This document shows positions 1-64,000 of a DNA stretch of 64,000 nucleotides, one piece after another. The translations under genes were made by a program, and so were the position numbers. Origin of the DNA: Trypanosoma brucei (lineage: Eukaryota); contig CP000066.1 of the NCBI GenBank assembly GCA_000002445.1, forward strand, positions 576,001 to 640,000, read 5' to 3'. Numbering within the stretch: position 1 is the stretch's first letter; each line of letters begins with the position of its first letter. The notes below the pieces were generated by a model that was not told the origin of the DNA, did not search any database, and worked only from the letters and a program-made list of their open reading frames with translations.

Positions 1-594
1 TAGTAAAACAGCCATATCTGCCGCTACGCTACCACCGCCATTCCCCCTGTTACTCTCCCCATTTGAGGCACATTTTGTATGAAGTTCAATCGCTTTGGAG
101 AAGTGCCGCACAGCACTCAAATACTCGCCCTTCGTCATGGCTTCCTTTCCCTGCTCGATACCCTTGCGATAGTAGTAAGAGTCAAGGGTGTCCTTCGATG
201 CGACACCTCGGCCACTGCGCATCAGCTCTAACACTAGCTGATGTTGTTCCTTATACAAAATAGTGTTAGGGTCCAACTCGTAGGCACGAGCATAGTGTCG
301 CGAGGCCTCCTCGTAGTGCTTGAGCCCGTGGTAGGCTGCTGCCATTCGCCCATGAACTTTGCTGTTGCGGTCGTCCATCTGAAGGGCCTCCTTTGCAGCA
401 CTAAGTGCTTCAGCGAATTGTTCTCGCGCAGCATAACAGGCGCTCATATTAGAAAATGCCCGTATCTTTTGTGCCACTGTGATGTGCTCGTCGGAGCTAA
501 TCGTCTTGTACAAACCAATGGCGGCGATATGATTTCCTTCACGCACAAGGGATGCCGCCTTGACAAAGTTCTCCTCTAACGCTGCATTGGCCAT
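1..594 (-). CDS. TPR-repeat protein, 5' portion; the ORF runs off the window edge. Translation MANAALEENFVKAASLVREGNHIAAIGLYKT... shows three TPR-like repeats (STI1/SGT-like pattern).
   Basis: Manual reverse-strand translation from the ATG (complement of cat at 592-594) reaches position 1 with no stop. The A..LK..GN...Y..AI..DP pattern is typical of TPR motifs. It is absent from the ORF track because it is open-ended. Confidence 0.55.
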   Translation of the reverse strand, partial: MANAALEENFVKAASLVREGNHIAAIGLYKTISSDEHITVAQKIRAFSNMSACYAAREQFAEALSAAKEALQMDDRNSKVHGRMAAAYHGLKHYEEASRHYARAYELDPNTILYKEQHQLVLELMRSGRGVASKDTLDSYYYRKGIEQGKEAMTKGEYLSAVRHFSKAIELHTKCASNGESNRGNGGGSVAADMAVLL

Positions 595-1318
595 TGTACC
601 CAATAAACTTCCTCACATATACAAAAAAAAAAGTCTCCTCAGAGACAATTAATGTGACAAAAAGGGGGAGAGATGTCCTCAAAGGTCGTTGAGAAGAGGG
701 AAGAAAAAACAGAATGCGCCACCAAAATGGCAATAGGATGTTTCAGCAGCACACGCCCATATGGGAAAATTATAATAGTATTTGAATGTGGTGCGCGGCT
801 AAGAGTTGCAGGCAGATCGAGAAAACATCTCATCAATACAGACTGCAAGGAACCCCAACTACCTTTCAGCAACCACCTCCACAACCGGAACAGCTCAACA
901 CCAAGTAACTCTTTAAGTGAACACTCCACCAGGCGCAAATTTTTTAATCAAACAAATCCCCTGAACCATGGAGAACCTCCACCCTCACATAGCAACTGGA
1001 GGGCAGCACGAGTCAGAGTTGTCACCACAAAAGGAAGTGAGGCATTTACACCTCGAATGAAATATCAGTCCTCACGCACGCCCAAAACGCAAAATGTCAA
1101 TATAACAGCTAGAGTAGCGATAATAATTCTATGAAAGCACAGCTACAAGAGACTAATAGCAGTCAACGCAGATATCAACAATGTGAAGATACACGTACGA
1201 AGACAAACAATGGCGCACGCAAATCGAATTAAAAAGACCTCCGAATGGGAGGCTGCTATTAAGCGACGATCGACAGAAACAGCGAACGCACCGGTTTAAT
1301 TTTACACTTCGTGTTCGC

Positions 1319-3103
1319 TCAAGCAGTACGGTTGTACACACGCAAAAGATCCCGTTGCTTCAAGGGTAACATATCTATCATTTCGCGAGACAGCTGAACT
1401 TCCTTCTCCGTTTCATCCTCCATAGGGTTTGCAGATGCAAAATCAACGGCCTTTTGAAACATTTGAATGGCAACCGAGATATTCTCGAACTCCTCTCTGG
1501 GATTTTTAAAAACAAATTTTAGCTGCAGCTGGGCAAGTCGCATAGCCGCCCTGAAAAATGGCATCCTGGACTCCGATTCGAGTACCTCAGGTACCACCCC
1601 TGATTTTGGATCTTTCCATGTATCACAGAAACGCCTGTAGAAGGACTGATTGACCCTAACGAGGGCGTTCAGGCTCTTGTCACTCAACGGTTTCTCACCC
1701 TCCACAGGGTCGCTTCTCTGACGGATGCGCAGCTCAACTACTTCCTCATGAATGACGCCGAGGTCAAATAACAGTTGCCTCACCAGTGTCGGGTACGCCT
1801 TGAAACTAAGGTCATCTGGGAATTTCTCTAGTAGTGTCACGCGACGCTGATGCATAGCAATAATACGATCACGGCCCGTCTCGAAATGAATAAGCACCTC
1901 ATACAAACGCGCCTTGTCCTTCATGATCTCGATGTGCTCAGTGCAGCACCCATCGTACACATAAAATTTAAGAGCTTCATTAAACCAGTTGGTCGCAGTT
2001 TTGAAACATTCACGGGCGTCGTCAAAAGTTTCGATAATAGGAGGGAATTCTGGTGGGGGGATGTCAAGGGGAAAATCTTCCCACCAGCCCTCCAATTCGT
2101 CCGGTAGGGGGGCACGTGAAGCACAACCACGCTTGACATCAGCATAGTGCTGCAGGCGATGCAAGTAGAACCTTCCGTGTGCCCACGCCACAACACCGAG
2201 GGTCTCCTCAGTTGGATTTTCCTTCGGCATTACGAAACGACCAGCACTGAGGCAGTGTAGCGCTTTACCGTAGTCGTAGTAACTACTGTAAAATGCACTC
2301 AGATGCAGGGCGTTCGTAGCCCAGTCCTTCTTGGAGAACTCCATCTTGTTGAGTAGCTGACTGTACAGCGTTCTGTGGCAGTAACGCGAAGCCATCGCTG
2401 TCATCTGCGATGCTGAATAAACCTGCGCCAAAAAGAAAAGTGTAGATGTAAATGCCGTATCCATTTCGTACCTTGCAGTGTATATTGCCAGTGCATCTGT
2501 GGATATGCTTTCGCGGTCAAGCCCGCCGCTTTCTTTAACAGGAACTTGTTGCATCACGCAACTTCCAGGTAACGATTCAAACCACTTGTTCCAATTGTTA
2601 TATCCCTTTTCGGCAACATGAAGAACCTGCTTGGCATCGTTGAGACGCAATGTCGCATCCCGATTAGAGAAGTAGAGCCCTAGTGCATTATGAACCCGCA
2701 GAAACTCAGTTGCGAATGCAAAACGGTGGGTCGCGTCTATGTAAGGTGCCTCGTTCTGCAGTATTAACTCTATTGGGTGGGGTGTGATGTTCTCAACATC
2801 GGCCAACAGTTCCTCCTTAGCACCGGAAAGAGTAACAGAGTATGCCTTGCGCAGCTCTGTCATGCCCTCCTCTTCTTCCGATGTTTCCAACATGTTTAAA
2901 CCAATGAATATACCACACCGGCAAACTTGACTAAGCGCAGTAAAACTAGGCGACTCTCTGTATGCATTCACAACAGAGTCCCTTAATGATTGCATTTGGC
3001 TCCTGGCCGTGAACTTGGGCTCTAGAACGTTACGCCTCGGTCCCTCCTCTTCACTTAGTTTTACGATGGCATCGTATGACAACGTGAACGCAGTGTGGTC
3101 CAT
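1319..3103 (-). CDS. KIF-binding protein (KBP/KIAA1279) homolog, 594 aa
   Basis: ATG verified. Internal motifs LAQVY, YCHRTL..QL, WATNALHLSAFY, ALHCLSAGRF and the C-terminal LSREMIDMLPLK match my recall of human KBP (LAQVYQHLE, YCHSTLKRQL, WAINAATLSQFY, ARHCLSAANV, LSKEMVSLLPTK). Confidence 0.6.
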   Translation of the reverse strand: MDHTAFTLSYDAIVKLSEEEGPRRNVLEPKFTARSQMQSLRDSVVNAYRESPSFTALSQVCRCGIFIGLNMLETSEEEEGMTELRKAYSVTLSGAKEELLADVENITPHPIELILQNEAPYIDATHRFAFATEFLRVHNALGLYFSNRDATLRLNDAKQVLHVAEKGYNNWNKWFESLPGSCVMQQVPVKESGGLDRESISTDALAIYTARYEMDTAFTSTLFFLAQVYSASQMTAMASRYCHRTLYSQLLNKMEFSKKDWATNALHLSAFYSSYYDYGKALHCLSAGRFVMPKENPTEETLGVVAWAHGRFYLHRLQHYADVKRGCASRAPLPDELEGWWEDFPLDIPPPEFPPIIETFDDARECFKTATNWFNEALKFYVYDGCCTEHIEIMKDKARLYEVLIHFETGRDRIIAMHQRRVTLLEKFPDDLSFKAYPTLVRQLLFDLGVIHEEVVELRIRQRSDPVEGEKPLSDKSLNALVRVNQSFYRRFCDTWKDPKSGVVPEVLESESRMPFFRAAMRLAQLQLKFVFKNPREEFENISVAIQMFQKAVDFASANPMEDETEKEVQLSREMIDMLPLKQRDLLRVYNRTA

Positions 3104-3398
3104 CTAAGAAAGTAGAGGTGTAAAAATTAAATTTCTTCCCCTGTCACAGATGCCAAAAGGTTCAGAAGCAATGTCAAGGATGTCAGCTGTAGGCAATAGG
3201 GGCTCAGTGGGTTAGCCCCAGGAGTGTATAAAACGCCAACCTTCAGAAAAGCAGCTAAACGAAGTAAATCAAAACAGAAATGGAGGGGCACATACTCGAG
3301 TTCAACAACCTACTATTCCGCCAACAGCGGAAAGACGTGAATCTTTAAGTTACCACCAAACAAATAAAAGCTAACCTTACTATGGGAAGAAATGCACT

Positions 3399-4061
3399 TC
3401 ACATAAAGTTGTCATCACCATCGGGAACGTTGGCAGCACCACCCTCATCCCCTATGGTGTCCAATCCCAGTGCATCTCCTGCTGAAGAGCCACCCTTTGC
3501 GGATGCCCCTTCCTTCCCCGGTTGCTCCCGCTTGTCACCCTTTGTTTGCTTCATTTTTCCTTCACAAACCTTACTTGCGTTTGATACCTTGTCCTTAATG
3601 GTCCTGAGGGTGTCAAGGGCGTTGCCTGACTTAAACTCACGGGCTATATCACGGAAAACGACAGAAAGGATTGAGTTGAAGTGTGGAGACTCAGAAAAGC
3701 TAAGAAGGCGGTCAGCCAATACGACACCGAGCGCCTCCGCCTCCGCGGCAGTGTTGACGGGCATGTCAGCGATGAGCTTTACGGCGTTCTCACTGTCTTT
3801 TACCACATTCAGGGCTTCCCCGGCACTGCTTGCCGTGCTTTTCATATCTTCAAGAGCCCTTGCAACGTCAGCGGGTAATAGCTCCTCCTCTTCAGTTCGT
3901 GCAGAAGCTCTGGCACGTCTTCGCTGCCTTTCCTTCTCCAGTAGGGCTTGTTGTTCTCGCAGTTTTCGCTTAAGGGCTTCCTCCTCGGCAGCTTCTCCTT
4001 GCTGGGCTTCAACCTCCCAGTCATCAGCAGCGTCGTCATACTCATGGTAGTCCTCCTCCAT
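3399..4061 (-). CDS. eIF3 subunit j-like acidic protein, 220 aa
   Basis: ATG verified. It has an acidic Trp-containing N-terminus (DDWEVE), a K/R/E/Q-rich helix, and a C-terminus ending DDNFM like human eIF3j (...YEDFM). Confidence 0.5.
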   Translation of the reverse strand: MEEDYHEYDDAADDWEVEAQQGEAAEEEALKRKLREQQALLEKERQRRRARASARTEEEELLPADVARALEDMKSTASSAGEALNVVKDSENAVKLIADMPVNTAAEAEALGVVLADRLLSFSESPHFNSILSVVFRDIAREFKSGNALDTLRTIKDKVSNASKVCEGKMKQTKGDKREQPGKEGASAKGGSSAGDALGLDTIGDEGGAANVPDGDDNFM

Positions 4062-4930
4062 GGCTATAAGAAGCTAGTTTACCTTTATTTAAAAAAATCC
4101 CTGGCGCACGCCAGACGTTAAGTGGAATTCAAAAGTATCAAGTACAGCCACATACGCGTGCTTCACAGCACCATCACCATAAATTGAGAATAAAGAATAG
4201 TGTCGGGAACAGAAATAAACTTTAAGTGGTCGTTCATTTATTTCCTTCCGATTCTGACGCAGGCGAAATACTCATTTCTTTTTTTCGGTAAATGCCCTTC
4301 CCTTTTTAGACAAAAAAAAACATCTCACTCAACGAGGAGTCGAACAGACGCATCACGTATCGTATAGAAATGTGCAAAGAAACATAATCGCTATTTACTC
4401 CCGCTTACTCAGAGAGTGAAGAACTGCACAGCGAAGAAGAGTGGACCGCGTGCTGACAGTCCCACCACAGAAAACAATCCTATGCTGAGCTCTTTTTGTT
4501 GTTGCCGTTGAGGACTTGTAGCGGTAACATGACTTGAAATTGTGAATCAGTGTGTGTACGTCGCTACGTACATTTAGCACTGACGGATCATGAGTTCCCT
4601 CATCCAAGACGTGTCTCGCCCCTCCTCCATGTACAACCACGGTTTCCCACTCTCCCCCACACCCGTCCTTCTTTACCAAACGTTCCCCTTCCTCGATTTT
4701 TCTTTAACCCCACAAACCCAAGGGAAAAGAAAAAACGCTGCTCACACGTGCCGTTCATTGCTTTATTTGCTTTAATGCCCCCCCCCTTTTACCTTCAACA
4801 AAACATACTCCGTCTCGCTCACATTGCCCGAACCCTTAGACGTCACAAGGGGGGAAATTGTACCAAATTTCCCCTCAAGTTCCTACTGTATAAACAAATA
4901 AACGGAAAAGAAAAAAAGCGATATTGCGCT

Positions 4931-5836
4931 TTAGATTGCCCTCTTTTTCATTAACTCAGCCATCAGCGCCCCGAGCTGAGCGGGTGAATGGGCCACAACG
5001 GCACCTGCAGCTTCAAGTGCTTCCATCTTTCCTTTCGCAGTCCCCTGCCCACCAGAGACAACAGCCCCAGCGTGACCCATTCTGCGTCCTGGGGGGGCAG
5101 TGGCACCACCAATGAAAGTAACCAAAGGTTTCTTGATGGGATGATTCTTTATGAATTCTGCAGCCTCTTCCTCAGCAGTACCACCGATCTCACCAATGAG
5201 AATGATACCTTCAGTTCCAGGATCTTCCAGATACAACTTAACGCAGTCGATCATGTTGGTACCGTTGAACGGATCGCCACCAATTCCCACGCACAACGAC
5301 TGTCCAAGGTTGACGGCTGTTGTTTGGGCAACAGCCTCGTAAGTAAGGGTGCCACTTCGGGAAACCACACCAATGCAGCCCTTCTTGTGGATGTGGCCAG
5401 GCATAATACCAATCTTGCACTCCTCCGGGCGAATAATACCCGGACAGTTAGGACCTATCAGCCGGGTCTTGTTCTGGGAGAGAAGCATAGATTTTACGCG
5501 GAGCATATCCCACTGCGGAATCCCTTCAGTGATAACAACAACCAGGGGAACTTCGGCAACCAAAGCCTCCTCCACTGCTGCAGCGCAGTGAGGAGCAGGG
5601 ACATAAATAACAGTAGCGTCGGCCCCAGTGTTTTTCACTGCCTCAGCAACCGTACCAAAGACAGGCAGGTTAAGGTAGGTCGAACCCGCTTTCTTAGGGT
5701 TCACTCCGCCCACCATTTTGGTGCCATAAGCAATCGCCTGCTCAGTGTGGTATGTGCCGTGCTTCCCCGTTATACCTTGGCATATGACCTTAGTGTTTTG
5801 GTTAATCCACAAGCGGCGAACTGTCCTTGAGAGCAT
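4931..5836 (-). CDS. Succinyl-CoA synthetase (ligase) alpha subunit, mitochondrial
   Basis: Very strong family match: CoA-binding [33 protein letters not shown], catalytic-His region GHAGA, and SRSGTLTYE. The N-terminal MLSRTVRRL looks like a mitochondrial presequence. ATG verified. Confidence 0.95.
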
Positions 5837-6245
5837 TTCAAATAATGTTTAACTTTAGTCACCTGAGAACACTTAAAGCGAACAAAGAAAATATGTTGTA
5901 TACGTTGTTGTGGGCATGTTAATAATCATTATTCACAGTTACTTACAGGAAAACATTGACCATCCTTTATCATGGAGGCAGAAAACATTAACAACTAACT
6001 TAGGCATGTCTGTATCAGACGAAAATAATGCGCCACGACGTGTGGTTATAATCTTGCACAACAATATATGTATGTGTGTGTAGGAAGAAGCCGGAAAGTG
6101 ATCAATATGACGAAAGAAAGGGAATAACCGCAACGTAATCAAGCGTTGAAAAGCGAGAGAAATTAAGAAGTAAAAACTCAACACAGCTTCCACTCAACCA
6201 ACTCCAAGTCTACTACATCGGCATTTTCACCGATTCCCCTCACTT

Positions 6246-7445
6246 TTAAACCCCAATAGAGATCTTAACTGGAGGACGCGCCACCGTTTGATGAGGGAAC
6301 GCCGCGGGTAATCTAATGTCCTTCTTTTGCGCAAGCACGGTGGGTGGAGGAAGCTCGAATGAATCTTCGGTTGCATTTGTGCGGTGCACCAAAGAGTTGA
6401 TTTTTCGACAGCGCTCAATATTTCTTTGAACAAAAATGCGGCAATCATCAACTAGTTCATCACCCCGAAATGGCAGCTTTTTTTTCTGTAAACCAGATGC
6501 CCTTTTTTCGGTGATGGCATTCGCCGCCAACAAATCAGACTGACTCGCAAGCCACAAACCGGCGGCAGGGTTGCTATCAAACAAACCACTGGAGGCATAC
6601 GAGTACGTTAAAGACTTGAACACATCAACCTTCAGCTTCACAAACGTCAGAACTTCATTGAATATGTTGTGATCGACTGCAACGCAGTTCAGGCCTACTT
6701 TATGAGCCTCTTCGTATATTTTAAAGGTTTGATGGAGGAGTCCCACGGTAAGCATCTTTCCTTCACTTTGTCCGTTTTCAGTGGATCTTGCTGACCCTAT
6801 CTCTTGCGCTTGACCTATGGCAACAAGGTGACAAAACTCCAAAACAGATGCCGAGACGTCCCCGGGTCTGGCGAGTCGTACGTCACCAACTACGTATAAT
6901 TCCATGTCATCAGAGATATCCTTGACAAGACAAAAATATCCGGCAGCTTGTAAAAGATAATGGTAGCATTCCTTCTGAAGGGCAGATGCGTGACCATGCG
7001 CCGATTGCCAACATACTAACCGTTCGCTCACATTCACCAGAATAACCCCGACGTTAAAGTACATGTTCTGTAAATCATAACGAAAGTCGTCAAAGTAAAT
7101 AGTCTCTTGTGGTGAAAGGCACGGAGTCCAACAATAATAATATCCATCTGCTAGGACGGGGTAGTGGTAGAGCAAGGCAGCTAGTTCCTTCGCATAGTCA
7201 TTGACAGCATCGACGACACAGTTGATCACCTTCTCACGCTCCTCAAAATTCTTCCAAAACCCAGTCGCATAATTATTGCTCTGCTTGAACTGGTCACGAA
7301 CCGAGCCAAACTTCGCAATGCACTCAGCTCTCCTTAACTCAAAACTCCTTTTCACGTTAGGAGGTATACTCTTCCAATTTGCATCAACTTTTTCACTAGG
7401 AACAACGGACTCCTTCAAGGCAAAAGTGACAAACCTAAGTAACAT
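6246..7445 (-). CDS. BRO1-like domain protein (BROX-like), about 399 aa
   Basis: YDLQNMYFNVGVILVNVSERL and YHYLLQAAGYFCLVKD resemble BROX [21 protein letters not shown] and LKIAAGIFKHLKE. The track start at 7451 is GTG, so the start was moved to the first ATG, which is the third codon. Confidence 0.45.
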   Translation of the reverse strand: MLLRFVTFALKESVVPSEKVDANWKSIPPNVKRSFELRRAECIAKFGSVRDQFKQSNNYATGFWKNFEEREKVINCVVDAVNDYAKELAALLYHYPVLADGYYYCWTPCLSPQETIYFDDFRYDLQNMYFNVGVILVNVSERLVCWQSAHGHASALQKECYHYLLQAAGYFCLVKDISDDMELYVVGDVRLARPGDVSASVLEFCHLVAIGQAQEIGSARSTENGQSEGKMLTVGLLHQTFKIYEEAHKVGLNCVAVDHNIFNEVLTFVKLKVDVFKSLTYSYASSGLFDSNPAAGLWLASQSDLLAANAITEKRASGLQKKKLPFRGDELVDDCRIFVQRNIERCRKINSLVHRTNATEDSFELPPPTVLAQKKDIRLPAAFPHQTVARPPVKISIGV

Positions 7446-7616
7446 CAACACACTGATCTGCTGTTCTCAGCAGTGTTCCCAGGGGAGCCACACAAGTATG
7501 GGGGAAGTGCAAGCAATTTACTGTTCAAAACAATACATGCACATGAGCAGTAAGACAACCAATAAAAAAAATGATAGCAACTGTCACAAAAAATAAGGAA
7601 GTCGTGTAGGCGTTTG

Positions 7617-8513
7617 TCAAAGACATGCGGACGACAAATGCGCTATGTTCTCCTTACCCAAAACAGCTAGACACTCCGACAACAGCATTTCCATATCTTT
7701 GAAATATTCACCTTGCTCGCTGACTAGATTGGACACGGGGTTGTACTGGAGATATTCATCAACATCAGTACAGTCACTGGTAGGAAGGGTAGTTGCCCCT
7801 GACACGCATTTCTGAACTAAGGAAGGATCATCGGTATTAGGCACACACTCACACCGGTTCTCTAAAAGTGGCGATGTATGCTTCACGTAATATCCACGCA
7901 TCTCGCTAAGTGCCAGCATGACCACTTCATTGCGTGAAACATGTTCCTCATCCCATAGGAAGTTACGAACCTCCGTCTCCTGTTGAATTAACCGAGTAAT
8001 CGAATTACCGACCCGAATATCGTTGAGTCCTTGCTCCAGGATTCTTCGTGACGCTGCGAGATCCGCCAACTGTGTTGCAACCTTGTGAACGTTGGTACGG
8101 CAGCGGTCCAAGCGAACTGCCAAACATTCTAGCAATCTTTCCATATACTCTGATTTCTCTGCGAAATTTTTCGTCACATCTTTTATGCCCCGTCTAACCG
8201 ATACTAGCGTCGTGTCAGGTTCAGTCTGCGTGGATGAAGAAAATGTGAAACATTCCGTCTGCGTATCACGGTTTGTAGGTTGTTGAGCGCACTGGATCCC
8301 AACATCTTTCAGATATATGGAATGTTGCACACCTTTACTGAAGATTTTTGACTCTGTTTGGATAGATTTGGAAAACGAGCTTGGCGGGGCCACCACGGGT
8401 TTCCCCTCTATGCTGGGTTGTTGCAACTTATCCTTCCTTGGGTAGCCTTCTATGGACGCTATTACCTCATCGGCGATAGCCAATATACTTTCGGTCTCCC
8501 TCTTCACGGTCAT
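7617..8513 (-). CDS. Conserved hypothetical protein, 298 aa
   Basis: Long ORF with a verified ATG, same orientation and spacing as its neighbours. I recognise no domain. Confidence 0.5.
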   Translation of the reverse strand: MTVKRETESILAIADEVIASIEGYPRKDKLQQPSIEGKPVVAPPSSFSKSIQTESKIFSKGVQHSIYLKDVGIQCAQQPTNRDTQTECFTFSSSTQTEPDTTLVSVRRGIKDVTKNFAEKSEYMERLLECLAVRLDRCRTNVHKVATQLADLAASRRILEQGLNDIRVGNSITRLIQQETEVRNFLWDEEHVSRNEVVMLALSEMRGYYVKHTSPLLENRCECVPNTDDPSLVQKCVSGATTLPTSDCTDVDEYLQYNPVSNLVSEQGEYFKDMEMLLSECLAVLGKENIAHLSSACL

Positions 8514-8706
8514 TACGCCTTCGGGAAGAAAACCAACATATGATAGCAGAATTTTCTCTCACTTAGTTAAAAGAAAGCATGCACAGGATATTTCCATTTG
8601 TGCCACGTTGTAACAAAAGCAGAAGGTCGTCATAATCCTCTTTTACGAAGATAATCGAAATAAATCCCAATAATAACAATTCGGTGCCACAGTAAAATCA
8701 GACAGT

Positions 8707-9393
8707 TCATGAACTCTGCTTCATCCCACTATAATATGTCCTCCCAAAATACCCCTTTGGCCGAGCTTCGTAACGTGGTGCCAAGTTTTGTAGTGGCTGC
8801 ATCTCCATCTCTTTGTATGGACTACGCTTCACATCTTCCGCTGTTATTTCGTCCACAGTCCAATCCCTGGGTCTCTCATCGTCCCTGTGTAGCAAATGGT
8901 CGTTCTGTTCAATTGCGTCAATTTGTGATTGCTCTGTTACACCATATTCTCCTAACGTCTTTTGTGGGTCCAATTCTTTCCCATCGATAGCAAGATGAAA
9001 GGACGAAACACAAAGATAGGGAGACTGATTCTCAACGAGAACAAGATCCTTTACTTGTGCAATAGTACTGTCTTTCGGAGCCATAATCTGAACAACCTGC
9101 ATACGCTGCTCCCAGCCAGATGTAACCCAGGTAAATATTTTGAACCTTATTCTTAATGGAATTAGGTGCTGCACCCTCGGGTCGTCAGTTACTGCCCGCC
9201 AATAGTGCCTGTCAGTATCATGAAGAATGGACTCTAAGCTCCCCGAATAAAAGCGCGTATCTCCAGGTGTCGCTGCTCGGATGGGTCCAGGATATGTCGT
9301 GGACTCTTCAAACCGTTTTCGGGCTTCAAACGCCTCCTGCTGGTAGTGTCCAAGAAGTCCTGCCTTCAACAGAGAAAGGGCGCCGCGCCTCAT
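8707..9393 (-). CDS. Hypothetical protein with a possible ubiquitin-like segment, 228 aa
   Basis: ATG verified. It is the first gene of the minus-strand unit next to the divergent strand-switch region. The stretch QVVQIMAPKDSTIAQVKDLVLVENQ...IDGKELDPQKTLGEYGV looks like a beta-grasp/Ubl fold. Confidence 0.45.
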   Translation of the reverse strand: MRRGALSLLKAGLLGHYQQEAFEARKRFEESTTYPGPIRAATPGDTRFYSGSLESILHDTDRHYWRAVTDDPRVQHLIPLRIRFKIFTWVTSGWEQRMQVVQIMAPKDSTIAQVKDLVLVENQSPYLCVSSFHLAIDGKELDPQKTLGEYGVTEQSQIDAIEQNDHLLHRDDERPRDWTVDEITAEDVKRSPYKEMEMQPLQNLAPRYEARPKGYFGRTYYSGMKQSS

Positions 9394-11857
9394 CTGCCGG
9401 CAGACAGCCCGATAACAAACTTTTGTGAAAGCGAGTGAAAATTAAAAAAGGCAGGTTTTTTCTTTTTAATGAGACACAGCGGTATATTGCAAGGTGTAAG
9501 CAATCCCCTACCCCCCCCCCCATCTTAACAGGTGGAGTGCGCAGCTATATACACGCACACATATGTGCATATCCATGCCCGAAAAAGGCAAATAATCCTA
9601 GAGTCGCGGGCGCGCACGAAGAAACAGGTCTGGAAGCTTCCAAAACAACGTGCCAGTAGACAGCATACAATAGAGCAACAAAACGATAGCAGACAACTCT
9701 ACACGTTGTCTTCAAGGAAGGTTTCCACACTTCTGCAAAGCAGACAAGAGGAAATCGAAAGTGACAGGACCGAAAAGGGTTAATAAACCCAAAACACCAG
9801 TACAGCCAGCCCACCCACTGTCCGCCAAAACGGGACCACTGTCTAATGAAATTTAGACATCTGCAGACCCTCAGAAAACTACGGCCCCAAATTCCTCAGT
9901 AGTAGATGCGACCTTTTATCCCCGAAATAAATTTAAAAAGTGGAGGATAGCGCATACAATACTTACCATTTCCCCCAGCCAAACTTCCCGATGCGAAAGT
10001 CTGAGGACCCGCAGGGAACGGCACTGCACTCTGTCCTCTTTCTCAAATTGAAGGACGGAACAAGATGTTAGTAGACAGAATGATAGTTGTCCGGTTCTGT
10101 GGCTTTTCGGGAAACCGATAAATGACATTATTGAAGGAATGGCAGGATGATTTGAAAAATCGACCGTAAAAAAAAAAGAAAGAAACTACTGAGACATCTG
10201 GCGTTCGAAAGCTGGCCATCTCGGAACGAACGCAAGGCAGTGCGACTATACAGATGTCGGGGTGCTGCCACTAAACCTAAGAAACGCTACAGCATCTGCG
10301 AAAAGAAAGGGAATGAAAAGGCCAGAACTGTTAGCCCTCATGCCAAAGGTTGCGGTTGCCCCTAGAAACATCTTAGCTTAGGGGGGCCAAGCTTCGGTAC
10401 TGCACTCAACCGCCATCAGCCACAGCTGCATATGTTTTGTTGGTTATTTAAGCCTAGTGGTGCGTGTCGCAAAGCCCTTTTAGGCTTCCAGCTTCCATTG
10501 CCTGGGATATGCCCCTTATTTCTGAGAAGCATGGCGCGAGTCTGGTAACATTCCCAAATAATCAACAACGGCAAGACGACGTGCACAACACCCGTCTGCT
10601 GAGCGAGAGTGTGATTATAATAAAGAGGGCGGGCCAAATAACTCTGCTTGTGGAATCGCCCCCATGGAAGCCTCCTAGGGTGCCAGCGTCCCTCCAAGGT
10701 CGACCCGTTCTACGTTTGTTGTTTTTTTTTTCCTGGTTGGCAGCCGTGATTTTAGTTGCGTTTTCACATACACTGAACGGCGGCAGTGCAAGTGCAATGG
10801 CCAAGCGTCCGGATACACACAACTCTGTTTAATTACTTACAATCACCGTTCATGCAATACCGTTTTGTTTTTTTTTTGTGGGGAGAGGGTAACGGCCAAC
10901 AGTGACTCGAAGACGCAGCGCATGTTTGCACTTGCCTATCACAGTTTGCGCGTGTTTTGGTGCTGCCCGCGACACTCCATTTGCCTTGTCCGACAGTTCC
11001 TTGAACAAACTAGGCGTTTGGGGGCGAGATATTCTCAGGACGGTCCCTTCTAGCATGCAAGATTGCCCGTCCAAGCTTGACGCCGCGCTGGTGCAGCTTT
11101 CCCCTCCCACGCGCGCCGCCATTTCCGGGGTTTCAATCCTGTAGGTGGAGGTGACCTTCCGCTACACTCGTCCAAGAGTCCGGTGCAAATCTGAGCGGGT
11201 TTCTGTGGGGCCGTTGGGCCCGCCGCCGCTATGTTTGGTTCACTGCCGGGAGGAAAGTGCCCCCCTCCCCTGTTGCGGGTGTTCGGTGGCCTTCGGGTCA
11301 GTAGTGCGAACTTCCCACCCGGGCTTTGGCGTGTTCCCCTGTTGTTGTCTTGACCGGGGAGGTTACGCTCCTCTGTGTGCGTGCGGTTGCCATTCCAATC
11401 TTTGTTTGAAGGCGAAGATCTGCCGCGGCCACTTCGCGATCCGCTGCTGCAATGGAAGTGAGAGTGGAAGATATTCTTAGCAATGATGTGGTCTTTCGCT
11501 GCCCCTCTTAGTACCACCTTCCTATTATGTTTTTTTTACCGCTATCAAAGACACGTTCTTCAATTGTCACGTCACATACGAAACTGTGTTTTTCGTGCGC
11601 GTGCACACGCACGCATGTAAAAGCTGAGTTTGCTGACATTGTAATGCATACACTTTTTTATTACACTATTTCCAGACGATGCATCCCAAAATAGAAACGT
11701 TTGATCGCGTGGCTGGTTAGTTGTTGATTGGGGCGATTTTGTGCTTCACGACGCTTCTTGTTATTTTTTATTTGTATGGCTATTGTGTGATTCTTTCTCA
11801 CTCTTTTTCCCTTTTTTTCTTTGTTTTCCCTGTCACTTATTCTTACGAACAGGGGGT
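9394..11857. promoter_or_regulatory. Divergent strand-switch region: a bidirectional pol II transcription start zone between the minus-strand and plus-strand units
   Basis: Gene orientation flips here, minus below 9393 and plus from 11858. There is 2.4 kb without a convincing ORF. It contains a GC-rich island at about 11040-11470 and a C11 run at 9511-9521. Confidence 0.6.
11760..11857 (+). promoter_or_regulatory. Polypyrimidine tract plus AG: SL trans-splice acceptor region for the first plus-strand gene
   Basis: The sequence ttatttgtatggctattgtgtgattctttctcactctttttccctttttttctttgttttccctgtcacttattcttacgaacag sits immediately 5' of the ATG at 11858. Confidence 0.45.
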
Positions 11858-13183
11858 ATGTCCGCCATAGAACAGGCTAACTTTCGCCTACAAGCAGGTT
11901 CCGAGTTAGTGGTTGTAGTGCCCTACAGCACCGAGCGTTGTTCCGCTACCTTAAAAGTGGTGTCTGGGGCCGGTGGCTTGGAGCCGCGGGTGGATGTGCT
12001 TGGCGCCCCAGTTATTGTAGATGTATCGTACAATCTTCCTCCTGGAATCACCTTTACAGTCTTTACATGGAGCAACGCTAACATTCGAATTGAAGGATCA
12101 AAACAACTCGTTCAGAACTGTTTTCGCTCAACAACCCATCCATTTGCCCGTTCCATTGTTGAGTACCACTGCTTAATTCATAACGCTCGTCTACTTGCTG
12201 ACAAACAGGGTTTGTTTGGACCGATGGTCCTTATATGCGGGCAAAATGACACTGAGAAGCATGCAATATCTAGGACTCTTAGCAGCTATGCCGCAAGAAC
12301 AGGATGGGCCCCTCAATTTGTTGATCTTGATTGTGGGATGGGTCAGTTATTAAGCACTCCGGGAACTGTTGCAGCATGTGTAAGTGAGTGTCCGATGACA
12401 TTAGACGAGGATACCAGCACTGGTCCCCTTTCGGTTGCTTTTTTCGTAGGCTCGACCGAACCGCAGGTAAAAGGTGTTTCTGGGGAGTGGAACATGTTTG
12501 CCCCTTATGTTCATTATTGCCGTTTGCTACTATCATGTGTAAGTGAGCGAATAGCAAGACACAAGGGCGGGGCTGGAGGATCTAGTGGTGCAATCATCGT
12601 GCTGCCTGAACTGAGAGGGAGCAATGGACTGCTTTTCGTCGTGGATATCATTCGTCAGTTCAACATTTCGCATATTCTATGCGTGGGTGACGATTTCCTC
12701 TTTTGTGGACTCCACGAGAGGATACCGAGGTTGCGTGAACATATGGCTTCGCGTGTTGGTGGGGATATTCGTCTTGATAAACTATCGGGATCGCCTCACT
12801 TTCCTTCGCCAGACACTCGAACCGAACGTCTTTCCTCCATAATGGAAAGATATTTTTTTGGTGGTGGTGCAGTCGATCTCCAACCTTCAGAAATTAATAG
12901 GCGGTATGCAAGCATTGAGATACTTCTCTTAAAGGAAGCTAACGGACAGGCGGTAGTTTCCCCAGTAGAGCAGGATGCACTAGAGGGAGTTGTTGGGTGC
13001 GTGGGGTCCTTGTTTGAGTCATCCGCCATTCATGAGAAAGGTGCTCTTTCTCTTGCCCCATTTGCTCTCGCGAGGGTGCAGGGGATCGACGCCAATGGAG
13101 TCAGCCTTCTTGTGAGCACGCACTCGGCAATTCCAGAGAGGCTAACCATGATCGTGGGAGCTTTCCGGTGGGTAACAAGTTAA
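11858..13183 (+). CDS. Clp1 homolog (pre-mRNA cleavage complex II / polynucleotide kinase family) with a degenerate Walker A motif
   Basis: PMVLICGQNDTEKHAISRTLSSYAARTGWAPQFVDLDCGMGQLLSTPGTVAA aligns with human CLP1 [57 protein letters not shown] matches VAVFTW and ERYFFG matches REYFYG. The start is the first in-frame ATG after the polyY/AG; the track's upstream start lies inside the polyY tract. Confidence 0.7.
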   Translation: MSAIEQANFRLQAGSELVVVVPYSTERCSATLKVVSGAGGLEPRVDVLGAPVIVDVSYNLPPGITFTVFTWSNANIRIEGSKQLVQNCFRSTTHPFARSIVEYHCLIHNARLLADKQGLFGPMVLICGQNDTEKHAISRTLSSYAARTGWAPQFVDLDCGMGQLLSTPGTVAACVSECPMTLDEDTSTGPLSVAFFVGSTEPQVKGVSGEWNMFAPYVHYCRLLLSCVSERIARHKGGAGGSSGAIIVLPELRGSNGLLFVVDIIRQFNISHILCVGDDFLFCGLHERIPRLREHMASRVGGDIRLDKLSGSPHFPSPDTRTERLSSIMERYFFGGGAVDLQPSEINRRYASIEILLLKEANGQAVVSPVEQDALEGVVGCVGSLFESSAIHEKGALSLAPFALARVQGIDANGVSLLVSTHSAIPERLTMIVGAFRWVTS

Positions 13184-13442
13184 TGAACAGGATATATTTT
13201 TTTGCTGTGCAATTCCACCCATTTACGACATCGTGAAACGGCCGAAGGGAGGGTTTGTACTATTTAACGTATTTGCAGACATTTCCTGGAGTGGATAACC
13301 ACACAAATGCCCACACATGTATGTGATCGTGTGGCCACTACTAACGCGCGATTGCTATTTTTACACTCCGGCTTTGAAGGAGGCTCTTTCTGCTTCTTGT
13401 CGAACTCTCTAATATTTCTGTAACCAAAGAGTTCAAAGCTTT

Positions 13443-15236
13443 ATGAACCCTTTATGCGAAATCATTAAGCTTAGCAGTCTTCGCGATGCTATGGTTGAGG
13501 AGCTAACGAAAATTATTAAGGGTCCCAAGTCAACTGAAAGTGATACGAAGGTGATTTATGCGTCTCCTAATATCCACTCAACATTGGGGACTATTTTTCC
13601 GACTGAAGAAACACTTCATAGTGGCCTTGGGGTATTGGGAATATTTCCGTTAGGTGTTGAAGCTGACATCGTAGAGGCAGACCGGGGTGTCTTCTTGGTG
13701 AATGCGGACATCGAATCACTTCGAAAGCTAGAGGGAACTTTGCTTAAATTCGCAGAGACAAACCCAAACGCCCCGCTCCATACCCTTTTTGTACCGAAAA
13801 AAACTGTTATGATTGAAGAAATAATGGAAAACAGTTTTCAGTCACTACTCTCTAACCCGAAGTTGCAAATAGAAGAGTTTGATTGGGACGCCTTCCCGCT
13901 AGATGATGACGTTGTGTCATTGGAATTGCCCCTTTCTTTTAGGCAGCTGGTGGGCGATGGAGATCCGACGGTTCTCTTCTTGTGTGCGAGAATGGTACTA
14001 AAGCTCCAGACATCGTTCTTTGGTTCAATACCCATAGTAAGAGGTCGGGGAGCACATGCAGCAAAAGTGGTTCATATGCTTAAGAGGATGCGCAGCGAAA
14101 TTGGCAGTGATTCTTTCGTAGCTGTGGCACCCAAGATCGAGTCTTTGCTTATTCTTGATAGGTCGGTGGATTTGTTAACACCGTCGCTCACCCAAATGAC
14201 TTATGAGGGTATCATAGACGAATTTTTCTCCATAAGCTCCGGGGGCGTCACTTTATCGTTTGACGTTGGCGAAGGTTCAAACCTGTGCACAGGTCAACGC
14301 ATTCACTTGTCTAACGACGACAAAGTATTCAAAGAGATCCGTGACAAGAACTACACCCATGTCGGGTCCGTTCTCCACAACAAGTCGGTTTGGATAAAGC
14401 AATGTTACGACAAGCGAAAGGAACTTCAGCAGCTCAAGGAACTCAAGGATTTTATGAAAGGGTTACCTGAAATGCAGGAAATGCATCGTTTAATTGGAGT
14501 CCACACAGCGATAGCAACAGAGATTGGAAAGAGGACGCAGACCATTGACTTTAGGCGGCGAATCGTCATAGAGCATTATATCTTACAGCAGACGAATGAA
14601 CGAGAAGTGTTTGAGTACATTGAAGAGCTCGCCAACGACAGCGCGCCGATGGAAGATGTTCTCAGACTTCTTTCTTTGTATTCAGTTATAAATGGAGGCT
14701 TGAAAGACAAATTTTACGATCATTTTAAACGGGTTCTGTTACTTTCATACGGTATTCCTTTTGCTATGGCCACGCTAATGTGTCTTGAACGATGTGGTTT
14801 GATAACAAAATACGATACGAAGCATTCAAATTATTCGTCACTACAGAAGCAATTTAAATTATGGACATCCGAATTACAGAATCAGCAGCAGAATGACTTA
14901 GCACTTCCATATGGCGGGTACGTGCCTCTCTCCGTACGACTGCTTGAAAAGGTGATAACTCATCCCGAGTCGTGGAGCACACCTGGGAGTATGGGAGAGT
15001 CCAGTCCTGATGAAAAAGTTGAAATTCGCTACAATGAAGAGACACCTGAAGGCCCACCGGTAACGATGTTTCTTCTTATTGGAGGTATCACACGCGCTGA
15101 GATAAGCGCAATAAGGCTCCTGCAGTCGAAGTTGGCCGATGCCGGTAATCCACGACGCATTGTCGTTGCGACGACAAGTATTGTGAATGGGGCTACAGTT
15201 ATAACTTCAGCACTGCCCTATCCTTTGGAAGAGTAG
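13443..15236 (+). CDS. VPS33 (Sec1/Munc18-family protein)
   Basis: [28 protein letters not shown] aligns with human VPS33A [44 protein letters not shown] aligns with [30 protein letters not shown] and [21 protein letters not shown] also match. Confidence 0.8.
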   Translation: [597 protein letters not shown]

Positions 15237-15329
15237 TGTACCGTTGCTGTGCTCACAAGTTTTTTTCTCCGGCGGCTAGTCGCGTTACCATAATTGTTTT
15301 TTTTTTAATTGCTGGAGGAAACAAGTGAT

Positions 15330-15398
15330 CAAATATATGAGGTTCATTGGCTTTCTTTTGTCCCTTCTCTTTTTTCTTTGAACACACTTTCTCTCCAG
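15330..15398 (+). promoter_or_regulatory. Polypyrimidine tract plus AG splice-acceptor region upstream of the J-protein gene
   Basis: The sequence ctttcttttgtcccttctcttttttctttgaacacactttctctccag sits immediately before the ATG. Confidence 0.4.
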
Positions 15399-16520
15399 AT
15401 GTCCGGGCCGCCTAAGCAGTGCTACTACGAGTTGCTTCAGGTTGACAGAAAAGCGTCATCAGAGGAAATACGCCAGGCATACAAGAAACAAGCACTCATT
15501 CACCACCCGGACAAGAACTATAGCAACGAACAAAGTACGATAGAAAAGTTCAAGGATATTCAAAATGCCTATGCCGTCTTAAGTGACCCTGATGAGCGTG
15601 CCTGGTATGATGCTCACCGAGAAAGCATACTAAATGGGGAGGACGCTGACAGTTCTCAGCATGAGGTTAACCTCTATTGCTACTTCACATCCAGGTGCTT
15701 CGATGGCTTTGACGATAACGAAGGAGGATTTTACTCTGTATATAGGAAGGTCTTCGACCAGCTTATCGAAGATGAAAGTGAGTATAGTTCAAATGCGAAA
15801 ACTTGGCCTCGTTTTGGTGACAGCGCGACGAGCTGGAGTTCTGTTTCCAAGTTTTACAGTCACTGGAGGAATTTCAGTTCCTGCAAGACGTTCGCGTGGA
15901 AAGATGAATATAAGGTGAATGAAATCCCTGACCGCGCATCTAGGAGAATGGCTGAAAGAATCAACCAAAAGCTGAGGACGTCGGCGAAAAAGGAGTACGT
16001 GCAAATTGTCCAGGGTTTGACTCGGTTTGTCCACCGTCGCGACCCTCGTGTGGCTGCGGAACTTACACGGCAGGAGGAAGAAAGACGACTGAAGGAAGAA
16101 GAGAGAGAAAAGAGGGAGCTTGAATGGGCGAAGAACCGTCGTGAAGCTAACGAGAAACTTTGGGCTGAAGCCGCTGAGAAGGAGGCCGAAGAGGAGCGGG
16201 CCAGAATTGAGCGGGGTGAGGCCCCCGATTCGTGCACTCTGGATCTTCTTTACGAGAAACAGAGGCAATGTGAAGAGGCGCGAAAGGTAAAAGGTGGGAC
16301 CAACTGTGGCTTTGCCATGTTGGAGGATGAGCATGAGGACAACTTACCCGAAAAGAAGCGTAGTTGTCCCGCGTGCAAGAAGCAGTTCAAAACTGATGCT
16401 CAGTACAAGGAACATGTGAACAGCAGCAAGCACAAAGCGAAGCTGCGGCAGCTGTCGGCAAAGGGTGTTGACATTGAAACCCTAATGAATGAGGAGAAAG
16501 ATATCAGTACCTGCGTGTAA
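15399..16520 (+). CDS. DNAJC21/Jjj1-type J-domain protein with a C-terminal C2H2 zinc finger (60S ribosome biogenesis co-chaperone)
   Basis: The J domain YYELLQVDRKASSEEIRQAYKKQALIHHPDKN has the HPD motif. AWYDAHRE, GGFYSVYRKVFDQL and FAWKDEY match human DNAJC21. The C-terminus has a charged coiled region and CPACKKQFKTDAQYKEHVNSSKHK (C2H2). Confidence 0.85.
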   Translation: MSGPPKQCYYELLQVDRKASSEEIRQAYKKQALIHHPDKNYSNEQSTIEKFKDIQNAYAVLSDPDERAWYDAHRESILNGEDADSSQHEVNLYCYFTSRCFDGFDDNEGGFYSVYRKVFDQLIEDESEYSSNAKTWPRFGDSATSWSSVSKFYSHWRNFSSCKTFAWKDEYKVNEIPDRASRRMAERINQKLRTSAKKEYVQIVQGLTRFVHRRDPRVAAELTRQEEERRLKEEEREKRELEWAKNRREANEKLWAEAAEKEAEEERARIERGEAPDSCTLDLLYEKQRQCEEARKVKGGTNCGFAMLEDEHEDNLPEKKRSCPACKKQFKTDAQYKEHVNSSKHKAKLRQLSAKGVDIETLMNEEKDISTCV

Positions 16521-16646
16521 AACATTTAATTGTATGCTTTCATAGTTCTTATCAAGTTTTTGGGCACTCGTTCTTTTCTACCCCTCCCCAACACACTGCC
16601 AGTATGCTCTACACCTGACCTCTACACTTATTTGTTTAAGTAACAA

Positions 16647-17252
16647 ATGCTCCACACAGTGAGCGAGTTGGCGATGCGCAGGTGTTTGTGCCTGCGTGGC
16701 TTTCGTCCTCAGGTGGCGGTAAGCGCCCTTGGCATTGATTTACGGAGTTGTGGCGTGCGCTTTTGCGCATCGAAGCCTCCTGGGATTCATTTGACTCAGC
16801 GTACGTCCGAGGGCCCGGTCAGCGATGACCCCAGGCGGGGTGCTGTGAGGAACAATATCGAGGAGTTGGTAAAGAATCTCTCAGAGGAGGACCAAAGATT
16901 AATTCTCAGCGCTCTGCAGGATCCAGAGGCGCAACCCAGTTCGAAGATGGGTGGCCCTGGAATAGGCACAAAAACAGGTGACATGGTTGCGGCGTTCACG
17001 TGTGGGCAGTGTGAACATCGTATGGTCAAGAGGTTTAGCAAACATGCTTACACAAAAGGTATTGTAATTGTTCAGTGTCCCTCTTGTGAAGTGCGACATC
17101 TACTCGCCGACAACCTTGGCTGGTTTGTGGATGGGGCCAAGAACGTTGAAGAAATGCTCCGCGAAAAAGGCGATTCTTTTATTCGTGTGGGTAATGATTA
17201 TCAAGTTGAACCGACTAGTGTTGGGACTGAGCGCGACGGTAATAATAACTGA
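16647..17252 (+). CDS. DNL-type zinc-finger protein (Zim17/Tim15/Hep1-like mitochondrial Hsp70 escort protein)
   Basis: AAFTCGQCEHRMVKRFSKHAYTKGIVIVQCPSCEVRHLLADNLGWF carries the tetracysteine DNL signature. The N-terminus MLHTVSELAMRRCLCLRGFR looks like a mitochondrial presequence. Confidence 0.8.
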   Translation: MLHTVSELAMRRCLCLRGFRPQVAVSALGIDLRSCGVRFCASKPPGIHLTQRTSEGPVSDDPRRGAVRNNIEELVKNLSEEDQRLILSALQDPEAQPSSKMGGPGIGTKTGDMVAAFTCGQCEHRMVKRFSKHAYTKGIVIVQCPSCEVRHLLADNLGWFVDGAKNVEEMLREKGDSFIRVGNDYQVEPTSVGTERDGNNN

Positions 17253-17474
17253 GTTTTCCTCCGTTTTCCCTTCCCACTCCCCTCTTTGGTTGTCAAACTA
17301 CCCGGTGAGGATACCAGATTTCACTAAAGCTACCCTGTTGAGACACTTGCTGGTTTGTATCCCCCTCAACATTTTATGCCGCACTTATACACTTCTCGTT
17401 AGGTTTTGGGGATACCTGCATCACCTGTAGCATAGTAGGACGATACACGTATATCAACGAGAAGTGTCACAAAG

Positions 17475-18377
17475 ATGAGTTACGAGATACAACCCATATT
17501 GAAGGGGACGAAACGCGACCCAGCAACGCGGAAGTACAACAGGGCAGCGGGAAAGGGTCCTTTTGGTGCCTTCCCCCCAGGCTACGCTCCCAAGCAGGAG
17601 AAGCCCAGCATCCCTATCGAGGGACCGGTAGCGGTGCAAGGTGTGCGCTTCGCGTATAAGGGAACCGTTCAGCGCACAGGTGGCACCACGACATCCTTGT
17701 ATAAGGGTCGCCAACAACATGAGAGTGCAGTCGCCTTTACTACCAACGGTGCCGGTGACAGCAAGCCACCCAAAGCGGGTGCATTCAAGCGTCGATTGAT
17801 ACCACCCACTGAGTTCCGTCGGTACTATGATCGTGGAGACTTGCCGTTGTCTGTTGCTCATGGAAACCGCCCCACTATTGACTGGAAGGTAGATGTGGAA
17901 AGGCTTGATTATCACCATTATCTTCCTATATTCTTTGATGGGATTCGTGAGACGGAGGAGCCGTATATGTTTCTTGCGAGACAAGGGTGTTTGGATCTGC
18001 TAAAGCGTGGTGGTCCCAAGATACTCCCAACAATCCCTCAGCTGATTATTCCCATAAAAACTGCTTTAAACACGCGGCACCCGGAGATCATTTGCGCAAC
18101 GCTTCGGATTCTTCAACAACTGATTGTCAGTGGTGATCTGATTGGTGAGGCCTTGGTTCCTTACTACCGTCAGATACTTCCTATGTTTAACCTCTTTAAG
18201 AGCCGCCACAAGAATCGAGCCCGTGGAGATGCCATTGATTTTGGACAAAGGAAGCGCGACGATGTCGGCGATTTGGTTATTGAGACACTTCAGCTGTTGG
18301 AGGTTCATGGTGGCGACGATGCGTATATCAACATCAAATATATGGTGCCGACGTATGAGAGCTGTATTTTCAGTTGA
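17475..18377 (+). CDS. PACRG: PACRG (Parkin co-regulated gene protein), an axonemal protein
   Basis: [57 protein letters not shown] and [13 protein letters not shown] are hallmark PACRG blocks. Confidence 0.85.
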
Positions 18378-18908
18378 GCAGCGTGATGCCGGAGGAACGT
18401 CGAGAAGAAAGAATGAGAAAAGATGCGTTTTTTGAAGTTAGAAAAGAAAGCTCACCCCAACTATTGGTTGATTTGTATTCAAAGGCCCCATGATGTCCTC
18501 ATGTAATTTAGATAAGCCTTTTGTTACATGCAGCTGAATACAGTGAAGAAAGCAGCGGATGAATTCCAGGAAGGGGGCGCTCTTCTTCATTTACACCAAG
18601 CAGATAATTTTGTTTTGTTTTGATAGAGTGGCTGCAAGGTGAAGCATACGGTGCTTACCACATAAACATGTACGATGTTCTCCATCAGGTGAAGGTATAG
18701 CCGTGTGCATATACGCAAGGTGTAATTGTGATCATTACCCTTGTATCTTCTTCACCCTTCCATTTACACCATTGTGTTTATATTTCTATCTAATTTATTC
18801 TGCCGTTCCTTTTATTACGCCTCCTTTGGTTACGTAAGTTGGTCGCTCCTTTCAGCGTATACCTCACGGCTGCTTTTTCATTGTGTTGGTTAGGCAAAAG
18901 GAGCATTA

Positions 18909-20231
18909 ATGGAGGATTATTATTATTACGAAGACGACTATGGTGATGAAGAGGGTGAATCACAGGATTCAGCCCTTGGGGATGCCTACTCGACGGCCAA
19001 ATCGCTGATGGGCACAAATCCCCTTCAGTGCGTTGCCGGTCTCCTCGCTGTGGAACGCGACGATAGCAGTGGTGGCAAGTGGACATTTAAGTCTCTCAAA
19101 GCGCTGGTGAAGGTAAGTAGGCAGATGGGCGCCTACGAGGATATGCTCCGGTACTACGAAAGAGTCTGCACATTCAACCACAAAGATGTGGACAAGGGTT
19201 CGTTGCAGAAGGCCATGACGAAGTTCATCGACGAATCACAGCGTGTCCCCGTGGATTACCTGGGTCGCGCACTCAGAACGACAGCGGAAGTCACGTCACG
19301 AGACCTCAAAGCATACAGTAGATTGTGGTTCAACGCAAAAGTGAAGTATGCAACTTTGCTGTTGGATGCAAACGATGTTGGGTCAGTCATCAGTGAAATA
19401 GAACCTGTTTTGGCGTGGTGCAAAGAGGAAGATCCACTTGGCTTTAAGAAGGGTAGTCAGTTGTTTTTTTGCTATGCGCTGTTGCTTCAAGCATACACAG
19501 TCGGAAGAGACTGGAAAAAAGTGCGCGACATGTTTTTTTCCACCATTTCCATAGTTAACACCATTGCTCCATCTCGAGTTGTGGGAAGTGTACTGGAGTG
19601 TGGTGGTAAGATGTACGTTTGCTACCGTGACTGGCAATCAGCTTTCCAGACGTTTTCTGCTGCCTTTAGGTACTACAATGAAGGCGGTGATCCCCGAAGG
19701 ATTAACTGCCTAAAGTACCTTGTGCTGACATGTTTGCTTAGTGGCTCTGATGTTGATCTATTTGCCGCACCAGAGACGAGAGCGTATGAGGAAGTTGCTG
19801 AAATAGTACCCTTCTCAGGACTTGTGAAGGCTTATAGGAGGAATGACGTTCAACGATTCCTTAGTACTGCGGATCTAGTGCGTCAGTGCTTCACAGCAGA
19901 ACCTGCTGTGCTTGTGTGTCTTGACCTGCTGCTTGATAACCTTAGACTGCGGGCCCTTGTTGCTTTCGCATCTCCGTATGAACGGTTGTCCATGCAGCGG
20001 CTTCAGAGTGTGTTGCTTGTCGACAAGGATGAGGTGGATCGCCTATGCCTAAGAGCAGTGAGTGAGGGAGTGCTTCGTGCCAAACTTGACAACGAGAATG
20101 GTGTTGTTATTATGAACGGGGAGTCTGAAGTCGGGCCTGAGACGGAGAGGCTGCTAGCATTTGACCGGTGGGTCAATGCCCTCCATGAATTTAACAAAAG
20201 GTCATACAAGGACATAGAACGTAACCTTTGA
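18909..20231 (+). CDS. CSN2: COP9 signalosome subunit 2 (CSN2), a PCI-domain protein
   Basis: [20 protein letters not shown] aligns with [35 protein letters not shown] aligns with [32 protein letters not shown] aligns with KGTQLLEIYALEIQMYT. The PCI region is C-terminal. Confidence 0.8.
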   Translation: [440 protein letters not shown]

Positions 20232-21682
20232 CCTGATTTACCTTTGTTTTTGTATCGTACTGTTTTGCCTTTAGGCAAAGGGTGTTGTGTGAAACGTGCA
20301 TCAAAGGTGTTCGACGTTCACTGGGGGTTCGAATGGGAGCAGCGCACAACATTGGGGAGTGTTTCCTATAATATTATTTACCCGTTGCGCGTTTCTTCTC
20401 AACTTCCCATTTTTTCTAGCTCCCTCCTCATTCCTTTCCCGGTGCGAAGGACTTTCGTTTCTAGTTGGCGGCCCCTTTTTAGTACACGGTGTAATTAGAG
20501 ACTGTAGACGTTGTGCGGTCGGCTTTTTCGTCAATTAGATTCCACTATGTGGAGTTAGCCATTTGTCGGTCGATATATAAACCTGCACGTGGAAATGTAA
20601 CGCTTTCTTTACTTTTGTGTGTTGCCGTTACTGGTAAACACATTATTCGAAACTTTATTTGTCCAGACGGTAATAGAGGAATGGGTGACAACCCACCCAT
20701 CAGAATTGAGGAATCAATGACGTGTTGCTGTTGCATCCCATTTGTGCTGTGTAAATGGACCGTAACATCTCTTTTGCCTAGCTACTTGAGCAGTCATAAC
20801 CTCTTGTTGTGAGCAGAAACACTTGCGGGTAACACCGATCCGCCTCACACTGTGGCGTGCAATTATTAGTCACCGTCTCATCTCCGCCTTCTTTCTGGAG
20901 GAGCAGCAGCAGCAGAGAGAGAGAGAGAAAAGCAGGAGGCGGGAATTACTAAAGTTGCTTGGGTGATTTTTAGCTTTGGTGCCACTGTAGATCCGTTGTG
21001 TTGCTGCCTTTCTTCAGTTTCCGATGACATAACTGGAAGTACACTGCTGAACTTGTGCTGGCACGACTACCGTTTTCTTTGTTATTGTTGGAGGAGGGGA
21101 ATGATCATAGGCTGTACCTCAGCTTTATCCTTTGGGAGTGGAGAGGGATAACAATATCTATCTTATCAGGGAGAATTGGTACCTGTGATTTTGTGGACTG
21201 TCACAGACTCTGCAGTCAAGTGTTCTTACTACTCTACTCGTGACAAATATCATGCTGGCAATGGCACTAGGCCCTTATGGTCGCTGCGAGCCCGTGTGAG
21301 TAGGTTCGTTTGTTTAAGTGCCTGAACGAACGTTGTTCGTTTGACTAAACAAATGTGCGTTGGTGGGTTTTCGATGCGTTTGTTAACAACGTGTCGTACA
21401 CGAACAGCGACTGTTCAGTTGTTGTTGTTTTTGAGTGCTACAGACCCCCAGATTTTTGGTGTGGAGAGTCTCCTGGCAAGGTTTCTCACGCAGAGGAGGT
21501 CGGTCTCCGCTCCTCCCCATTTTTTCCCCCTCCTTTTCGCAGCTGATTGAACAAAGCACCGCTGTATTACGGCATTTTAGTGGGTAGCAAGTAGCCGCTA
21601 TCCTTGCCCAACAATTTTAAAGTTTCATAGTGTTCTGGAAGAAAAAAAACATAGAAGGTGTTGGCACCAATAGCTATACAGA

Positions 21683-23539
21683 ATGAAGTCTCGACAACCG
21701 ACGAAGAATTGCATCAACATGCACGACATTGTTGCCCAGCCACTTGACGCGGTGGTGGGTGCCATCAACGCTACTTTACGGCGGCCAGAGGAACTTGACG
21801 ATGCCGAGGTCCGCAGTATTTTCGAGGAAACTTCGTTTATTTTGCTACGGGCTGAAGAGGCGCTGATGGCCTCTGAGGAAGCTGCATTTCGTGCTCTCTT
21901 CACGCTTCTCAACAAGGGGTTTGCTCATAGCGCCGAGTCATTTGGCAAGGGCGTGGAGGTGTTTAGTTCCCAAGTCATGCTGCTGGAAGTGTTGGAAAGC
22001 ATTTTTCATCGTGCCGTCAAGCTCCAAGTCTTCCCGCTGCAGGGCGAAGCCGTTGCAGCGCTGCTTTACACCGTTGGAAACTTGTGTGATGGTGATGGCA
22101 CTAAAGATTCCTGTGGTCGCCTCTTTATTGGTGGGCTGGCAAACATCCTTGTCCACATGTACAGCCAGGATGTTGAAGAAGCACACCAGCACTTTGTCAC
22201 GCAACGCGCTGCTGTAGGTGCGATGATTAAATTGATGAAGAGGTCCCCACGGAATAGGAAACTCATCACTTCGTGGGACTTTTTGGCGAATTGCTGTGCT
22301 TTGAGCGTCGACCCCTTCTTCCAATTGCAGTGTATTGAGTTGTTGTATCGTGTTTCCCGCTCTAACAAATCGATATTTAAGCAAATGAAGAGTCGCCTTT
22401 CGACTGAGGTTATAGAGAAACTCGCCTCCTTGACAAACAGTGCAACATTGATATCTGATATGATGGGCGTGCTTGCGGTCATAAACCGTGACCGAGAGAG
22501 TCTTCTGGTGTTTCCTTTGGGAGCTTGTGAAGTGGCTGGTGTAGACTTAAACGGCTCGATGACGTGCTACTTCGCACCGCACTATTTTGTGCTTATATCC
22601 TCCGATGCCGTTACGGAGAGTACCATTCCTTATTCATCCATTCGGTCCGCGAAGTTTGTGGAACCCAGCGGTGTCGCTATCCGTGTTCACGAATTTCCTG
22701 CAAGTTTGGTGGCAGGGTTATCTAGAAAAACTCCAAAAGGCGATACACTAACGCTCCGTGTGAGCAGGGAACAACTCCAACGATTTAAGAGCTCGTCGAT
22801 TCATTCATGGATTACCGCTGCTATGAAAACTAGAGAAGGTGCACACCAGACCCCCGTTGGTGCACCCGGGGCCGGCAACAATGAACGCTGGAGCTCTGGT
22901 GTGACTCCAGTGGCATCGGACCATCCCCAGGACGGCAGCGGTCGTAAGAGATATCGAGAAGAATCCGTACAATCAGCAGGAAGCGGTAAGCCTGGCACAA
23001 CTTCCGACTTGAAAAATGTTGGGTCTTCGGAGGGACCGACAAGCGGTATCATGAAACATTCGGCTGAAGCGGTGAAGTTGATGAGCGAGGTATTCCCCCA
23101 GAAGGTAACTTCAATTATGTCTGAATCGATAAATAAGATCCAGGAAGCAGTCGACGGTGCACGTGTAACGACCGATGGATACCGCAGTCACGTCAAGTCG
23201 GCTGTCGAGGGGGCCATTCAACTCGTGGAGGATTCCCTTATGGCATCGCATTCAAAGGCTGCGGCAGCGGTGGAGAAACTAAACCACGAGCTGCAGGAAC
23301 GAAAAGCAACCGATACCGCCTTTCATCAGCGGATCGCGTGCATAGAGATTGCCGCGCAGCAGGCCTTGGAGGAAAGTAGAGAGAGTGAGGTGAGGTCGCT
23401 CGATTCGATAAAAAAGGAATTCGAGCAGCATGCAGCGAAGTATGCGGCAGCACTCGATGATGAACTTATACGACTGTCGAACCCGGTGAGTACCCTTTTT
23501 AACATTTTTAATTCCGAGGGTAACCAAAGCATTTGTTAG
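21683..23539 (+). CDS. Hypothetical protein, 618 aa, N-terminal helical region plus C-terminal coiled coil
   Basis: Long ORF with a verified ATG inside the plus-strand unit. I recognise no family. Confidence 0.5.
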   Translation: MKSRQPTKNCINMHDIVAQPLDAVVGAINATLRRPEELDDAEVRSIFEETSFILLRAEEALMASEEAAFRALFTLLNKGFAHSAESFGKGVEVFSSQVMLLEVLESIFHRAVKLQVFPLQGEAVAALLYTVGNLCDGDGTKDSCGRLFIGGLANILVHMYSQDVEEAHQHFVTQRAAVGAMIKLMKRSPRNRKLITSWDFLANCCALSVDPFFQLQCIELLYRVSRSNKSIFKQMKSRLSTEVIEKLASLTNSATLISDMMGVLAVINRDRESLLVFPLGACEVAGVDLNGSMTCYFAPHYFVLISSDAVTESTIPYSSIRSAKFVEPSGVAIRVHEFPASLVAGLSRKTPKGDTLTLRVSREQLQRFKSSSIHSWITAAMKTREGAHQTPVGAPGAGNNERWSSGVTPVASDHPQDGSGRKRYREESVQSAGSGKPGTTSDLKNVGSSEGPTSGIMKHSAEAVKLMSEVFPQKVTSIMSESINKIQEAVDGARVTTDGYRSHVKSAVEGAIQLVEDSLMASHSKAAAAVEKLNHELQERKATDTAFHQRIACIEIAAQQALEESRESEVRSLDSIKKEFEQHAAKYAAALDDELIRLSNPVSTLFNIFNSEGNQSIC

Positions 23540-23845
23540 ACTGCCAATTCGTATTTACTGGCATGTTTTACTCCGACTTGTCCTTCCACGCTTGTATATA
23601 AATCACTTCTCGCGTGTATGCGGCAAACCATGGATCGTTCGTTGCCATGGCTGAGTAATGACGTAAACAGTAGTGAGCGTGCATGAAGCAATCGTTCGCA
23701 TGTACATGGGTCGATACTGCAAGATAGTTGTTTGGCATGGCTCCCTCATCTTCGTTCCCGTGTCCCTTTCCCCTTCCCCGCGTTATATTCTGCAGGGGAA
23801 GATATAAGAAAAAAGTTTTTTTAAAAAGGCATTAATACCACAGTC

Positions 23846-24844
23846 ATGGCTTGGATAACTGATGCTGCCGTTTCGCAGTTCCCATTGGCCACGGTCCTGA
23901 AGCAGCAGGGAGCTCTTCCCACATCCAACATGTTTACCGCTCTCCCCGAAAACCGAGTGCTTCGCATCTTTCAGCTCAATGCACTGACGACACAGGAGGA
24001 GGTTGTAGAGATCCTTCGTGGTTATCTGTTAGACATATTCAACATAGGAGCTCTTCAATCATACCGTTATGTTTACCAGGACGAGTTTAGCTTTCTTCTC
24101 GACGTCATTCTCTTTTTCGGGTCGACTTGGAGGTGCGGTCAGTCCGTGGGAGATCGTATGCAGAACCTTGTTTTACGCAATGAGATCAAAGCACTGGAAT
24201 CTGGGCAGAGCGACGCTGTACAGCTGGTCCATTCACTCGTGCCAAGCCGCGCTCGTCTTCTTTTGTATGGGGTACTTAATCTCTTCGTACCTTATTTATT
24301 CCGAAAACTGCAGCGGCGGACCTTGGAGGAAGGTTGGGAGGACGGGGGCGCAGGCGTTGTTAAGCGTAAATTGGCCAAACTACTGAAGGCTGTATCCGTT
24401 TCGTGGATGATCATCTCCCTGCTACACACCCTGCACTTCCTTGCTACAGCGCAGTATCGCACGCCTGTGGAGAGAATGCTTTCACTTCGGCTAGTATACG
24501 GTAGCCAGGATACTCGGAGGTTTACGAACCTTATCTACTTGAACCAACACATATTTTGGCAGATATGGAGTTCTTTCATAAGTGTGCTCAATATCGGCCG
24601 ATACACCTCAAGAGTAACTCGGTTTCTGCAAGCTTTCACAGCGAAGCCGGGAAATCCCTCTTTGACCGATAATGCATGTTCTGCATGCCACAATAAGCCA
24701 ACACTCCCACAACGATCAAACTGCGGGCACTTGTATTGCTATTACTGCATCAAGAGTCGCCTGTTAGGTCCTGGCTCCGCAAAGTCGTTTAGATGCTTGC
24801 GTTGCGGAACGGTTGTAAGCACAACCACCCCATGGGCACAGTGA
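23846..24844 (+). CDS. PEX2: Peroxin PEX2 (glycosome/peroxisome biogenesis RING E3)
   Basis: N-terminal Pex2/Pex12-type domain and a C-terminal complete C3HC4 RING: CSACHNKPTLPQRSNCGHLYCYYCIKSRLL...CLRCG. The FCY(Y/F)CI motif is typical of PEX2. Confidence 0.65.
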   Translation: MAWITDAAVSQFPLATVLKQQGALPTSNMFTALPENRVLRIFQLNALTTQEEVVEILRGYLLDIFNIGALQSYRYVYQDEFSFLLDVILFFGSTWRCGQSVGDRMQNLVLRNEIKALESGQSDAVQLVHSLVPSRARLLLYGVLNLFVPYLFRKLQRRTLEEGWEDGGAGVVKRKLAKLLKAVSVSWMIISLLHTLHFLATAQYRTPVERMLSLRLVYGSQDTRRFTNLIYLNQHIFWQIWSSFISVLNIGRYTSRVTRFLQAFTAKPGNPSLTDNACSACHNKPTLPQRSNCGHLYCYYCIKSRLLGPGSAKSFRCLRCGTVVSTTTPWAQ

Positions 24845-25320
24845 TCTATATGCAGTGGATAAGATGATGGTTGGGCAGGACGGGGATGGAGGAGTAGTGC
24901 TAAACGGACTGAAGCAACATCAAACGCTGGAAGGGGAGGAGCGTGTAAATTTAAGTGTGTGTTCATGCGTATGAACTCTGTCATTCCAACTTCTTCCGAC
25001 TCCGCGTGTGTGTTTGCTGAGGTGGTATTGCGCGTAATCCCGCAGTTCGGTGTTGAATATCCTTTTCTTTTACTTTGATCTATGCAAAGGCAGAACCACA
25101 GGCTTCTCCGGCTTGAATGTAGTAGGCAACTTGCGAGCGCTTACTCGCTTTTTTGAATTTCTCAAATAAAGTGACCAGCCCTCTATGGTCCATCTGCCCC
25201 TTTGTTTTTCTCACCGTCCGCATCTTTGGTTATTATTAATTTTTTTTTTGCGTTTTGTTGCCCTCCATCCTCGCTCCCGAATTACTCTTTGGAGTATCGT
25301 AGACTTTCTCCCTTCAACAT

Positions 25321-25842
25321 ATGGATCCGGCGGTAGGGGTCTTCTCCCCTTTCCACAGCGTCCTTGACGGGAAGAATAGCCGGATAAACCAAGCATTGGA
25401 GCTGGCGACAAAGGTGACCGTAAAAGAGGAACCGGACACTGAGAACGGCGGTGGCAAGGCAGCGATCATCAAGACACCGAAAGAAAATGGATCAAACCCC
25501 AACGGAACGTTGTGTGGCGGCTGCGAAAAGGTTTACACAACGAAAAAAATCCCTAAAGGGGGGACTTACCTTTGCAAACAGTGTGGGGAGAGGTACATTT
25601 CCAAATCTGCCGCCGGTCATTTCCCACCAAACACGCTGAAGTGCTGTCCTGCTAGTGTTACGGAGGGTACCGACGGTGTTGTACGTTGTTGCGCATGCCA
25701 CAGCTGGTACCATTGTGCGTGCTTGGGTATAGTTGATAAAACGCTCAAAGAGTATATCTCGTTGTCTACTACTAAGTGGTATTGCATGGAACCCGCTTGC
25801 TGTGAAAAGGTTCTGTGCGAGAAATTGAAGCGGAAACGGTAG
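25321..25842 (+). CDS. Small Cys-rich PHD-like zinc-finger protein, 173 aa
   Basis: CGGC..CKQCGERY and RCCACHSWYHCACLGI...WYCMEPACC give PHD/zinc-ribbon-like spacing. ATG verified. Confidence 0.4.
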   Translation: MDPAVGVFSPFHSVLDGKNSRINQALELATKVTVKEEPDTENGGGKAAIIKTPKENGSNPNGTLCGGCEKVYTTKKIPKGGTYLCKQCGERYISKSAAGHFPPNTLKCCPASVTEGTDGVVRCCACHSWYHCACLGIVDKTLKEYISLSTTKWYCMEPACCEKVLCEKLKRKR

Positions 25843-26104
25843 AAAAAGATTAACAGGGGGGGATACCGACCCGAACTGTGGTCACCCCCAGCGTTTCCAA
25901 GTCGATTTTATTCTTTTGTTGGTTGATCTATTTGTGGGGAAAGCGCTCCGAAGTTGCGTGAAGACCCGTCAACCCCCGCTGCTATCCGGTGTGGTGTGTG
26001 GTTTGTATCCTCCCTTTTTTTATCAACGTTCCTCTGTCTTTGCTTTATTTAGCACAAGTAACGTCAACAGAGCAAGGCGATTAGTGCACGCGTGATCATT
26101 CGCC

Positions 26105-27532
26105 ATGATTCACTTCGTCTTACTATGCTATCTCCTTTTCCCGCACGTACACCCGCAAGCCGCACCACTTCTCGAAGCGCTGGATCATCCGCTGTACTTC
26201 AGATCCAGCATGATGGCACAAAAAACAGATATTATAAATGGCAGTGTAATGAAGAAGCTGTTGGATTGGTACGTGGTCCGCGAGGCAAGTGAGTTGGGCT
26301 TTCGTGTTGCTACACTATTACAGACTGAAAACATGACACACTCAGAGCATGCAGAACCTTCCCTTGTTGCTCTTGGCCATGTAGTCACACGATGTAAACC
26401 CGTTTCAATGCCATCGTCTGCACCTGACGCTGCTTCTGTTGCATTACAGACATCACCTAGAACTATAAGGTTCTTTTATATCTGCAGCGGGTGGTCCTCC
26501 GCAACTCTTCGTGCCGTGGTTGCCCACTGGCGGGAAGGGACACTGGAGACAGTGGTGGACGAACCAGTCCTTTCGCTTGGTGCAGCGCGGGGGTGGCATT
26601 TGCCTATCAGCGTCCCAGATACGCCTCAACATTTGCTCTACGTTCTTGCGGCCGATGGGAAAACAACGGCAGTGCTGATCGAGGCCGATGAGTCTCCCAC
26701 AAGTGCACAACCCACTCGCATAACGACCCTACGCTTACCTCAGAAGTCGGCCGCGGGCGACACAAGATTAGTGTCATCTTGTTACCTGCCGAGCGTTGGG
26801 CTCAGTGGTCTCGTGCACCATTCAGAGACAGATGGACACTCGCACTTTGAACTGCACCGTGTCTTTTCCTCTGCACAGTCAGCAGAATTGCTACTGGAAA
26901 CATCAACGAACATCTTTACTGAACTCAGCGTGGAAGAGCGGCTTCACTGCAGCCTCTCGTCCCGCGTCACTTTCACTGACTGTAGCCTCACCTTCTCCAA
27001 TGAGGCGGTGTCTCGTGTGGACGTAACGGTTACCGCCCTTGTTGAGTCTCCAGTCGGAAGCGGTGGACACACAGTCGATGAGTGGATTTTGTGTGGCAAA
27101 ATAACACTTTCAGGAAACGCTGTGGTAAAAGAAAGTGGACTAAGAATTCAAGTGGCTCCTTTGCGCCGAGAGCGATTTACACCTGCGCGAACGACTCTTG
27201 AGCACGTTGCGCGCTTGGGATCGAACGGAAGTATCACGGGCCACATGAGGCGCTGTATTTTTTACCACGCTGGCGGTGCCGCCAGAGCTGAAGGTGGCGG
27301 TGAGGAGGTCGTGAATTGTAGCAGTGCCACAACCCACTTCCGCAGCGGTCGCCGCGGTGTTTCCAAGAGCTGCGTGGCGTTGCGGGTGTGGTGGAGACAA
27401 GAAGAGACCATCAATGGATATTTGTGCAATAAATTTGGTCTCTCCACCACCGAATTAAGCTCCGTTTTCTTTGTACTATTCACATCATTATGCGGTCTCC
27501 AACTTACCGCTTATTTTTTTTGTTCAACCTAG
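26105..27532 (+). CDS. Hypothetical protein, 475 aa; hydrophobic N-terminus and a C-terminal hydrophobic segment
   Basis: Long ORF with ATG. I recognise no domain. Confidence 0.4.
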   Translation: MIHFVLLCYLLFPHVHPQAAPLLEALDHPLYFRSSMMAQKTDIINGSVMKKLLDWYVVREASELGFRVATLLQTENMTHSEHAEPSLVALGHVVTRCKPVSMPSSAPDAASVALQTSPRTIRFFYICSGWSSATLRAVVAHWREGTLETVVDEPVLSLGAARGWHLPISVPDTPQHLLYVLAADGKTTAVLIEADESPTSAQPTRITTLRLPQKSAAGDTRLVSSCYLPSVGLSGLVHHSETDGHSHFELHRVFSSAQSAELLLETSTNIFTELSVEERLHCSLSSRVTFTDCSLTFSNEAVSRVDVTVTALVESPVGSGGHTVDEWILCGKITLSGNAVVKESGLRIQVAPLRRERFTPARTTLEHVARLGSNGSITGHMRRCIFYHAGGAARAEGGGEEVVNCSSATTHFRSGRRGVSKSCVALRVWWRQEETINGYLCNKFGLSTTELSSVFFVLFTSLCGLQLTAYFFCST

Positions 27533-27855
27533 AGGCGGTTCTCTCTTAAGAGCATGAGGTCCTCGGTTTTGATCCCGTACAATATCCTAGTTTGTTTGTT
27601 GTTATTGTTCGTTTGTTTGTTTTACGTTTGTCTGTTCTGTTTGCTGTCTATTTTGTATAATTTTTACTATATTGTGCCACTTTCATTTTTGTTATCTTTC
27701 TCTCCCACGTACCTCCCCTCTCCCTACTCCCATGGAGCGGTGCACCGCATTTTGTGTGAATTTATCACATATGTTCGCTCCCACAGGTACATGTTCATCT
27801 GCGTATATTTTTCTTCCTTTTCCCTCGCCTTTGTACTTCGTGGAGCGAGTTAAGG

Positions 27856-28260
27856 ATGAACAACAAGGCACCGGGCACGCCGCCCCGTCCGGAAGGGTAT
27901 GAAACGGCGGGAGGTGCTGCAACAAATGAAAATTTTTTCCACCCCAAACGTAAGATGACGAAAAGCATTCAGCGAGCGGGGTTCCGCTCTGCGCGGCGCC
28001 TAATGGTGTGCTTTTCGGTAGTCATCGGAACAATTGTTATAGCGCCTTCGTACTTGGGACCATTTTATGTAAACTACGTGGCCGGTAAGAACTGGTTAGA
28101 GCGGGCGAGCAAGTCCATTTGGACCCGACGTAACGAGAAGGATTACGACCTCTACATGACGCAGCGCAAGAATGGGTGGTGGGAGTATTTAGGACTCAAA
28201 CACTACAACATTGGGGGTGAAACTAATGTTGGCGAGATCCAGACATACCGAAGCAAATAA
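27856..28260 (+). CDS. Small single-pass membrane protein, 134 aa (hypothetical)
   Basis: ATG ORF with one transmembrane helix (LMVCFSVVIGTIVIAP). Non-low-complexity composition and correct strand for the unit. Confidence 0.3.
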   Translation: MNNKAPGTPPRPEGYETAGGAATNENFFHPKRKMTKSIQRAGFRSARRLMVCFSVVIGTIVIAPSYLGPFYVNYVAGKNWLERASKSIWTRRNEKDYDLYMTQRKNGWWEYLGLKHYNIGGETNVGEIQTYRSK

Positions 28261-28764
28261 AACCATGAAGCCAGCATATGGAGGGAATCAGGGGAAAGCA
28301 GGTTTTGCTGTGCGGGTGCAAGTACCTATTTAGTCGTTGGTTCTAGCGTACGTAGTTGTTTCTTTTTATATATATATATATATATTATTTTTGAATTTAG
28401 TTTGTTTCATGTCAAGTTTCCCCTCCCTTTTCCCTTTTTTTTTCCTTTTGATCACATTTCAGCCTTTATATATGGTTTGTTGTCTGGCTCATAGAAGGCG
28501 TGTGTGGAGCTCTTGGCGTACCACAAATGGACTACCATTAGGCAGACAACAATCTGCTTTGGCTTTACCGGAAGCCGAACAATTGAAGGGCTTATTGTTG
28601 TTTGCGAAGTTTGGGGGACACCACACTCGATTTGCATGTGTTTCTTTTTTTTTTCTTTTACCTTTTAGCGCTTGACCTTTGGCTTATATAGCCCCCACTT
28701 TCCCCGTTATAATGTTGCGGACCTTCATCATCCTCTTTGCCTTTTTATAGCATAGCAAACGCAT

Positions 28765-29085
28765 ATGGAAAAAAATGCGCATGGGCTACTAGCCGATGCA
28801 GATTCACCGAAGGCCCATCGGCACATACGCAATACATTGAAAGTGAACAAATTGAGTAGTGCGCTTATGTTTATGGCAGTTGTTACGCCCGTAATGGTTT
28901 TGGTTTCGTTTTACAGCGCAAAGCTTGAAGCAGTGCGGGAAAAGTGGGTGGATCCGTATGAGTTGCCACCCGGCTTTAATCCCAAAACGGGAAGGTTTAT
29001 GTCTGACAGTAAACCTCAAGGGGTAACGGAGCCGCCGGCGCCACTTCTGCTGCGGGGCGCTGTGCCAGGGGCAACACGGCAATGA
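28765..29085 (+). CDS. Small single-pass membrane protein, 106 aa (hypothetical)
   Basis: ATG ORF with transmembrane helix ALMFMAVVTPVMVLVSFY, correct strand for the unit. Confidence 0.3.
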   Translation: MEKNAHGLLADADSPKAHRHIRNTLKVNKLSSALMFMAVVTPVMVLVSFYSAKLEAVREKWVDPYELPPGFNPKTGRFMSDSKPQGVTEPPAPLLLRGAVPGATRQ

Positions 29086-29627
29086 GGCAATTAAATCATA
29101 ACTAATAAGAGACACCGGCTGAATGTCAAAACAAAAAAATTCCAATCGGAACATGTACATTTGGGGCTTTTCCGCCTGAAGAATATGTGAGCGTTCGACA
29201 CCCACGAGTTTGTTTTGTCTTTTTGTGTGTTTTGATTTGCTTGACAGGACGAATGGCACGCGTTTGTCGTCAGCTGGGCATGCAATGGTGTATATTAGTG
29301 TCATATCTTGGGTATTTTATCCTAGTTTAGCCTCTTTTATTTGTGTTGGTGTCCGACTAAACTGCATGCCACAAAATTGTCTTGAATTTTTTTTTCACCT
29401 TTTTTTTTCTTTTTTGTTCTGTGTTTTCGTAATACTCAAGACCATTGGGAGCTTTTTGTACCTCTAAAAAAAAAAAAGCTCACCCGACGCCATTTGATTC
29501 ATATCCCACTCCTAGTGGTGGCATCGGCACAGAACTTTGTTTGTTTTGTTATTTTCTTTGTATTTAGTGGCTGGCACATATCGTTTGTGTTTGGAAGCCC
29601 ACGTAGCTGAATGTGATACGGCCCTTC

Positions 29628-30956
29628 ATGAAAATATTACGCGATGTTTACAGGCAAACCTTCCCAAAGAAATTGCGATTCGACAAGTCTTCCCGAATTC
29701 TTTACGCCCAGATATATGTGATAGCGAGGCGCCACAAGCATCGGAAATACATACCGAAGGAGGATATCGAAGACGTCCTTAACAATTACACAACGCTACC
29801 GGGATCCCCATGGTTACAGCTTCCGATAATCCGACATGTTTTGCTGATACGACAGATAAATGGGATCCGTGGCTTCTTTGGGAAACGCTCTTGGCTTCTC
29901 AACCGGGCTGTGGAAGAGGAGTTTAACAAAATTGTGCGGTGGATGAATGCGCAGGAGCAGTTAGTATTGAGGACGGGAGCGGGTAGATGCGCTGCAAATC
30001 TTGTGCTCCGAGAAAAGTTTGTAAAGGAGGTACTGGACGTTTTTCACGTAGCCACGGCTTACCAACGTATGGTGCGTGTTGGGGCCCTTTTGATTGTTAT
30101 ACTTTTACTTCTTCTTATCGTTATGGTAAATGTGGATCGTTTCGTGTACGTATACCTGGTACACTGGTCGGGCATGTGTCGCACGGAGGTGATGGAGTGG
30201 TTCCGTGAGATAACTGAGCAGCACGCCGTAGCGGAGGTGCCTCCGGCGTATCGAAGTTTGTTGCCACCTCCCTGTGTGATGCGTGTCGCTGAGGATGGCC
30301 GGGTAAAGTATGAATTAAAAATAGCTGAACTTGTTTCTAAGGATGAGAATATCATTGTTCTTGCGGTCCCCTGCCCACAGGTTGGGACAAAGTCGTTTTT
30401 TGCTGCACTGGGAAAGACGGTGGGGCTATGCGATGCTGTTCTCATGGAGGGGGTATCATTTGAGTATATTGATCGTATTGCCCCTGCATCCCTGTTTCCC
30501 CTGCGTGATGACACATTCCCCGCCCTTGGTGTGCATCATCGCTTTCTCGACATTCTTCGTGACTCGCGTGAGCCACCGTTTTTGTACCCTGCGGGCACAG
30601 AATTGAGCTGGTCGGCTTACTTGCAGCACCTTCTAATTCCATTTGAAGTCAAGTGTATTTATTGGCCCACATTCTCCTCTGCGTCAAAAGGGGAGGCGCG
30701 GGTGGGTTGGGGTCGATTGAGGGAGCTCATTGAAAAAGTAACTGTGGAACAAGAACGAGCACAATTAGGAGAGGATAAGAAAGAGCTGAAGCCGTATGTT
30801 ATTTGCTTACCGTGGACAGTGAACCAGATAGTTAATCTGGAGGCTAGCTTAGTTAAATTGGGGTTTCGCGTGAGAAGGGTGTTTCCATTGGAGTGGATCG
30901 ACCGCGACCACATGGGCGAGCATTTCTGTAATTATTACAGCCTTGTTGGGGAATGA
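29628..30956 (+). CDS. Hypothetical protein, about 442 aa, with one transmembrane segment (VGALLIVILLLLLIVMV)
   Basis: The track ORF begins at a GTG at 29613; the first in-frame ATG is at 29628. I recognise no family. Confidence 0.45.
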   Translation: MKILRDVYRQTFPKKLRFDKSSRILYAQIYVIARRHKHRKYIPKEDIEDVLNNYTTLPGSPWLQLPIIRHVLLIRQINGIRGFFGKRSWLLNRAVEEEFNKIVRWMNAQEQLVLRTGAGRCAANLVLREKFVKEVLDVFHVATAYQRMVRVGALLIVILLLLLIVMVNVDRFVYVYLVHWSGMCRTEVMEWFREITEQHAVAEVPPAYRSLLPPPCVMRVAEDGRVKYELKIAELVSKDENIIVLAVPCPQVGTKSFFAALGKTVGLCDAVLMEGVSFEYIDRIAPASLFPLRDDTFPALGVHHRFLDILRDSREPPFLYPAGTELSWSAYLQHLLIPFEVKCIYWPTFSSASKGEARVGWGRLRELIEKVTVEQERAQLGEDKKELKPYVICLPWTVNQIVNLEASLVKLGFRVRRVFPLEWIDRDHMGEHFCNYYSLVGE

Positions 30957-31320
30957 ATCACATCTAAACTTCTTTTTGTTAATAAGGGAAGGAAGCACAC
31001 CCTTCAAACGAGCAGAGGTCCCCGTGCATGTGTACGAGGTGCCGGTGCCGTTGTGTGCTTAGGTGTGTGTGTGTGTGTTTGAGGACATTTTTGAAGTTCT
31101 AAAGTGCGTCACTCACATCTCCCTCACTCCATTTTTGTGTTTGAATATGTTTTTTCAAACGGCTATGTTGTATTTTGTTTGTTGATTGTAGTGCATGGTC
31201 TTACCATAACCCTTTTGCCTTTAATGTTAGCCTTGTAGTGCAAAAGAATCATCGTCGGATGAGATTTGGAAAATAGAACAACAACTTCAACGTTTCTGTG
31301 GCGCTATAGTGTAGGGTCTC

Positions 31321-32244
31321 ATGCTCAGCTTTCTTTCCCCCAAACGTGCTGGCGCCATCCGAGTTTGGCGCAATGGTGCGTTTTGTGTGGGACCCAACTA
31401 TATTTTCGCAGCTTCATGTTTTCTTTCCATTATCGCTGTGTCTACTGCTTCTATCGCGCTTAACAATATGCTGATGTTACGAATTTTGTGTGGTACCTCA
31501 GCCTTTCTGTCTCTAGGATTCATGTGGCTCTGCTCCACATCAGATCCGGGAATTTGCCCATGGCGTACTCGTGAGGAAATGGAGCGCGATACAAAGAATG
31601 GGGTGTCAAAAGGAAAGGATGCGGAACTCGTTACGTTTATTAATAAAAATGGTGAGGAAGAAAGCGCCTTGCTGCGTTGCAAATGGTGCTATACCTGTAA
31701 TCAGTTTCGGCCTCTACGTGCAGTTCACTGTAGTTACTGCGGCGTTTGCATCTTACGACGCGATCATCATTGTCCTTGGGTTGGTACATGCGTAGGGGAG
31801 CGCAACTACCGCTTCTATTGGTTCTTTTTGTGGTCTGTGACCTGCCTTTCCTTAACAGTTTTAGTCAGTGGGGTTTGGGGGATCGCAATTCGGGTTGCGC
31901 GACTCTGTGGCACCGTGTTCTGCACCGAGAAGAGCATGTTTGTTTCAGCATTTGGGGAAACGCACTACATTGAACCAACAATTTCATTAGTTGCTCTCAT
32001 TTCGTGCGCTTTTGTAGCACCATTGGCGGTGTACCATGCGATGCTGGTAACAAAGAACATGACCACTGGCGAGGAACTGAACTGTGATGGCGTTTCGGTG
32101 CACTACTTCAGCCGTGGTGGGTGTGTGGCTAACGTAAAAGCCTCACTTTGTTCTCCTATCCCACCGTCGATTTTCCAGGAAGGTGTTAGCAGTTTAACGC
32201 CACTCGCTACGGCCGTCGTGATGGTTGAAGAGGCGGAGGTGTGA
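31321..32244 (+). CDS. DHHC-type protein S-acyl (palmitoyl) transferase
   Basis: CKWCYTCNQFRPLRAVHCSYCGVCILRRDHHCPWVGTCVGERNYRFYWFF is the canonical DHHC-CRD. It is flanked by four transmembrane helices. Confidence 0.85.
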   Translation: MLSFLSPKRAGAIRVWRNGAFCVGPNYIFAASCFLSIIAVSTASIALNNMLMLRILCGTSAFLSLGFMWLCSTSDPGICPWRTREEMERDTKNGVSKGKDAELVTFINKNGEEESALLRCKWCYTCNQFRPLRAVHCSYCGVCILRRDHHCPWVGTCVGERNYRFYWFFLWSVTCLSLTVLVSGVWGIAIRVARLCGTVFCTEKSMFVSAFGETHYIEPTISLVALISCAFVAPLAVYHAMLVTKNMTTGEELNCDGVSVHYFSRGGCVANVKASLCSPIPPSIFQEGVSSLTPLATAVVMVEEAEV

Positions 32245-32796
32245 TCCATTTTTTCCTTAGGCTGCCCACTAGATGTCAGACGTGTATCTACACACGTCAT
32301 ATGCCCTGCCGAAACCACTGATTTGGGCCTGCGCTTGTTTATCCGTTGAGGGCTTTGCTTCAAGAAACCCAACAGTCGACGACTTCCGTTCCTCGTAACC
32401 ATGGTTATGGACGGACCTGTCGATTTTTATTTAGTTTTGCTGGTCTTGCACACCCCTCTCTTTTCCATTTTCCGGTTTTGCCCCCCCCTCAACAACCTAT
32501 TTTTACTTTTACCTTTGATGTCACACAAACACACACACGCCTCATCTGCCTATTGAATTGGCTCTTTACATCTTTTTTCTTTCATTCCTTTCACTTGTTG
32601 TCTTTGGATTAATATTCTTGTGTATGTTACACTTTGGAGAGGTGTTTGTGATTTCAATACAACAAAAAATATATATACATATCAATAAATAAAGGAGAAC
32701 AAAGGAAGTAGAAGTGTATCACATATTTTACAGTGTGTAAGGGAACTCGGCCAAAGAGTGTTGTGGCTTTAATAACGTGGCGCACACATCTGAAAA

Positions 32797-33693
32797 ATGC
32801 AACCGGCCACTGCACCGTACCTTCTGCGCTCGTTGTACAAGGATGATCACATCATCAGCACGCATCTGAATCGGCAAATCACAAATATAGTCACTGCTCT
32901 CTTCGGCGCACACACCACCAATTGCTACGATGCGCAACTCTGTTACTTAGCAAAGGGGATTTATGTGGCGTTTGCGCTGCTGCGTGGGCAGACGTTGGGA
33001 CAAGAATTCTGTGACCTCTTACCAGTGACGGGTAGTAACCCACCTCGGCTGGTCGGCATGCGGAGAAAGCTGCTTCTCGCAACATTTCTCGCTTTGGAAC
33101 CAGCGGTAGTTTTTCAATTTGCAGTGCGTTTATTCCCCCGGCTCCCACCACACGATGTCGTATCGAATGTGAGCAAATGTACTTTGATGATGTTGATGCT
33201 GCTTGAAACATACGGTACTCTTGCCCACCGTTTCCTCAGAGTGCGTTATCTCAGCCTTGTGCCTTCGGGTGCCCTTCAAAATGGTGAAGGTGCCCCCCGT
33301 ACATATCTTAAACTAGGATTTGTGTTAATGCTCGAGCTGTTGATTCGGCTCTGGCGGGCTGTGGCAGAATGGCGGGGGAATCGTGGCGCGGGTGAACAAA
33401 ATGAGCAGGGCGGAGCTGCAGGTCGCGGAGAGGATGATTCAGACACGGCGGATGAGCATGCGTCAGTGTCTGGTAAATGCATGCTTTGTCTTGGGAACCG
33501 TAAGCAGCCCACGGCAACTCTCTGCGGCCATATTTTCTGCTGGCGCTGCCTTTCAGAGTGGATTAAGTCGAACACACAGGGAGCCATTTGTCCTTTTTGC
33601 AGACGGCGAATAACAGTAAACTCGTTAGTCCCGCTCTATTTCTATGTGGCGAAGGAGCCCCCGGTTGCGGATGGCGACAGCGGTGCGTCGTAG
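32797..33693 (+). CDS. PEX10: Peroxin PEX10 (RING E3 of the glycosomal/peroxisomal import ubiquitination complex)
   Basis: The C-terminal RING CMLCLGNRKQPTATLCGHIFCWRCLSEWIKSNTQGAICPFCRR matches the PEX10 signature (CxLCL..R..PT...CGH.FCW.C...W......CP.CR). The N-terminus is a Pex2/Pex12-type domain. Confidence 0.75.
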   Translation: MQPATAPYLLRSLYKDDHIISTHLNRQITNIVTALFGAHTTNCYDAQLCYLAKGIYVAFALLRGQTLGQEFCDLLPVTGSNPPRLVGMRRKLLLATFLALEPAVVFQFAVRLFPRLPPHDVVSNVSKCTLMMLMLLETYGTLAHRFLRVRYLSLVPSGALQNGEGAPRTYLKLGFVLMLELLIRLWRAVAEWRGNRGAGEQNEQGGAAGRGEDDSDTADEHASVSGKCMLCLGNRKQPTATLCGHIFCWRCLSEWIKSNTQGAICPFCRRRITVNSLVPLYFYVAKEPPVADGDSGAS

Positions 33694-33766
33694 ACTGACG
33701 GCAGAGGAGGAAGAAGTGGCAGGTGCAGTTGGTACGCAAGGTTCCACCTCCGCGTCTTTTCCCTGC

Positions 33767-33808
<42 letters not shown>

Positions 33809-33820
33809 GTGTGTGTGTGT
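33767..33820. repeat. Compound dinucleotide microsatellite (TA)13(TG)14
   Basis: Seen directly as atatatatatatatatatatatatatgtatgtgtgtgtgtgtgtgtgtgtgtgt in the intergenic region after PEX10. Confidence 0.9.
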
Positions 33821-34111
33821 ATCCCTCACTTCCATCCCTTTGTTTGTCGGTTACAGTAATTGACCGTACATTTCTCACACGGCGTACACGTTCTTTGTAT
33901 GTGTATGTACGGGATTGTCACTTGTTCCTTTCCAAACTGAATACAGTACCGATTGTCATAAGCTCCCTTGCTCTTTACTTTCCTTTGTGCCTTATCAATT
34001 CACCCGCGTGATAACAATTACAATAATATTAAGTAAGAAAAAGAAAAGCGTGTGTAAAAACTTTTTTTTTCGTTGCCAGTTTCGTAGCATTCGAATTTGT
34101 TCAAAGCTCAA

Positions 34112-34492
34112 ATGGCTGGTGCAAAGGAAGTGCAGTCCGTGCACCCTTTCACACGGTGGGTTGCGGGGCTCTCATCACCCATGTCTTTAACAGATCAGCG
34201 TGCTGCGGCAACGAGGATCAGCCACCTTATGCTCACTACCGTTTTTGTCGCGACAGTGTGCGGTTACTTCGTTGGAAACGTTCACACGGCATTTTTTGCT
34301 GTAGCGGCGGCGTGCGGAGTGTCGCTTATTGTCTGGGGCCCAAATTGGTACCAAAACGAAGATCCGGATCAGCGGTGGTGCGATGAAAACGAAGTGAAGA
34401 AATATTACGAAACGCTGGAACAATTGCGTGACGAGGCGAAGCAGAAAATAATTGACGAGTTCGAGTCAAAAGGAGAGAAAAAGCGAAATTGA
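34112..34492 (+). CDS. Signal peptidase complex subunit 1 (SPCS1/SPC12)-like small two-TM protein
   Basis: Two adjacent transmembrane helices then WGPNWYQ, resembling SPCS1 (two TMs then PPWPIY). The track start at 34097 is TTG; the first ATG is at 34112. Confidence 0.4.
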   Translation: MAGAKEVQSVHPFTRWVAGLSSPMSLTDQRAAATRISHLMLTTVFVATVCGYFVGNVHTAFFAVAAACGVSLIVWGPNWYQNEDPDQRWCDENEVKKYYETLEQLRDEAKQKIIDEFESKGEKKRN

Positions 34493-34861
34493 AGGAGGGA
34501 CCTTGGCGTTATGCGAACCCACGACTTATGCATGGAAACGAGCTGTAAGTGAGGTTGTAAAGATGATGCTTTCATTTTATCTAATGAGTGAACTTGCCCG
34601 TGCGCTAAGCTTCCCTATTGTCATTATTATTATTATTATTAGATTCCGCCCCTTCATCCCCACGCCTTTCTTTGGAGGAAGGGGGAAGGGTGCCACGCAA
34701 CTAAAGGCTCCTCTTTCTTCTCTGTTCCTTCCTTTTCTTTGCTTTACGCTACCCTTCGGTCCCTTATTTTTTTCAACTTCTCATCGTGGTCCAAGCAGCG
34801 ATATAGTTGGAGCGGACCAGCTGAGATTCAAAAAGGAAAAAAGAGAGAGGGAAGTGAGTTC

Positions 34862-37624
34862 ATGAAACGATGCAACAGTGAGTCTGAAACTGAGTTCGAT
34901 TCTTTAAAGAGTGAGAACCCGCTCCTTCATTCACCGTCTCTGAAGAGCTGGAACATAATGAAAAACACTCCCGTTGTGCCTCCTTTTTCCTCTGCCATGA
35001 CTATGGCAATGAAGGAACATTGCGGTGCCTCAACCGCAACCTCTGCAGCCAATGAACGGCAATATAAGGAACTAAACGTAGATTTCAACGATAAGTATTT
35101 CGGGGAAGTGACTCGTTCAGGTTCCATTGAGGTGCCTCATGGAAACGGGAGGCTGTTTTCGGGGGAGGGGAAACATTTTTATGAAGGTGGTTTCGTTAAC
35201 CGCTGCCGTGACGGGTACGGTGTGCTGAATACGGAGCGATATGCATTATGGTGTAAGTGGAAAATGAACCGTCCCGACCTCACGAGTCAGTCCCGTGTTG
35301 ATTACCGTGATGGCACAAGGTACAACGGTTTTTTGTCCGCTCATCAAAATAACAGTGCGGCCGCAAATATTCCCTCCTCCTTGCGGTGCCGTTTGTCGAA
35401 GTTTTCCATTTGGGTTCACAGCCTGACTTTAGTGCGTGAACGTTGGGGAGAAATTGTCCATAGCGGGGGTGACCGTTACTTTGGTCAATGGGACAACGAC
35501 ATGCCGTCGGGTTTCGGTTGTTATGTGACAAAATATGGCGACCGCTATATTGGATTGTTTCAACGAGGTAGGTTCCATGACACTGGCACGCTTTTTGTGC
35601 ACGCATGCAGGTGGGGAAATAGGGCTAGTAAAATTCCCGATGGTGTGGGCTTTTTGTATCAGCAGGAACAGGTGGAAAATCAACACGTCGAGGCTGCGGA
35701 GGCGGCTAAACAGAGAATAGAGGATCGTTTTAAAAATACTTTCACCGAATCCTGCGGTTGTAGCGGCGCGGACTATGAAATAAGTGGTCACAAGCGCCAG
35801 GGACCACCACGGGGTTGGGATGGCGTTATATTTGACGGTGTGTGGGAAATGGGCCGTTTCCTGGGCGAGGGACATGTGACGCTTCCATGTGGATCTCGCA
35901 TAACAGCTGAGTGGAAGAATCTATTCTCCCCCACGCAAGGGCGTGTGTTCATGGCATCCTCCAACGACAATAAAGCGAGTGGTCGGCAAGATATGGATAC
36001 GCGCGGTTGGTTCCAATGCTTTCATTGGGAATCGCTGCTCTCAGGACTCACTGACGAGTCAAAGGAGCAGAAATATGCCGCGTGTGCTTCTTTCCGTGAG
36101 CGACTGGGTCTCGCAACCACGGAAGAGGAGGAGCAGGTGGTTCTTGCCGACTTCTGCAGCAATGAGGATGCAATAAGAAACGCCCTAAAAGTTTTTCAAC
36201 GTTGCTTTTACTTTCTTCATGGGTCGTGTGGGAGCAGCAGTGAAATAGGATCTGGCTGGGGGTCGAACCCACTCGGTTGGTGTTATGTACGTAACTCATA
36301 CGGCGGCTGTATCCACAACATAAAGGGGCGACGGATAACGGCATGTGATGTGGACCTTGCGCTTACCGACATTATTTCATTTGTCCGCTCAACAGAGCGG
36401 TGGGTAGTGGAAATGTTAGGCGACTCTTCATTGTCGAGTCCAAGTTCGCATTTATTCGTCATGCGGAAGCTACTTGACTTAACGCTTCGCAGCGTCTACA
36501 ATGTGCTGTTCAACCTTTATGTTCATGCGTATGATGTGGAGGACATTGCGCTTACTCAGGCGTTGGAAAGAGTGCGTGAACATACCACACTTGACGACCT
36601 CGGAGTGAGTTTCGCGCGGCAGCAAAGTTCGGAAGAGCTCTTCGACCCGTACGCCGACGCTGTCAACCGGATTGAGCGTCTAGCCCGTGGTGTGTGGACG
36701 TATGGAAGCAAACTCAAGATTCTTGCACAGTGGTCTATGGAAATTGACCTTTCCACACGTCTGGCACGTGTAACTCTTGATGATGGGCCTCTGGCACTGT
36801 TGCCCAAAAGGAATGCGCAACCAGCGTCTGGCTCCGCTGACGATCTTATTCCCATTCACCAATTTGTGTTGATGAAAGCAAAAGTGGACCACTTATACGT
36901 GCACACGAAGTTGCTGGTGGACCTTAGTAGTGAGGACGTGTTCATGGAGTTTACGTCGCAGGAGAACTTCTTTGTTATCACGTTTCAGGCATGTACCATG
37001 ATATTATCGAAGTTTCACCCCCTGCTTCGTGATGAGTCACATGTGTTAGCACCACCTTCTCTGTTTGAGGAACGGCTGCGTTCTGGCGTGCATTCTATTA
37101 GACGACTAGCCGAAACATTTATTGCTCAGCTGTTGAAGTCGCATGGTGTATTTGAGGGGGAGGAATCGCGGGAATTCTCTGCTGAGGAATTTGGGGCTGT
37201 GGCTCTTGGCTACATCAAGGCGTGGTTAGCTGAAGCCGTTGACATGGCAGCGACGCACGGGGGCACCGCAGTTGCCAGTGGAAGTGATCAAATCCTTCCC
37301 GTAGCTGAATTATTGCAAATGGAGGAGACTCGTCAGTTGGCCCTTCTGAGCGAGCCGAACTTTCCGCGAGTGTTGGCACTTTTCTGTTGGCTTGCAGTTG
37401 CAAACGTCCTCTCGGTGCTTCACATTCACCTTGGTGTAATGGCGGCAAATGGTGATGACTTGCTAAATGTCGATACCGACCCGGCTAAGCTTCTAGACGA
37501 CTATGTTGCATGGCGCAACGTATGTGGTGGAGATGTTTCATCCCTCGTATTGCTCTTGGGCAAAGGTGCACCACGGCCTCTTTTCCTACGGCGAGCTGCG
37601 GCATTTATTGCATCTATTTTATAA
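34862..37624 (+). CDS. MORN-repeat-containing protein, about 920 aa
   Basis: N-terminal MORN-like YxGxxxxGxxxGxG repeats (YEGGFVNRCRDGYGVL, YFGQWDNDMPSGFGCYV, YIGLFQRGRFHDTGTL). The track start at 34739 is TTG; the first ATG is at 34862, downstream of the polyY/AG. Confidence 0.55.
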   Translation: MKRCNSESETEFDSLKSENPLLHSPSLKSWNIMKNTPVVPPFSSAMTMAMKEHCGASTATSAANERQYKELNVDFNDKYFGEVTRSGSIEVPHGNGRLFSGEGKHFYEGGFVNRCRDGYGVLNTERYALWCKWKMNRPDLTSQSRVDYRDGTRYNGFLSAHQNNSAAANIPSSLRCRLSKFSIWVHSLTLVRERWGEIVHSGGDRYFGQWDNDMPSGFGCYVTKYGDRYIGLFQRGRFHDTGTLFVHACRWGNRASKIPDGVGFLYQQEQVENQHVEAAEAAKQRIEDRFKNTFTESCGCSGADYEISGHKRQGPPRGWDGVIFDGVWEMGRFLGEGHVTLPCGSRITAEWKNLFSPTQGRVFMASSNDNKASGRQDMDTRGWFQCFHWESLLSGLTDESKEQKYAACASFRERLGLATTEEEEQVVLADFCSNEDAIRNALKVFQRCFYFLHGSCGSSSEIGSGWGSNPLGWCYVRNSYGGCIHNIKGRRITACDVDLALTDIISFVRSTERWVVEMLGDSSLSSPSSHLFVMRKLLDLTLRSVYNVLFNLYVHAYDVEDIALTQALERVREHTTLDDLGVSFARQQSSEELFDPYADAVNRIERLARGVWTYGSKLKILAQWSMEIDLSTRLARVTLDDGPLALLPKRNAQPASGSADDLIPIHQFVLMKAKVDHLYVHTKLLVDLSSEDVFMEFTSQENFFVITFQACTMILSKFHPLLRDESHVLAPPSLFEERLRSGVHSIRRLAETFIAQLLKSHGVFEGEESREFSAEEFGAVALGYIKAWLAEAVDMAATHGGTAVASGSDQILPVAELLQMEETRQLALLSEPNFPRVLALFCWLAVANVLSVLHIHLGVMAANGDDLLNVDTDPAKLLDDYVAWRNVCGGDVSSLVLLLGKGAPRPLFLRRAAAFIASIL

Positions 37625-38433
37625 GTTGAAGACGCGTATGTGTGTGATGCCGGCAACATTTGAATCCTGGGCAAGAGGGTGGGTGTGGGAGGGGGGGATG
37701 GGCTTTTCAGCATGGTGCTTAACGTGTCGACAAAAAATTTGAAAAAAAAAGAGGCAAATGTGCGTTGCTGGGCTGCTACGCTGGTTGCAGTTGCCTTCTC
37801 TATTTTTCGCCTACGGTTGCTTACTTTTCGGATAACAATCACATTCCAAAACATGTGGTTCACAATCGCCACACAAATCTCTCTTTATGTTTTTTGCTTT
37901 TACTTTTTCTCTCAGTGTTTTTTTTTTCAGGGTAGTGGCGTGAATACGCTTGAAAAAAAAAAGGAGGAGGGTGTGCGGTTTTACGGTTCAATCGCTCAAT
38001 CCCTTGTTGTTTTTTGCATTCATTCATTTATTATTATTATTTTTTTTTTTTTTTGCAGTCACTGCCTGAAAAGGGGTATATGCTGCTTTCTTTGTTAACT
38101 GAGTGGAATTGGTTTGTTTCCTCCTTCATTTGCTTCCTTTTCTTTCCATCTTTCCATCTACATTTCTCATTCCAAGTGCTCTGCCGGCAAACACCCGGTG
38201 CTGAGCAAGAAAAAAATAATAAAGTAAAAAAAGGAAACATAAAACAAGGGTGCAGAGCAACCGTGTGTGTCTGTGTGTGTGAGCCGTCGGTTACAACAAC
38301 CGTTAATACTTTGCTGCCTTCGTATTTGTTTGTGCAGCGAAGCAAATAATAAAAATAATAATAAGCGTAGAGGACGAACAGTGTGTAGTGCATAATATAT
38401 ATATATATATATTAAACGTGTTGGGAAGAATAA

Positions 38434-39702
<1,269 letters not shown>

Positions 39703-41807
39703 GGTGTCAAATATGCCCTCCTTTTCAGCATTGTTGGTAATGAAAGGGTGCAGTAAAGAAAAAAAAACGAAATAAAATCAAACAAAAACTAAAAAAATAA
39801 AAAAGGCAAACGTAACACAAGAAGAGGAAAATAAAACAAGAGGGTAATGAAAGAAAACAAAAGAGAGTTTGGGATGAAATGAGTGTGGATGAACGTTGTG
39901 ACGAAAGAAGAGCATGAAAAGGGGAAATTAAGAGTAAGTAAAGTGTAAGTGTTTGTAGGAAGAAAAAAGGGGGTGCGTTAGGAGCTGGTGTAGATATGTG
40001 ATGTTTGTGTTTGTGGCGTGAAATACAGGACTGATACTTTTTTTTTACTTTTTTTGATCTCTCTCTTTGTGTTTGTGTGTGTGTGTGTATGGTTTTTTTT
40101 TTCTTCCTTCTTGTGTGGTGTGTGTTATAACTGTTGCGTTTGTCCTTGCTTGTGTATTTACCATTTCATGTGCATTTTCCACCCACCCCCTCATTTATTC
40201 CTGATATATTTCCCTTATCTACTTTTTCGATTCCGTTCCTGCCACCACGTCACGTTACCGCCATCCAACCAACCACTTTTTCAATTTTTCGTGTGTTTTA
40301 TATGAATTAAATGCATGTAGGCTTTCATGTGCAGTAATTCCTCTTGTCATTAAACGACAACACACGGAGCCACGGACGCGTAACATTTCGTTTTTTTTTT
40401 CTTGTTCTTATTGTTTGGAGGAGAGTTTCATCATTTATTGACTCTTTTCATAATTCCCTTGCAATATGAATGTATGTATTTATATATATAATATATATGT
40501 TTACTTGTGTTTCTGTGTGGGTATGTTTTTTTCCTTCTTTCTTGGAGCTTCAGATGTGATGATGCTAATGATCATGGTCAGCACAATTATAAGTGTTGCT
40601 ATTTTCTATTTTTTTTTCTTTCATTTGATTTTTCTCCAACATTTTTTTCTTTTTATTTAACTATTCCGTGCGGCGCGTCGATATGCCTTGAGTAATTAAC
40701 TGATTGGCTCCCTGTGTTTTATTTTGTTTGCTTGGATGTGTGGAAGAGCGATGGCAGCAGCAGAAGCAGGAAATAAAAGAAAGAGGAAGTAAAAAAACAA
40801 AAAGGAGGCAATGGGAGAGAAAGTATATTATAACAGCAGCAACAAAATGAAAAAAAAAAAGAAGGTATATATATACATTGATTAAACAGAAATTCAGGAC
40901 AAAACAAACGAAAATAAAATAAAACAGATATCTCTTCACTGGCTCACCACTTCGTTTGTTATTTTACCAACAAATCCCGCTGGGCGTGTGACATGTGCAG
41001 TTATCCTTACGTCTGTGAAACCGTTATATTACCACTACTACTCTTCTTGCTCTTGTGTTTCTTGTTTCTTTTTAATGTTTTTTTTTCCTCTTTCACTTCA
41101 CTTCACTTGCATGGCACTGCAGCGAACATTAGACTTTTTTTTTGTTTTCTTCCCTTGTTGGCGTTTTTGGCGTTGCTGTTTTCTTTTCTTTTTTTGAGGG
41201 GGGTGGGGGTATTATTATTGTTATTATTATTACTATCATTATTTATTCACTGCTATTTGCGTTTCTCCCGGTCAGACCGATTGAGATGCTCATATATCTT
41301 CCTTTTGATTGTTTTCATTTCCTTTTTGTTGATGATGATGATGATGATGTTTTTGATTTGTTTTGTTTTGTTTTGTTTTGTTTTGTGCCCACCAGCACCT
41401 CACTGTCAGTTGTTCACACTTTTCCGCTACCTTTTTTTTTTTGCCGTGCAGGTCTCCAATAATATAAAGAAATATATACGTTTGTACTGAACAAATGATG
41501 ACCTCTTGCATTGGGAAATGAGTGAAAATGCACCGGGTTGTAACGCAAACGCAGCGATGTCCTCGTCCGTTACCTACTCTTTTTTTTTTTTCGTTTCTTC
41601 ATCACTTTTGTTTTTCTTCCTTCCTCTTGTGTCAGTTTCCTCCCTTCCTGTATCGCAAAGTGAAGGCTTTTTCCCCCTTTTTTGTTTGGTTTGGTTTCCT
41701 TCGCTTTCACCCCAACCACTGTGTTAGTTACAAACTGTAAAGTTACGCAAAGAAGTACACACATATATATATATACGCGCATAGTGACGGTTTTGAAGCG
41801 TAAAGAA
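39703..41807. other. 2.1-kb gene-less, strongly strand-asymmetric T-rich low-complexity intergenic region (UTRs plus polyY tracts), no convincing ORF
   Basis: Only low-complexity Leu/Phe-rich ORFs are produced from T runs. There are many microsatellites: (GATGAT)n, (TTTTG)n and TATTAT. Confidence 0.6.
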
Positions 41808-42815
41808 ATGAAAGAAGTTAAAGGGGAAAATGAGTTTTTAAGCTGCAATGTGGAACTGTCAGAAGGTGTTGAAGATATTGCTGATGCCTTAAAACTTTGG
41901 GAGGATCAATTATATGCAGTAGAGCCACTTCTTGCAATATCGCTCAAGCTTCAACACCTCCAAGACACCACTCGCGGCATTGTTGCATCACTTGCCACTT
42001 CCAAAAAGAAATTACTGCAATCCACAAGATGCCACAAATATAAGCGTCAATATTTACTAAAAATGGAAGACACACCAAAGAAAGAAACAGCGTTATCGGA
42101 TTTTTCTTCACCCGATCCAATTGATGAATATGTGCGGCTGCATAAATGCAAGAGGGCGAGGGATGTAAATGTAAATGTAAATGCAAATGCAAATACGGAT
42201 GCGGGTGATGTTTCGTTGAGTGTTACCGCTGAGGAACATCAGACATGTGTGGAGGCGCTTCTTCGATGGGTTGATGAATCCATGCCATCGGTTGCGGAAC
42301 CTCATCTCACAGCCTCACGGAAGAAATTAGTCGCTCTCCTCACAAAAGGGGAATCACATGGAAAAGCAAAACCAACTAAAGAAACGCTCAGTAATGCTGA
42401 TGCATTTTGTAGTAAGCATTGGGCATATTATGCGGAGCAGCTGCATGCCGCACACAATGATGAATATGCGGCACTTAGGCGGGTGTGTGCTACGGATATC
42501 GGTGAGAGAATTCGCTCTCAAATGAAGTGGGAACAGTCACAAAGCAATTCAGTTCATGTCGTCACGCCTGCTGCTTCTGCTGGTGGTCTTCAGAGAAGTT
42601 TCACGCAGTTGTTAGGCGCAAAGGATGCATTGGCGGATTGTCAAAAAGCTGTTACGGTTTTATTATCGCTTCTGGGTGGCGCACTTGATGAATACGATGA
42701 ACAAACGCACAACGTCATCAAACGCGAAGAGGCATTTTGGAACAACGTACGAATTGCTGAATGTGAAAGTGAAGCGTTACGTTCCTTGTCTCTTCGTGTC
42801 AAAAAGCATTGTTGA
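41808..42815 (+). CDS. Hypothetical protein, about 335 aa, with an internal (VN)3(AN)2 hexanucleotide-encoded repeat
   Basis: The track start at 41682 is TTG inside the UTR; the first ATG is at 41808. I recognise no domain. Confidence 0.45.
   Translation: MKEVKGENEFLSCNVELSEGVEDIADALKLWEDQLYAVEPLLAISLKLQHLQDTTRGIVASLATSKKKLLQSTRCHKYKRQYLLKMEDTPKKETALSDFSSPDPIDEYVRLHKCKRARDVNVNVNANANTDAGDVSLSVTAEEHQTCVEALLRWVDESMPSVAEPHLTASRKKLVALLTKGESHGKAKPTKETLSNADAFCSKHWAYYAEQLHAAHNDEYAALRRVCATDIGERIRSQMKWEQSQSNSVHVVTPAASAGGLQRSFTQLLGAKDALADCQKAVTVLLSLLGGALDEYDEQTHNVIKREEAFWNNVRIAECESEALRSLSLRVKKHC
42165..42194 (+). repeat. Hexanucleotide tandem repeat (gtaaat)3(gcaaat)2 inside a CDS, encoding VNVNVNANAN
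   Basis: Seen directly as gtaaatgtaaatgtaaatgcaaatgcaaat. Confidence 0.85.
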
Positions 42816-43536
42816 CTGCATCGTCTGTCATAAGTGCTTTTTCCCCCTTGTTTTAAAAAAAAAAAAAACGAGCATTGTCTCTACCTTGTATTACGTATGA
42901 TGCCTTTTTTTCCACTTCGTTTTTGTTGGTGTTTACCTTTTTTTCTTCCGTTATTTTTACCATTTTCCCTGTATTTTCTCTCTGTCTCTGTATCTGTTGT
43001 TGCTGTTTTGTTTTCGTTTTCGTTTTTGTTCTTTGCTTGGCTCCTTTTCATGATTGTGAAGACGAGACCTCCGACACGAGGTATCGAAGGTTATGACGAT
43101 TGTGCTGTTTAATTCTATGAATCCACATTACGTTGGAATTAATAAAACGGAACTTTCGCCTGGCGGTGGAGGGCGATGTGGACGCGTTTCTGCATCCTCC
43201 CGGGGGGGATCATATATTTTCAGTGACAAAAATGTCGACCCCTTGAAGGTGCTAAAAACTTCCTTTTTTATTTTTCTCTCTATTTTTTTTCTATTTGTTA
43301 TTTTTGTTATTGTTATTGTTGTTGTTGTTTTAGTCCTATAATTGGCGCGTGTTTCGCCTCATTTCATCATTCACACCATATCCTTTGTTGTTTTCATCTT
43401 TTCCCCCACACGTACTTTACATTTCTTTCCTCTTTTTTTTTTTTATTTTATTATTTTTTTCACCCTCTGCATGTGTATGGTTTGCATTGCGTGTGGGAAA
43501 AAAAATAATAAAATAAACTAAAATAAACAACAAAAG

Positions 43537-45351
43537 ATGGGTAAAACTAACACAAAAAAGCAGGAGGCTCGTGTTGCCCGCCTGCGTAGCCTTCCAAAGT
43601 CGGAGAGGCTCGTAAAGATTGCACGAATTAAAAAGCGTGAGGGAAGGATTCTCGACTCAGCAGAGAAACATGCCTTAAAGATGTCTTCCGAGTATGGTGA
43701 AATCATACGGCTTTGGGAGGTTCTCCGCACATCTGAGGGACAATCTAAAGAAGAGGAAGAGAAGGAAAAACAAAAAAAGAAAGGAAAGAACAAAAAAGGG
43801 GAGGATTCCACCGATGATGTGAAGCAGCAGAAACTCAGTCGATACAAACACAAATACCCAACAGTTGACAAACTGCTAAAAAAGATTGAGCCAAAATTCG
43901 ACACATATGTGAGGACGCCTCGTACAAGTCGTGTCATTCAGTCCATGATAAAGTACGGCTCAACTGAGCAGCTTGGGAAAATTGTTGGACTAATTTCTAG
44001 TGGATATGCGAACTACGCAACTGATGCGTATGGTCATTTTGTCGTCGTCGCATTACTTCGTCATGCACCGCATGATTTGTTTGATAAAATCCTGTCACTC
44101 ACCATTCCCGCCGTCCCCACGCTGATTTCGCATCGCTTCGGCATTGAGGTGATCCACAGCGCGTATAGCAGTAACCTTTGTACGGCTACGAACCGAAACC
44201 TTCTAATTTTAGCCGTGTTCAAGGACAACATTGCGCTCATGAAGCGGTGGAAAGGTTATCCCATTTTGGAGGATGTGTTAGCGCAAGAGGTGGAGCAGCG
44301 CAAGAGACTTCTTCCTAAACTCTTTGAATTGTGTGAAAAACTTGTGTCGCAAAAAAGTGCTGTGGATTTCCCATTTGTCCAGCGCTTAGCCGCTGCCTTT
44401 ATTCGAAACGGAACAAAACATGAAGTATCTGAGCTGTGTGACACACTTCGACCACATTTGGCGGTGCTGTGCACAATTCGCGAGGGAGCACCTCTTGCAT
44501 CACTTGCCTTTTCACTTACGGAGCCTAAAAAGCGAAAGGTTATTTTACGCGCCTTCTCTGAAAACCTTGGTGTACTCGTGGTGAGCAAATACAGTGCTCC
44601 CGTCATTGCGCGTCTATTTGATATTGTGTATGATGTGCAACTTCTCTGCAAATATGTGGTGAATGATGTGGTCTCGCATATTACACAACTTATCAACAGT
44701 CCCTTTGGACATCAAATTTTGTTACACCTTTTAACACCACATGACGAACGCAAAACTAAATTCCTCCTTCCCAACTGGTTCCAACATAACCTTTACTCCG
44801 TGGAGAATACGCGGTGGAATTGCCACACATGGCTCACACATGAGTACAAGGAAGAGGAAGTTGAGCTGTGTAGCAAAGACGCTGAGCAAACGCATTTGGC
44901 TGTGTTGCCAACTTTAATTAAAAAGTTCTTGGAAGTTCTGAGCAACTCCGAAGTGGCTTCAAAACTTAATAAACATTACGTGGGTCTCATTGCAAGGGAG
45001 GTGCTGCATGTTCATGAAAAGGAGCCAGCTTACCGGAAGGCACTGAAGCTTTCAGCGAATGATGTTCAAGTGCTGGAACGCTTATCGCTTTCACGTGGAA
45101 AGAAGGAACCACGACATGAAGAAGGCGGAAATTCTGTGGGGAAAATCACATCAGAGGTACAAAACAAAACGAAAGGGCGGAGGTTGGAACGGCCGCAAAT
45201 GCAAAAACCCGCCGAGACTCCCCGAGTTGTTAAAAAGATGATGAAAAGTAGCGGTGTTGAGAGATCTCGCAAGGAAGGAACTAAAGTGGAAACTGTGAGC
45301 CATGCGGTGAGTACACTCAAGAAGAAAAAGAAGGTTCTCCCCAAGAAATAA
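43537..45351 (+). CDS. Pumilio/PUF-family RNA-binding protein (nucleolar Puf6/PUF-A-like)
   Basis: Repeated Pumilio helices (RVIQSMIKYGS, YGHFVVVALLRHAP, FGIEVIHSAY, FGHQILLHLLTP). The N- and C-terminal tails are basic and Lys-rich, typical of nucleolar PUFs. Confidence 0.65.
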   Translation: MGKTNTKKQEARVARLRSLPKSERLVKIARIKKREGRILDSAEKHALKMSSEYGEIIRLWEVLRTSEGQSKEEEEKEKQKKKGKNKKGEDSTDDVKQQKLSRYKHKYPTVDKLLKKIEPKFDTYVRTPRTSRVIQSMIKYGSTEQLGKIVGLISSGYANYATDAYGHFVVVALLRHAPHDLFDKILSLTIPAVPTLISHRFGIEVIHSAYSSNLCTATNRNLLILAVFKDNIALMKRWKGYPILEDVLAQEVEQRKRLLPKLFELCEKLVSQKSAVDFPFVQRLAAAFIRNGTKHEVSELCDTLRPHLAVLCTIREGAPLASLAFSLTEPKKRKVILRAFSENLGVLVVSKYSAPVIARLFDIVYDVQLLCKYVVNDVVSHITQLINSPFGHQILLHLLTPHDERKTKFLLPNWFQHNLYSVENTRWNCHTWLTHEYKEEEVELCSKDAEQTHLAVLPTLIKKFLEVLSNSEVASKLNKHYVGLIAREVLHVHEKEPAYRKALKLSANDVQVLERLSLSRGKKEPRHEEGGNSVGKITSEVQNKTKGRRLERPQMQKPAETPRVVKKMMKSSGVERSRKEGTKVETVSHAVSTLKKKKKVLPKK

Positions 45352-46434
45352 CGAACTGTTTTTTTTTCCTGCTTTGTTTACGCGGGCGAAGAATAAATGT
45401 CACAATGGTGTGAAATGGGGCGGGGGAGGGGAACAGAAGCCCTTCGTTCTTTCCCTTCCTTTTCAAGTTAGCAGTTGGATTACTTCAGAAGGCACAAAAC
45501 AAAAAAAAAAAGAAAAACACATAGCAGGGCAAAAAAAAAAATTTTAAAAAGGAGGAGGACGAGGAGGAGGGAGGAAAGAGGACAAAGTTACGCAGCACAA
45601 ATGCAACGTATGCGGTTCCGCTATTTAGAGGAGAGAAAAGTTAAATTGATGTTAGTGTTAGTGCGCCACGCGTCGTCATGCGCACCAAAACATAATTCTT
45701 CGTTTCAGGTGTATGCGTTCGAACTCACCATTACCTCCTCCCTTCCTCCCCCCGCCCCACGCAACCGACCCGAATGACTCTCTTAATTCGTTATTCGCAC
45801 CGTTAAAATCATTTTTTTTTTGTTTTCACAATGTGCAACGCATCCATTCCTTTTCACCCACCCACCCCCCCCCCCCATTCCCTATCACTTAACATAAGTT
45901 TCGAATAAAAATAATAATAATAATAATAACAAAATAAAATAAAAATAAAGTGAACGAAAAGTTGCGGTTTGATGTGTGTCCCAACCCATTCTCTTGAATG
46001 TGCAATATTTTCCCCTCCTCTCTTCTCGTATCTCTTCTTTTAATGTTTACTCCCGCATTGTTTGTTTATGTGTGTTTGATTGAGTGGGGGGGGGGGGGGC
46101 CCACAGTGAAGGAAACACGGAGGAAAAACCTTTAGAAACCAAACAAACAAATAAATAATAACACCAACATCAGGGGAAATAATACCGGAGCGAAGAAGTA
46201 CTGAATTCAAAGTGATATATAGAATAGAAAGAAAAATCAATCAAAAAAAAGGAGTATTAAACACGAATAGAAGGTACGCAACGAGTAGTCTCCTCATATC
46301 TGATTGCATACCCACACTCTGTTATTATCACTCCCTTCTATTTTATTTTTTATTTTGTTGTTGTTAGAAGAAAGAAAAAAAAACTGAGAAACGAAAAAAA
46401 AAAGGTTGTGGTGGTGGTACTGTTGAAGAAATAA

Positions 46435-46815
46435 ATGCCACCAAAGAAGAGCAGCAATGCCAAAGCCGGCAAATCCGAAGCTGTCAGCGAAGTGAGCAAA
46501 ATTAATATGGATTATGTGCAATATGAACTTCCATCACCTGATATGGCTGTTGTGGAAAAATATATTGAAACGGCCAAAGCAAAAGCTCGCGCCTCATCTG
46601 CGCAACGAAGGCGGGAAGGCCGAAAGAGTTGTTGGAGGGCGGCGTCACCAAACATGTCACTTTGCAAAAAAATTCGTGGAGTGTTTTGTCCAAATATCTT
46701 TCAAACTCTGAAAGGACCTGTGAGGGATTTTGTGTTGGGATTTGTCGTTACTTTCTTCGTCATGTATGTATTTTTTGTGGCGTTGTATTTCGAAAAGGCG
46801 CCTTCCAAGCGATAG
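46435..46815 (+). CDS. Small tail-anchored membrane protein, 126 aa (hypothetical)
   Basis: ATG ORF on the plus strand with a basic cytosolic N-terminus and a single C-terminal transmembrane helix (FVLGFVVTFFVMYVFFVALYF). Confidence 0.35.
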   Translation: MPPKKSSNAKAGKSEAVSEVSKINMDYVQYELPSPDMAVVEKYIETAKAKARASSAQRRREGRKSCWRAASPNMSLCKKIRGVFCPNIFQTLKGPVRDFVLGFVVTFFVMYVFFVALYFEKAPSKR

Positions 46816-47856
46816 GCGGTAAAATAGATCTCAAAAACAAAAGAAAGAAAGAAAAAAAGAGGGACTGAAGAAATGAAGATGAAGATGAGAGAAATGAGTG
46901 AAGAAGTTACGAGGGGAGGGAGAGAAAGAAAAAGAAAAAGGGAGGGAAGGAGGGAAAGAAATAATTTCAAAATAAAACAAAAAAAAAGGGAAGTGACCAC
47001 AAATAGACGGCAACGCAAACGTTTTACGGTGTCGTATAATTTGGTAACCATCTTTAATGAAAAGTGTCTTCATTAGGCGAGGGACACCGTTCGTTTTTTG
47101 TTTTCTTTATATATACATATATATATATATTTATTTATTTATTTATTTATATTTATATATCCTCTCTCTCTCTCTGTGTGTTCCTCTTCCTTTCCCTATC
47201 CCTTTCTCTCTAATTCGCTAAATCTTCATTTATCTTCTTTCCATCCCCTCCCTTTCCACATCCTTTGATTTGTTTTGGAGGATTTTCGCACATCTTGTCG
47301 AGTTTCTACCGATTATTGTGGTGGTGAATTCTCGAATGCATCAAATGGTACAAATATTTCTTTCTGTTGCTTTTGTGTTCTCCCCTCTTTTTTTCTTTTA
47401 GGCGTTGTTATTACCGCTACGGTTGGTATTTTTGTACTTTCTTCGCATTCTTTTGGCATGTGTTGTCTTTGTATTTATTTAAATCTTGTTCTTGTTGTCG
47501 TTTTGCCTTCATACTCTTACAGTTCTAAACAGAAACAAACAAAAAAAATACCTTTACATCACTTTCCTTTACTTCCCTTTTACTTCATTTCTTTCTTTCG
47601 GCTTTCCTCTACCCATCTGCTGTTTGATTTATTTATTTATTGGTGCTTATGCGTCACGTAAATGTGCACATGAATAAATAAATAAATGAATGAATTGTTC
47701 TTTGCTTTATTAGTTCAAGGGAGAAAAAATAAATAAATAATAAATAGTAGTAACAGCATCACCAACAGTAGCGGCATAACAAAGAAAATTTCAAAAAAAA
47801 AGAAATAGAGGTGTGAGTTTATTTGCATCATTTATAAATATTAATATCAAATATAA

Positions 47857-48054
47857 ATGCCTGAGACGCCACAGCGAAATGGATTCAAGCGTCCAAGTCT
47901 TGCAGCTAAATTATTCGGTGATGCGGATGTCGTTTATTCGAGAGAAACAACATCTCGACTAACGGATTTTGCGGGAACATTTTTAGTCGGATTTTTCGCG
48001 GTTTACTTCACAATTGCGGGATATTTACTTTATCGTGAGGCAGCGCTCTCGTAA
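47857..48054 (+). CDS. Possible micro-protein, 65 aa, single TM (hypothetical)
   Basis: ATG ORF with a C-terminal transmembrane helix (FLVGFFAVYFTIAGYLLY), isolated in a 2-kb low-complexity intergenic stretch. Confidence 0.25.
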   Translation: MPETPQRNGFKRPSLAAKLFGDADVVYSRETTSRLTDFAGTFLVGFFAVYFTIAGYLLYREAALS

Positions 48055-49139
48055 AAAATAAAAAATAATATAATAATAATAAATAAATAAATAAATAAAG
48101 GAGAAGAAGAGAAAAATAAAATAAAATAAAACGTGTCATGGCGATGTTGTTGGATATTATTATTATTACTATTTATTCCAACAATGAAGATGCACCCATA
48201 ACGATCAGTTGAAGGGAAGGAAAGTGTGAAAAATCAATCATTACACTACCTATTTAGACATAGGTTTGGAGGGGAGAGATCTTTTTTTAAAAAAAACAAA
48301 AAAAAAATCTCCCCGGGTCCCTTTTGTGTTCTTCCTTTTATACGTGCGGTGTGTTGCGCTGAGAACTCACTGAGAAGTGCGTGACTGCGTATTTAAAAAT
48401 AAAAATAAAAAAAACACCGTCACCTTCCCTCGGTATTTAGTTAATCATTATATTGCCATACCTGTTTTTATTTTATTTTATTTACTTACTCACTTTGATC
48501 ACAATGTAAGTTCTCGGGCCGGTGCCGTTTTTTTTTTGCAATTTTTGGTGTTATGATCTTCCATTCGTCCCTCTTTTTTATCTCCTTTTTTTTTCCTTTT
48601 TTTTTCCACTGCTTTCTCCGCCTACACACTTTTAAAAATGAAATAAAAATTGTGCAGCATTTTCGCGCAGAAAGTCAATGTGCTCCCTTTATAAAAGCTA
48701 AGAGAATGGGGGAGTGTTGCGTACGCTCATGCGTTTTTGTGAGGGTTAATGAGTTTTCATCCTTTCAAAACAAAAACACAAAAGGGAGAAAATAACAGGG
48801 ACAAAGGGGGGGAAAAAAGTAGCAATGTTTTGTTTATTGATAATCCGCTAATTTATCTTAACTGCGTTACGGAATATATGATATATATTTGTGTGTGTAC
48901 GCGTGCATGTGAAATATCCAACACTCATTGCGTCATTTTGAAATTTATACCTTCTTTCTTTTTTGTTTTCCTTAAAATAATTCCGCTCCGCTTGGTTATT
49001 GCTCTGAAAGCTCAAGCGGCGCAGCGGGGGGGCGACTTTCCGTTGTTGTTGCTGTTATTATTATTATTATTATTGCTATTGTTGTGTGTTGTTCTTTTTT
49101 TTTAAAAATAAATAAATAAATAAAAGGAAACAGCATTGT

Positions 49140-49898
49140 ATGCTCCGGTGTATACAATGTAATGCGGCGGTCTACCGAATTGTTCAGCCGGAAAACGAGG
49201 TGGTTGAGAAGTGTGGGACATGCGGTAGGCGGTGTGATAGGTATTATGAATTCTCTAACTGTCAAAAGTGGATAAGCATCACGTTGCTTGAGAAACCTGC
49301 ATGGATTCATGTGTTATTTAACAAAAAAGATATCCGCGCGACATTATTTTGCACAGCCCTCCTGTCACGACTTATTGAAGCGTACGTCGTGCGAACGAGT
49401 TTGGTGTATGGCGCCTTACGCATGCTTCGGTCTAAGGGACCGGTTTCTAACGTAAGTTCGGTTGCGACACTTCAGCTTTTCCGGAATGTGAATCCCAAAA
49501 TAGAACCGCTGATGGCGTATCAGGACACTTTGCCCAATATATTTATTTGTGCTTGTGGAGAATATTTGCTTTGCCTTTTGGTCACTGTTATATTTGCGCT
49601 TCATTCGTGGCGTCGTGGTGGCTCGGCTTTATGGGATGTTGTACTCACATGGATGACATGTGTTAATCTTGCCTATTCAGCGAAGTTGTGTTTCGTAGTG
49701 TTCCTTATTTGGCGCATTCCCATCGCATTAGTATCCCTGGTGGATCTTATCAGTCTCCTTTGGGCTGCTCGCGGTTTCAGTCTTGTGGAAAATAGATATC
49801 CACCATTATTTACATCTGTTGTTGTGCTGATTTGTACGGCAGCCACACGATATCTCTTCCGTAGTGTTACGCAGTGGAGTCCACAACTTCTGGTGTGA
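49140..49898 (+). CDS. ARV1: Arv1-like protein (ARV1 homology domain: zinc ribbon plus TMs)
   Basis: N-terminal CIQCNAAV...VEKCGTCGRRCDRYYEF (CxxC..CxxC zinc ribbon), then LLEKPAWIHVLFN, then several transmembrane helices. This matches the Arv1 layout. Confidence 0.6.
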   Translation: MLRCIQCNAAVYRIVQPENEVVEKCGTCGRRCDRYYEFSNCQKWISITLLEKPAWIHVLFNKKDIRATLFCTALLSRLIEAYVVRTSLVYGALRMLRSKGPVSNVSSVATLQLFRNVNPKIEPLMAYQDTLPNIFICACGEYLLCLLVTVIFALHSWRRGGSALWDVVLTWMTCVNLAYSAKLCFVVFLIWRIPIALVSLVDLISLLWAARGFSLVENRYPPLFTSVVVLICTAATRYLFRSVTQWSPQLLV

Positions 49899-50647
49899 TC
49901 GAAATGAATGTGAATGTCTCTTTTTCCCATTGTTCTCGCCCTTTTGTAATCATATTTATATATTTTTTCTTGTTTTTTTTTGTATTCTTCCGTCCTCGGT
50001 CCGGTCGGTTACCACTGTAAATGTAACCTACAACTTTCCTTTCCTTTCCTTTCTGCTTTGGTTTGGTTTGGTTTGGCTTGGTTGCACCGAAAGCACTTTT
50101 CTACTTCTCCATCGCCGCAATAATTGTTTTTTGTGGTGTTTCCCGTTCATTCGGTATCAGCATCAGATGGGAACTTTGTCGCTGCTTCTTTTCTTTGTTG
50201 TGTACCTTCCTCTTCTCCACTATTAATTGCGGTGCCCTCTGATTTATTTGCTTCGTCGTGTATATGCTGATGTATGTATATATATATATATAGAAATATA
50301 TAAATATACATGTGTGTATATGTATATATTGGCCCTTTTTGTTTCAATTTATTTCTTCGTCGTCTTTTCATGTTTCGTTATTGTGCAAGTAGAAACACCC
50401 ACAGGTGTCTGACACTTAGGCATAACAGTGTAAAAAGGTGGGGATTAGTTACGGGTGGAAGAAGAGGAGGAAGTTGAGGAAAAGATAGCAACGAAACAAA
50501 AGCTAAAGCTAAAGCAAAAAAAAAAAAGAAGAGAAAACGATAGAAGGGAGAGTAAAAAAACGGAAAAAAAACGGGAAAAAGTTAAGAGAACAATCATAGG
50601 GCAATAAAATAAGGCCAGATTTTCGCACAGGTGATAAACAGGAAACA

Positions 50648-53539
50648 ATGGATGCGAAACTTGTGTTCTGTGCGCACTCGCTCAAGTTACCAACGCTGAG
50701 CATTCCCCCAGCTCTGTCAGTAGATAATGAAACCATCAACTTCAGATGTCCGGAACCTCTTGCAGAAGCTGGTTTCCCCGTTCCAAACGCATCATTTACT
50801 GCTGACGTGATGATGGAGCAACCGCAATCCCGCTCCATTTACCAGCGGGTGTTCGCAACAGCTGCACGGGATTTCGAAGGGCGTAAAAATCTGGTAGTTT
50901 TCAGCTACGGCGTGCGTTCCACACCGAAACGGCAGCTTATGTTTGGTTCGGAATCGGGTAGCGGTTATGCTGCGAAGATCATTGGCGATGTTGTGGATGT
51001 TGGTGCCACCAAAGGCATCTTCGCCATCTCTGCGTATGGTGTTGGTTCCTCAGAGCATCTCACCGACTTCACTGATGAGAATAACGAAATGGGAGTAATT
51101 GTAGAATCGGTGAAGGAGGGCCCGCGTGTGCGTATGGTTGGGCGTGTTCGTGTAACGTCATCGGAGGATGTGCGTTCCGTTTTTAACACAGTTACGAAGA
51201 ACTATCAAAAACATTTCGAGTCAGTACTCCGCGAGAGGCAACCAACAGCTGAGCTTGAAGCCCTTCCGCCATATATGCCTGAGTCAATGATTCTTCAGCT
51301 CTACCGTTATGATGATGAGGAAGCATTCAGCGAGTATGTGGAAGCGAACTCCATGACGTTTGTTGCACTGGGAGACTCGGAACGGCCTGTTCTTTGTGGA
51401 ATTGAAGAAGAAACTCAGCAGGAGTATGAAAAGACACAGAAAGTCCTTGCGTCAGCAGTAGGAATTATCTCCAGTATTCGCTGTAATCGTCTGCGCATTC
51501 CATTCGGCAAGTCGAAATTAAGTCAGCTCCTTCGCCGTGCATACAATGCCGAGAAGGGCAACCCCAACAACGGCTACAATGAGCCAACATCAACCGTTTT
51601 TATTATTCATGCCTTTACAGACGCTGTTTGGGCAGAGGAGTCATACCACTGCCTTTTACTCTCGCGACGAGTTAGCAGCGTTGTTGGCACGAGCAGCATC
51701 GGTTCCATTACGCGCGACCTCAGTGTCGATAAGTGGCGTTTGGATCAAGATATTATGGAGTTGCGTGATGAGCTTCAAATTGCGCGCACAGTGTATGACT
51801 ACAGGCCCTGTATATATGACCAACCGAAGCCAGTTCAGAATATCAGAGAGGAGGAACAGAAACGCATTAGCGCCATTGTTTCAAAACGGGAGGAAGCCCG
51901 TGAAAGGCAGCTGAGTTTGGTCCGCGAGCAAGCCAAGCAGGATGCTGATAAAATCATTAAGGATCTCGAAGCTCGGACGGGGACGACGCTCTCGGCGCTG
52001 GAGGCCTCCCTCGAGGCGAAAATGAAGGAAAACTCGGCGCTTCATGCGGACAGGGAAAAACGAATTCATGAATATGAGCAAACCTTAGAAAAGATTCGCA
52101 AAAAGAAGCAGGAGGAGGAATCCGCGTGCGAGAAGCTACGTGAAGAGATGCTCCAGCTTGAACAGGAACTTAGTGTTCGGCAAAACGCAATTGAGAGCAA
52201 GCAGAAGAATTTGGAAATGATAAAGCTGGATAAGTCAAAGGGCCGTGACGCGGTTATGCGTGAGCGACAGTCCATACAAGCGATGCGCAAAACGGTGCTA
52301 GAGGAGAGGCGGCGTCAGCGCAAACAGTGGATTAACCAAATAAAAGAAATCAACGCTAAGGTTATTGATCAGGTCCGGATGCTGGCCGAGGAACGGAAGA
52401 AAAACGGTGAGCAGCCCACAGCAAATGAAGAGGCTGCTGAAAAGGCAATCATCGCGGATGTGCGAACTATCGAGGAATACTTGCCAAAACTCATTTCACT
52501 TGAGGACGTTCCCGTGAATTTGGAGGAGACGGAAGCCATTCGCCGACAATTTGCGGATGTGTTTGCGGAAGAGAAAAAGACATATCTTGCGCGGATCGAA
52601 GAGGAGAAGGCGCGGAGAGAAAAGCTGGAGCGTGGCCTCGAAGTATATCGTCAGCGCCTACTCGACACATATCAAGCTAAGAAAAAGGAGAAGGTGCATG
52701 ACGCCATAACAAAAGAGCAACACCTCAGCTCATTGGTGGATCAAGTCATTACGTACTTGCGCAACGGTGTCCGAATGAGCAAAATTTCAAGCAAAGGAAA
52801 TATTCGCCGGCGGTTCTACTTCCTCTCCGAAGATTACAAACGCATTCACTCCTGTGAGATTGATAACCAAGGCGCGCCAATCAGCCGGAAGAAACCACCC
52901 GTCACCATATGGCTGAAAGATATAAAGAAAGTGGTTATTGGCGTATACACATCTTCATTTACAAACTTTAGCAGTGAGGCTCAGTTGGCGAAGACGCGTC
53001 AGGAGGCCGTTTCTGACAGCGGAACTTACCGTCAAGACCCAACGCAAAACATCACCTCAGCCAACCTTGGTTTGCATAATTACAGATCCTTTGCACTTCT
53101 GCTTCGTGGAGGTAAATCTCTGGAAGTTGTTTGCGAAACGGACAGCGACTGCGAGGCTTGGCTTGTTGCGCTCAAGCGACTCCTTCAAATAAAATCTCCT
53201 ATTGAGCGAATTCTTGAGGAAAGGATGAACGGCAATACGACGAAAGAATCACCAAGTAACACACATGAAGGTGCTGTTGATATAAAATGGGGTGGTTCAC
53301 TTGATATACACAACATGCGCGGGTTTGTTTCCCTGTCGTCTGAAGAAGCCACGCTGTGTAGTGAAAACCACATCCCGCCCGCTTTGTTCCTTCGGATGAA
53401 GCAAGAAATGGCAGAAAAGGCGGAAAGGAATACCATCACGATTTATGATGTCCGTGTTTCTTCCGGTCTTGACTTATTCCGCTCAGGGAAGCTTTATGAT
53501 TTCTTATGCGAAAAGAGAGTCATACCGCTCCCGTACTGA
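50648..53539 (+). CDS. Large coiled-coil protein with a C-terminal PH-like domain, 963 aa (hypothetical)
   Basis: ATG verified. A long central charged coiled coil (residues about 380-640) is followed by YLRNGVRMSKISSKGNIRRRFYFLSEDYKRIHSCE...CEAWLVALKRLL, which has PH-domain topology. Confidence 0.5.
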   Translation: MDAKLVFCAHSLKLPTLSIPPALSVDNETINFRCPEPLAEAGFPVPNASFTADVMMEQPQSRSIYQRVFATAARDFEGRKNLVVFSYGVRSTPKRQLMFGSESGSGYAAKIIGDVVDVGATKGIFAISAYGVGSSEHLTDFTDENNEMGVIVESVKEGPRVRMVGRVRVTSSEDVRSVFNTVTKNYQKHFESVLRERQPTAELEALPPYMPESMILQLYRYDDEEAFSEYVEANSMTFVALGDSERPVLCGIEEETQQEYEKTQKVLASAVGIISSIRCNRLRIPFGKSKLSQLLRRAYNAEKGNPNNGYNEPTSTVFIIHAFTDAVWAEESYHCLLLSRRVSSVVGTSSIGSITRDLSVDKWRLDQDIMELRDELQIARTVYDYRPCIYDQPKPVQNIREEEQKRISAIVSKREEARERQLSLVREQAKQDADKIIKDLEARTGTTLSALEASLEAKMKENSALHADREKRIHEYEQTLEKIRKKKQEEESACEKLREEMLQLEQELSVRQNAIESKQKNLEMIKLDKSKGRDAVMRERQSIQAMRKTVLEERRRQRKQWINQIKEINAKVIDQVRMLAEERKKNGEQPTANEEAAEKAIIADVRTIEEYLPKLISLEDVPVNLEETEAIRRQFADVFAEEKKTYLARIEEEKARREKLERGLEVYRQRLLDTYQAKKKEKVHDAITKEQHLSSLVDQVITYLRNGVRMSKISSKGNIRRRFYFLSEDYKRIHSCEIDNQGAPISRKKPPVTIWLKDIKKVVIGVYTSSFTNFSSEAQLAKTRQEAVSDSGTYRQDPTQNITSANLGLHNYRSFALLLRGGKSLEVVCETDSDCEAWLVALKRLLQIKSPIERILEERMNGNTTKESPSNTHEGAVDIKWGGSLDIHNMRGFVSLSSEEATLCSENHIPPALFLRMKQEMAEKAERNTITIYDVRVSSGLDLFRSGKLYDFLCEKRVIPLPY

Positions 53540-55197
53540 GCGGTGAAGGAAATATGAGAGTGTTATCAGGAGCCAACAGAATTTGTTTCTGAACTTTACC
53601 TTCCCTTCCTCTTTATTATTTCCCCTTATTTCAGTGATGATTCTGCTGCCGTCGCATTGTCCCACCCGCTACGTTCAATTATTTAGTAAATAGTTGGGAA
53701 GGGTGTCCACGTTTTTTTTTCAAGTTCTTTTTTTTTTTTTGGAACTTCCGGTCATATCCGAAATGGGCAGGGAGGTAGAAAGAGGAGGAAAGAGCAATAT
53801 AAACTTGGTTCCAGTCTGCGTTGCGTGAAATCCCCACGTTTCGAAACTGAAATAATATGTTCGAATGTTATGCTTAATAGTAACAATCACAATAATAATA
53901 ATAATACGTCTCACATCATCTTTCTTTCTTTCTTTATATTTAAATTTTTATTTGACAAAGAAAAAAGGATTATGGGTTTATAGTTAGGAAAAAATGACTA
54001 TATTTCCCCAATAACTGAGTTAAGGCGCATACCGCAGCAACATGCGAAACCCAAGTTTCAGTACCACTCAAATATACATTCATTAGTTAAAAATTTTTTT
54101 GCTTGCGGAATGAAGCTCGTTAGCTCACGCAAAAGGTGATGAAGTGGAACCGGCAATTTTTACAAAAAAAAAGCGTTATTGCTTTAATGACACAAGGGTG
54201 GGTATTCTTCGTAAAAACATAACGGCGTGATATGGGGTCAAATATGCGGACAGCCGCATATTTTAATTTTCGCACATGAAAAAAGCTCACCCGCAGCCAC
54301 ATCTCACTAGGGAAAGTTAGGAAGGGTAAAGTGCTCCCGCAAACGATGTGACGGAAGGATCAGAAATGATGCATTTGAAGATGGGGGCTGCCGGATTTTA
54401 TTATTTTGGGCCGGGGGAATACTCTTGCAAATGTGTGGAACGGGGGAAAAGGCAACACGAGGGGAGGGTTTTTTTTTAAAAAAAAGTGTCCGGGGAACAG
54501 GAATTTAATACGCTGTGCGGAGCATGGTGAAATTGGCAGAGGATGGTTTCATGGGAAGGACAGAGGTAGAATTCGGGCAAAACTGCTTGGAAGAAACTAA
54601 GCGAGGGTGCAATTTGTTAGAAATATCTAAATAAAGCGAACGTGGCGGATTGGGGGAAAGGGCGAGAGGAAACGCAAGAAACGCGAGCGCTTCTGTCAAA
54701 TACGGAAATACAGGAAATTGGAAGCAGGGCCAAGTTATCCGGTCAGATGCATAAAGACGCAACTCCCTCGTAATAATCCTCTGGAGAATACCATTAGGAA
54801 GTTTTATTTTAAAAAAAAAAAACTTTCGAAGTTCAACGCAAGATTCTTCGGAAGTACCGCAAAACTAAAACCGTGCCTACACTCGCTCCAGTCGACAAGA
54901 CGCTTTTAGCTAGTTTCTCAGTTGAGGTTGCACCTTTTGCTCCCAAGCATACTTGTTGTTTTGCTTTATCTGAAGAGATATAAAAAAAATACCACGCATC
55001 CGCAAAATGCGTCTGAACCAAACCGATCTTTTATGTATCGTATCAACTAGCCGATGAGGTGCGTGAGGAAACTTCCTTCATAGAATTGCTAAAACAACAG
55101 GTGTGTGGGGAGGAAGAAAGTGTTGTATAACAGTTTTGCATCGTTAAGACTCCGTGGGCACGTACCTGAACCAAACGTTAGGATTTAAGGGGTGTGC
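53540..55197. terminator. Convergent strand-switch region: transcription termination zone between the plus-strand unit and the minus-strand surface-gene cluster
   Basis: The last plus gene ends at 53539 and the first minus gene ends at 55198. The region has no ORFs, contains T/A homopolymer runs (54460-54480, 54805-54830) and inverted-repeat copy A. Confidence 0.55.
54156..54386 (-). repeat. Inverted-repeat copy A (about 231 bp), partner of 63160-63388
   Basis: The reverse complement of this segment aligns base-for-base with 63160-63388 with about 18 mismatches or indels in about 230 positions. It contains the hairpin aaatatgcggacagccgcatattt. In element orientation it ends with a T9 run. 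Confidence 0.85.
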
Positions 55198-56385
55198 TTA
55201 AAAAACTAGAAAAAATAACTTAAGTGGTTCTGGGAGGCGGTTTACACCGCTGGAGGTGAATAATCTTCGTATGGAAGTCACGCATTCGCTCCCATTCCAT
55301 TCGCACCGCGGCTTCTGTTCCAGGCAAGTTACCTTGCTTTCGAAACCAGAGCATCCTCTTTTAGAGGACGTAGTCGGTTTTTTCCCCTCCAGTCCATTAT
55401 CAGTATTATTGGATTCGTCCTTTTCTTTTTCGCTTGAATTGTTTGGGACAGGTCGTGCCCCCCTCTTCAATTCGTTTACTTGGTTTTGAATCTTCACGAG
55501 GTACTCCTCGGCTTGGATCAGTTCTTCCATTCTGGTTGCAGCTTCTCGCAACTTTAGATACCACGAAATTGTTGGCGTGCTTTCATTGACGTGTCTTGGG
55601 AGATATATTACGCATCGGCCATGGCCAACCTCGGTGCTTCCGTCGCAGCCGTTGTGTAAGTCGGCGCCGCGCGCGCCCAGTAAGTTTCGTGAATCCGATG
55701 AAGAGTCCGGTATTTCCTGGAGTTCGCCAAGGAAGAAAGCGACCGCCTCTGAGAGCGCTTGAAGCGGCCGAGTTTTCTCTCTCCTCACGTTGCTGCACTT
55801 GGGATGGAGCAAATTCCAGTGATCAGGAGAATTTCTCTGGGGTACCCATGATCCTACATAAGTGGTGTTGCATCCATCACAGCAAACCGCGCTGCCGCCT
55901 TTGCCTTCGCTGGATGCTGCACAGATGCACAGTAAATCAAGCGCCAGCGCATCACCCGCTTTATTTCCGGGCTGGCCGCCAGCTCTTCCACATAACTCCG
56001 ACCTCCCACCCCGCGTGCGCCCGACCACCACCTGTTTATGACCGTTGCCGTACAGCGCTTCTGTTAAATTTTTTCTGATAGCTGATAAGGCCCGGCCGTT
56101 CCATAAATCACCGTTCTCTTCCTTATATGTTTTCGCTTTTAGTTTAAGTTCCTCAAGTTTTTTAACATTTTCTTCGGGCGCTTCGGCCTCTCCCTGAATT
56201 TCGTCTTCTGTTTCCTTAACCTTGCGCTCCAGATCCTCCGGTGTTTGTGTATCCAGCGCAAGATTTACAAAACCACACAGCGCTTCGAATTCCTTTCCAT
56301 TCACAATGTTGTTTTCATGCGCCTTTGAATTGACGCAGATATGTTGCAGCGTTACCACCGCAACAAACACGATGTAACTCCTCAT
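55198..56385 (-). CDS. Cys-rich secreted/surface glycoprotein, VSG/ESAG-like family member 1, about 396 aa
   Basis: Signal peptide MRSYIVFVAVVTLQHIC. Shares the family motifs EFEALCGFVNL and ALALDLLCICA, several N-x-S/T sites and a short hydrophobic C-terminus (LKLFFLVF). The track start at 56553 is TTG; an alternative ATG exists at 56487. Confidence 0.6.
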   Translation of the reverse strand: MRSYIVFVAVVTLQHICVNSKAHENNIVNGKEFEALCGFVNLALDTQTPEDLERKVKETEDEIQGEAEAPEENVKKLEELKLKAKTYKEENGDLWNGRALSAIRKNLTEALYGNGHKQVVVGRTRGGRSELCGRAGGQPGNKAGDALALDLLCICAASSEGKGGSAVCCDGCNTTYVGSWVPQRNSPDHWNLLHPKCSNVRREKTRPLQALSEAVAFFLGELQEIPDSSSDSRNLLGARGADLHNGCDGSTEVGHGRCVIYLPRHVNESTPTISWYLKLREAATRMEELIQAEEYLVKIQNQVNELKRGARPVPNNSSEKEKDESNNTDNGLEGKKPTTSSKRGCSGFESKVTCLEQKPRCEWNGSECVTSIRRLFTSSGVNRLPEPLKLFFLVF

Positions 56386-56831
56386 CCCCAACAATTTCGT
56401 ATATGCCTTTTTGTTCACAATGATGTCACCTGTCTCCCCAGAAAATTCGAAAGATGACGTACCAAACTTAGCGAAAAATACACACATACCGCGTAGGTGA
56501 GGATCATGACGAATAAAAAGCTCTCTCGGCTTCTCTCCCCAGCACACACACAAAAAATTGTTACATAACGTTTCAGCTCCCTTGAGAAGTCATAGCATCA
56601 CAAGAGAGCTCCACATGGAAGCCACCGCTGCTATCTCGATAGCAGCATCAAAAAGCCAGACACAAATTCCAAAAAAAGAAGGTGATACCACCTTAATTAT
56701 TCATCCAAAGAAAAACGAATTCATATGCGATTGTTAATAAACCCACATATTGTTAAAATGAAACACACGTACACATAAAAGCAAAATATAAAAAAGATAC
56801 TGCACGACAATGTTGGTAGCGTACCAGTAAA

Positions 56832-58202
56832 CTAAGACATACAAAAAAGGGATAGAATCATTAATGTAAAAATATCAGTTGTTATATCTATATAGTTGAA
56901 TCCATTATTATTTACTTCAGCATTGCCACCTTCACCATCATCCTGACCTCGGTTACTTCGCCATAGCTCAGCATCACCACCTAGCTTCACCTCAAGAAAT
57001 ATTTCCTCTGCCTCATGTTGGTATTCTTCCAATTCGTGAAGATGACTGTCAGACTCTTTGGCATACTTTGCCATTTCTTGTAGTTGCTCGGTGGCGTTAG
57101 TAAGATGGTTGTACCAAGGGATCCCACCATTTTCAAGTGTGTAGTTGTAGCTGACACATGTGAATCCAGCAGTATGACCCGTGCAGGTGCGATTCTCGTT
57201 GTTTAATGTTTTCACATAACCAAGAATACCCTTCACCTGATACTTATCCTGTTCCATTTCCACTAACGCATCGAACTGAGCTAGCGCACTCTTTAAGGTT
57301 TTCACATTAGATGCAATATTCTTGTACACGCAAGCTTTACTAATCACATCCCATGCCTCAGTATGGTTGTATTTTATATTTTCAGGCTTGCAGGTATTAT
57401 AGTTGCTCGGACAATACTCAGCCATCATAGTCCAACTACCATTTTTAGGTCTCCTTATTGCATCCTTACAAGGACAGTCATATCCACTGTATATGTTTTC
57501 ACTACTTGAGCCAGTATCCATTTGGTATACGCGTGTCTGTCGCTCTTCCTTCTTTTTTTCTATAGCCTCTCCCACACATAGGCAAAAGAAGTCATTAATT
57601 AGTGTCTTTCCAACTAGCTTGTCTCCGTAAGAACCACAGCTTGCGTCCGCATTGTAGACACTATTGAACAACAGTGATTTGTTTCCCCTCATGGCTTCCT
57701 CCAGAGTTTTATTCTCATTTCTTGCCACATCCACAGCGTCGCCATACACAGCCCTCAGCATATTTTCTTCAGCAGAGCGACTTGCATTCAAGGCTTTTGT
57801 CCTATTCACCTCTATCTGCTCCTTAAGCTTTTTCGCCTTCTCAAATAGTTTCTTCATCTCCTGATATGCTGTCGTGCTGTTAGATGAATTGTTCGAGCCC
57901 TTATTGCCACCAGCAGCTTCTGCCTCACTGACCATTTCCTCCAAATTCTTCAGAATCTCTCCTTCCTTCTCACGATTCTTAAAGGAGGGTTGCGGGGCCT
58001 CTGCTTGCGTGATTCGGTAAATCTTGCACAGTGTTTCGAACTCACCAACGTTGTGATGTTTTTCATCTGCATCGACGGTCTCCATAATCCTATCCCAGTC
58101 AAGCATATCAGTTCTCCATCGATATTCTGCCATATCACCCTGAGAGGAAGGAGATAAAACAACCACAAGCATCCCAACGGCAAACACTGTTTCGTGTCTC
58201 AT
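56832..58202 (-). CDS. Cys-rich surface glycoprotein, family member 2, about 457 aa, GPI-signal-like C-terminus
   Basis: Signal peptide MRHETVFAVGMLVVVLSPSSQG directly after a polyY/AG acceptor. Motifs EFETLCKIY, AVYGDA and LINDFFCLCVG. Many N-glycosylation sites. Hydrophobic C-terminus IFTLMILSLFCMS. The track start at 58289 is TTG. Confidence 0.6.
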   Translation of the reverse strand: MRHETVFAVGMLVVVLSPSSQGDMAEYRWRTDMLDWDRIMETVDADEKHHNVGEFETLCKIYRITQAEAPQPSFKNREKEGEILKNLEEMVSEAEAAGGNKGSNNSSNSTTAYQEMKKLFEKAKKLKEQIEVNRTKALNASRSAEENMLRAVYGDAVDVARNENKTLEEAMRGNKSLLFNSVYNADASCGSYGDKLVGKTLINDFFCLCVGEAIEKKKEERQTRVYQMDTGSSSENIYSGYDCPCKDAIRRPKNGSWTMMAEYCPSNYNTCKPENIKYNHTEAWDVISKACVYKNIASNVKTLKSALAQFDALVEMEQDKYQVKGILGYVKTLNNENRTCTGHTAGFTCVSYNYTLENGGIPWYNHLTNATEQLQEMAKYAKESDSHLHELEEYQHEAEEIFLEVKLGGDAELWRSNRGQDDGEGGNAEVNNNGFNYIDITTDIFTLMILSLFCMS

Positions 58203-59418
58203 CGTGATTTTGCCTCTACAATCATCAGTCAAAAGGAGGGAAAAAAATCTTATTATCACGTTCATTACTGTTATTGACAAACACAACAAACATGGAGATA
58301 CATCAATGTATCGAAGTTAACAAGTGCCCGACACAAGTCAACCGAAACAGTATCCAACAAAACAGGAAGCACATCCCAATACATACAGTTAGATGAGTGT
58401 ATTCTTTCAAGCTGGACATCAACGTTAGACTTCCTCACAACTGCGGTATTCTCCTTTTCGTTACACCATTTCTCCTAATTTCCTCCCCAAAAAATCTGCT
58501 TTATTTGATACCATGCCAGTATATCCAATTTTCCAACTGAGTTCCTCTTGCACTCCCTTGATTTCCTCAATAATAAGCTGATCCATTCTCTTAATGAAGA
58601 CTTGCACCTTTATGCCATGTTTTTTTCCACATCCTTCATTGGATCTGTTAGTTTAAGTTGCCATTTTATGGTCTTATTTGCTAATAGATTACGTGCTTAA
58701 TTCGCACGTGTTACCTTTATCCAATGCACACAACTCTGCTGCTGAACTCCACTCAGCATATCCTCCTCCACTCATACGCATACTCACAAAACTTTTTGTT
58801 TACCTATTCTTGACCATGCACAGTTTCCTGCCTTCCATTTTCTTAAGCCATACACTAGAAAAGATAAAAGTTGTATTTTCAAAACACCATCTCGGATACT
58901 TATGCTCACTATTGAGGCCCTTGATTATATGGTGACATGATGGAATATTATGGTATTTTCCAACACAAAAAAGTCCCAGAATAATTAGTGACCTTCCCTG
59001 TCAGCACCCTCATTTAGATCGTTCACCTCATTAACCAGCCACCATCCTTATAGATACGCTGGTAGAAAAAAACGGAAGTTATGCACGTTATCGCCCATCC
59101 CCTCAACGAATTCTATCCACCCTTACCCCACACAGGTTTTTTGCATAAGAAACGACAAACAAGAAACAAAACTACTCTTGTGAGCACAAAACCAAATATT
59201 TCTTCCTTACTTCACATGCAGAAAGAATTAACACACCCCACTACCCTACAACACAAATGGTGGAGGGACAGCCATAGTCACTACCACTCACAATTAAGAT
59301 AACCCAGACAGGGAAACTCCAGATAAAGAAATGCCCAGTTACGAGAAAGATCCTAGCGCGCACACGTAAAGATATTTCATTTATTATGGAACAGGGAGAA
59401 TATTAATGAAAGTACTTT

Positions 59419-60393
59419 TCAGATGGTAAAATTAGTACTCTTCATATTATCAATGTTATTCGTGCTGAACTGCAGCGAAGTGAAATTCCTATGGATATCG
59501 TTGAAGTAGCTCTGCAGTAAAGTGATATTGGCCATCATATCCAGGAGTTCAGGAGGTGCTTTGCCAGAAGTAAAAGGTTCGATAAGAGGGTCAAATATCT
59601 CCTCCACGTAAATTTGGAGCTGAAAAAAAGCGGGGCCGTTCTCACGCCAGTTTATTAAGCCAGTTGAATTCTTCACCGCACCACCCTTATATAAGTTGTC
59701 ACGCGGTAAGTTCAAGCATTTGCTCACAGATCCAGATCCAGTTAAAACATCAATTTGAAGGCAACCTCCCCTGTATTTTTGGAGAGTGATCTCGTTCACA
59801 CCGGTTAATAAAGGACATGTCTGATCAACACATACGACTGGGAACCCCCTGACACCTTTCAGCGCTCCTTTCTTGCACTCGGGTCCTTCATCATTGCTCA
59901 CGGCTTTAACGTCATCCCACACAGTTCTTGCGATCTCAGCAATAGCTGTGTAATATTTATTTGATGTTATGAGGGCACCAGGTATTGCATTCCTCACTGC
60001 CCTCACGCTTTCATTAACCTCAGCAAATAATCCACCTGCCTTAGCAACAAGATCTCCCATTGCATTTCCATAAGATATAAGGTTTTCCAATTTATCATTT
60101 TCCTCTACCATTACACTGCTAATAACACTCAAATATATAACACTTTCGCCTGTTTTCCCTTCCATGTCATCCAGCATACGAGACGCATTTGCGTATACCT
60201 CCTCATTCAAAAAAAGCTTCCTCTCGCCATCTGTATATAGTTTGTTTAAGGCATCTGAAAGACATTTGAGGTAACATACGGATTGGTTTAAGTTTGTGCC
60301 CTTGTCATCATCTATTGATGTGCAATAACTTTCTTCTGCCACTCCAAAGGTCACAAAAAAAAAAACAACCAATCCTACAATCTTAATTTTCAT
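59419..60393 (-). CDS. Secreted Cys-containing glycoprotein of a different family (about 325 aa), embedded in the surface-gene cluster
   Basis: Signal peptide MKIKIVGLVVFFFVTFGVAEE directly after the polyY/AG (tttttttcattcctcttgtcaaatgtaattgtttag). Multiple N-x-S/T sites, no C-terminal hydrophobic tail, and none of the DLLCLC motifs. The track's upstream start at 60684 is TTG. Confidence 0.5.
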   Translation of the reverse strand: MKIKIVGLVVFFFVTFGVAEESYCTSIDDDKGTNLNQSVCYLKCLSDALNKLYTDGERKLFLNEEVYANASRMLDDMEGKTGESVIYLSVISSVMVEENDKLENLISYGNAMGDLVAKAGGLFAEVNESVRAVRNAIPGALITSNKYYTAIAEIARTVWDDVKAVSNDEGPECKKGALKGVRGFPVVCVDQTCPLLTGVNEITLQKYRGGCLQIDVLTGSGSVSKCLNLPRDNLYKGGAVKNSTGLINWRENGPAFFQLQIYVEEIFDPLIEPFTSGKAPPELLDMMANITLLQSYFNDIHRNFTSLQFSTNNIDNMKSTNFTI

Positions 60394-61732
60394 TACTAAA
60401 CAATTACATTTGACAAGAGGAATGAAAAAAACACATACACATCGCCACACAAAACCAATGAGTGTCACAAATGTATAATCCCAATACCCACAGTGTTTCA
60501 TACACATAACATTGAACCACATAATAAATATTGCTACAAGAGACGTTAAACCCAACAGAATATGATGCTCCTTCTTCATTGTCAATCCTCCTTCATCCGT
60601 CACATCGTCATCATCCTCACTTCCATTGCATTTCCTCCCACTCTCCTTGAAATATTTACACACAATCAGGTTTTGAGATAGCAACTCTTTCAGTTTATTT
60701 TCATGCCCAGTAAAGGAAACAAAGATCAGCTCTACATCACCGTACCGTTTGGTGATACTCCCATATCATTTTGTGACTAAATTGTAGCTGTTGATAAGCT
60801 AGGGCACTATATCACTGAACATTAGGGTGACAACACCATCCCTATGGTAGTTAACGAAACCTCCGGTAGTTCCCACTATGAAAGTTCCAACTCCTGCAAC
60901 CGCAGCACCTTACGTACCCATGATCCAGCAATTGATGGTTGCTATCGGTTGTAAATTCAATTGGTTGATTAGCTGTGTAATTATTTGTGCAACCAATATA
61001 CCATCATTTGGCATATCTTCAGTGAAAGAGAAATTACACATGTTAGGAGATTCCGCTACTCTGTGCTTATGTTAATTACTTTAACATTCATTTCCTGAAG
61101 AGGCGGCTTTCTCCTTCACAAGACAACAACCATTTGCTTTAGCATTTGTTTGTCTAAAAACCATTACCAGATCCTTCAACACTTGTCCAATTGACAATGA
61201 TGCATTCACAACATGATTAGACACTCTTATTTCGTTTAAATAACTTGCGTCTATTACCTGTCCAGGTTCATCTGTATTCTTCATTATATTCCTCAACCTC
61301 TACGTTATCGCTTTCCATGCCCTTCCCTTTACATCATAGTGATATCACCACATCAGAAACCCATTCAACATTTACATAGCCTCCGATTGTCATCTTCAAA
61401 ACACTAACACTCACAGTCCCCAAGGCACAACTGAAGCTAAATACCGTTTGTGTCCCTTGACGGACACCTCAACTCAGTGCCAGGGTCTAGCACCCTGCTC
61501 AGGTAAGAGAAAAAAAGCGACAGCATCCTACTCCATTAGGATTAAGTTCAGACGGAAAATCCAAGGCTTCAATTCACAATGGAGCACACACCGTAAACGT
61601 TACAGGACAAGCATTATTCTTGGAAATAAAATAGGCACAGTTGCTGTGCCGTCAACTATACCAAAAAGAAATCCACTATTATTACCATTAGTGTTAGTAT
61701 TGGCGCAGTGGAGCCACATATGATGTTGTGTG

Positions 61733-62845
61733 TCACAGCAGAAAGAGCAAAAACACCACCAACGGTGAAATAGCCTGAGCGACATTTTTCGGCCGAAGTG
61801 GCTGGTGTGAGGGTTGGAGTGAGTGATTGGTTCTTGTTTCACCAAGAGGAACCAAGTCAGGGTCGGTGGTGCTTTGTGTAGCTGCACTTGTGTTGGGTGC
61901 CATTGGTGTATTGCCATCAGTTGCCGTTGAGGGAGATTGCTTGGGACGTTGCTCGGGAGATGGATCCTCCTCTGGTTGTACCTTTATTTCCGGGGGTGAC
62001 TGACGGGGTGGTGAGCCTCTTGTTGGAATAGGCGGTTCCCTCTGCTCCTGCGGTGGCATTTTGTTGACTTTTTGTGCATTTTCCTTTTTAGGGGTTTTCA
62101 ACCTTTTGACAAGGTCTTCTAGTTGTGTCAACCACTCAATTTTGACTTGATTTGCTCCTCCGCCTTCCATTTTATAGAAAACACATGGGGCGTTATTTGC
62201 ACTGCCAGACCCTCCACAAGATTTGGTGATCGGCTCCCGCCCGTGTCCGAAGCGCTTAGTTTCCCTCTCTGTTGTTTTCTCGGTCATTTCATTCAGTTTT
62301 TTCCTAAGATTTTGGACGGTTGTGGTTAATGATTCAAAACCGATGCTTTCTATATTAATTTGCTCGGTGCACTTTTGCTTGATTTTCCCCCAACTTTCTT
62401 CGGCTCTGTCCTTGTTTCCCCAACTTTCGGCAGGATCATACCACGCATTGGCTTCGTAGCACAGATTTTTTTGGTGGTCACCGTTTCCGCTGGGTCTGCA
62501 AAGACACAGAAGGTCCAGCGCTAACGCTTTGCCTCCAAATCCGCCTCCGAATATGCTGGTGTAGCCACAGTCAGCTTCTCGTTTTTCTTTTCCAGTCCAA
62601 TTAAGGGAGCCATCGCTGTCACTACCGTACAAGACTTTCATCGCGGAACTGTCGAAGTCGTTTGCGACCTCGGCTGTGAGTCTCTCTTTCTCCACCCACT
62701 CGTGTATTCTCAGTGTCAAATTTAAGAAACTGCAGAGCACGTCAAACTCCCTTTGGTTCAACGTATTTTCTATCTCTGCGGCCGGCACGCTCAACCCTGC
62801 CGCCTTCCAAACCACGCACAGCATAGTCACTAATATTTTCCACAT
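61733..62845 (-). CDS. Cys-rich GPI-anchored-type surface glycoprotein, family member 3, about 370 aa, with a Pro/Ser/Thr/Gln-rich stalk
   Basis: Signal peptide MWKILVTMLCVVWKAAG after the polyY/AG. Motifs EFDVLCSFLNL, VLYGSD and ALALDLLCLC. A C-terminal low-complexity PPQEQREPPIPTRGSPPRQSPPE...STATDGNTPMAPNTSAATQSTT stalk is followed by the hydrophobic tail AISPLVVFLLFLL, a classic GPI-signal shape. Confidence 0.65.
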   Translation of the reverse strand: MWKILVTMLCVVWKAAGLSVPAAEIENTLNQREFDVLCSFLNLTLRIHEWVEKERLTAEVANDFDSSAMKVLYGSDSDGSLNWTGKEKREADCGYTSIFGGGFGGKALALDLLCLCRPSGNGDHQKNLCYEANAWYDPAESWGNKDRAEESWGKIKQKCTEQINIESIGFESLTTTVQNLRKKLNEMTEKTTERETKRFGHGREPITKSCGGSGSANNAPCVFYKMEGGGANQVKIEWLTQLEDLVKRLKTPKKENAQKVNKMPPQEQREPPIPTRGSPPRQSPPEIKVQPEEDPSPEQRPKQSPSTATDGNTPMAPNTSAATQSTTDPDLVPLGETRTNHSLQPSHQPLRPKNVAQAISPLVVFLLFLL

Positions 62846-63159
62846 CGCCTTCCTAAGCATCAATAAAAAAAATGAAACAGATAGTAGAGAAATCTCCAAT
62901 GAGAGGGGCAGGGACACTTTTAAAGGGTGAAAGTTTAACCCTATTAGGTATTTCATGAAACATCAGCAGAGGTCAACCAGAGAAGATATGAAAGCTCATA
63001 TCTCCATAGACTACATTTATTTTTTTAAAAGTCTCTTTACCATCCCAAGACTAGTTTGGCACTTAAGTTTACTTCTGGTTTTGATACTTGCTGCCATTGT
63101 CTTAACCTATCTGCCTTAAAGTTTTGATAACATCAAGGGTTTCCGCTCTTTTTTGGGGG

Positions 63160-63388
63160 CCTCCATCTTCAAATGCATCATTTCTGATCCTTCCGTCACA
63201 TTGTTTGCGGGAGCACTTTACCCTTCCTAACTTTCCCTAGTGAGATGTGGCTGCAGGAGAGCTTTTTCATATGTGGAAATAAAACCACGCGGCTATCCGC
63301 ATATTTGACCCCATATCACGCCGTTATGTTTTTACGAAGAATACCCACCCTTGTGCCATTAAAGCAATAACGTTTTTTTTGTAAAAAT
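63160..63388 (+). repeat. Inverted-repeat copy B (about 229 bp), partner of 54156-54386
   Basis: Direct alignment with the reverse complement of copy A. It ends ...cgttttttttgtaaaaat and contains the palindromic core atgcggatagccgcgt. Confidence 0.85.
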
Positions 63389-64000
63389 GCGATTAATTAT
63401 TAACATGACTATTGAAAACGCTATTGTGATGTTGAACATGGTTTACCGTTTCAATTCAATTATTTCACCACAACAATAGCCAAATAATACACGATCTACC
63501 AAACAAACGCAACAGAAAGGCATTCACCAACTTCAGAAAAAAAATTTATTCAAACGGTTTTCAAACAGTACATATCCTACCATTCCCACCCAAAACACCT
63601 CAGAAACTGTTGATTTTCAAGGTAAATCACAAATCGAAACATAAGCAGCAAACTACCCCACCCATACAAATACACGAGAATAAATGTGGTATAACAATAC
63701 CAGATAAGCTCGGTGACCGTATCCTACACCAAAATAGGTATTAATAACAATGTGAGGCTTGGGCACAAAATATGAAGGGCCATTGATTCCGCCTTTTTTC
63801 TTAGGGCAGAGGAGTTCTGTTCCCTTTCATTGGTGATGAGGCTATTATTATCACCCCAAAACCAGTTTTTTTTATCACTGCCTCTCCATGTGGATATTTT
63901 CCTTGTCTGGCGACCCGGCACTCACTTTTTTCTGCTTTTCTTAGGTGATGTTAATTGATTGCCTTACAGCCTATACCATTTATCTATTCACGAACGTTAC

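What the first reader, a model, noticed from the sequence alone, without database searches (positions are those of the whole stretch)
55198..62956. Cluster of three paralogous VSG/ESAG-like Cys-rich glycoproteins plus one unrelated secreted glycoprotein
The proteins at 55198-56385, 56832-58202 and 61733-62845 share a signal peptide, an N-terminal E-F-(E/D)-x-L-C motif, a (V/L)YG(S/N/D) motif, and a central A-L-A-L-D-L-L-C-(L/I)-C motif (LINDFFCLCVG in the second). Each ends in a hydrophobic tail shaped like a GPI signal. The 61733 gene also carries an about 90-aa Pro/Ser/Thr/Gln-rich mucin-like stalk before the tail. The layout resembles VSG N-terminal domains: VSG221 starts AAEKGFKQAFWQPLCQVSEEL, and this family starts AAEIENTLNQREFDVLCSFLNL. 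I cannot place it in a named family (ESAG2-like, VSG-related, PAG or ISG). The 59419-60393 gene lies inside the cluster, is also secreted and N-glycosylated, and has none of these motifs. A paralogous surface-protein cluster at the end of a transcription unit is typical of stage-regulated surface coats.
Basis: partly seen in the sequence, partly recalled or inferred. Interest (0 to 1): 0.6.

Follow-up and report, generated by a model that had tools for sequence, protein, structure and literature searches.

The report
Known T. brucei VSG/ESAG gene island
This is the already annotated chromosome-internal "VSG/ESAG island" of Trypanosoma brucei chromosome 3 (Tb927.3.2500-2540): three old, diverged relatives of the class-B variant surface glycoprotein plus an ESAG1 gene and an ESAG11 pseudogene, so it is real but ordinary.

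Summary
Four intact ORFs lie at the stated coordinates, all on the minus strand. Three share the quoted motifs, and the fourth does not.

The window is T. brucei brucei TREU927 chromosome 3, and all four proteins are exact GenBank entries (AAZ10285-AAZ10288).
- All three "paralogues" match Pfam VSG_B (E 4e-45, 1e-24, 2e-27), but each belongs to a different named group.
  - Tb927.3.2500 is an atypical VSG-like protein with a 4-Cys C-terminal module.
  - The second gene is an ESAG2-family member (GRESAG2), 65-79% identical to named ESAG2 proteins.
  - Tb927.3.2540 is annotated "VSG-related" (VR).
- The "unrelated" gene is ESAG1 (Pfam E 8e-115).
- An AlphaFold model of Tb927.3.2500 (pLDDT 84) matches only class-B VSG structures. 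The comparison with VSG221 therefore used the wrong class.

The island ends a minus-strand transcription unit at a convergent strand switch. It has no 70-bp repeats and is syntenic in T. b. gambiense. Published arrays show Tb927.3.2540 mRNA is bloodstream- and stumpy-enriched.

Two details were new to me. A 230-bp inverted repeat brackets the island. The GRESAG2 5' part has been replaced between subspecies.

Novelty: already known. Interest is low.

The parts
55198..56385 (-). Tb927.3.2500. A 395-aa atypical VSG-like protein: class-B VSG N-terminal domain, one 4-Cys C-terminal module, and a short degenerate hydrophobic tail.
   Evidence: Exact match to AAZ10285.1/Tb927.3.2500. Pfam VSG_B E 4.4e-45. 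98% identical to 'VSG 1125.4916' and 74% to 'VSG 746'. The AF2 model has pLDDT 83.8, and Foldseek top hits are mVSG1954, VSG11, VSG615 and VSG3. phmmer against PDB chain 8b3w gives 1.3e-10.
56832..58202 (-). ESAG2-family gene outside an expression site (GRESAG2), 456 aa. The ID Tb927.3.2510 is inferred from gene order.
   Evidence: Exact match to AAZ10286.1 'ESAG protein, putative'. 65-79% identical over full length to proteins named ESAG2/GRESAG2. Pfam VSG_B E 1e-24. 13-aa hydrophobic C-terminal tail.
59419..60393 (-). ESAG1-family gene (GRESAG1), 324 aa, Tb927.3.2520. It has a signal-type N-terminus and no C-terminal hydrophobic tail.
   Evidence: Exact match to AAZ10287.1. Pfam ESAG1 PF03238 E 8.4e-115. 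Named ESAG1/Tb927.3.2520 in PMC9763322. No profile similarity to VSG_B.
60520..61371 (-). ESAG11 pseudogene. It is 5'-truncated and has several in-frame stops. It is presumably Tb927.3.2530, but that ID was not verified.
   Evidence: tblastn of T. b. gambiense ESAG11 (P0168) gives 47% identity over residues 63-367, E 7e-81, with stop codons in the alignment.
61733..62956 (-). Tb927.3.2540, a VSG-related (VR) protein. The annotated product is 407 aa. The likely true start is at 62845 (370 aa), which places the signal peptide at the N-terminus. Layout: class-B VSG domain, a roughly 90-aa P/S/T/Q stalk, then a hydrophobic tail.
   Evidence: The 407-aa ORF equals AAZ10288.1 'VSG-related, putative'. 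The Tbg orthologue is 98% identical. Pfam VSG_B E 2e-27. Gene ID and product name are from PMC2753553 and PMC2771046.
53540..55197 (.). Convergent strand-switch region between the plus-strand unit (last gene Tb927.3.2490, ending 53539) and the minus-strand island.
   Evidence: ORF layout. Same arrangement in T. b. gambiense. No tRNA genes and no Rfam hit.
54159..54388 (.). Left arm of a 230-bp inverted repeat that brackets the island.
   Evidence: the repeat finder pairs I1/I2. 93% identity to the right arm, and only two copies in the window. Both arms are present in T. b. gambiense.
63159..63387 (.). Right arm of the 230-bp inverted repeat, about 200 bp upstream of the annotated start of Tb927.3.2540.

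Best explanation
The region is the annotated chromosome-internal VSG/ESAG island of T. brucei brucei TREU927 chromosome 3.

Gene order. In the direction of transcription (minus strand) it reads:
- VR gene Tb927.3.2540
- ESAG11 pseudogene
- ESAG1-family gene Tb927.3.2520
- ESAG2-family gene
- atypical VSG-like gene Tb927.3.2500

The island then ends at a convergent strand-switch region.

Origin of the genes. Three genes are invariant, non-switching derivatives of the class-B VSG N-terminal domain. They come from three long-separated branches (VR, ESAG2, atypical VSG). ESAG1 is a separate family, reported as T. brucei-specific.

How it most likely works (inferred unless marked shown):
- The genes sit in a core-chromosome region next to housekeeping genes (shown). 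By analogy with other core units I infer they are transcribed by RNA polymerase II as the tail of a polycistronic unit, not from a telomeric expression site.
- mRNA levels are then set post-transcriptionally. This gives bloodstream and stumpy enrichment (published for Tb927.3.2540).
- The products enter the ER through an N-terminal signal peptide and are N-glycosylated.
- The ESAG2-like and VR proteins probably receive a GPI anchor. The VR protein would then present an elongated helical-bundle domain on a mucin-like stalk at the parasite surface.
- Tb927.3.2500 has a VSG-type C-terminal module but a weak anchor signal.
- By analogy with other VSG-derived proteins (transferrin receptor, SRA, TgsGP), these are most likely low-abundance invariant host-interaction or ligand-binding proteins hidden in the VSG coat. 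No ligand is known.
For: Identity and annotation: exact matches to AAZ10285-10288 of TREU927 chromosome 3.

Family assignment:
- Pfam VSG_B for three genes and ESAG1 for one.
- The ESAG2 family by 65-79% full-length identity.
- VR by the source's own name.
- The ESAG11 pseudogene.

Fold: AF2 model with pLDDT 83.8. Its 22 best PDB matches are all VSG3, VSG11, VSG615 or mVSG1954.

Not archive VSGs:
- No tandem or 70-bp repeats.
- Neighbours are conserved housekeeping genes.
- The locus lies 549-570 kb into the 1.47-Mb T. b. gambiense chromosome.
- The ORFs are intact, with 98% aa identity and dN/dS about 0.46 between subspecies.

Literature:
- 'VSG/ESAG islands' are described in PMC2854126.
- Tb927.3.2540 is 3.3-fold higher in bloodstream than procyclic forms and is stumpy-enriched.
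- VR proteins and ESAG2 are found in the bloodstream surface proteome, and ESAG2 localises to the cell-body membrane (PMC4587319).
Against: - No function or ligand is known for any of the four proteins. The receptor-like role is analogy only.
- Signal peptides and GPI signals were judged by hydropathy only. The tail of Tb927.3.2500 is short and charged.
- The tagged ESAG1 copy of the active expression site did not localise to the surface, so 'surface coat' does not apply to the whole cluster.
- dN/dS rests on only about 12 substitutions per gene.
- Protein-level expression of these particular genes was not found in the supplements I could search.
Confidence: 0.9

Rival explanations
1. The island is a relic of a bloodstream expression site, or of a subtelomeric ES-like array, that was transposed into the chromosome core. 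On this view its genes are decaying passengers rather than functional invariant genes.
For: - The gene content is ES-like: ESAG2, ESAG11 (as a pseudogene), ESAG1 and a terminal VSG-like gene.
- The ESAG11-ESAG1 adjacency matches the ESAG2-ESAG11-ESAG1 order seen at two other loci.
- The ESAG1 copy is frameshifted in T. b. gambiense.
- A 230-bp inverted repeat brackets the segment.
- PMC3605285 suggests secondary transposition from an ES for an ESAG6/7 pair at another strand-switch region.
Against: - The order is permuted relative to an ES. ESAG2 lies after ESAG1, and a VR gene lies in front.
- There are no 70-bp repeats.
- ESAG3-8 are absent.
- Four ORFs are intact in TREU927, and three are intact and 78-98% identical in T. 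b. gambiense.
- mRNA of Tb927.3.2540 is regulated.

An ES-derived origin and present-day function are not mutually exclusive.
Confidence: 0.25
2. The VSG_B genes are silent members of the VSG archive. On this view they serve as donors for gene conversion or mosaic VSG formation rather than being expressed in place.
For: - Orthologues of g1 and g4 are deposited under the name 'variant surface glycoprotein' in strain VSG catalogues: VSG 1125.4916, VSG 746, VSG 1713 and VSG 1125.1387.
- g1 retains a VSG-like 4-Cys C-terminal module.
Against: - No 70-bp repeats.
- Core location, syntenic between subspecies.
- g4 has a P/S/T/Q stalk instead of a VSG C-terminal domain.
- The Pfam VSG C-terminal family was not matched at E<=1.
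- Near-identity between subspecies contrasts with the rapid turnover reported for archive VSGs (PMC2854126).
- In-place mRNA is detected.
Confidence: 0.05
3. This is the first reader's reading: a novel, unnamed family of three paralogues forming a stage-specific surface coat.
For: Shared motifs and overall layout. One member is stage-regulated.
Against: - Every member hits a named family.
- Pairwise identity is only 21-28%, and g2-g4 is not detectable by BLAST.
- The array signal for Tb927.3.2540 is modest (2297). That does not suggest coat-level abundance.
Confidence: 0.02

Closest known systems
VSG-related (VR) genes of T. brucei (Marcello & Barry 2007 class, as used in PMC2771046, PMC2854126 and PMC3605285)
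   Same: - b-type VSG N-terminal domain
- Chromosome-internal position at a strand-switch region
- No 70-bp repeats
- Bloodstream-enriched mRNA

Tb927.3.2540 is itself annotated as VR.
   Different: Nothing for Tb927.3.2540. Tb927.3.2500 is annotated only as hypothetical / 'T. brucei spp.-specific'. It keeps a VSG-like 4-Cys C-terminal module, so it is closer to an 'atypical VSG' than to the stalked VR type.
ESAG2 / GRESAG2
   Same: - 65-79% full-length identity
- Same length
- VSG_B domain
- Hydrophobic GPI-type tail

Expression-site ESAG2 is GPI-anchored on the cell-body membrane (PMC4587319, PMC11298655).
   Different: - It lies in the chromosome core, not in a telomeric expression site.
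- It lies downstream of ESAG1 rather than upstream of ESAG11-ESAG1.
- The 5' two-thirds differs strongly from the syntenic T. b. gambiense copy (dS about 0.6 against 0.02 in the neighbours).
ESAG1 (Pfam PF03238)
   Same: Full-length match to the family profile (E 8e-115), with an N-terminal hydrophobic signal and 7 sequons.
   Different: It is a non-ES copy (GRESAG1). The syntenic copy is frameshifted in T. b. gambiense.
Bloodstream VSG expression site (order ESAG2-ESAG11-ESAG1-70 bp repeats-VSG)
   Same: It contains the same gene families and ends in a VSG-like gene.
   Different: - No 70-bp repeats.
- Permuted gene order.
- Not telomeric.
- Embedded in a core polycistronic unit, and presumably RNA polymerase II-transcribed.
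Fam1 (Tb927.6.1310), TgsGP, SRA and other invariant VSG-derived proteins
   Same: All are VSG-domain proteins that lost the canonical C-terminal domain and variant role. Fam1 also sits at a strand-switch region and is bloodstream-expressed (PMC3605285).
   Different: These are different branches. No sequence-level assignment of the island genes to them was seen. No serum-resistance or receptor function is shown for the island genes.

Membership tests
Class-B (b-type) VSG N-terminal domain superfamily (Pfam PF13206) | Significant match to the family profile above its gathering score | tested here: met
   Scores are 154.9, 87.9 and 96.8 bits against a cut-off of 25 for g1, g2 and g4. g3 gives no match.
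Class-B (b-type) VSG N-terminal domain superfamily (Pfam PF13206) | Conserved cysteine framework and the LC / YG / DxLCLC motifs | tested here: met
   Invariant C37, C132, C153, C155 and C168 among the three genes. The same columns are invariant or nearly so in 60 relatives.
Class-B (b-type) VSG N-terminal domain superfamily (Pfam PF13206) | Elongated helical-bundle fold like solved class-B VSGs | tested here: met
   For g1 only. The AF2 model has pLDDT 83.8. Foldseek E values of 2e-9 to 3.5e-3 go to mVSG1954, VSG11, VSG615 and VSG3, with TM 0.44-0.55 on target length. g2 and g4 were not modelled.
Canonical switchable VSG | Upstream 70-bp repeats | tested here: not met
   No tandem repeats of that kind in 53-64 kb. 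There is no match to the repeat core with up to 3 mismatches in the whole window. The core sequence was recalled from memory.
Canonical switchable VSG | Subtelomeric or telomeric location | tested here: not met
   The window carries housekeeping genes. The syntenic Tbg locus is at 549-570 kb of 1.47 Mb.
Canonical switchable VSG | Cys-rich C-terminal domain followed by a canonical 17- or 23-aa GPI signal | tested here: inconclusive
   g1 has a 4-Cys C..C..CxW..C module but a charged, short tail. g2 and g4 have no such domain. The Pfam VSG C-terminal family gave no hit at E<=1. No GPI predictor was available.
ESAG2 | High full-length similarity to expression-site ESAG2 proteins | tested here: met
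   65-79% identity at 97-100% coverage to proteins named ESAG2/GRESAG2.
ESAG2 | Location in a telomeric expression site (distinguishes ESAG from GRESAG) | tested here: not met
   Core location. It is therefore a GRESAG2.
ESAG1 (PF03238) | Match to the family profile | tested here: met
   382 bits against a cut-off of 27, covering profile positions 1-227 of 227.
VSG-related (VR) genes | VSG-like domain, chromosome-internal strand-switch location, no 70-bp repeats | tested here: met
   The definition is as quoted in PMC2771046. g4 is annotated VR.
GPI-anchored surface protein | Cleavable N-terminal signal peptide and C-terminal omega site plus hydrophobic tail | not testable with these tools
   Only hydropathy heuristics were possible. 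SignalP and PredGPI are not available.

The most novel reading that the evidence does not exclude
The 230-bp inverted repeat (54159-54388 / 63159-63387) that brackets exactly the five-gene island, and is kept in both subspecies, may be functional rather than a rearrangement scar. Two versions are possible:
- It could mediate inversion of the 8.8-kb cassette. That would move the island from the tail of the minus-strand unit to the tail of the plus-strand unit.
- It could pair in the primary transcript next to a convergent transcription zone. That would feed the nuclear RNAi pathway and tune island expression.
Probability: 0.05. Interest if true: 0.5.

Novelty: already known. Interest (0 to 1): 0.08.

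Why it matters
It matters little as a discovery. The genes are annotated, their families are named, and the class of locus (chromosome-internal VSG/ESAG islands at strand-switch regions) is described in the literature.

The biology remains open in one respect. No function is known for VR proteins, GRESAG2 or ESAG1. Invariant VSG-derived surface proteins have repeatedly turned out to be host-ligand receptors or resistance factors. These genes are therefore reasonable but unremarkable candidates for tagging and ligand screens.

Tried and rejected
- ESAG1 structure: the single-sequence AlphaFold model was unusable (pLDDT 32.9). No fold comparison was made for ESAG1.
- ESAG1 against VSG_B, profile to profile: no relation (probability 0.2%). 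The ESAG1 profile was very shallow, so a remote fold relationship is not excluded.
- ESAG1 against PDB sequences: no hit.
- TREU927 loci of the paralogues P0012 and P0016, and of g3: not on record in the contig index. Paralogous islands in TREU927 could not be compared, so I used T. b. gambiense loci instead.
- Supplementary tables of the surface-proteome paper: none of the island gene IDs appear.
- tRNA genes, Rfam families, 70-bp repeats and tandem repeats in or near the island: none.
- The 230-bp inverted repeat is not among the seven long inverted repeats catalogued as siRNA sources (PMC3447711). It has no further copy in the window or in L002/L003. No T. brucei genome database was available to search it genome-wide.
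- The idea that the cluster is a straightforward expression-site fragment was rejected because of the gene order and the missing repeats.

Full report
**What is at the coordinates.** Six-frame ORF listing shows four long ORFs between 55.2 and 63.0 kb, all on the minus strand: 55198-56553, 56832-58289, 59419-60684 and 61733-62956. The next gene to the left (50648-53539) is on the plus strand. The four genes are therefore the last genes of a minus-strand unit that meets a plus-strand unit head-on at about 53.5-55.2 kb. GC skew flips sign at about 56 kb, consistent with this.

**Identity of the sequence.** Exact-sequence look-ups place the window on T. brucei brucei TREU927 chromosome 3, a 1,653,225-bp contig.
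- g1 is AAZ10285.1 / Tb927.3.2500, named 'hypothetical protein'.
- g2 is AAZ10286.1, named 'ESAG protein, putative'.
- g3 is AAZ10287.1, named 'ESAG protein, putative'.
- The plus-strand neighbour is AAZ10284.1, a PH-domain protein.
- The 407-aa version of g4 (61733-62956) is AAZ10288.1, named 'VSG-related, putative'.
- Papers give Tb927.3.2520 as ESAG1 (PMC9763322) and Tb927.3.2540 as 'VSG related, putative' (PMC2753553 and PMC2771046).
- That g2 is Tb927.3.2510 follows from gene order and is an inference.

**Check of the observation.** The quoted motifs are all there and align in register.
- EFEALC / EFETLC / EFDVLC.
- ALYGNG / AVYGDA / VLYGSD.
- ALALDLLCIC / TLINDFFCLC / ALALDLLCLC.

In an alignment of g1 with 59 relatives from a full HMMER scan of 1.8 billion representatives, the same cysteines are invariant and the YG, R, G and D positions nearly so. 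That scan gave 142 hits at E<=1e-3. The motifs are therefore the signature of a large family, not chance.

Direct pairwise similarity is low, at 21-28% identity. g1-g4 gives E 2.8e-12 and g1-g2 gives E 2e-4. g2-g4 is no better than shuffled controls. The three genes are old paralogues.

Hydropathy shows N-terminal hydrophobic cores in all four proteins. C-terminal hydrophobic tails of 13 residues occur in g2 and g4. g1 has only a short, charge-interrupted tail, and g3 has none. The g4 stalk (residues 263-352) is 54% P+S+T+Q. It is conserved in a 40%-identical paralogue from another chromosome.

**Family assignment.**
- Pfam gives VSG_B (PF13206) for g1 (E 4.4e-45), g2 (1e-24) and g4 (2e-27). 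It gives ESAG1 (PF03238) for g3 (8.4e-115, full profile length). The other Pfam VSG N-terminal family (PF00913) does not appear at E<=1.
- g2 is 65-79% identical over its whole length to proteins named ESAG2 or GRESAG2.
- g4's only close relatives are its T. b. gambiense orthologue (98%) and a TREU927 VR paralogue (40%).
- g1's close relatives are strain orthologues named 'VSG 1125.4916' (98%) and a Lister-427 paralogue named 'VSG 746' (74%). They share its C-terminal CSGFESKVTCLEQKPRCEWNGSEC module and degenerate tail.
- Against PDB sequences, g1 and g4 hit only metacyclic VSG 1954. g2 weakly hits VSG615, and g3 hits nothing.

**Fold.** An AlphaFold2 model of g1 built on the 60-sequence alignment has mean pLDDT 83.8 and long helices at 30-112 and 274-308. 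Foldseek against the PDB returns mVSG1954, VSG11, VSG615 and VSG3 as the 22 best matches, with E down to 2e-9. ISG65, ISG75, the transferrin receptor and the factor H receptor follow far behind. The match is to the VSG3/VSG11 type, which is class B (Pfam VSG_B). It is not to VSG221, which I know as a class-A VSG.

**A fifth element.** DNA comparison with two other ESAG2 loci of T. b. gambiense (L002, L003) shows that window 59900-61286 is homologous to the ESAG11-ESAG1 segment of those loci. tblastn with the ESAG11 protein of L002 aligns residues 63-367 to window 61371-60520 at 47% identity, with several in-frame stops. An ESAG11 pseudogene therefore lies between the VR gene and ESAG1. Its C-terminal end explains the long TTG-initiated extension of the ESAG1 ORF. 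The other loci have the expression-site order ESAG2-ESAG11-ESAG1. The window has (psi-ESAG11)-ESAG1-ESAG2, so it is not a simple copy of an expression-site segment.

**Context and conservation.**
- The rest of the window encodes conserved housekeeping proteins: Sec1, VPS9, a protein kinase, BRO1 and KBP_C.
- The T. b. gambiense DAL972 locus is colinear. It reads: three 219-aa 'T. brucei spp.-specific' tandem genes, VR, a gap, an ESAG2-like gene, a VSG_B gene, then the convergent PH-domain gene. It lies at 549-570 kb of a 1.47-Mb chromosome.
- ESAG1 is frameshifted there and was not called as a gene.
- Sliding identity between the two subspecies is 98-99% across the island. The exception is a block of about 2 kb (window ~57150-59200) at 69-89%. 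This block covers the 5' two-thirds of the ESAG2-like gene and its upstream region.
- Synonymous divergence is 0.59 in that part, against 0.019 in g1 and g4. The simplest reading is replacement by gene conversion from another ESAG2 copy in one lineage.
- dN/dS is 0.47 for g1, 0.46 for g4 and 0.29 for g2. That is compatible with constraint, but the g1 and g4 values rest on few changes.
- There are no tandem repeats, no 70-bp-repeat core, no tRNA genes and no Rfam hits.

**An unreported detail.** A 230-bp inverted repeat, 93% identical, brackets the island: 54159-54388 and 63159-63387. It is non-coding and occurs only twice in the window. Both arms are present in T. b. gambiense. It is not among the seven long inverted repeats surveyed as siRNA sources (PMC3447711). 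It may be a scar or substrate of an inversion. I could not search it genome-wide.

**What the literature already says.**
- The T. b. gambiense genome paper describes 17 non-telomeric 'VSG/ESAG islands' containing atypical VSGs, VR genes or imported VSGs (PMC2854126).
- The cell-surface phylome paper derives ESAG2 from b-type variant antigens. It finds no homology for ESAG1 outside T. brucei (PMC3605285).
- Tb927.3.2540 mRNA is 3.3-fold higher in cultured bloodstream than procyclic forms. It belongs to the 'stumpy-enriched' set.
- Surface proteomics found VR proteins and ESAG2 enriched at the bloodstream surface, with ESAG2 on the cell-body membrane. Tagged ESAG1 did not reach the surface (PMC4587319).

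**Verdict.** The interpretation 'VSG/ESAG-like' is right in kind. However, the genes are members of named families in an annotated, previously described type of locus. The mechanism I commit to is as follows:
- Transcription, presumably by RNA polymerase II, as the tail of a polycistronic unit.
- Post-transcriptional stage control.
- ER entry and glycosylation.
- GPI anchoring for at least the ESAG2-like and VR proteins.
- Display or trafficking as low-abundance invariant VSG-fold proteins.

The location, the family assignments and the fold of g1 are shown. Stage regulation of one gene is published. Transcription mode, anchoring and any ligand-binding role are inferred. Novelty is 'already known', and interest is low.

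Noticed in passing
window 54159-54388 and 63159-63387: A 230-bp non-coding inverted repeat (93% identical) brackets exactly the five-gene island, with 8.8 kb between the arms. Both arms are conserved in T. b. gambiense. It is not in the published list of long T. brucei inverted repeats.
   Followed up: partly
window 60520-61371 (-): An ESAG11 pseudogene lies between the VR gene and ESAG1. It is 5'-truncated, has several in-frame stops, and is 47% identical to the T. b. gambiense ESAG11 protein. Its 3' end is in frame with the long TTG ORF of ESAG1.
   Followed up: yes
window ~57150-59200: A block of about 2 kb covers the 5' two-thirds of the ESAG2-like gene and its upstream region. It is only 69-89% identical to the syntenic T. 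b. gambiense sequence, while the flanks are 98-99% identical. dS is 0.59 against 0.019. This suggests gene conversion from another ESAG2 copy.
   Followed up: partly
L001 12467-13437 (T. b. gambiense, syntenic to window 59419-60393): The ESAG1 copy is frameshifted in T. b. gambiense DAL972 and was not called as a gene, but it is intact in TREU927.
   Followed up: partly
window 61733-62956 (-): The GenBank model of Tb927.3.2540 starts at 62956 (407 aa). That puts 37 residues in front of the signal-type hydrophobic core. The Tbg orthologue is annotated from M33 (375 aa), and another deposited entry (ARB50730.1, named only 'variant surface glycoprotein') is 370 aa. The true start is probably 62845 or 62860. 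The Tb927.3.2500 orthologues are likewise annotated 34 aa longer.
   Followed up: partly
L001 4250-7947 (upstream of the island, beyond the window end): Three tandem 219-aa 'T. brucei spp.-specific' genes (the Tb927.3.2550 array of PMC1855330 and PMC2854126) lie immediately upstream on the same strand. The species-specific segment therefore extends past the window.
   Followed up: no
window 38000-50000: A stretch with lower G+C (0.36-0.41) than the rest of the window (0.44-0.51). It has wide gaps between ORFs.
   Followed up: no
window ~9400-11700: Minus-strand genes end at about 9.4 kb and plus-strand genes begin at about 11.7 kb. This is a divergent strand-switch region and a probable transcription start zone.
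   Followed up: no
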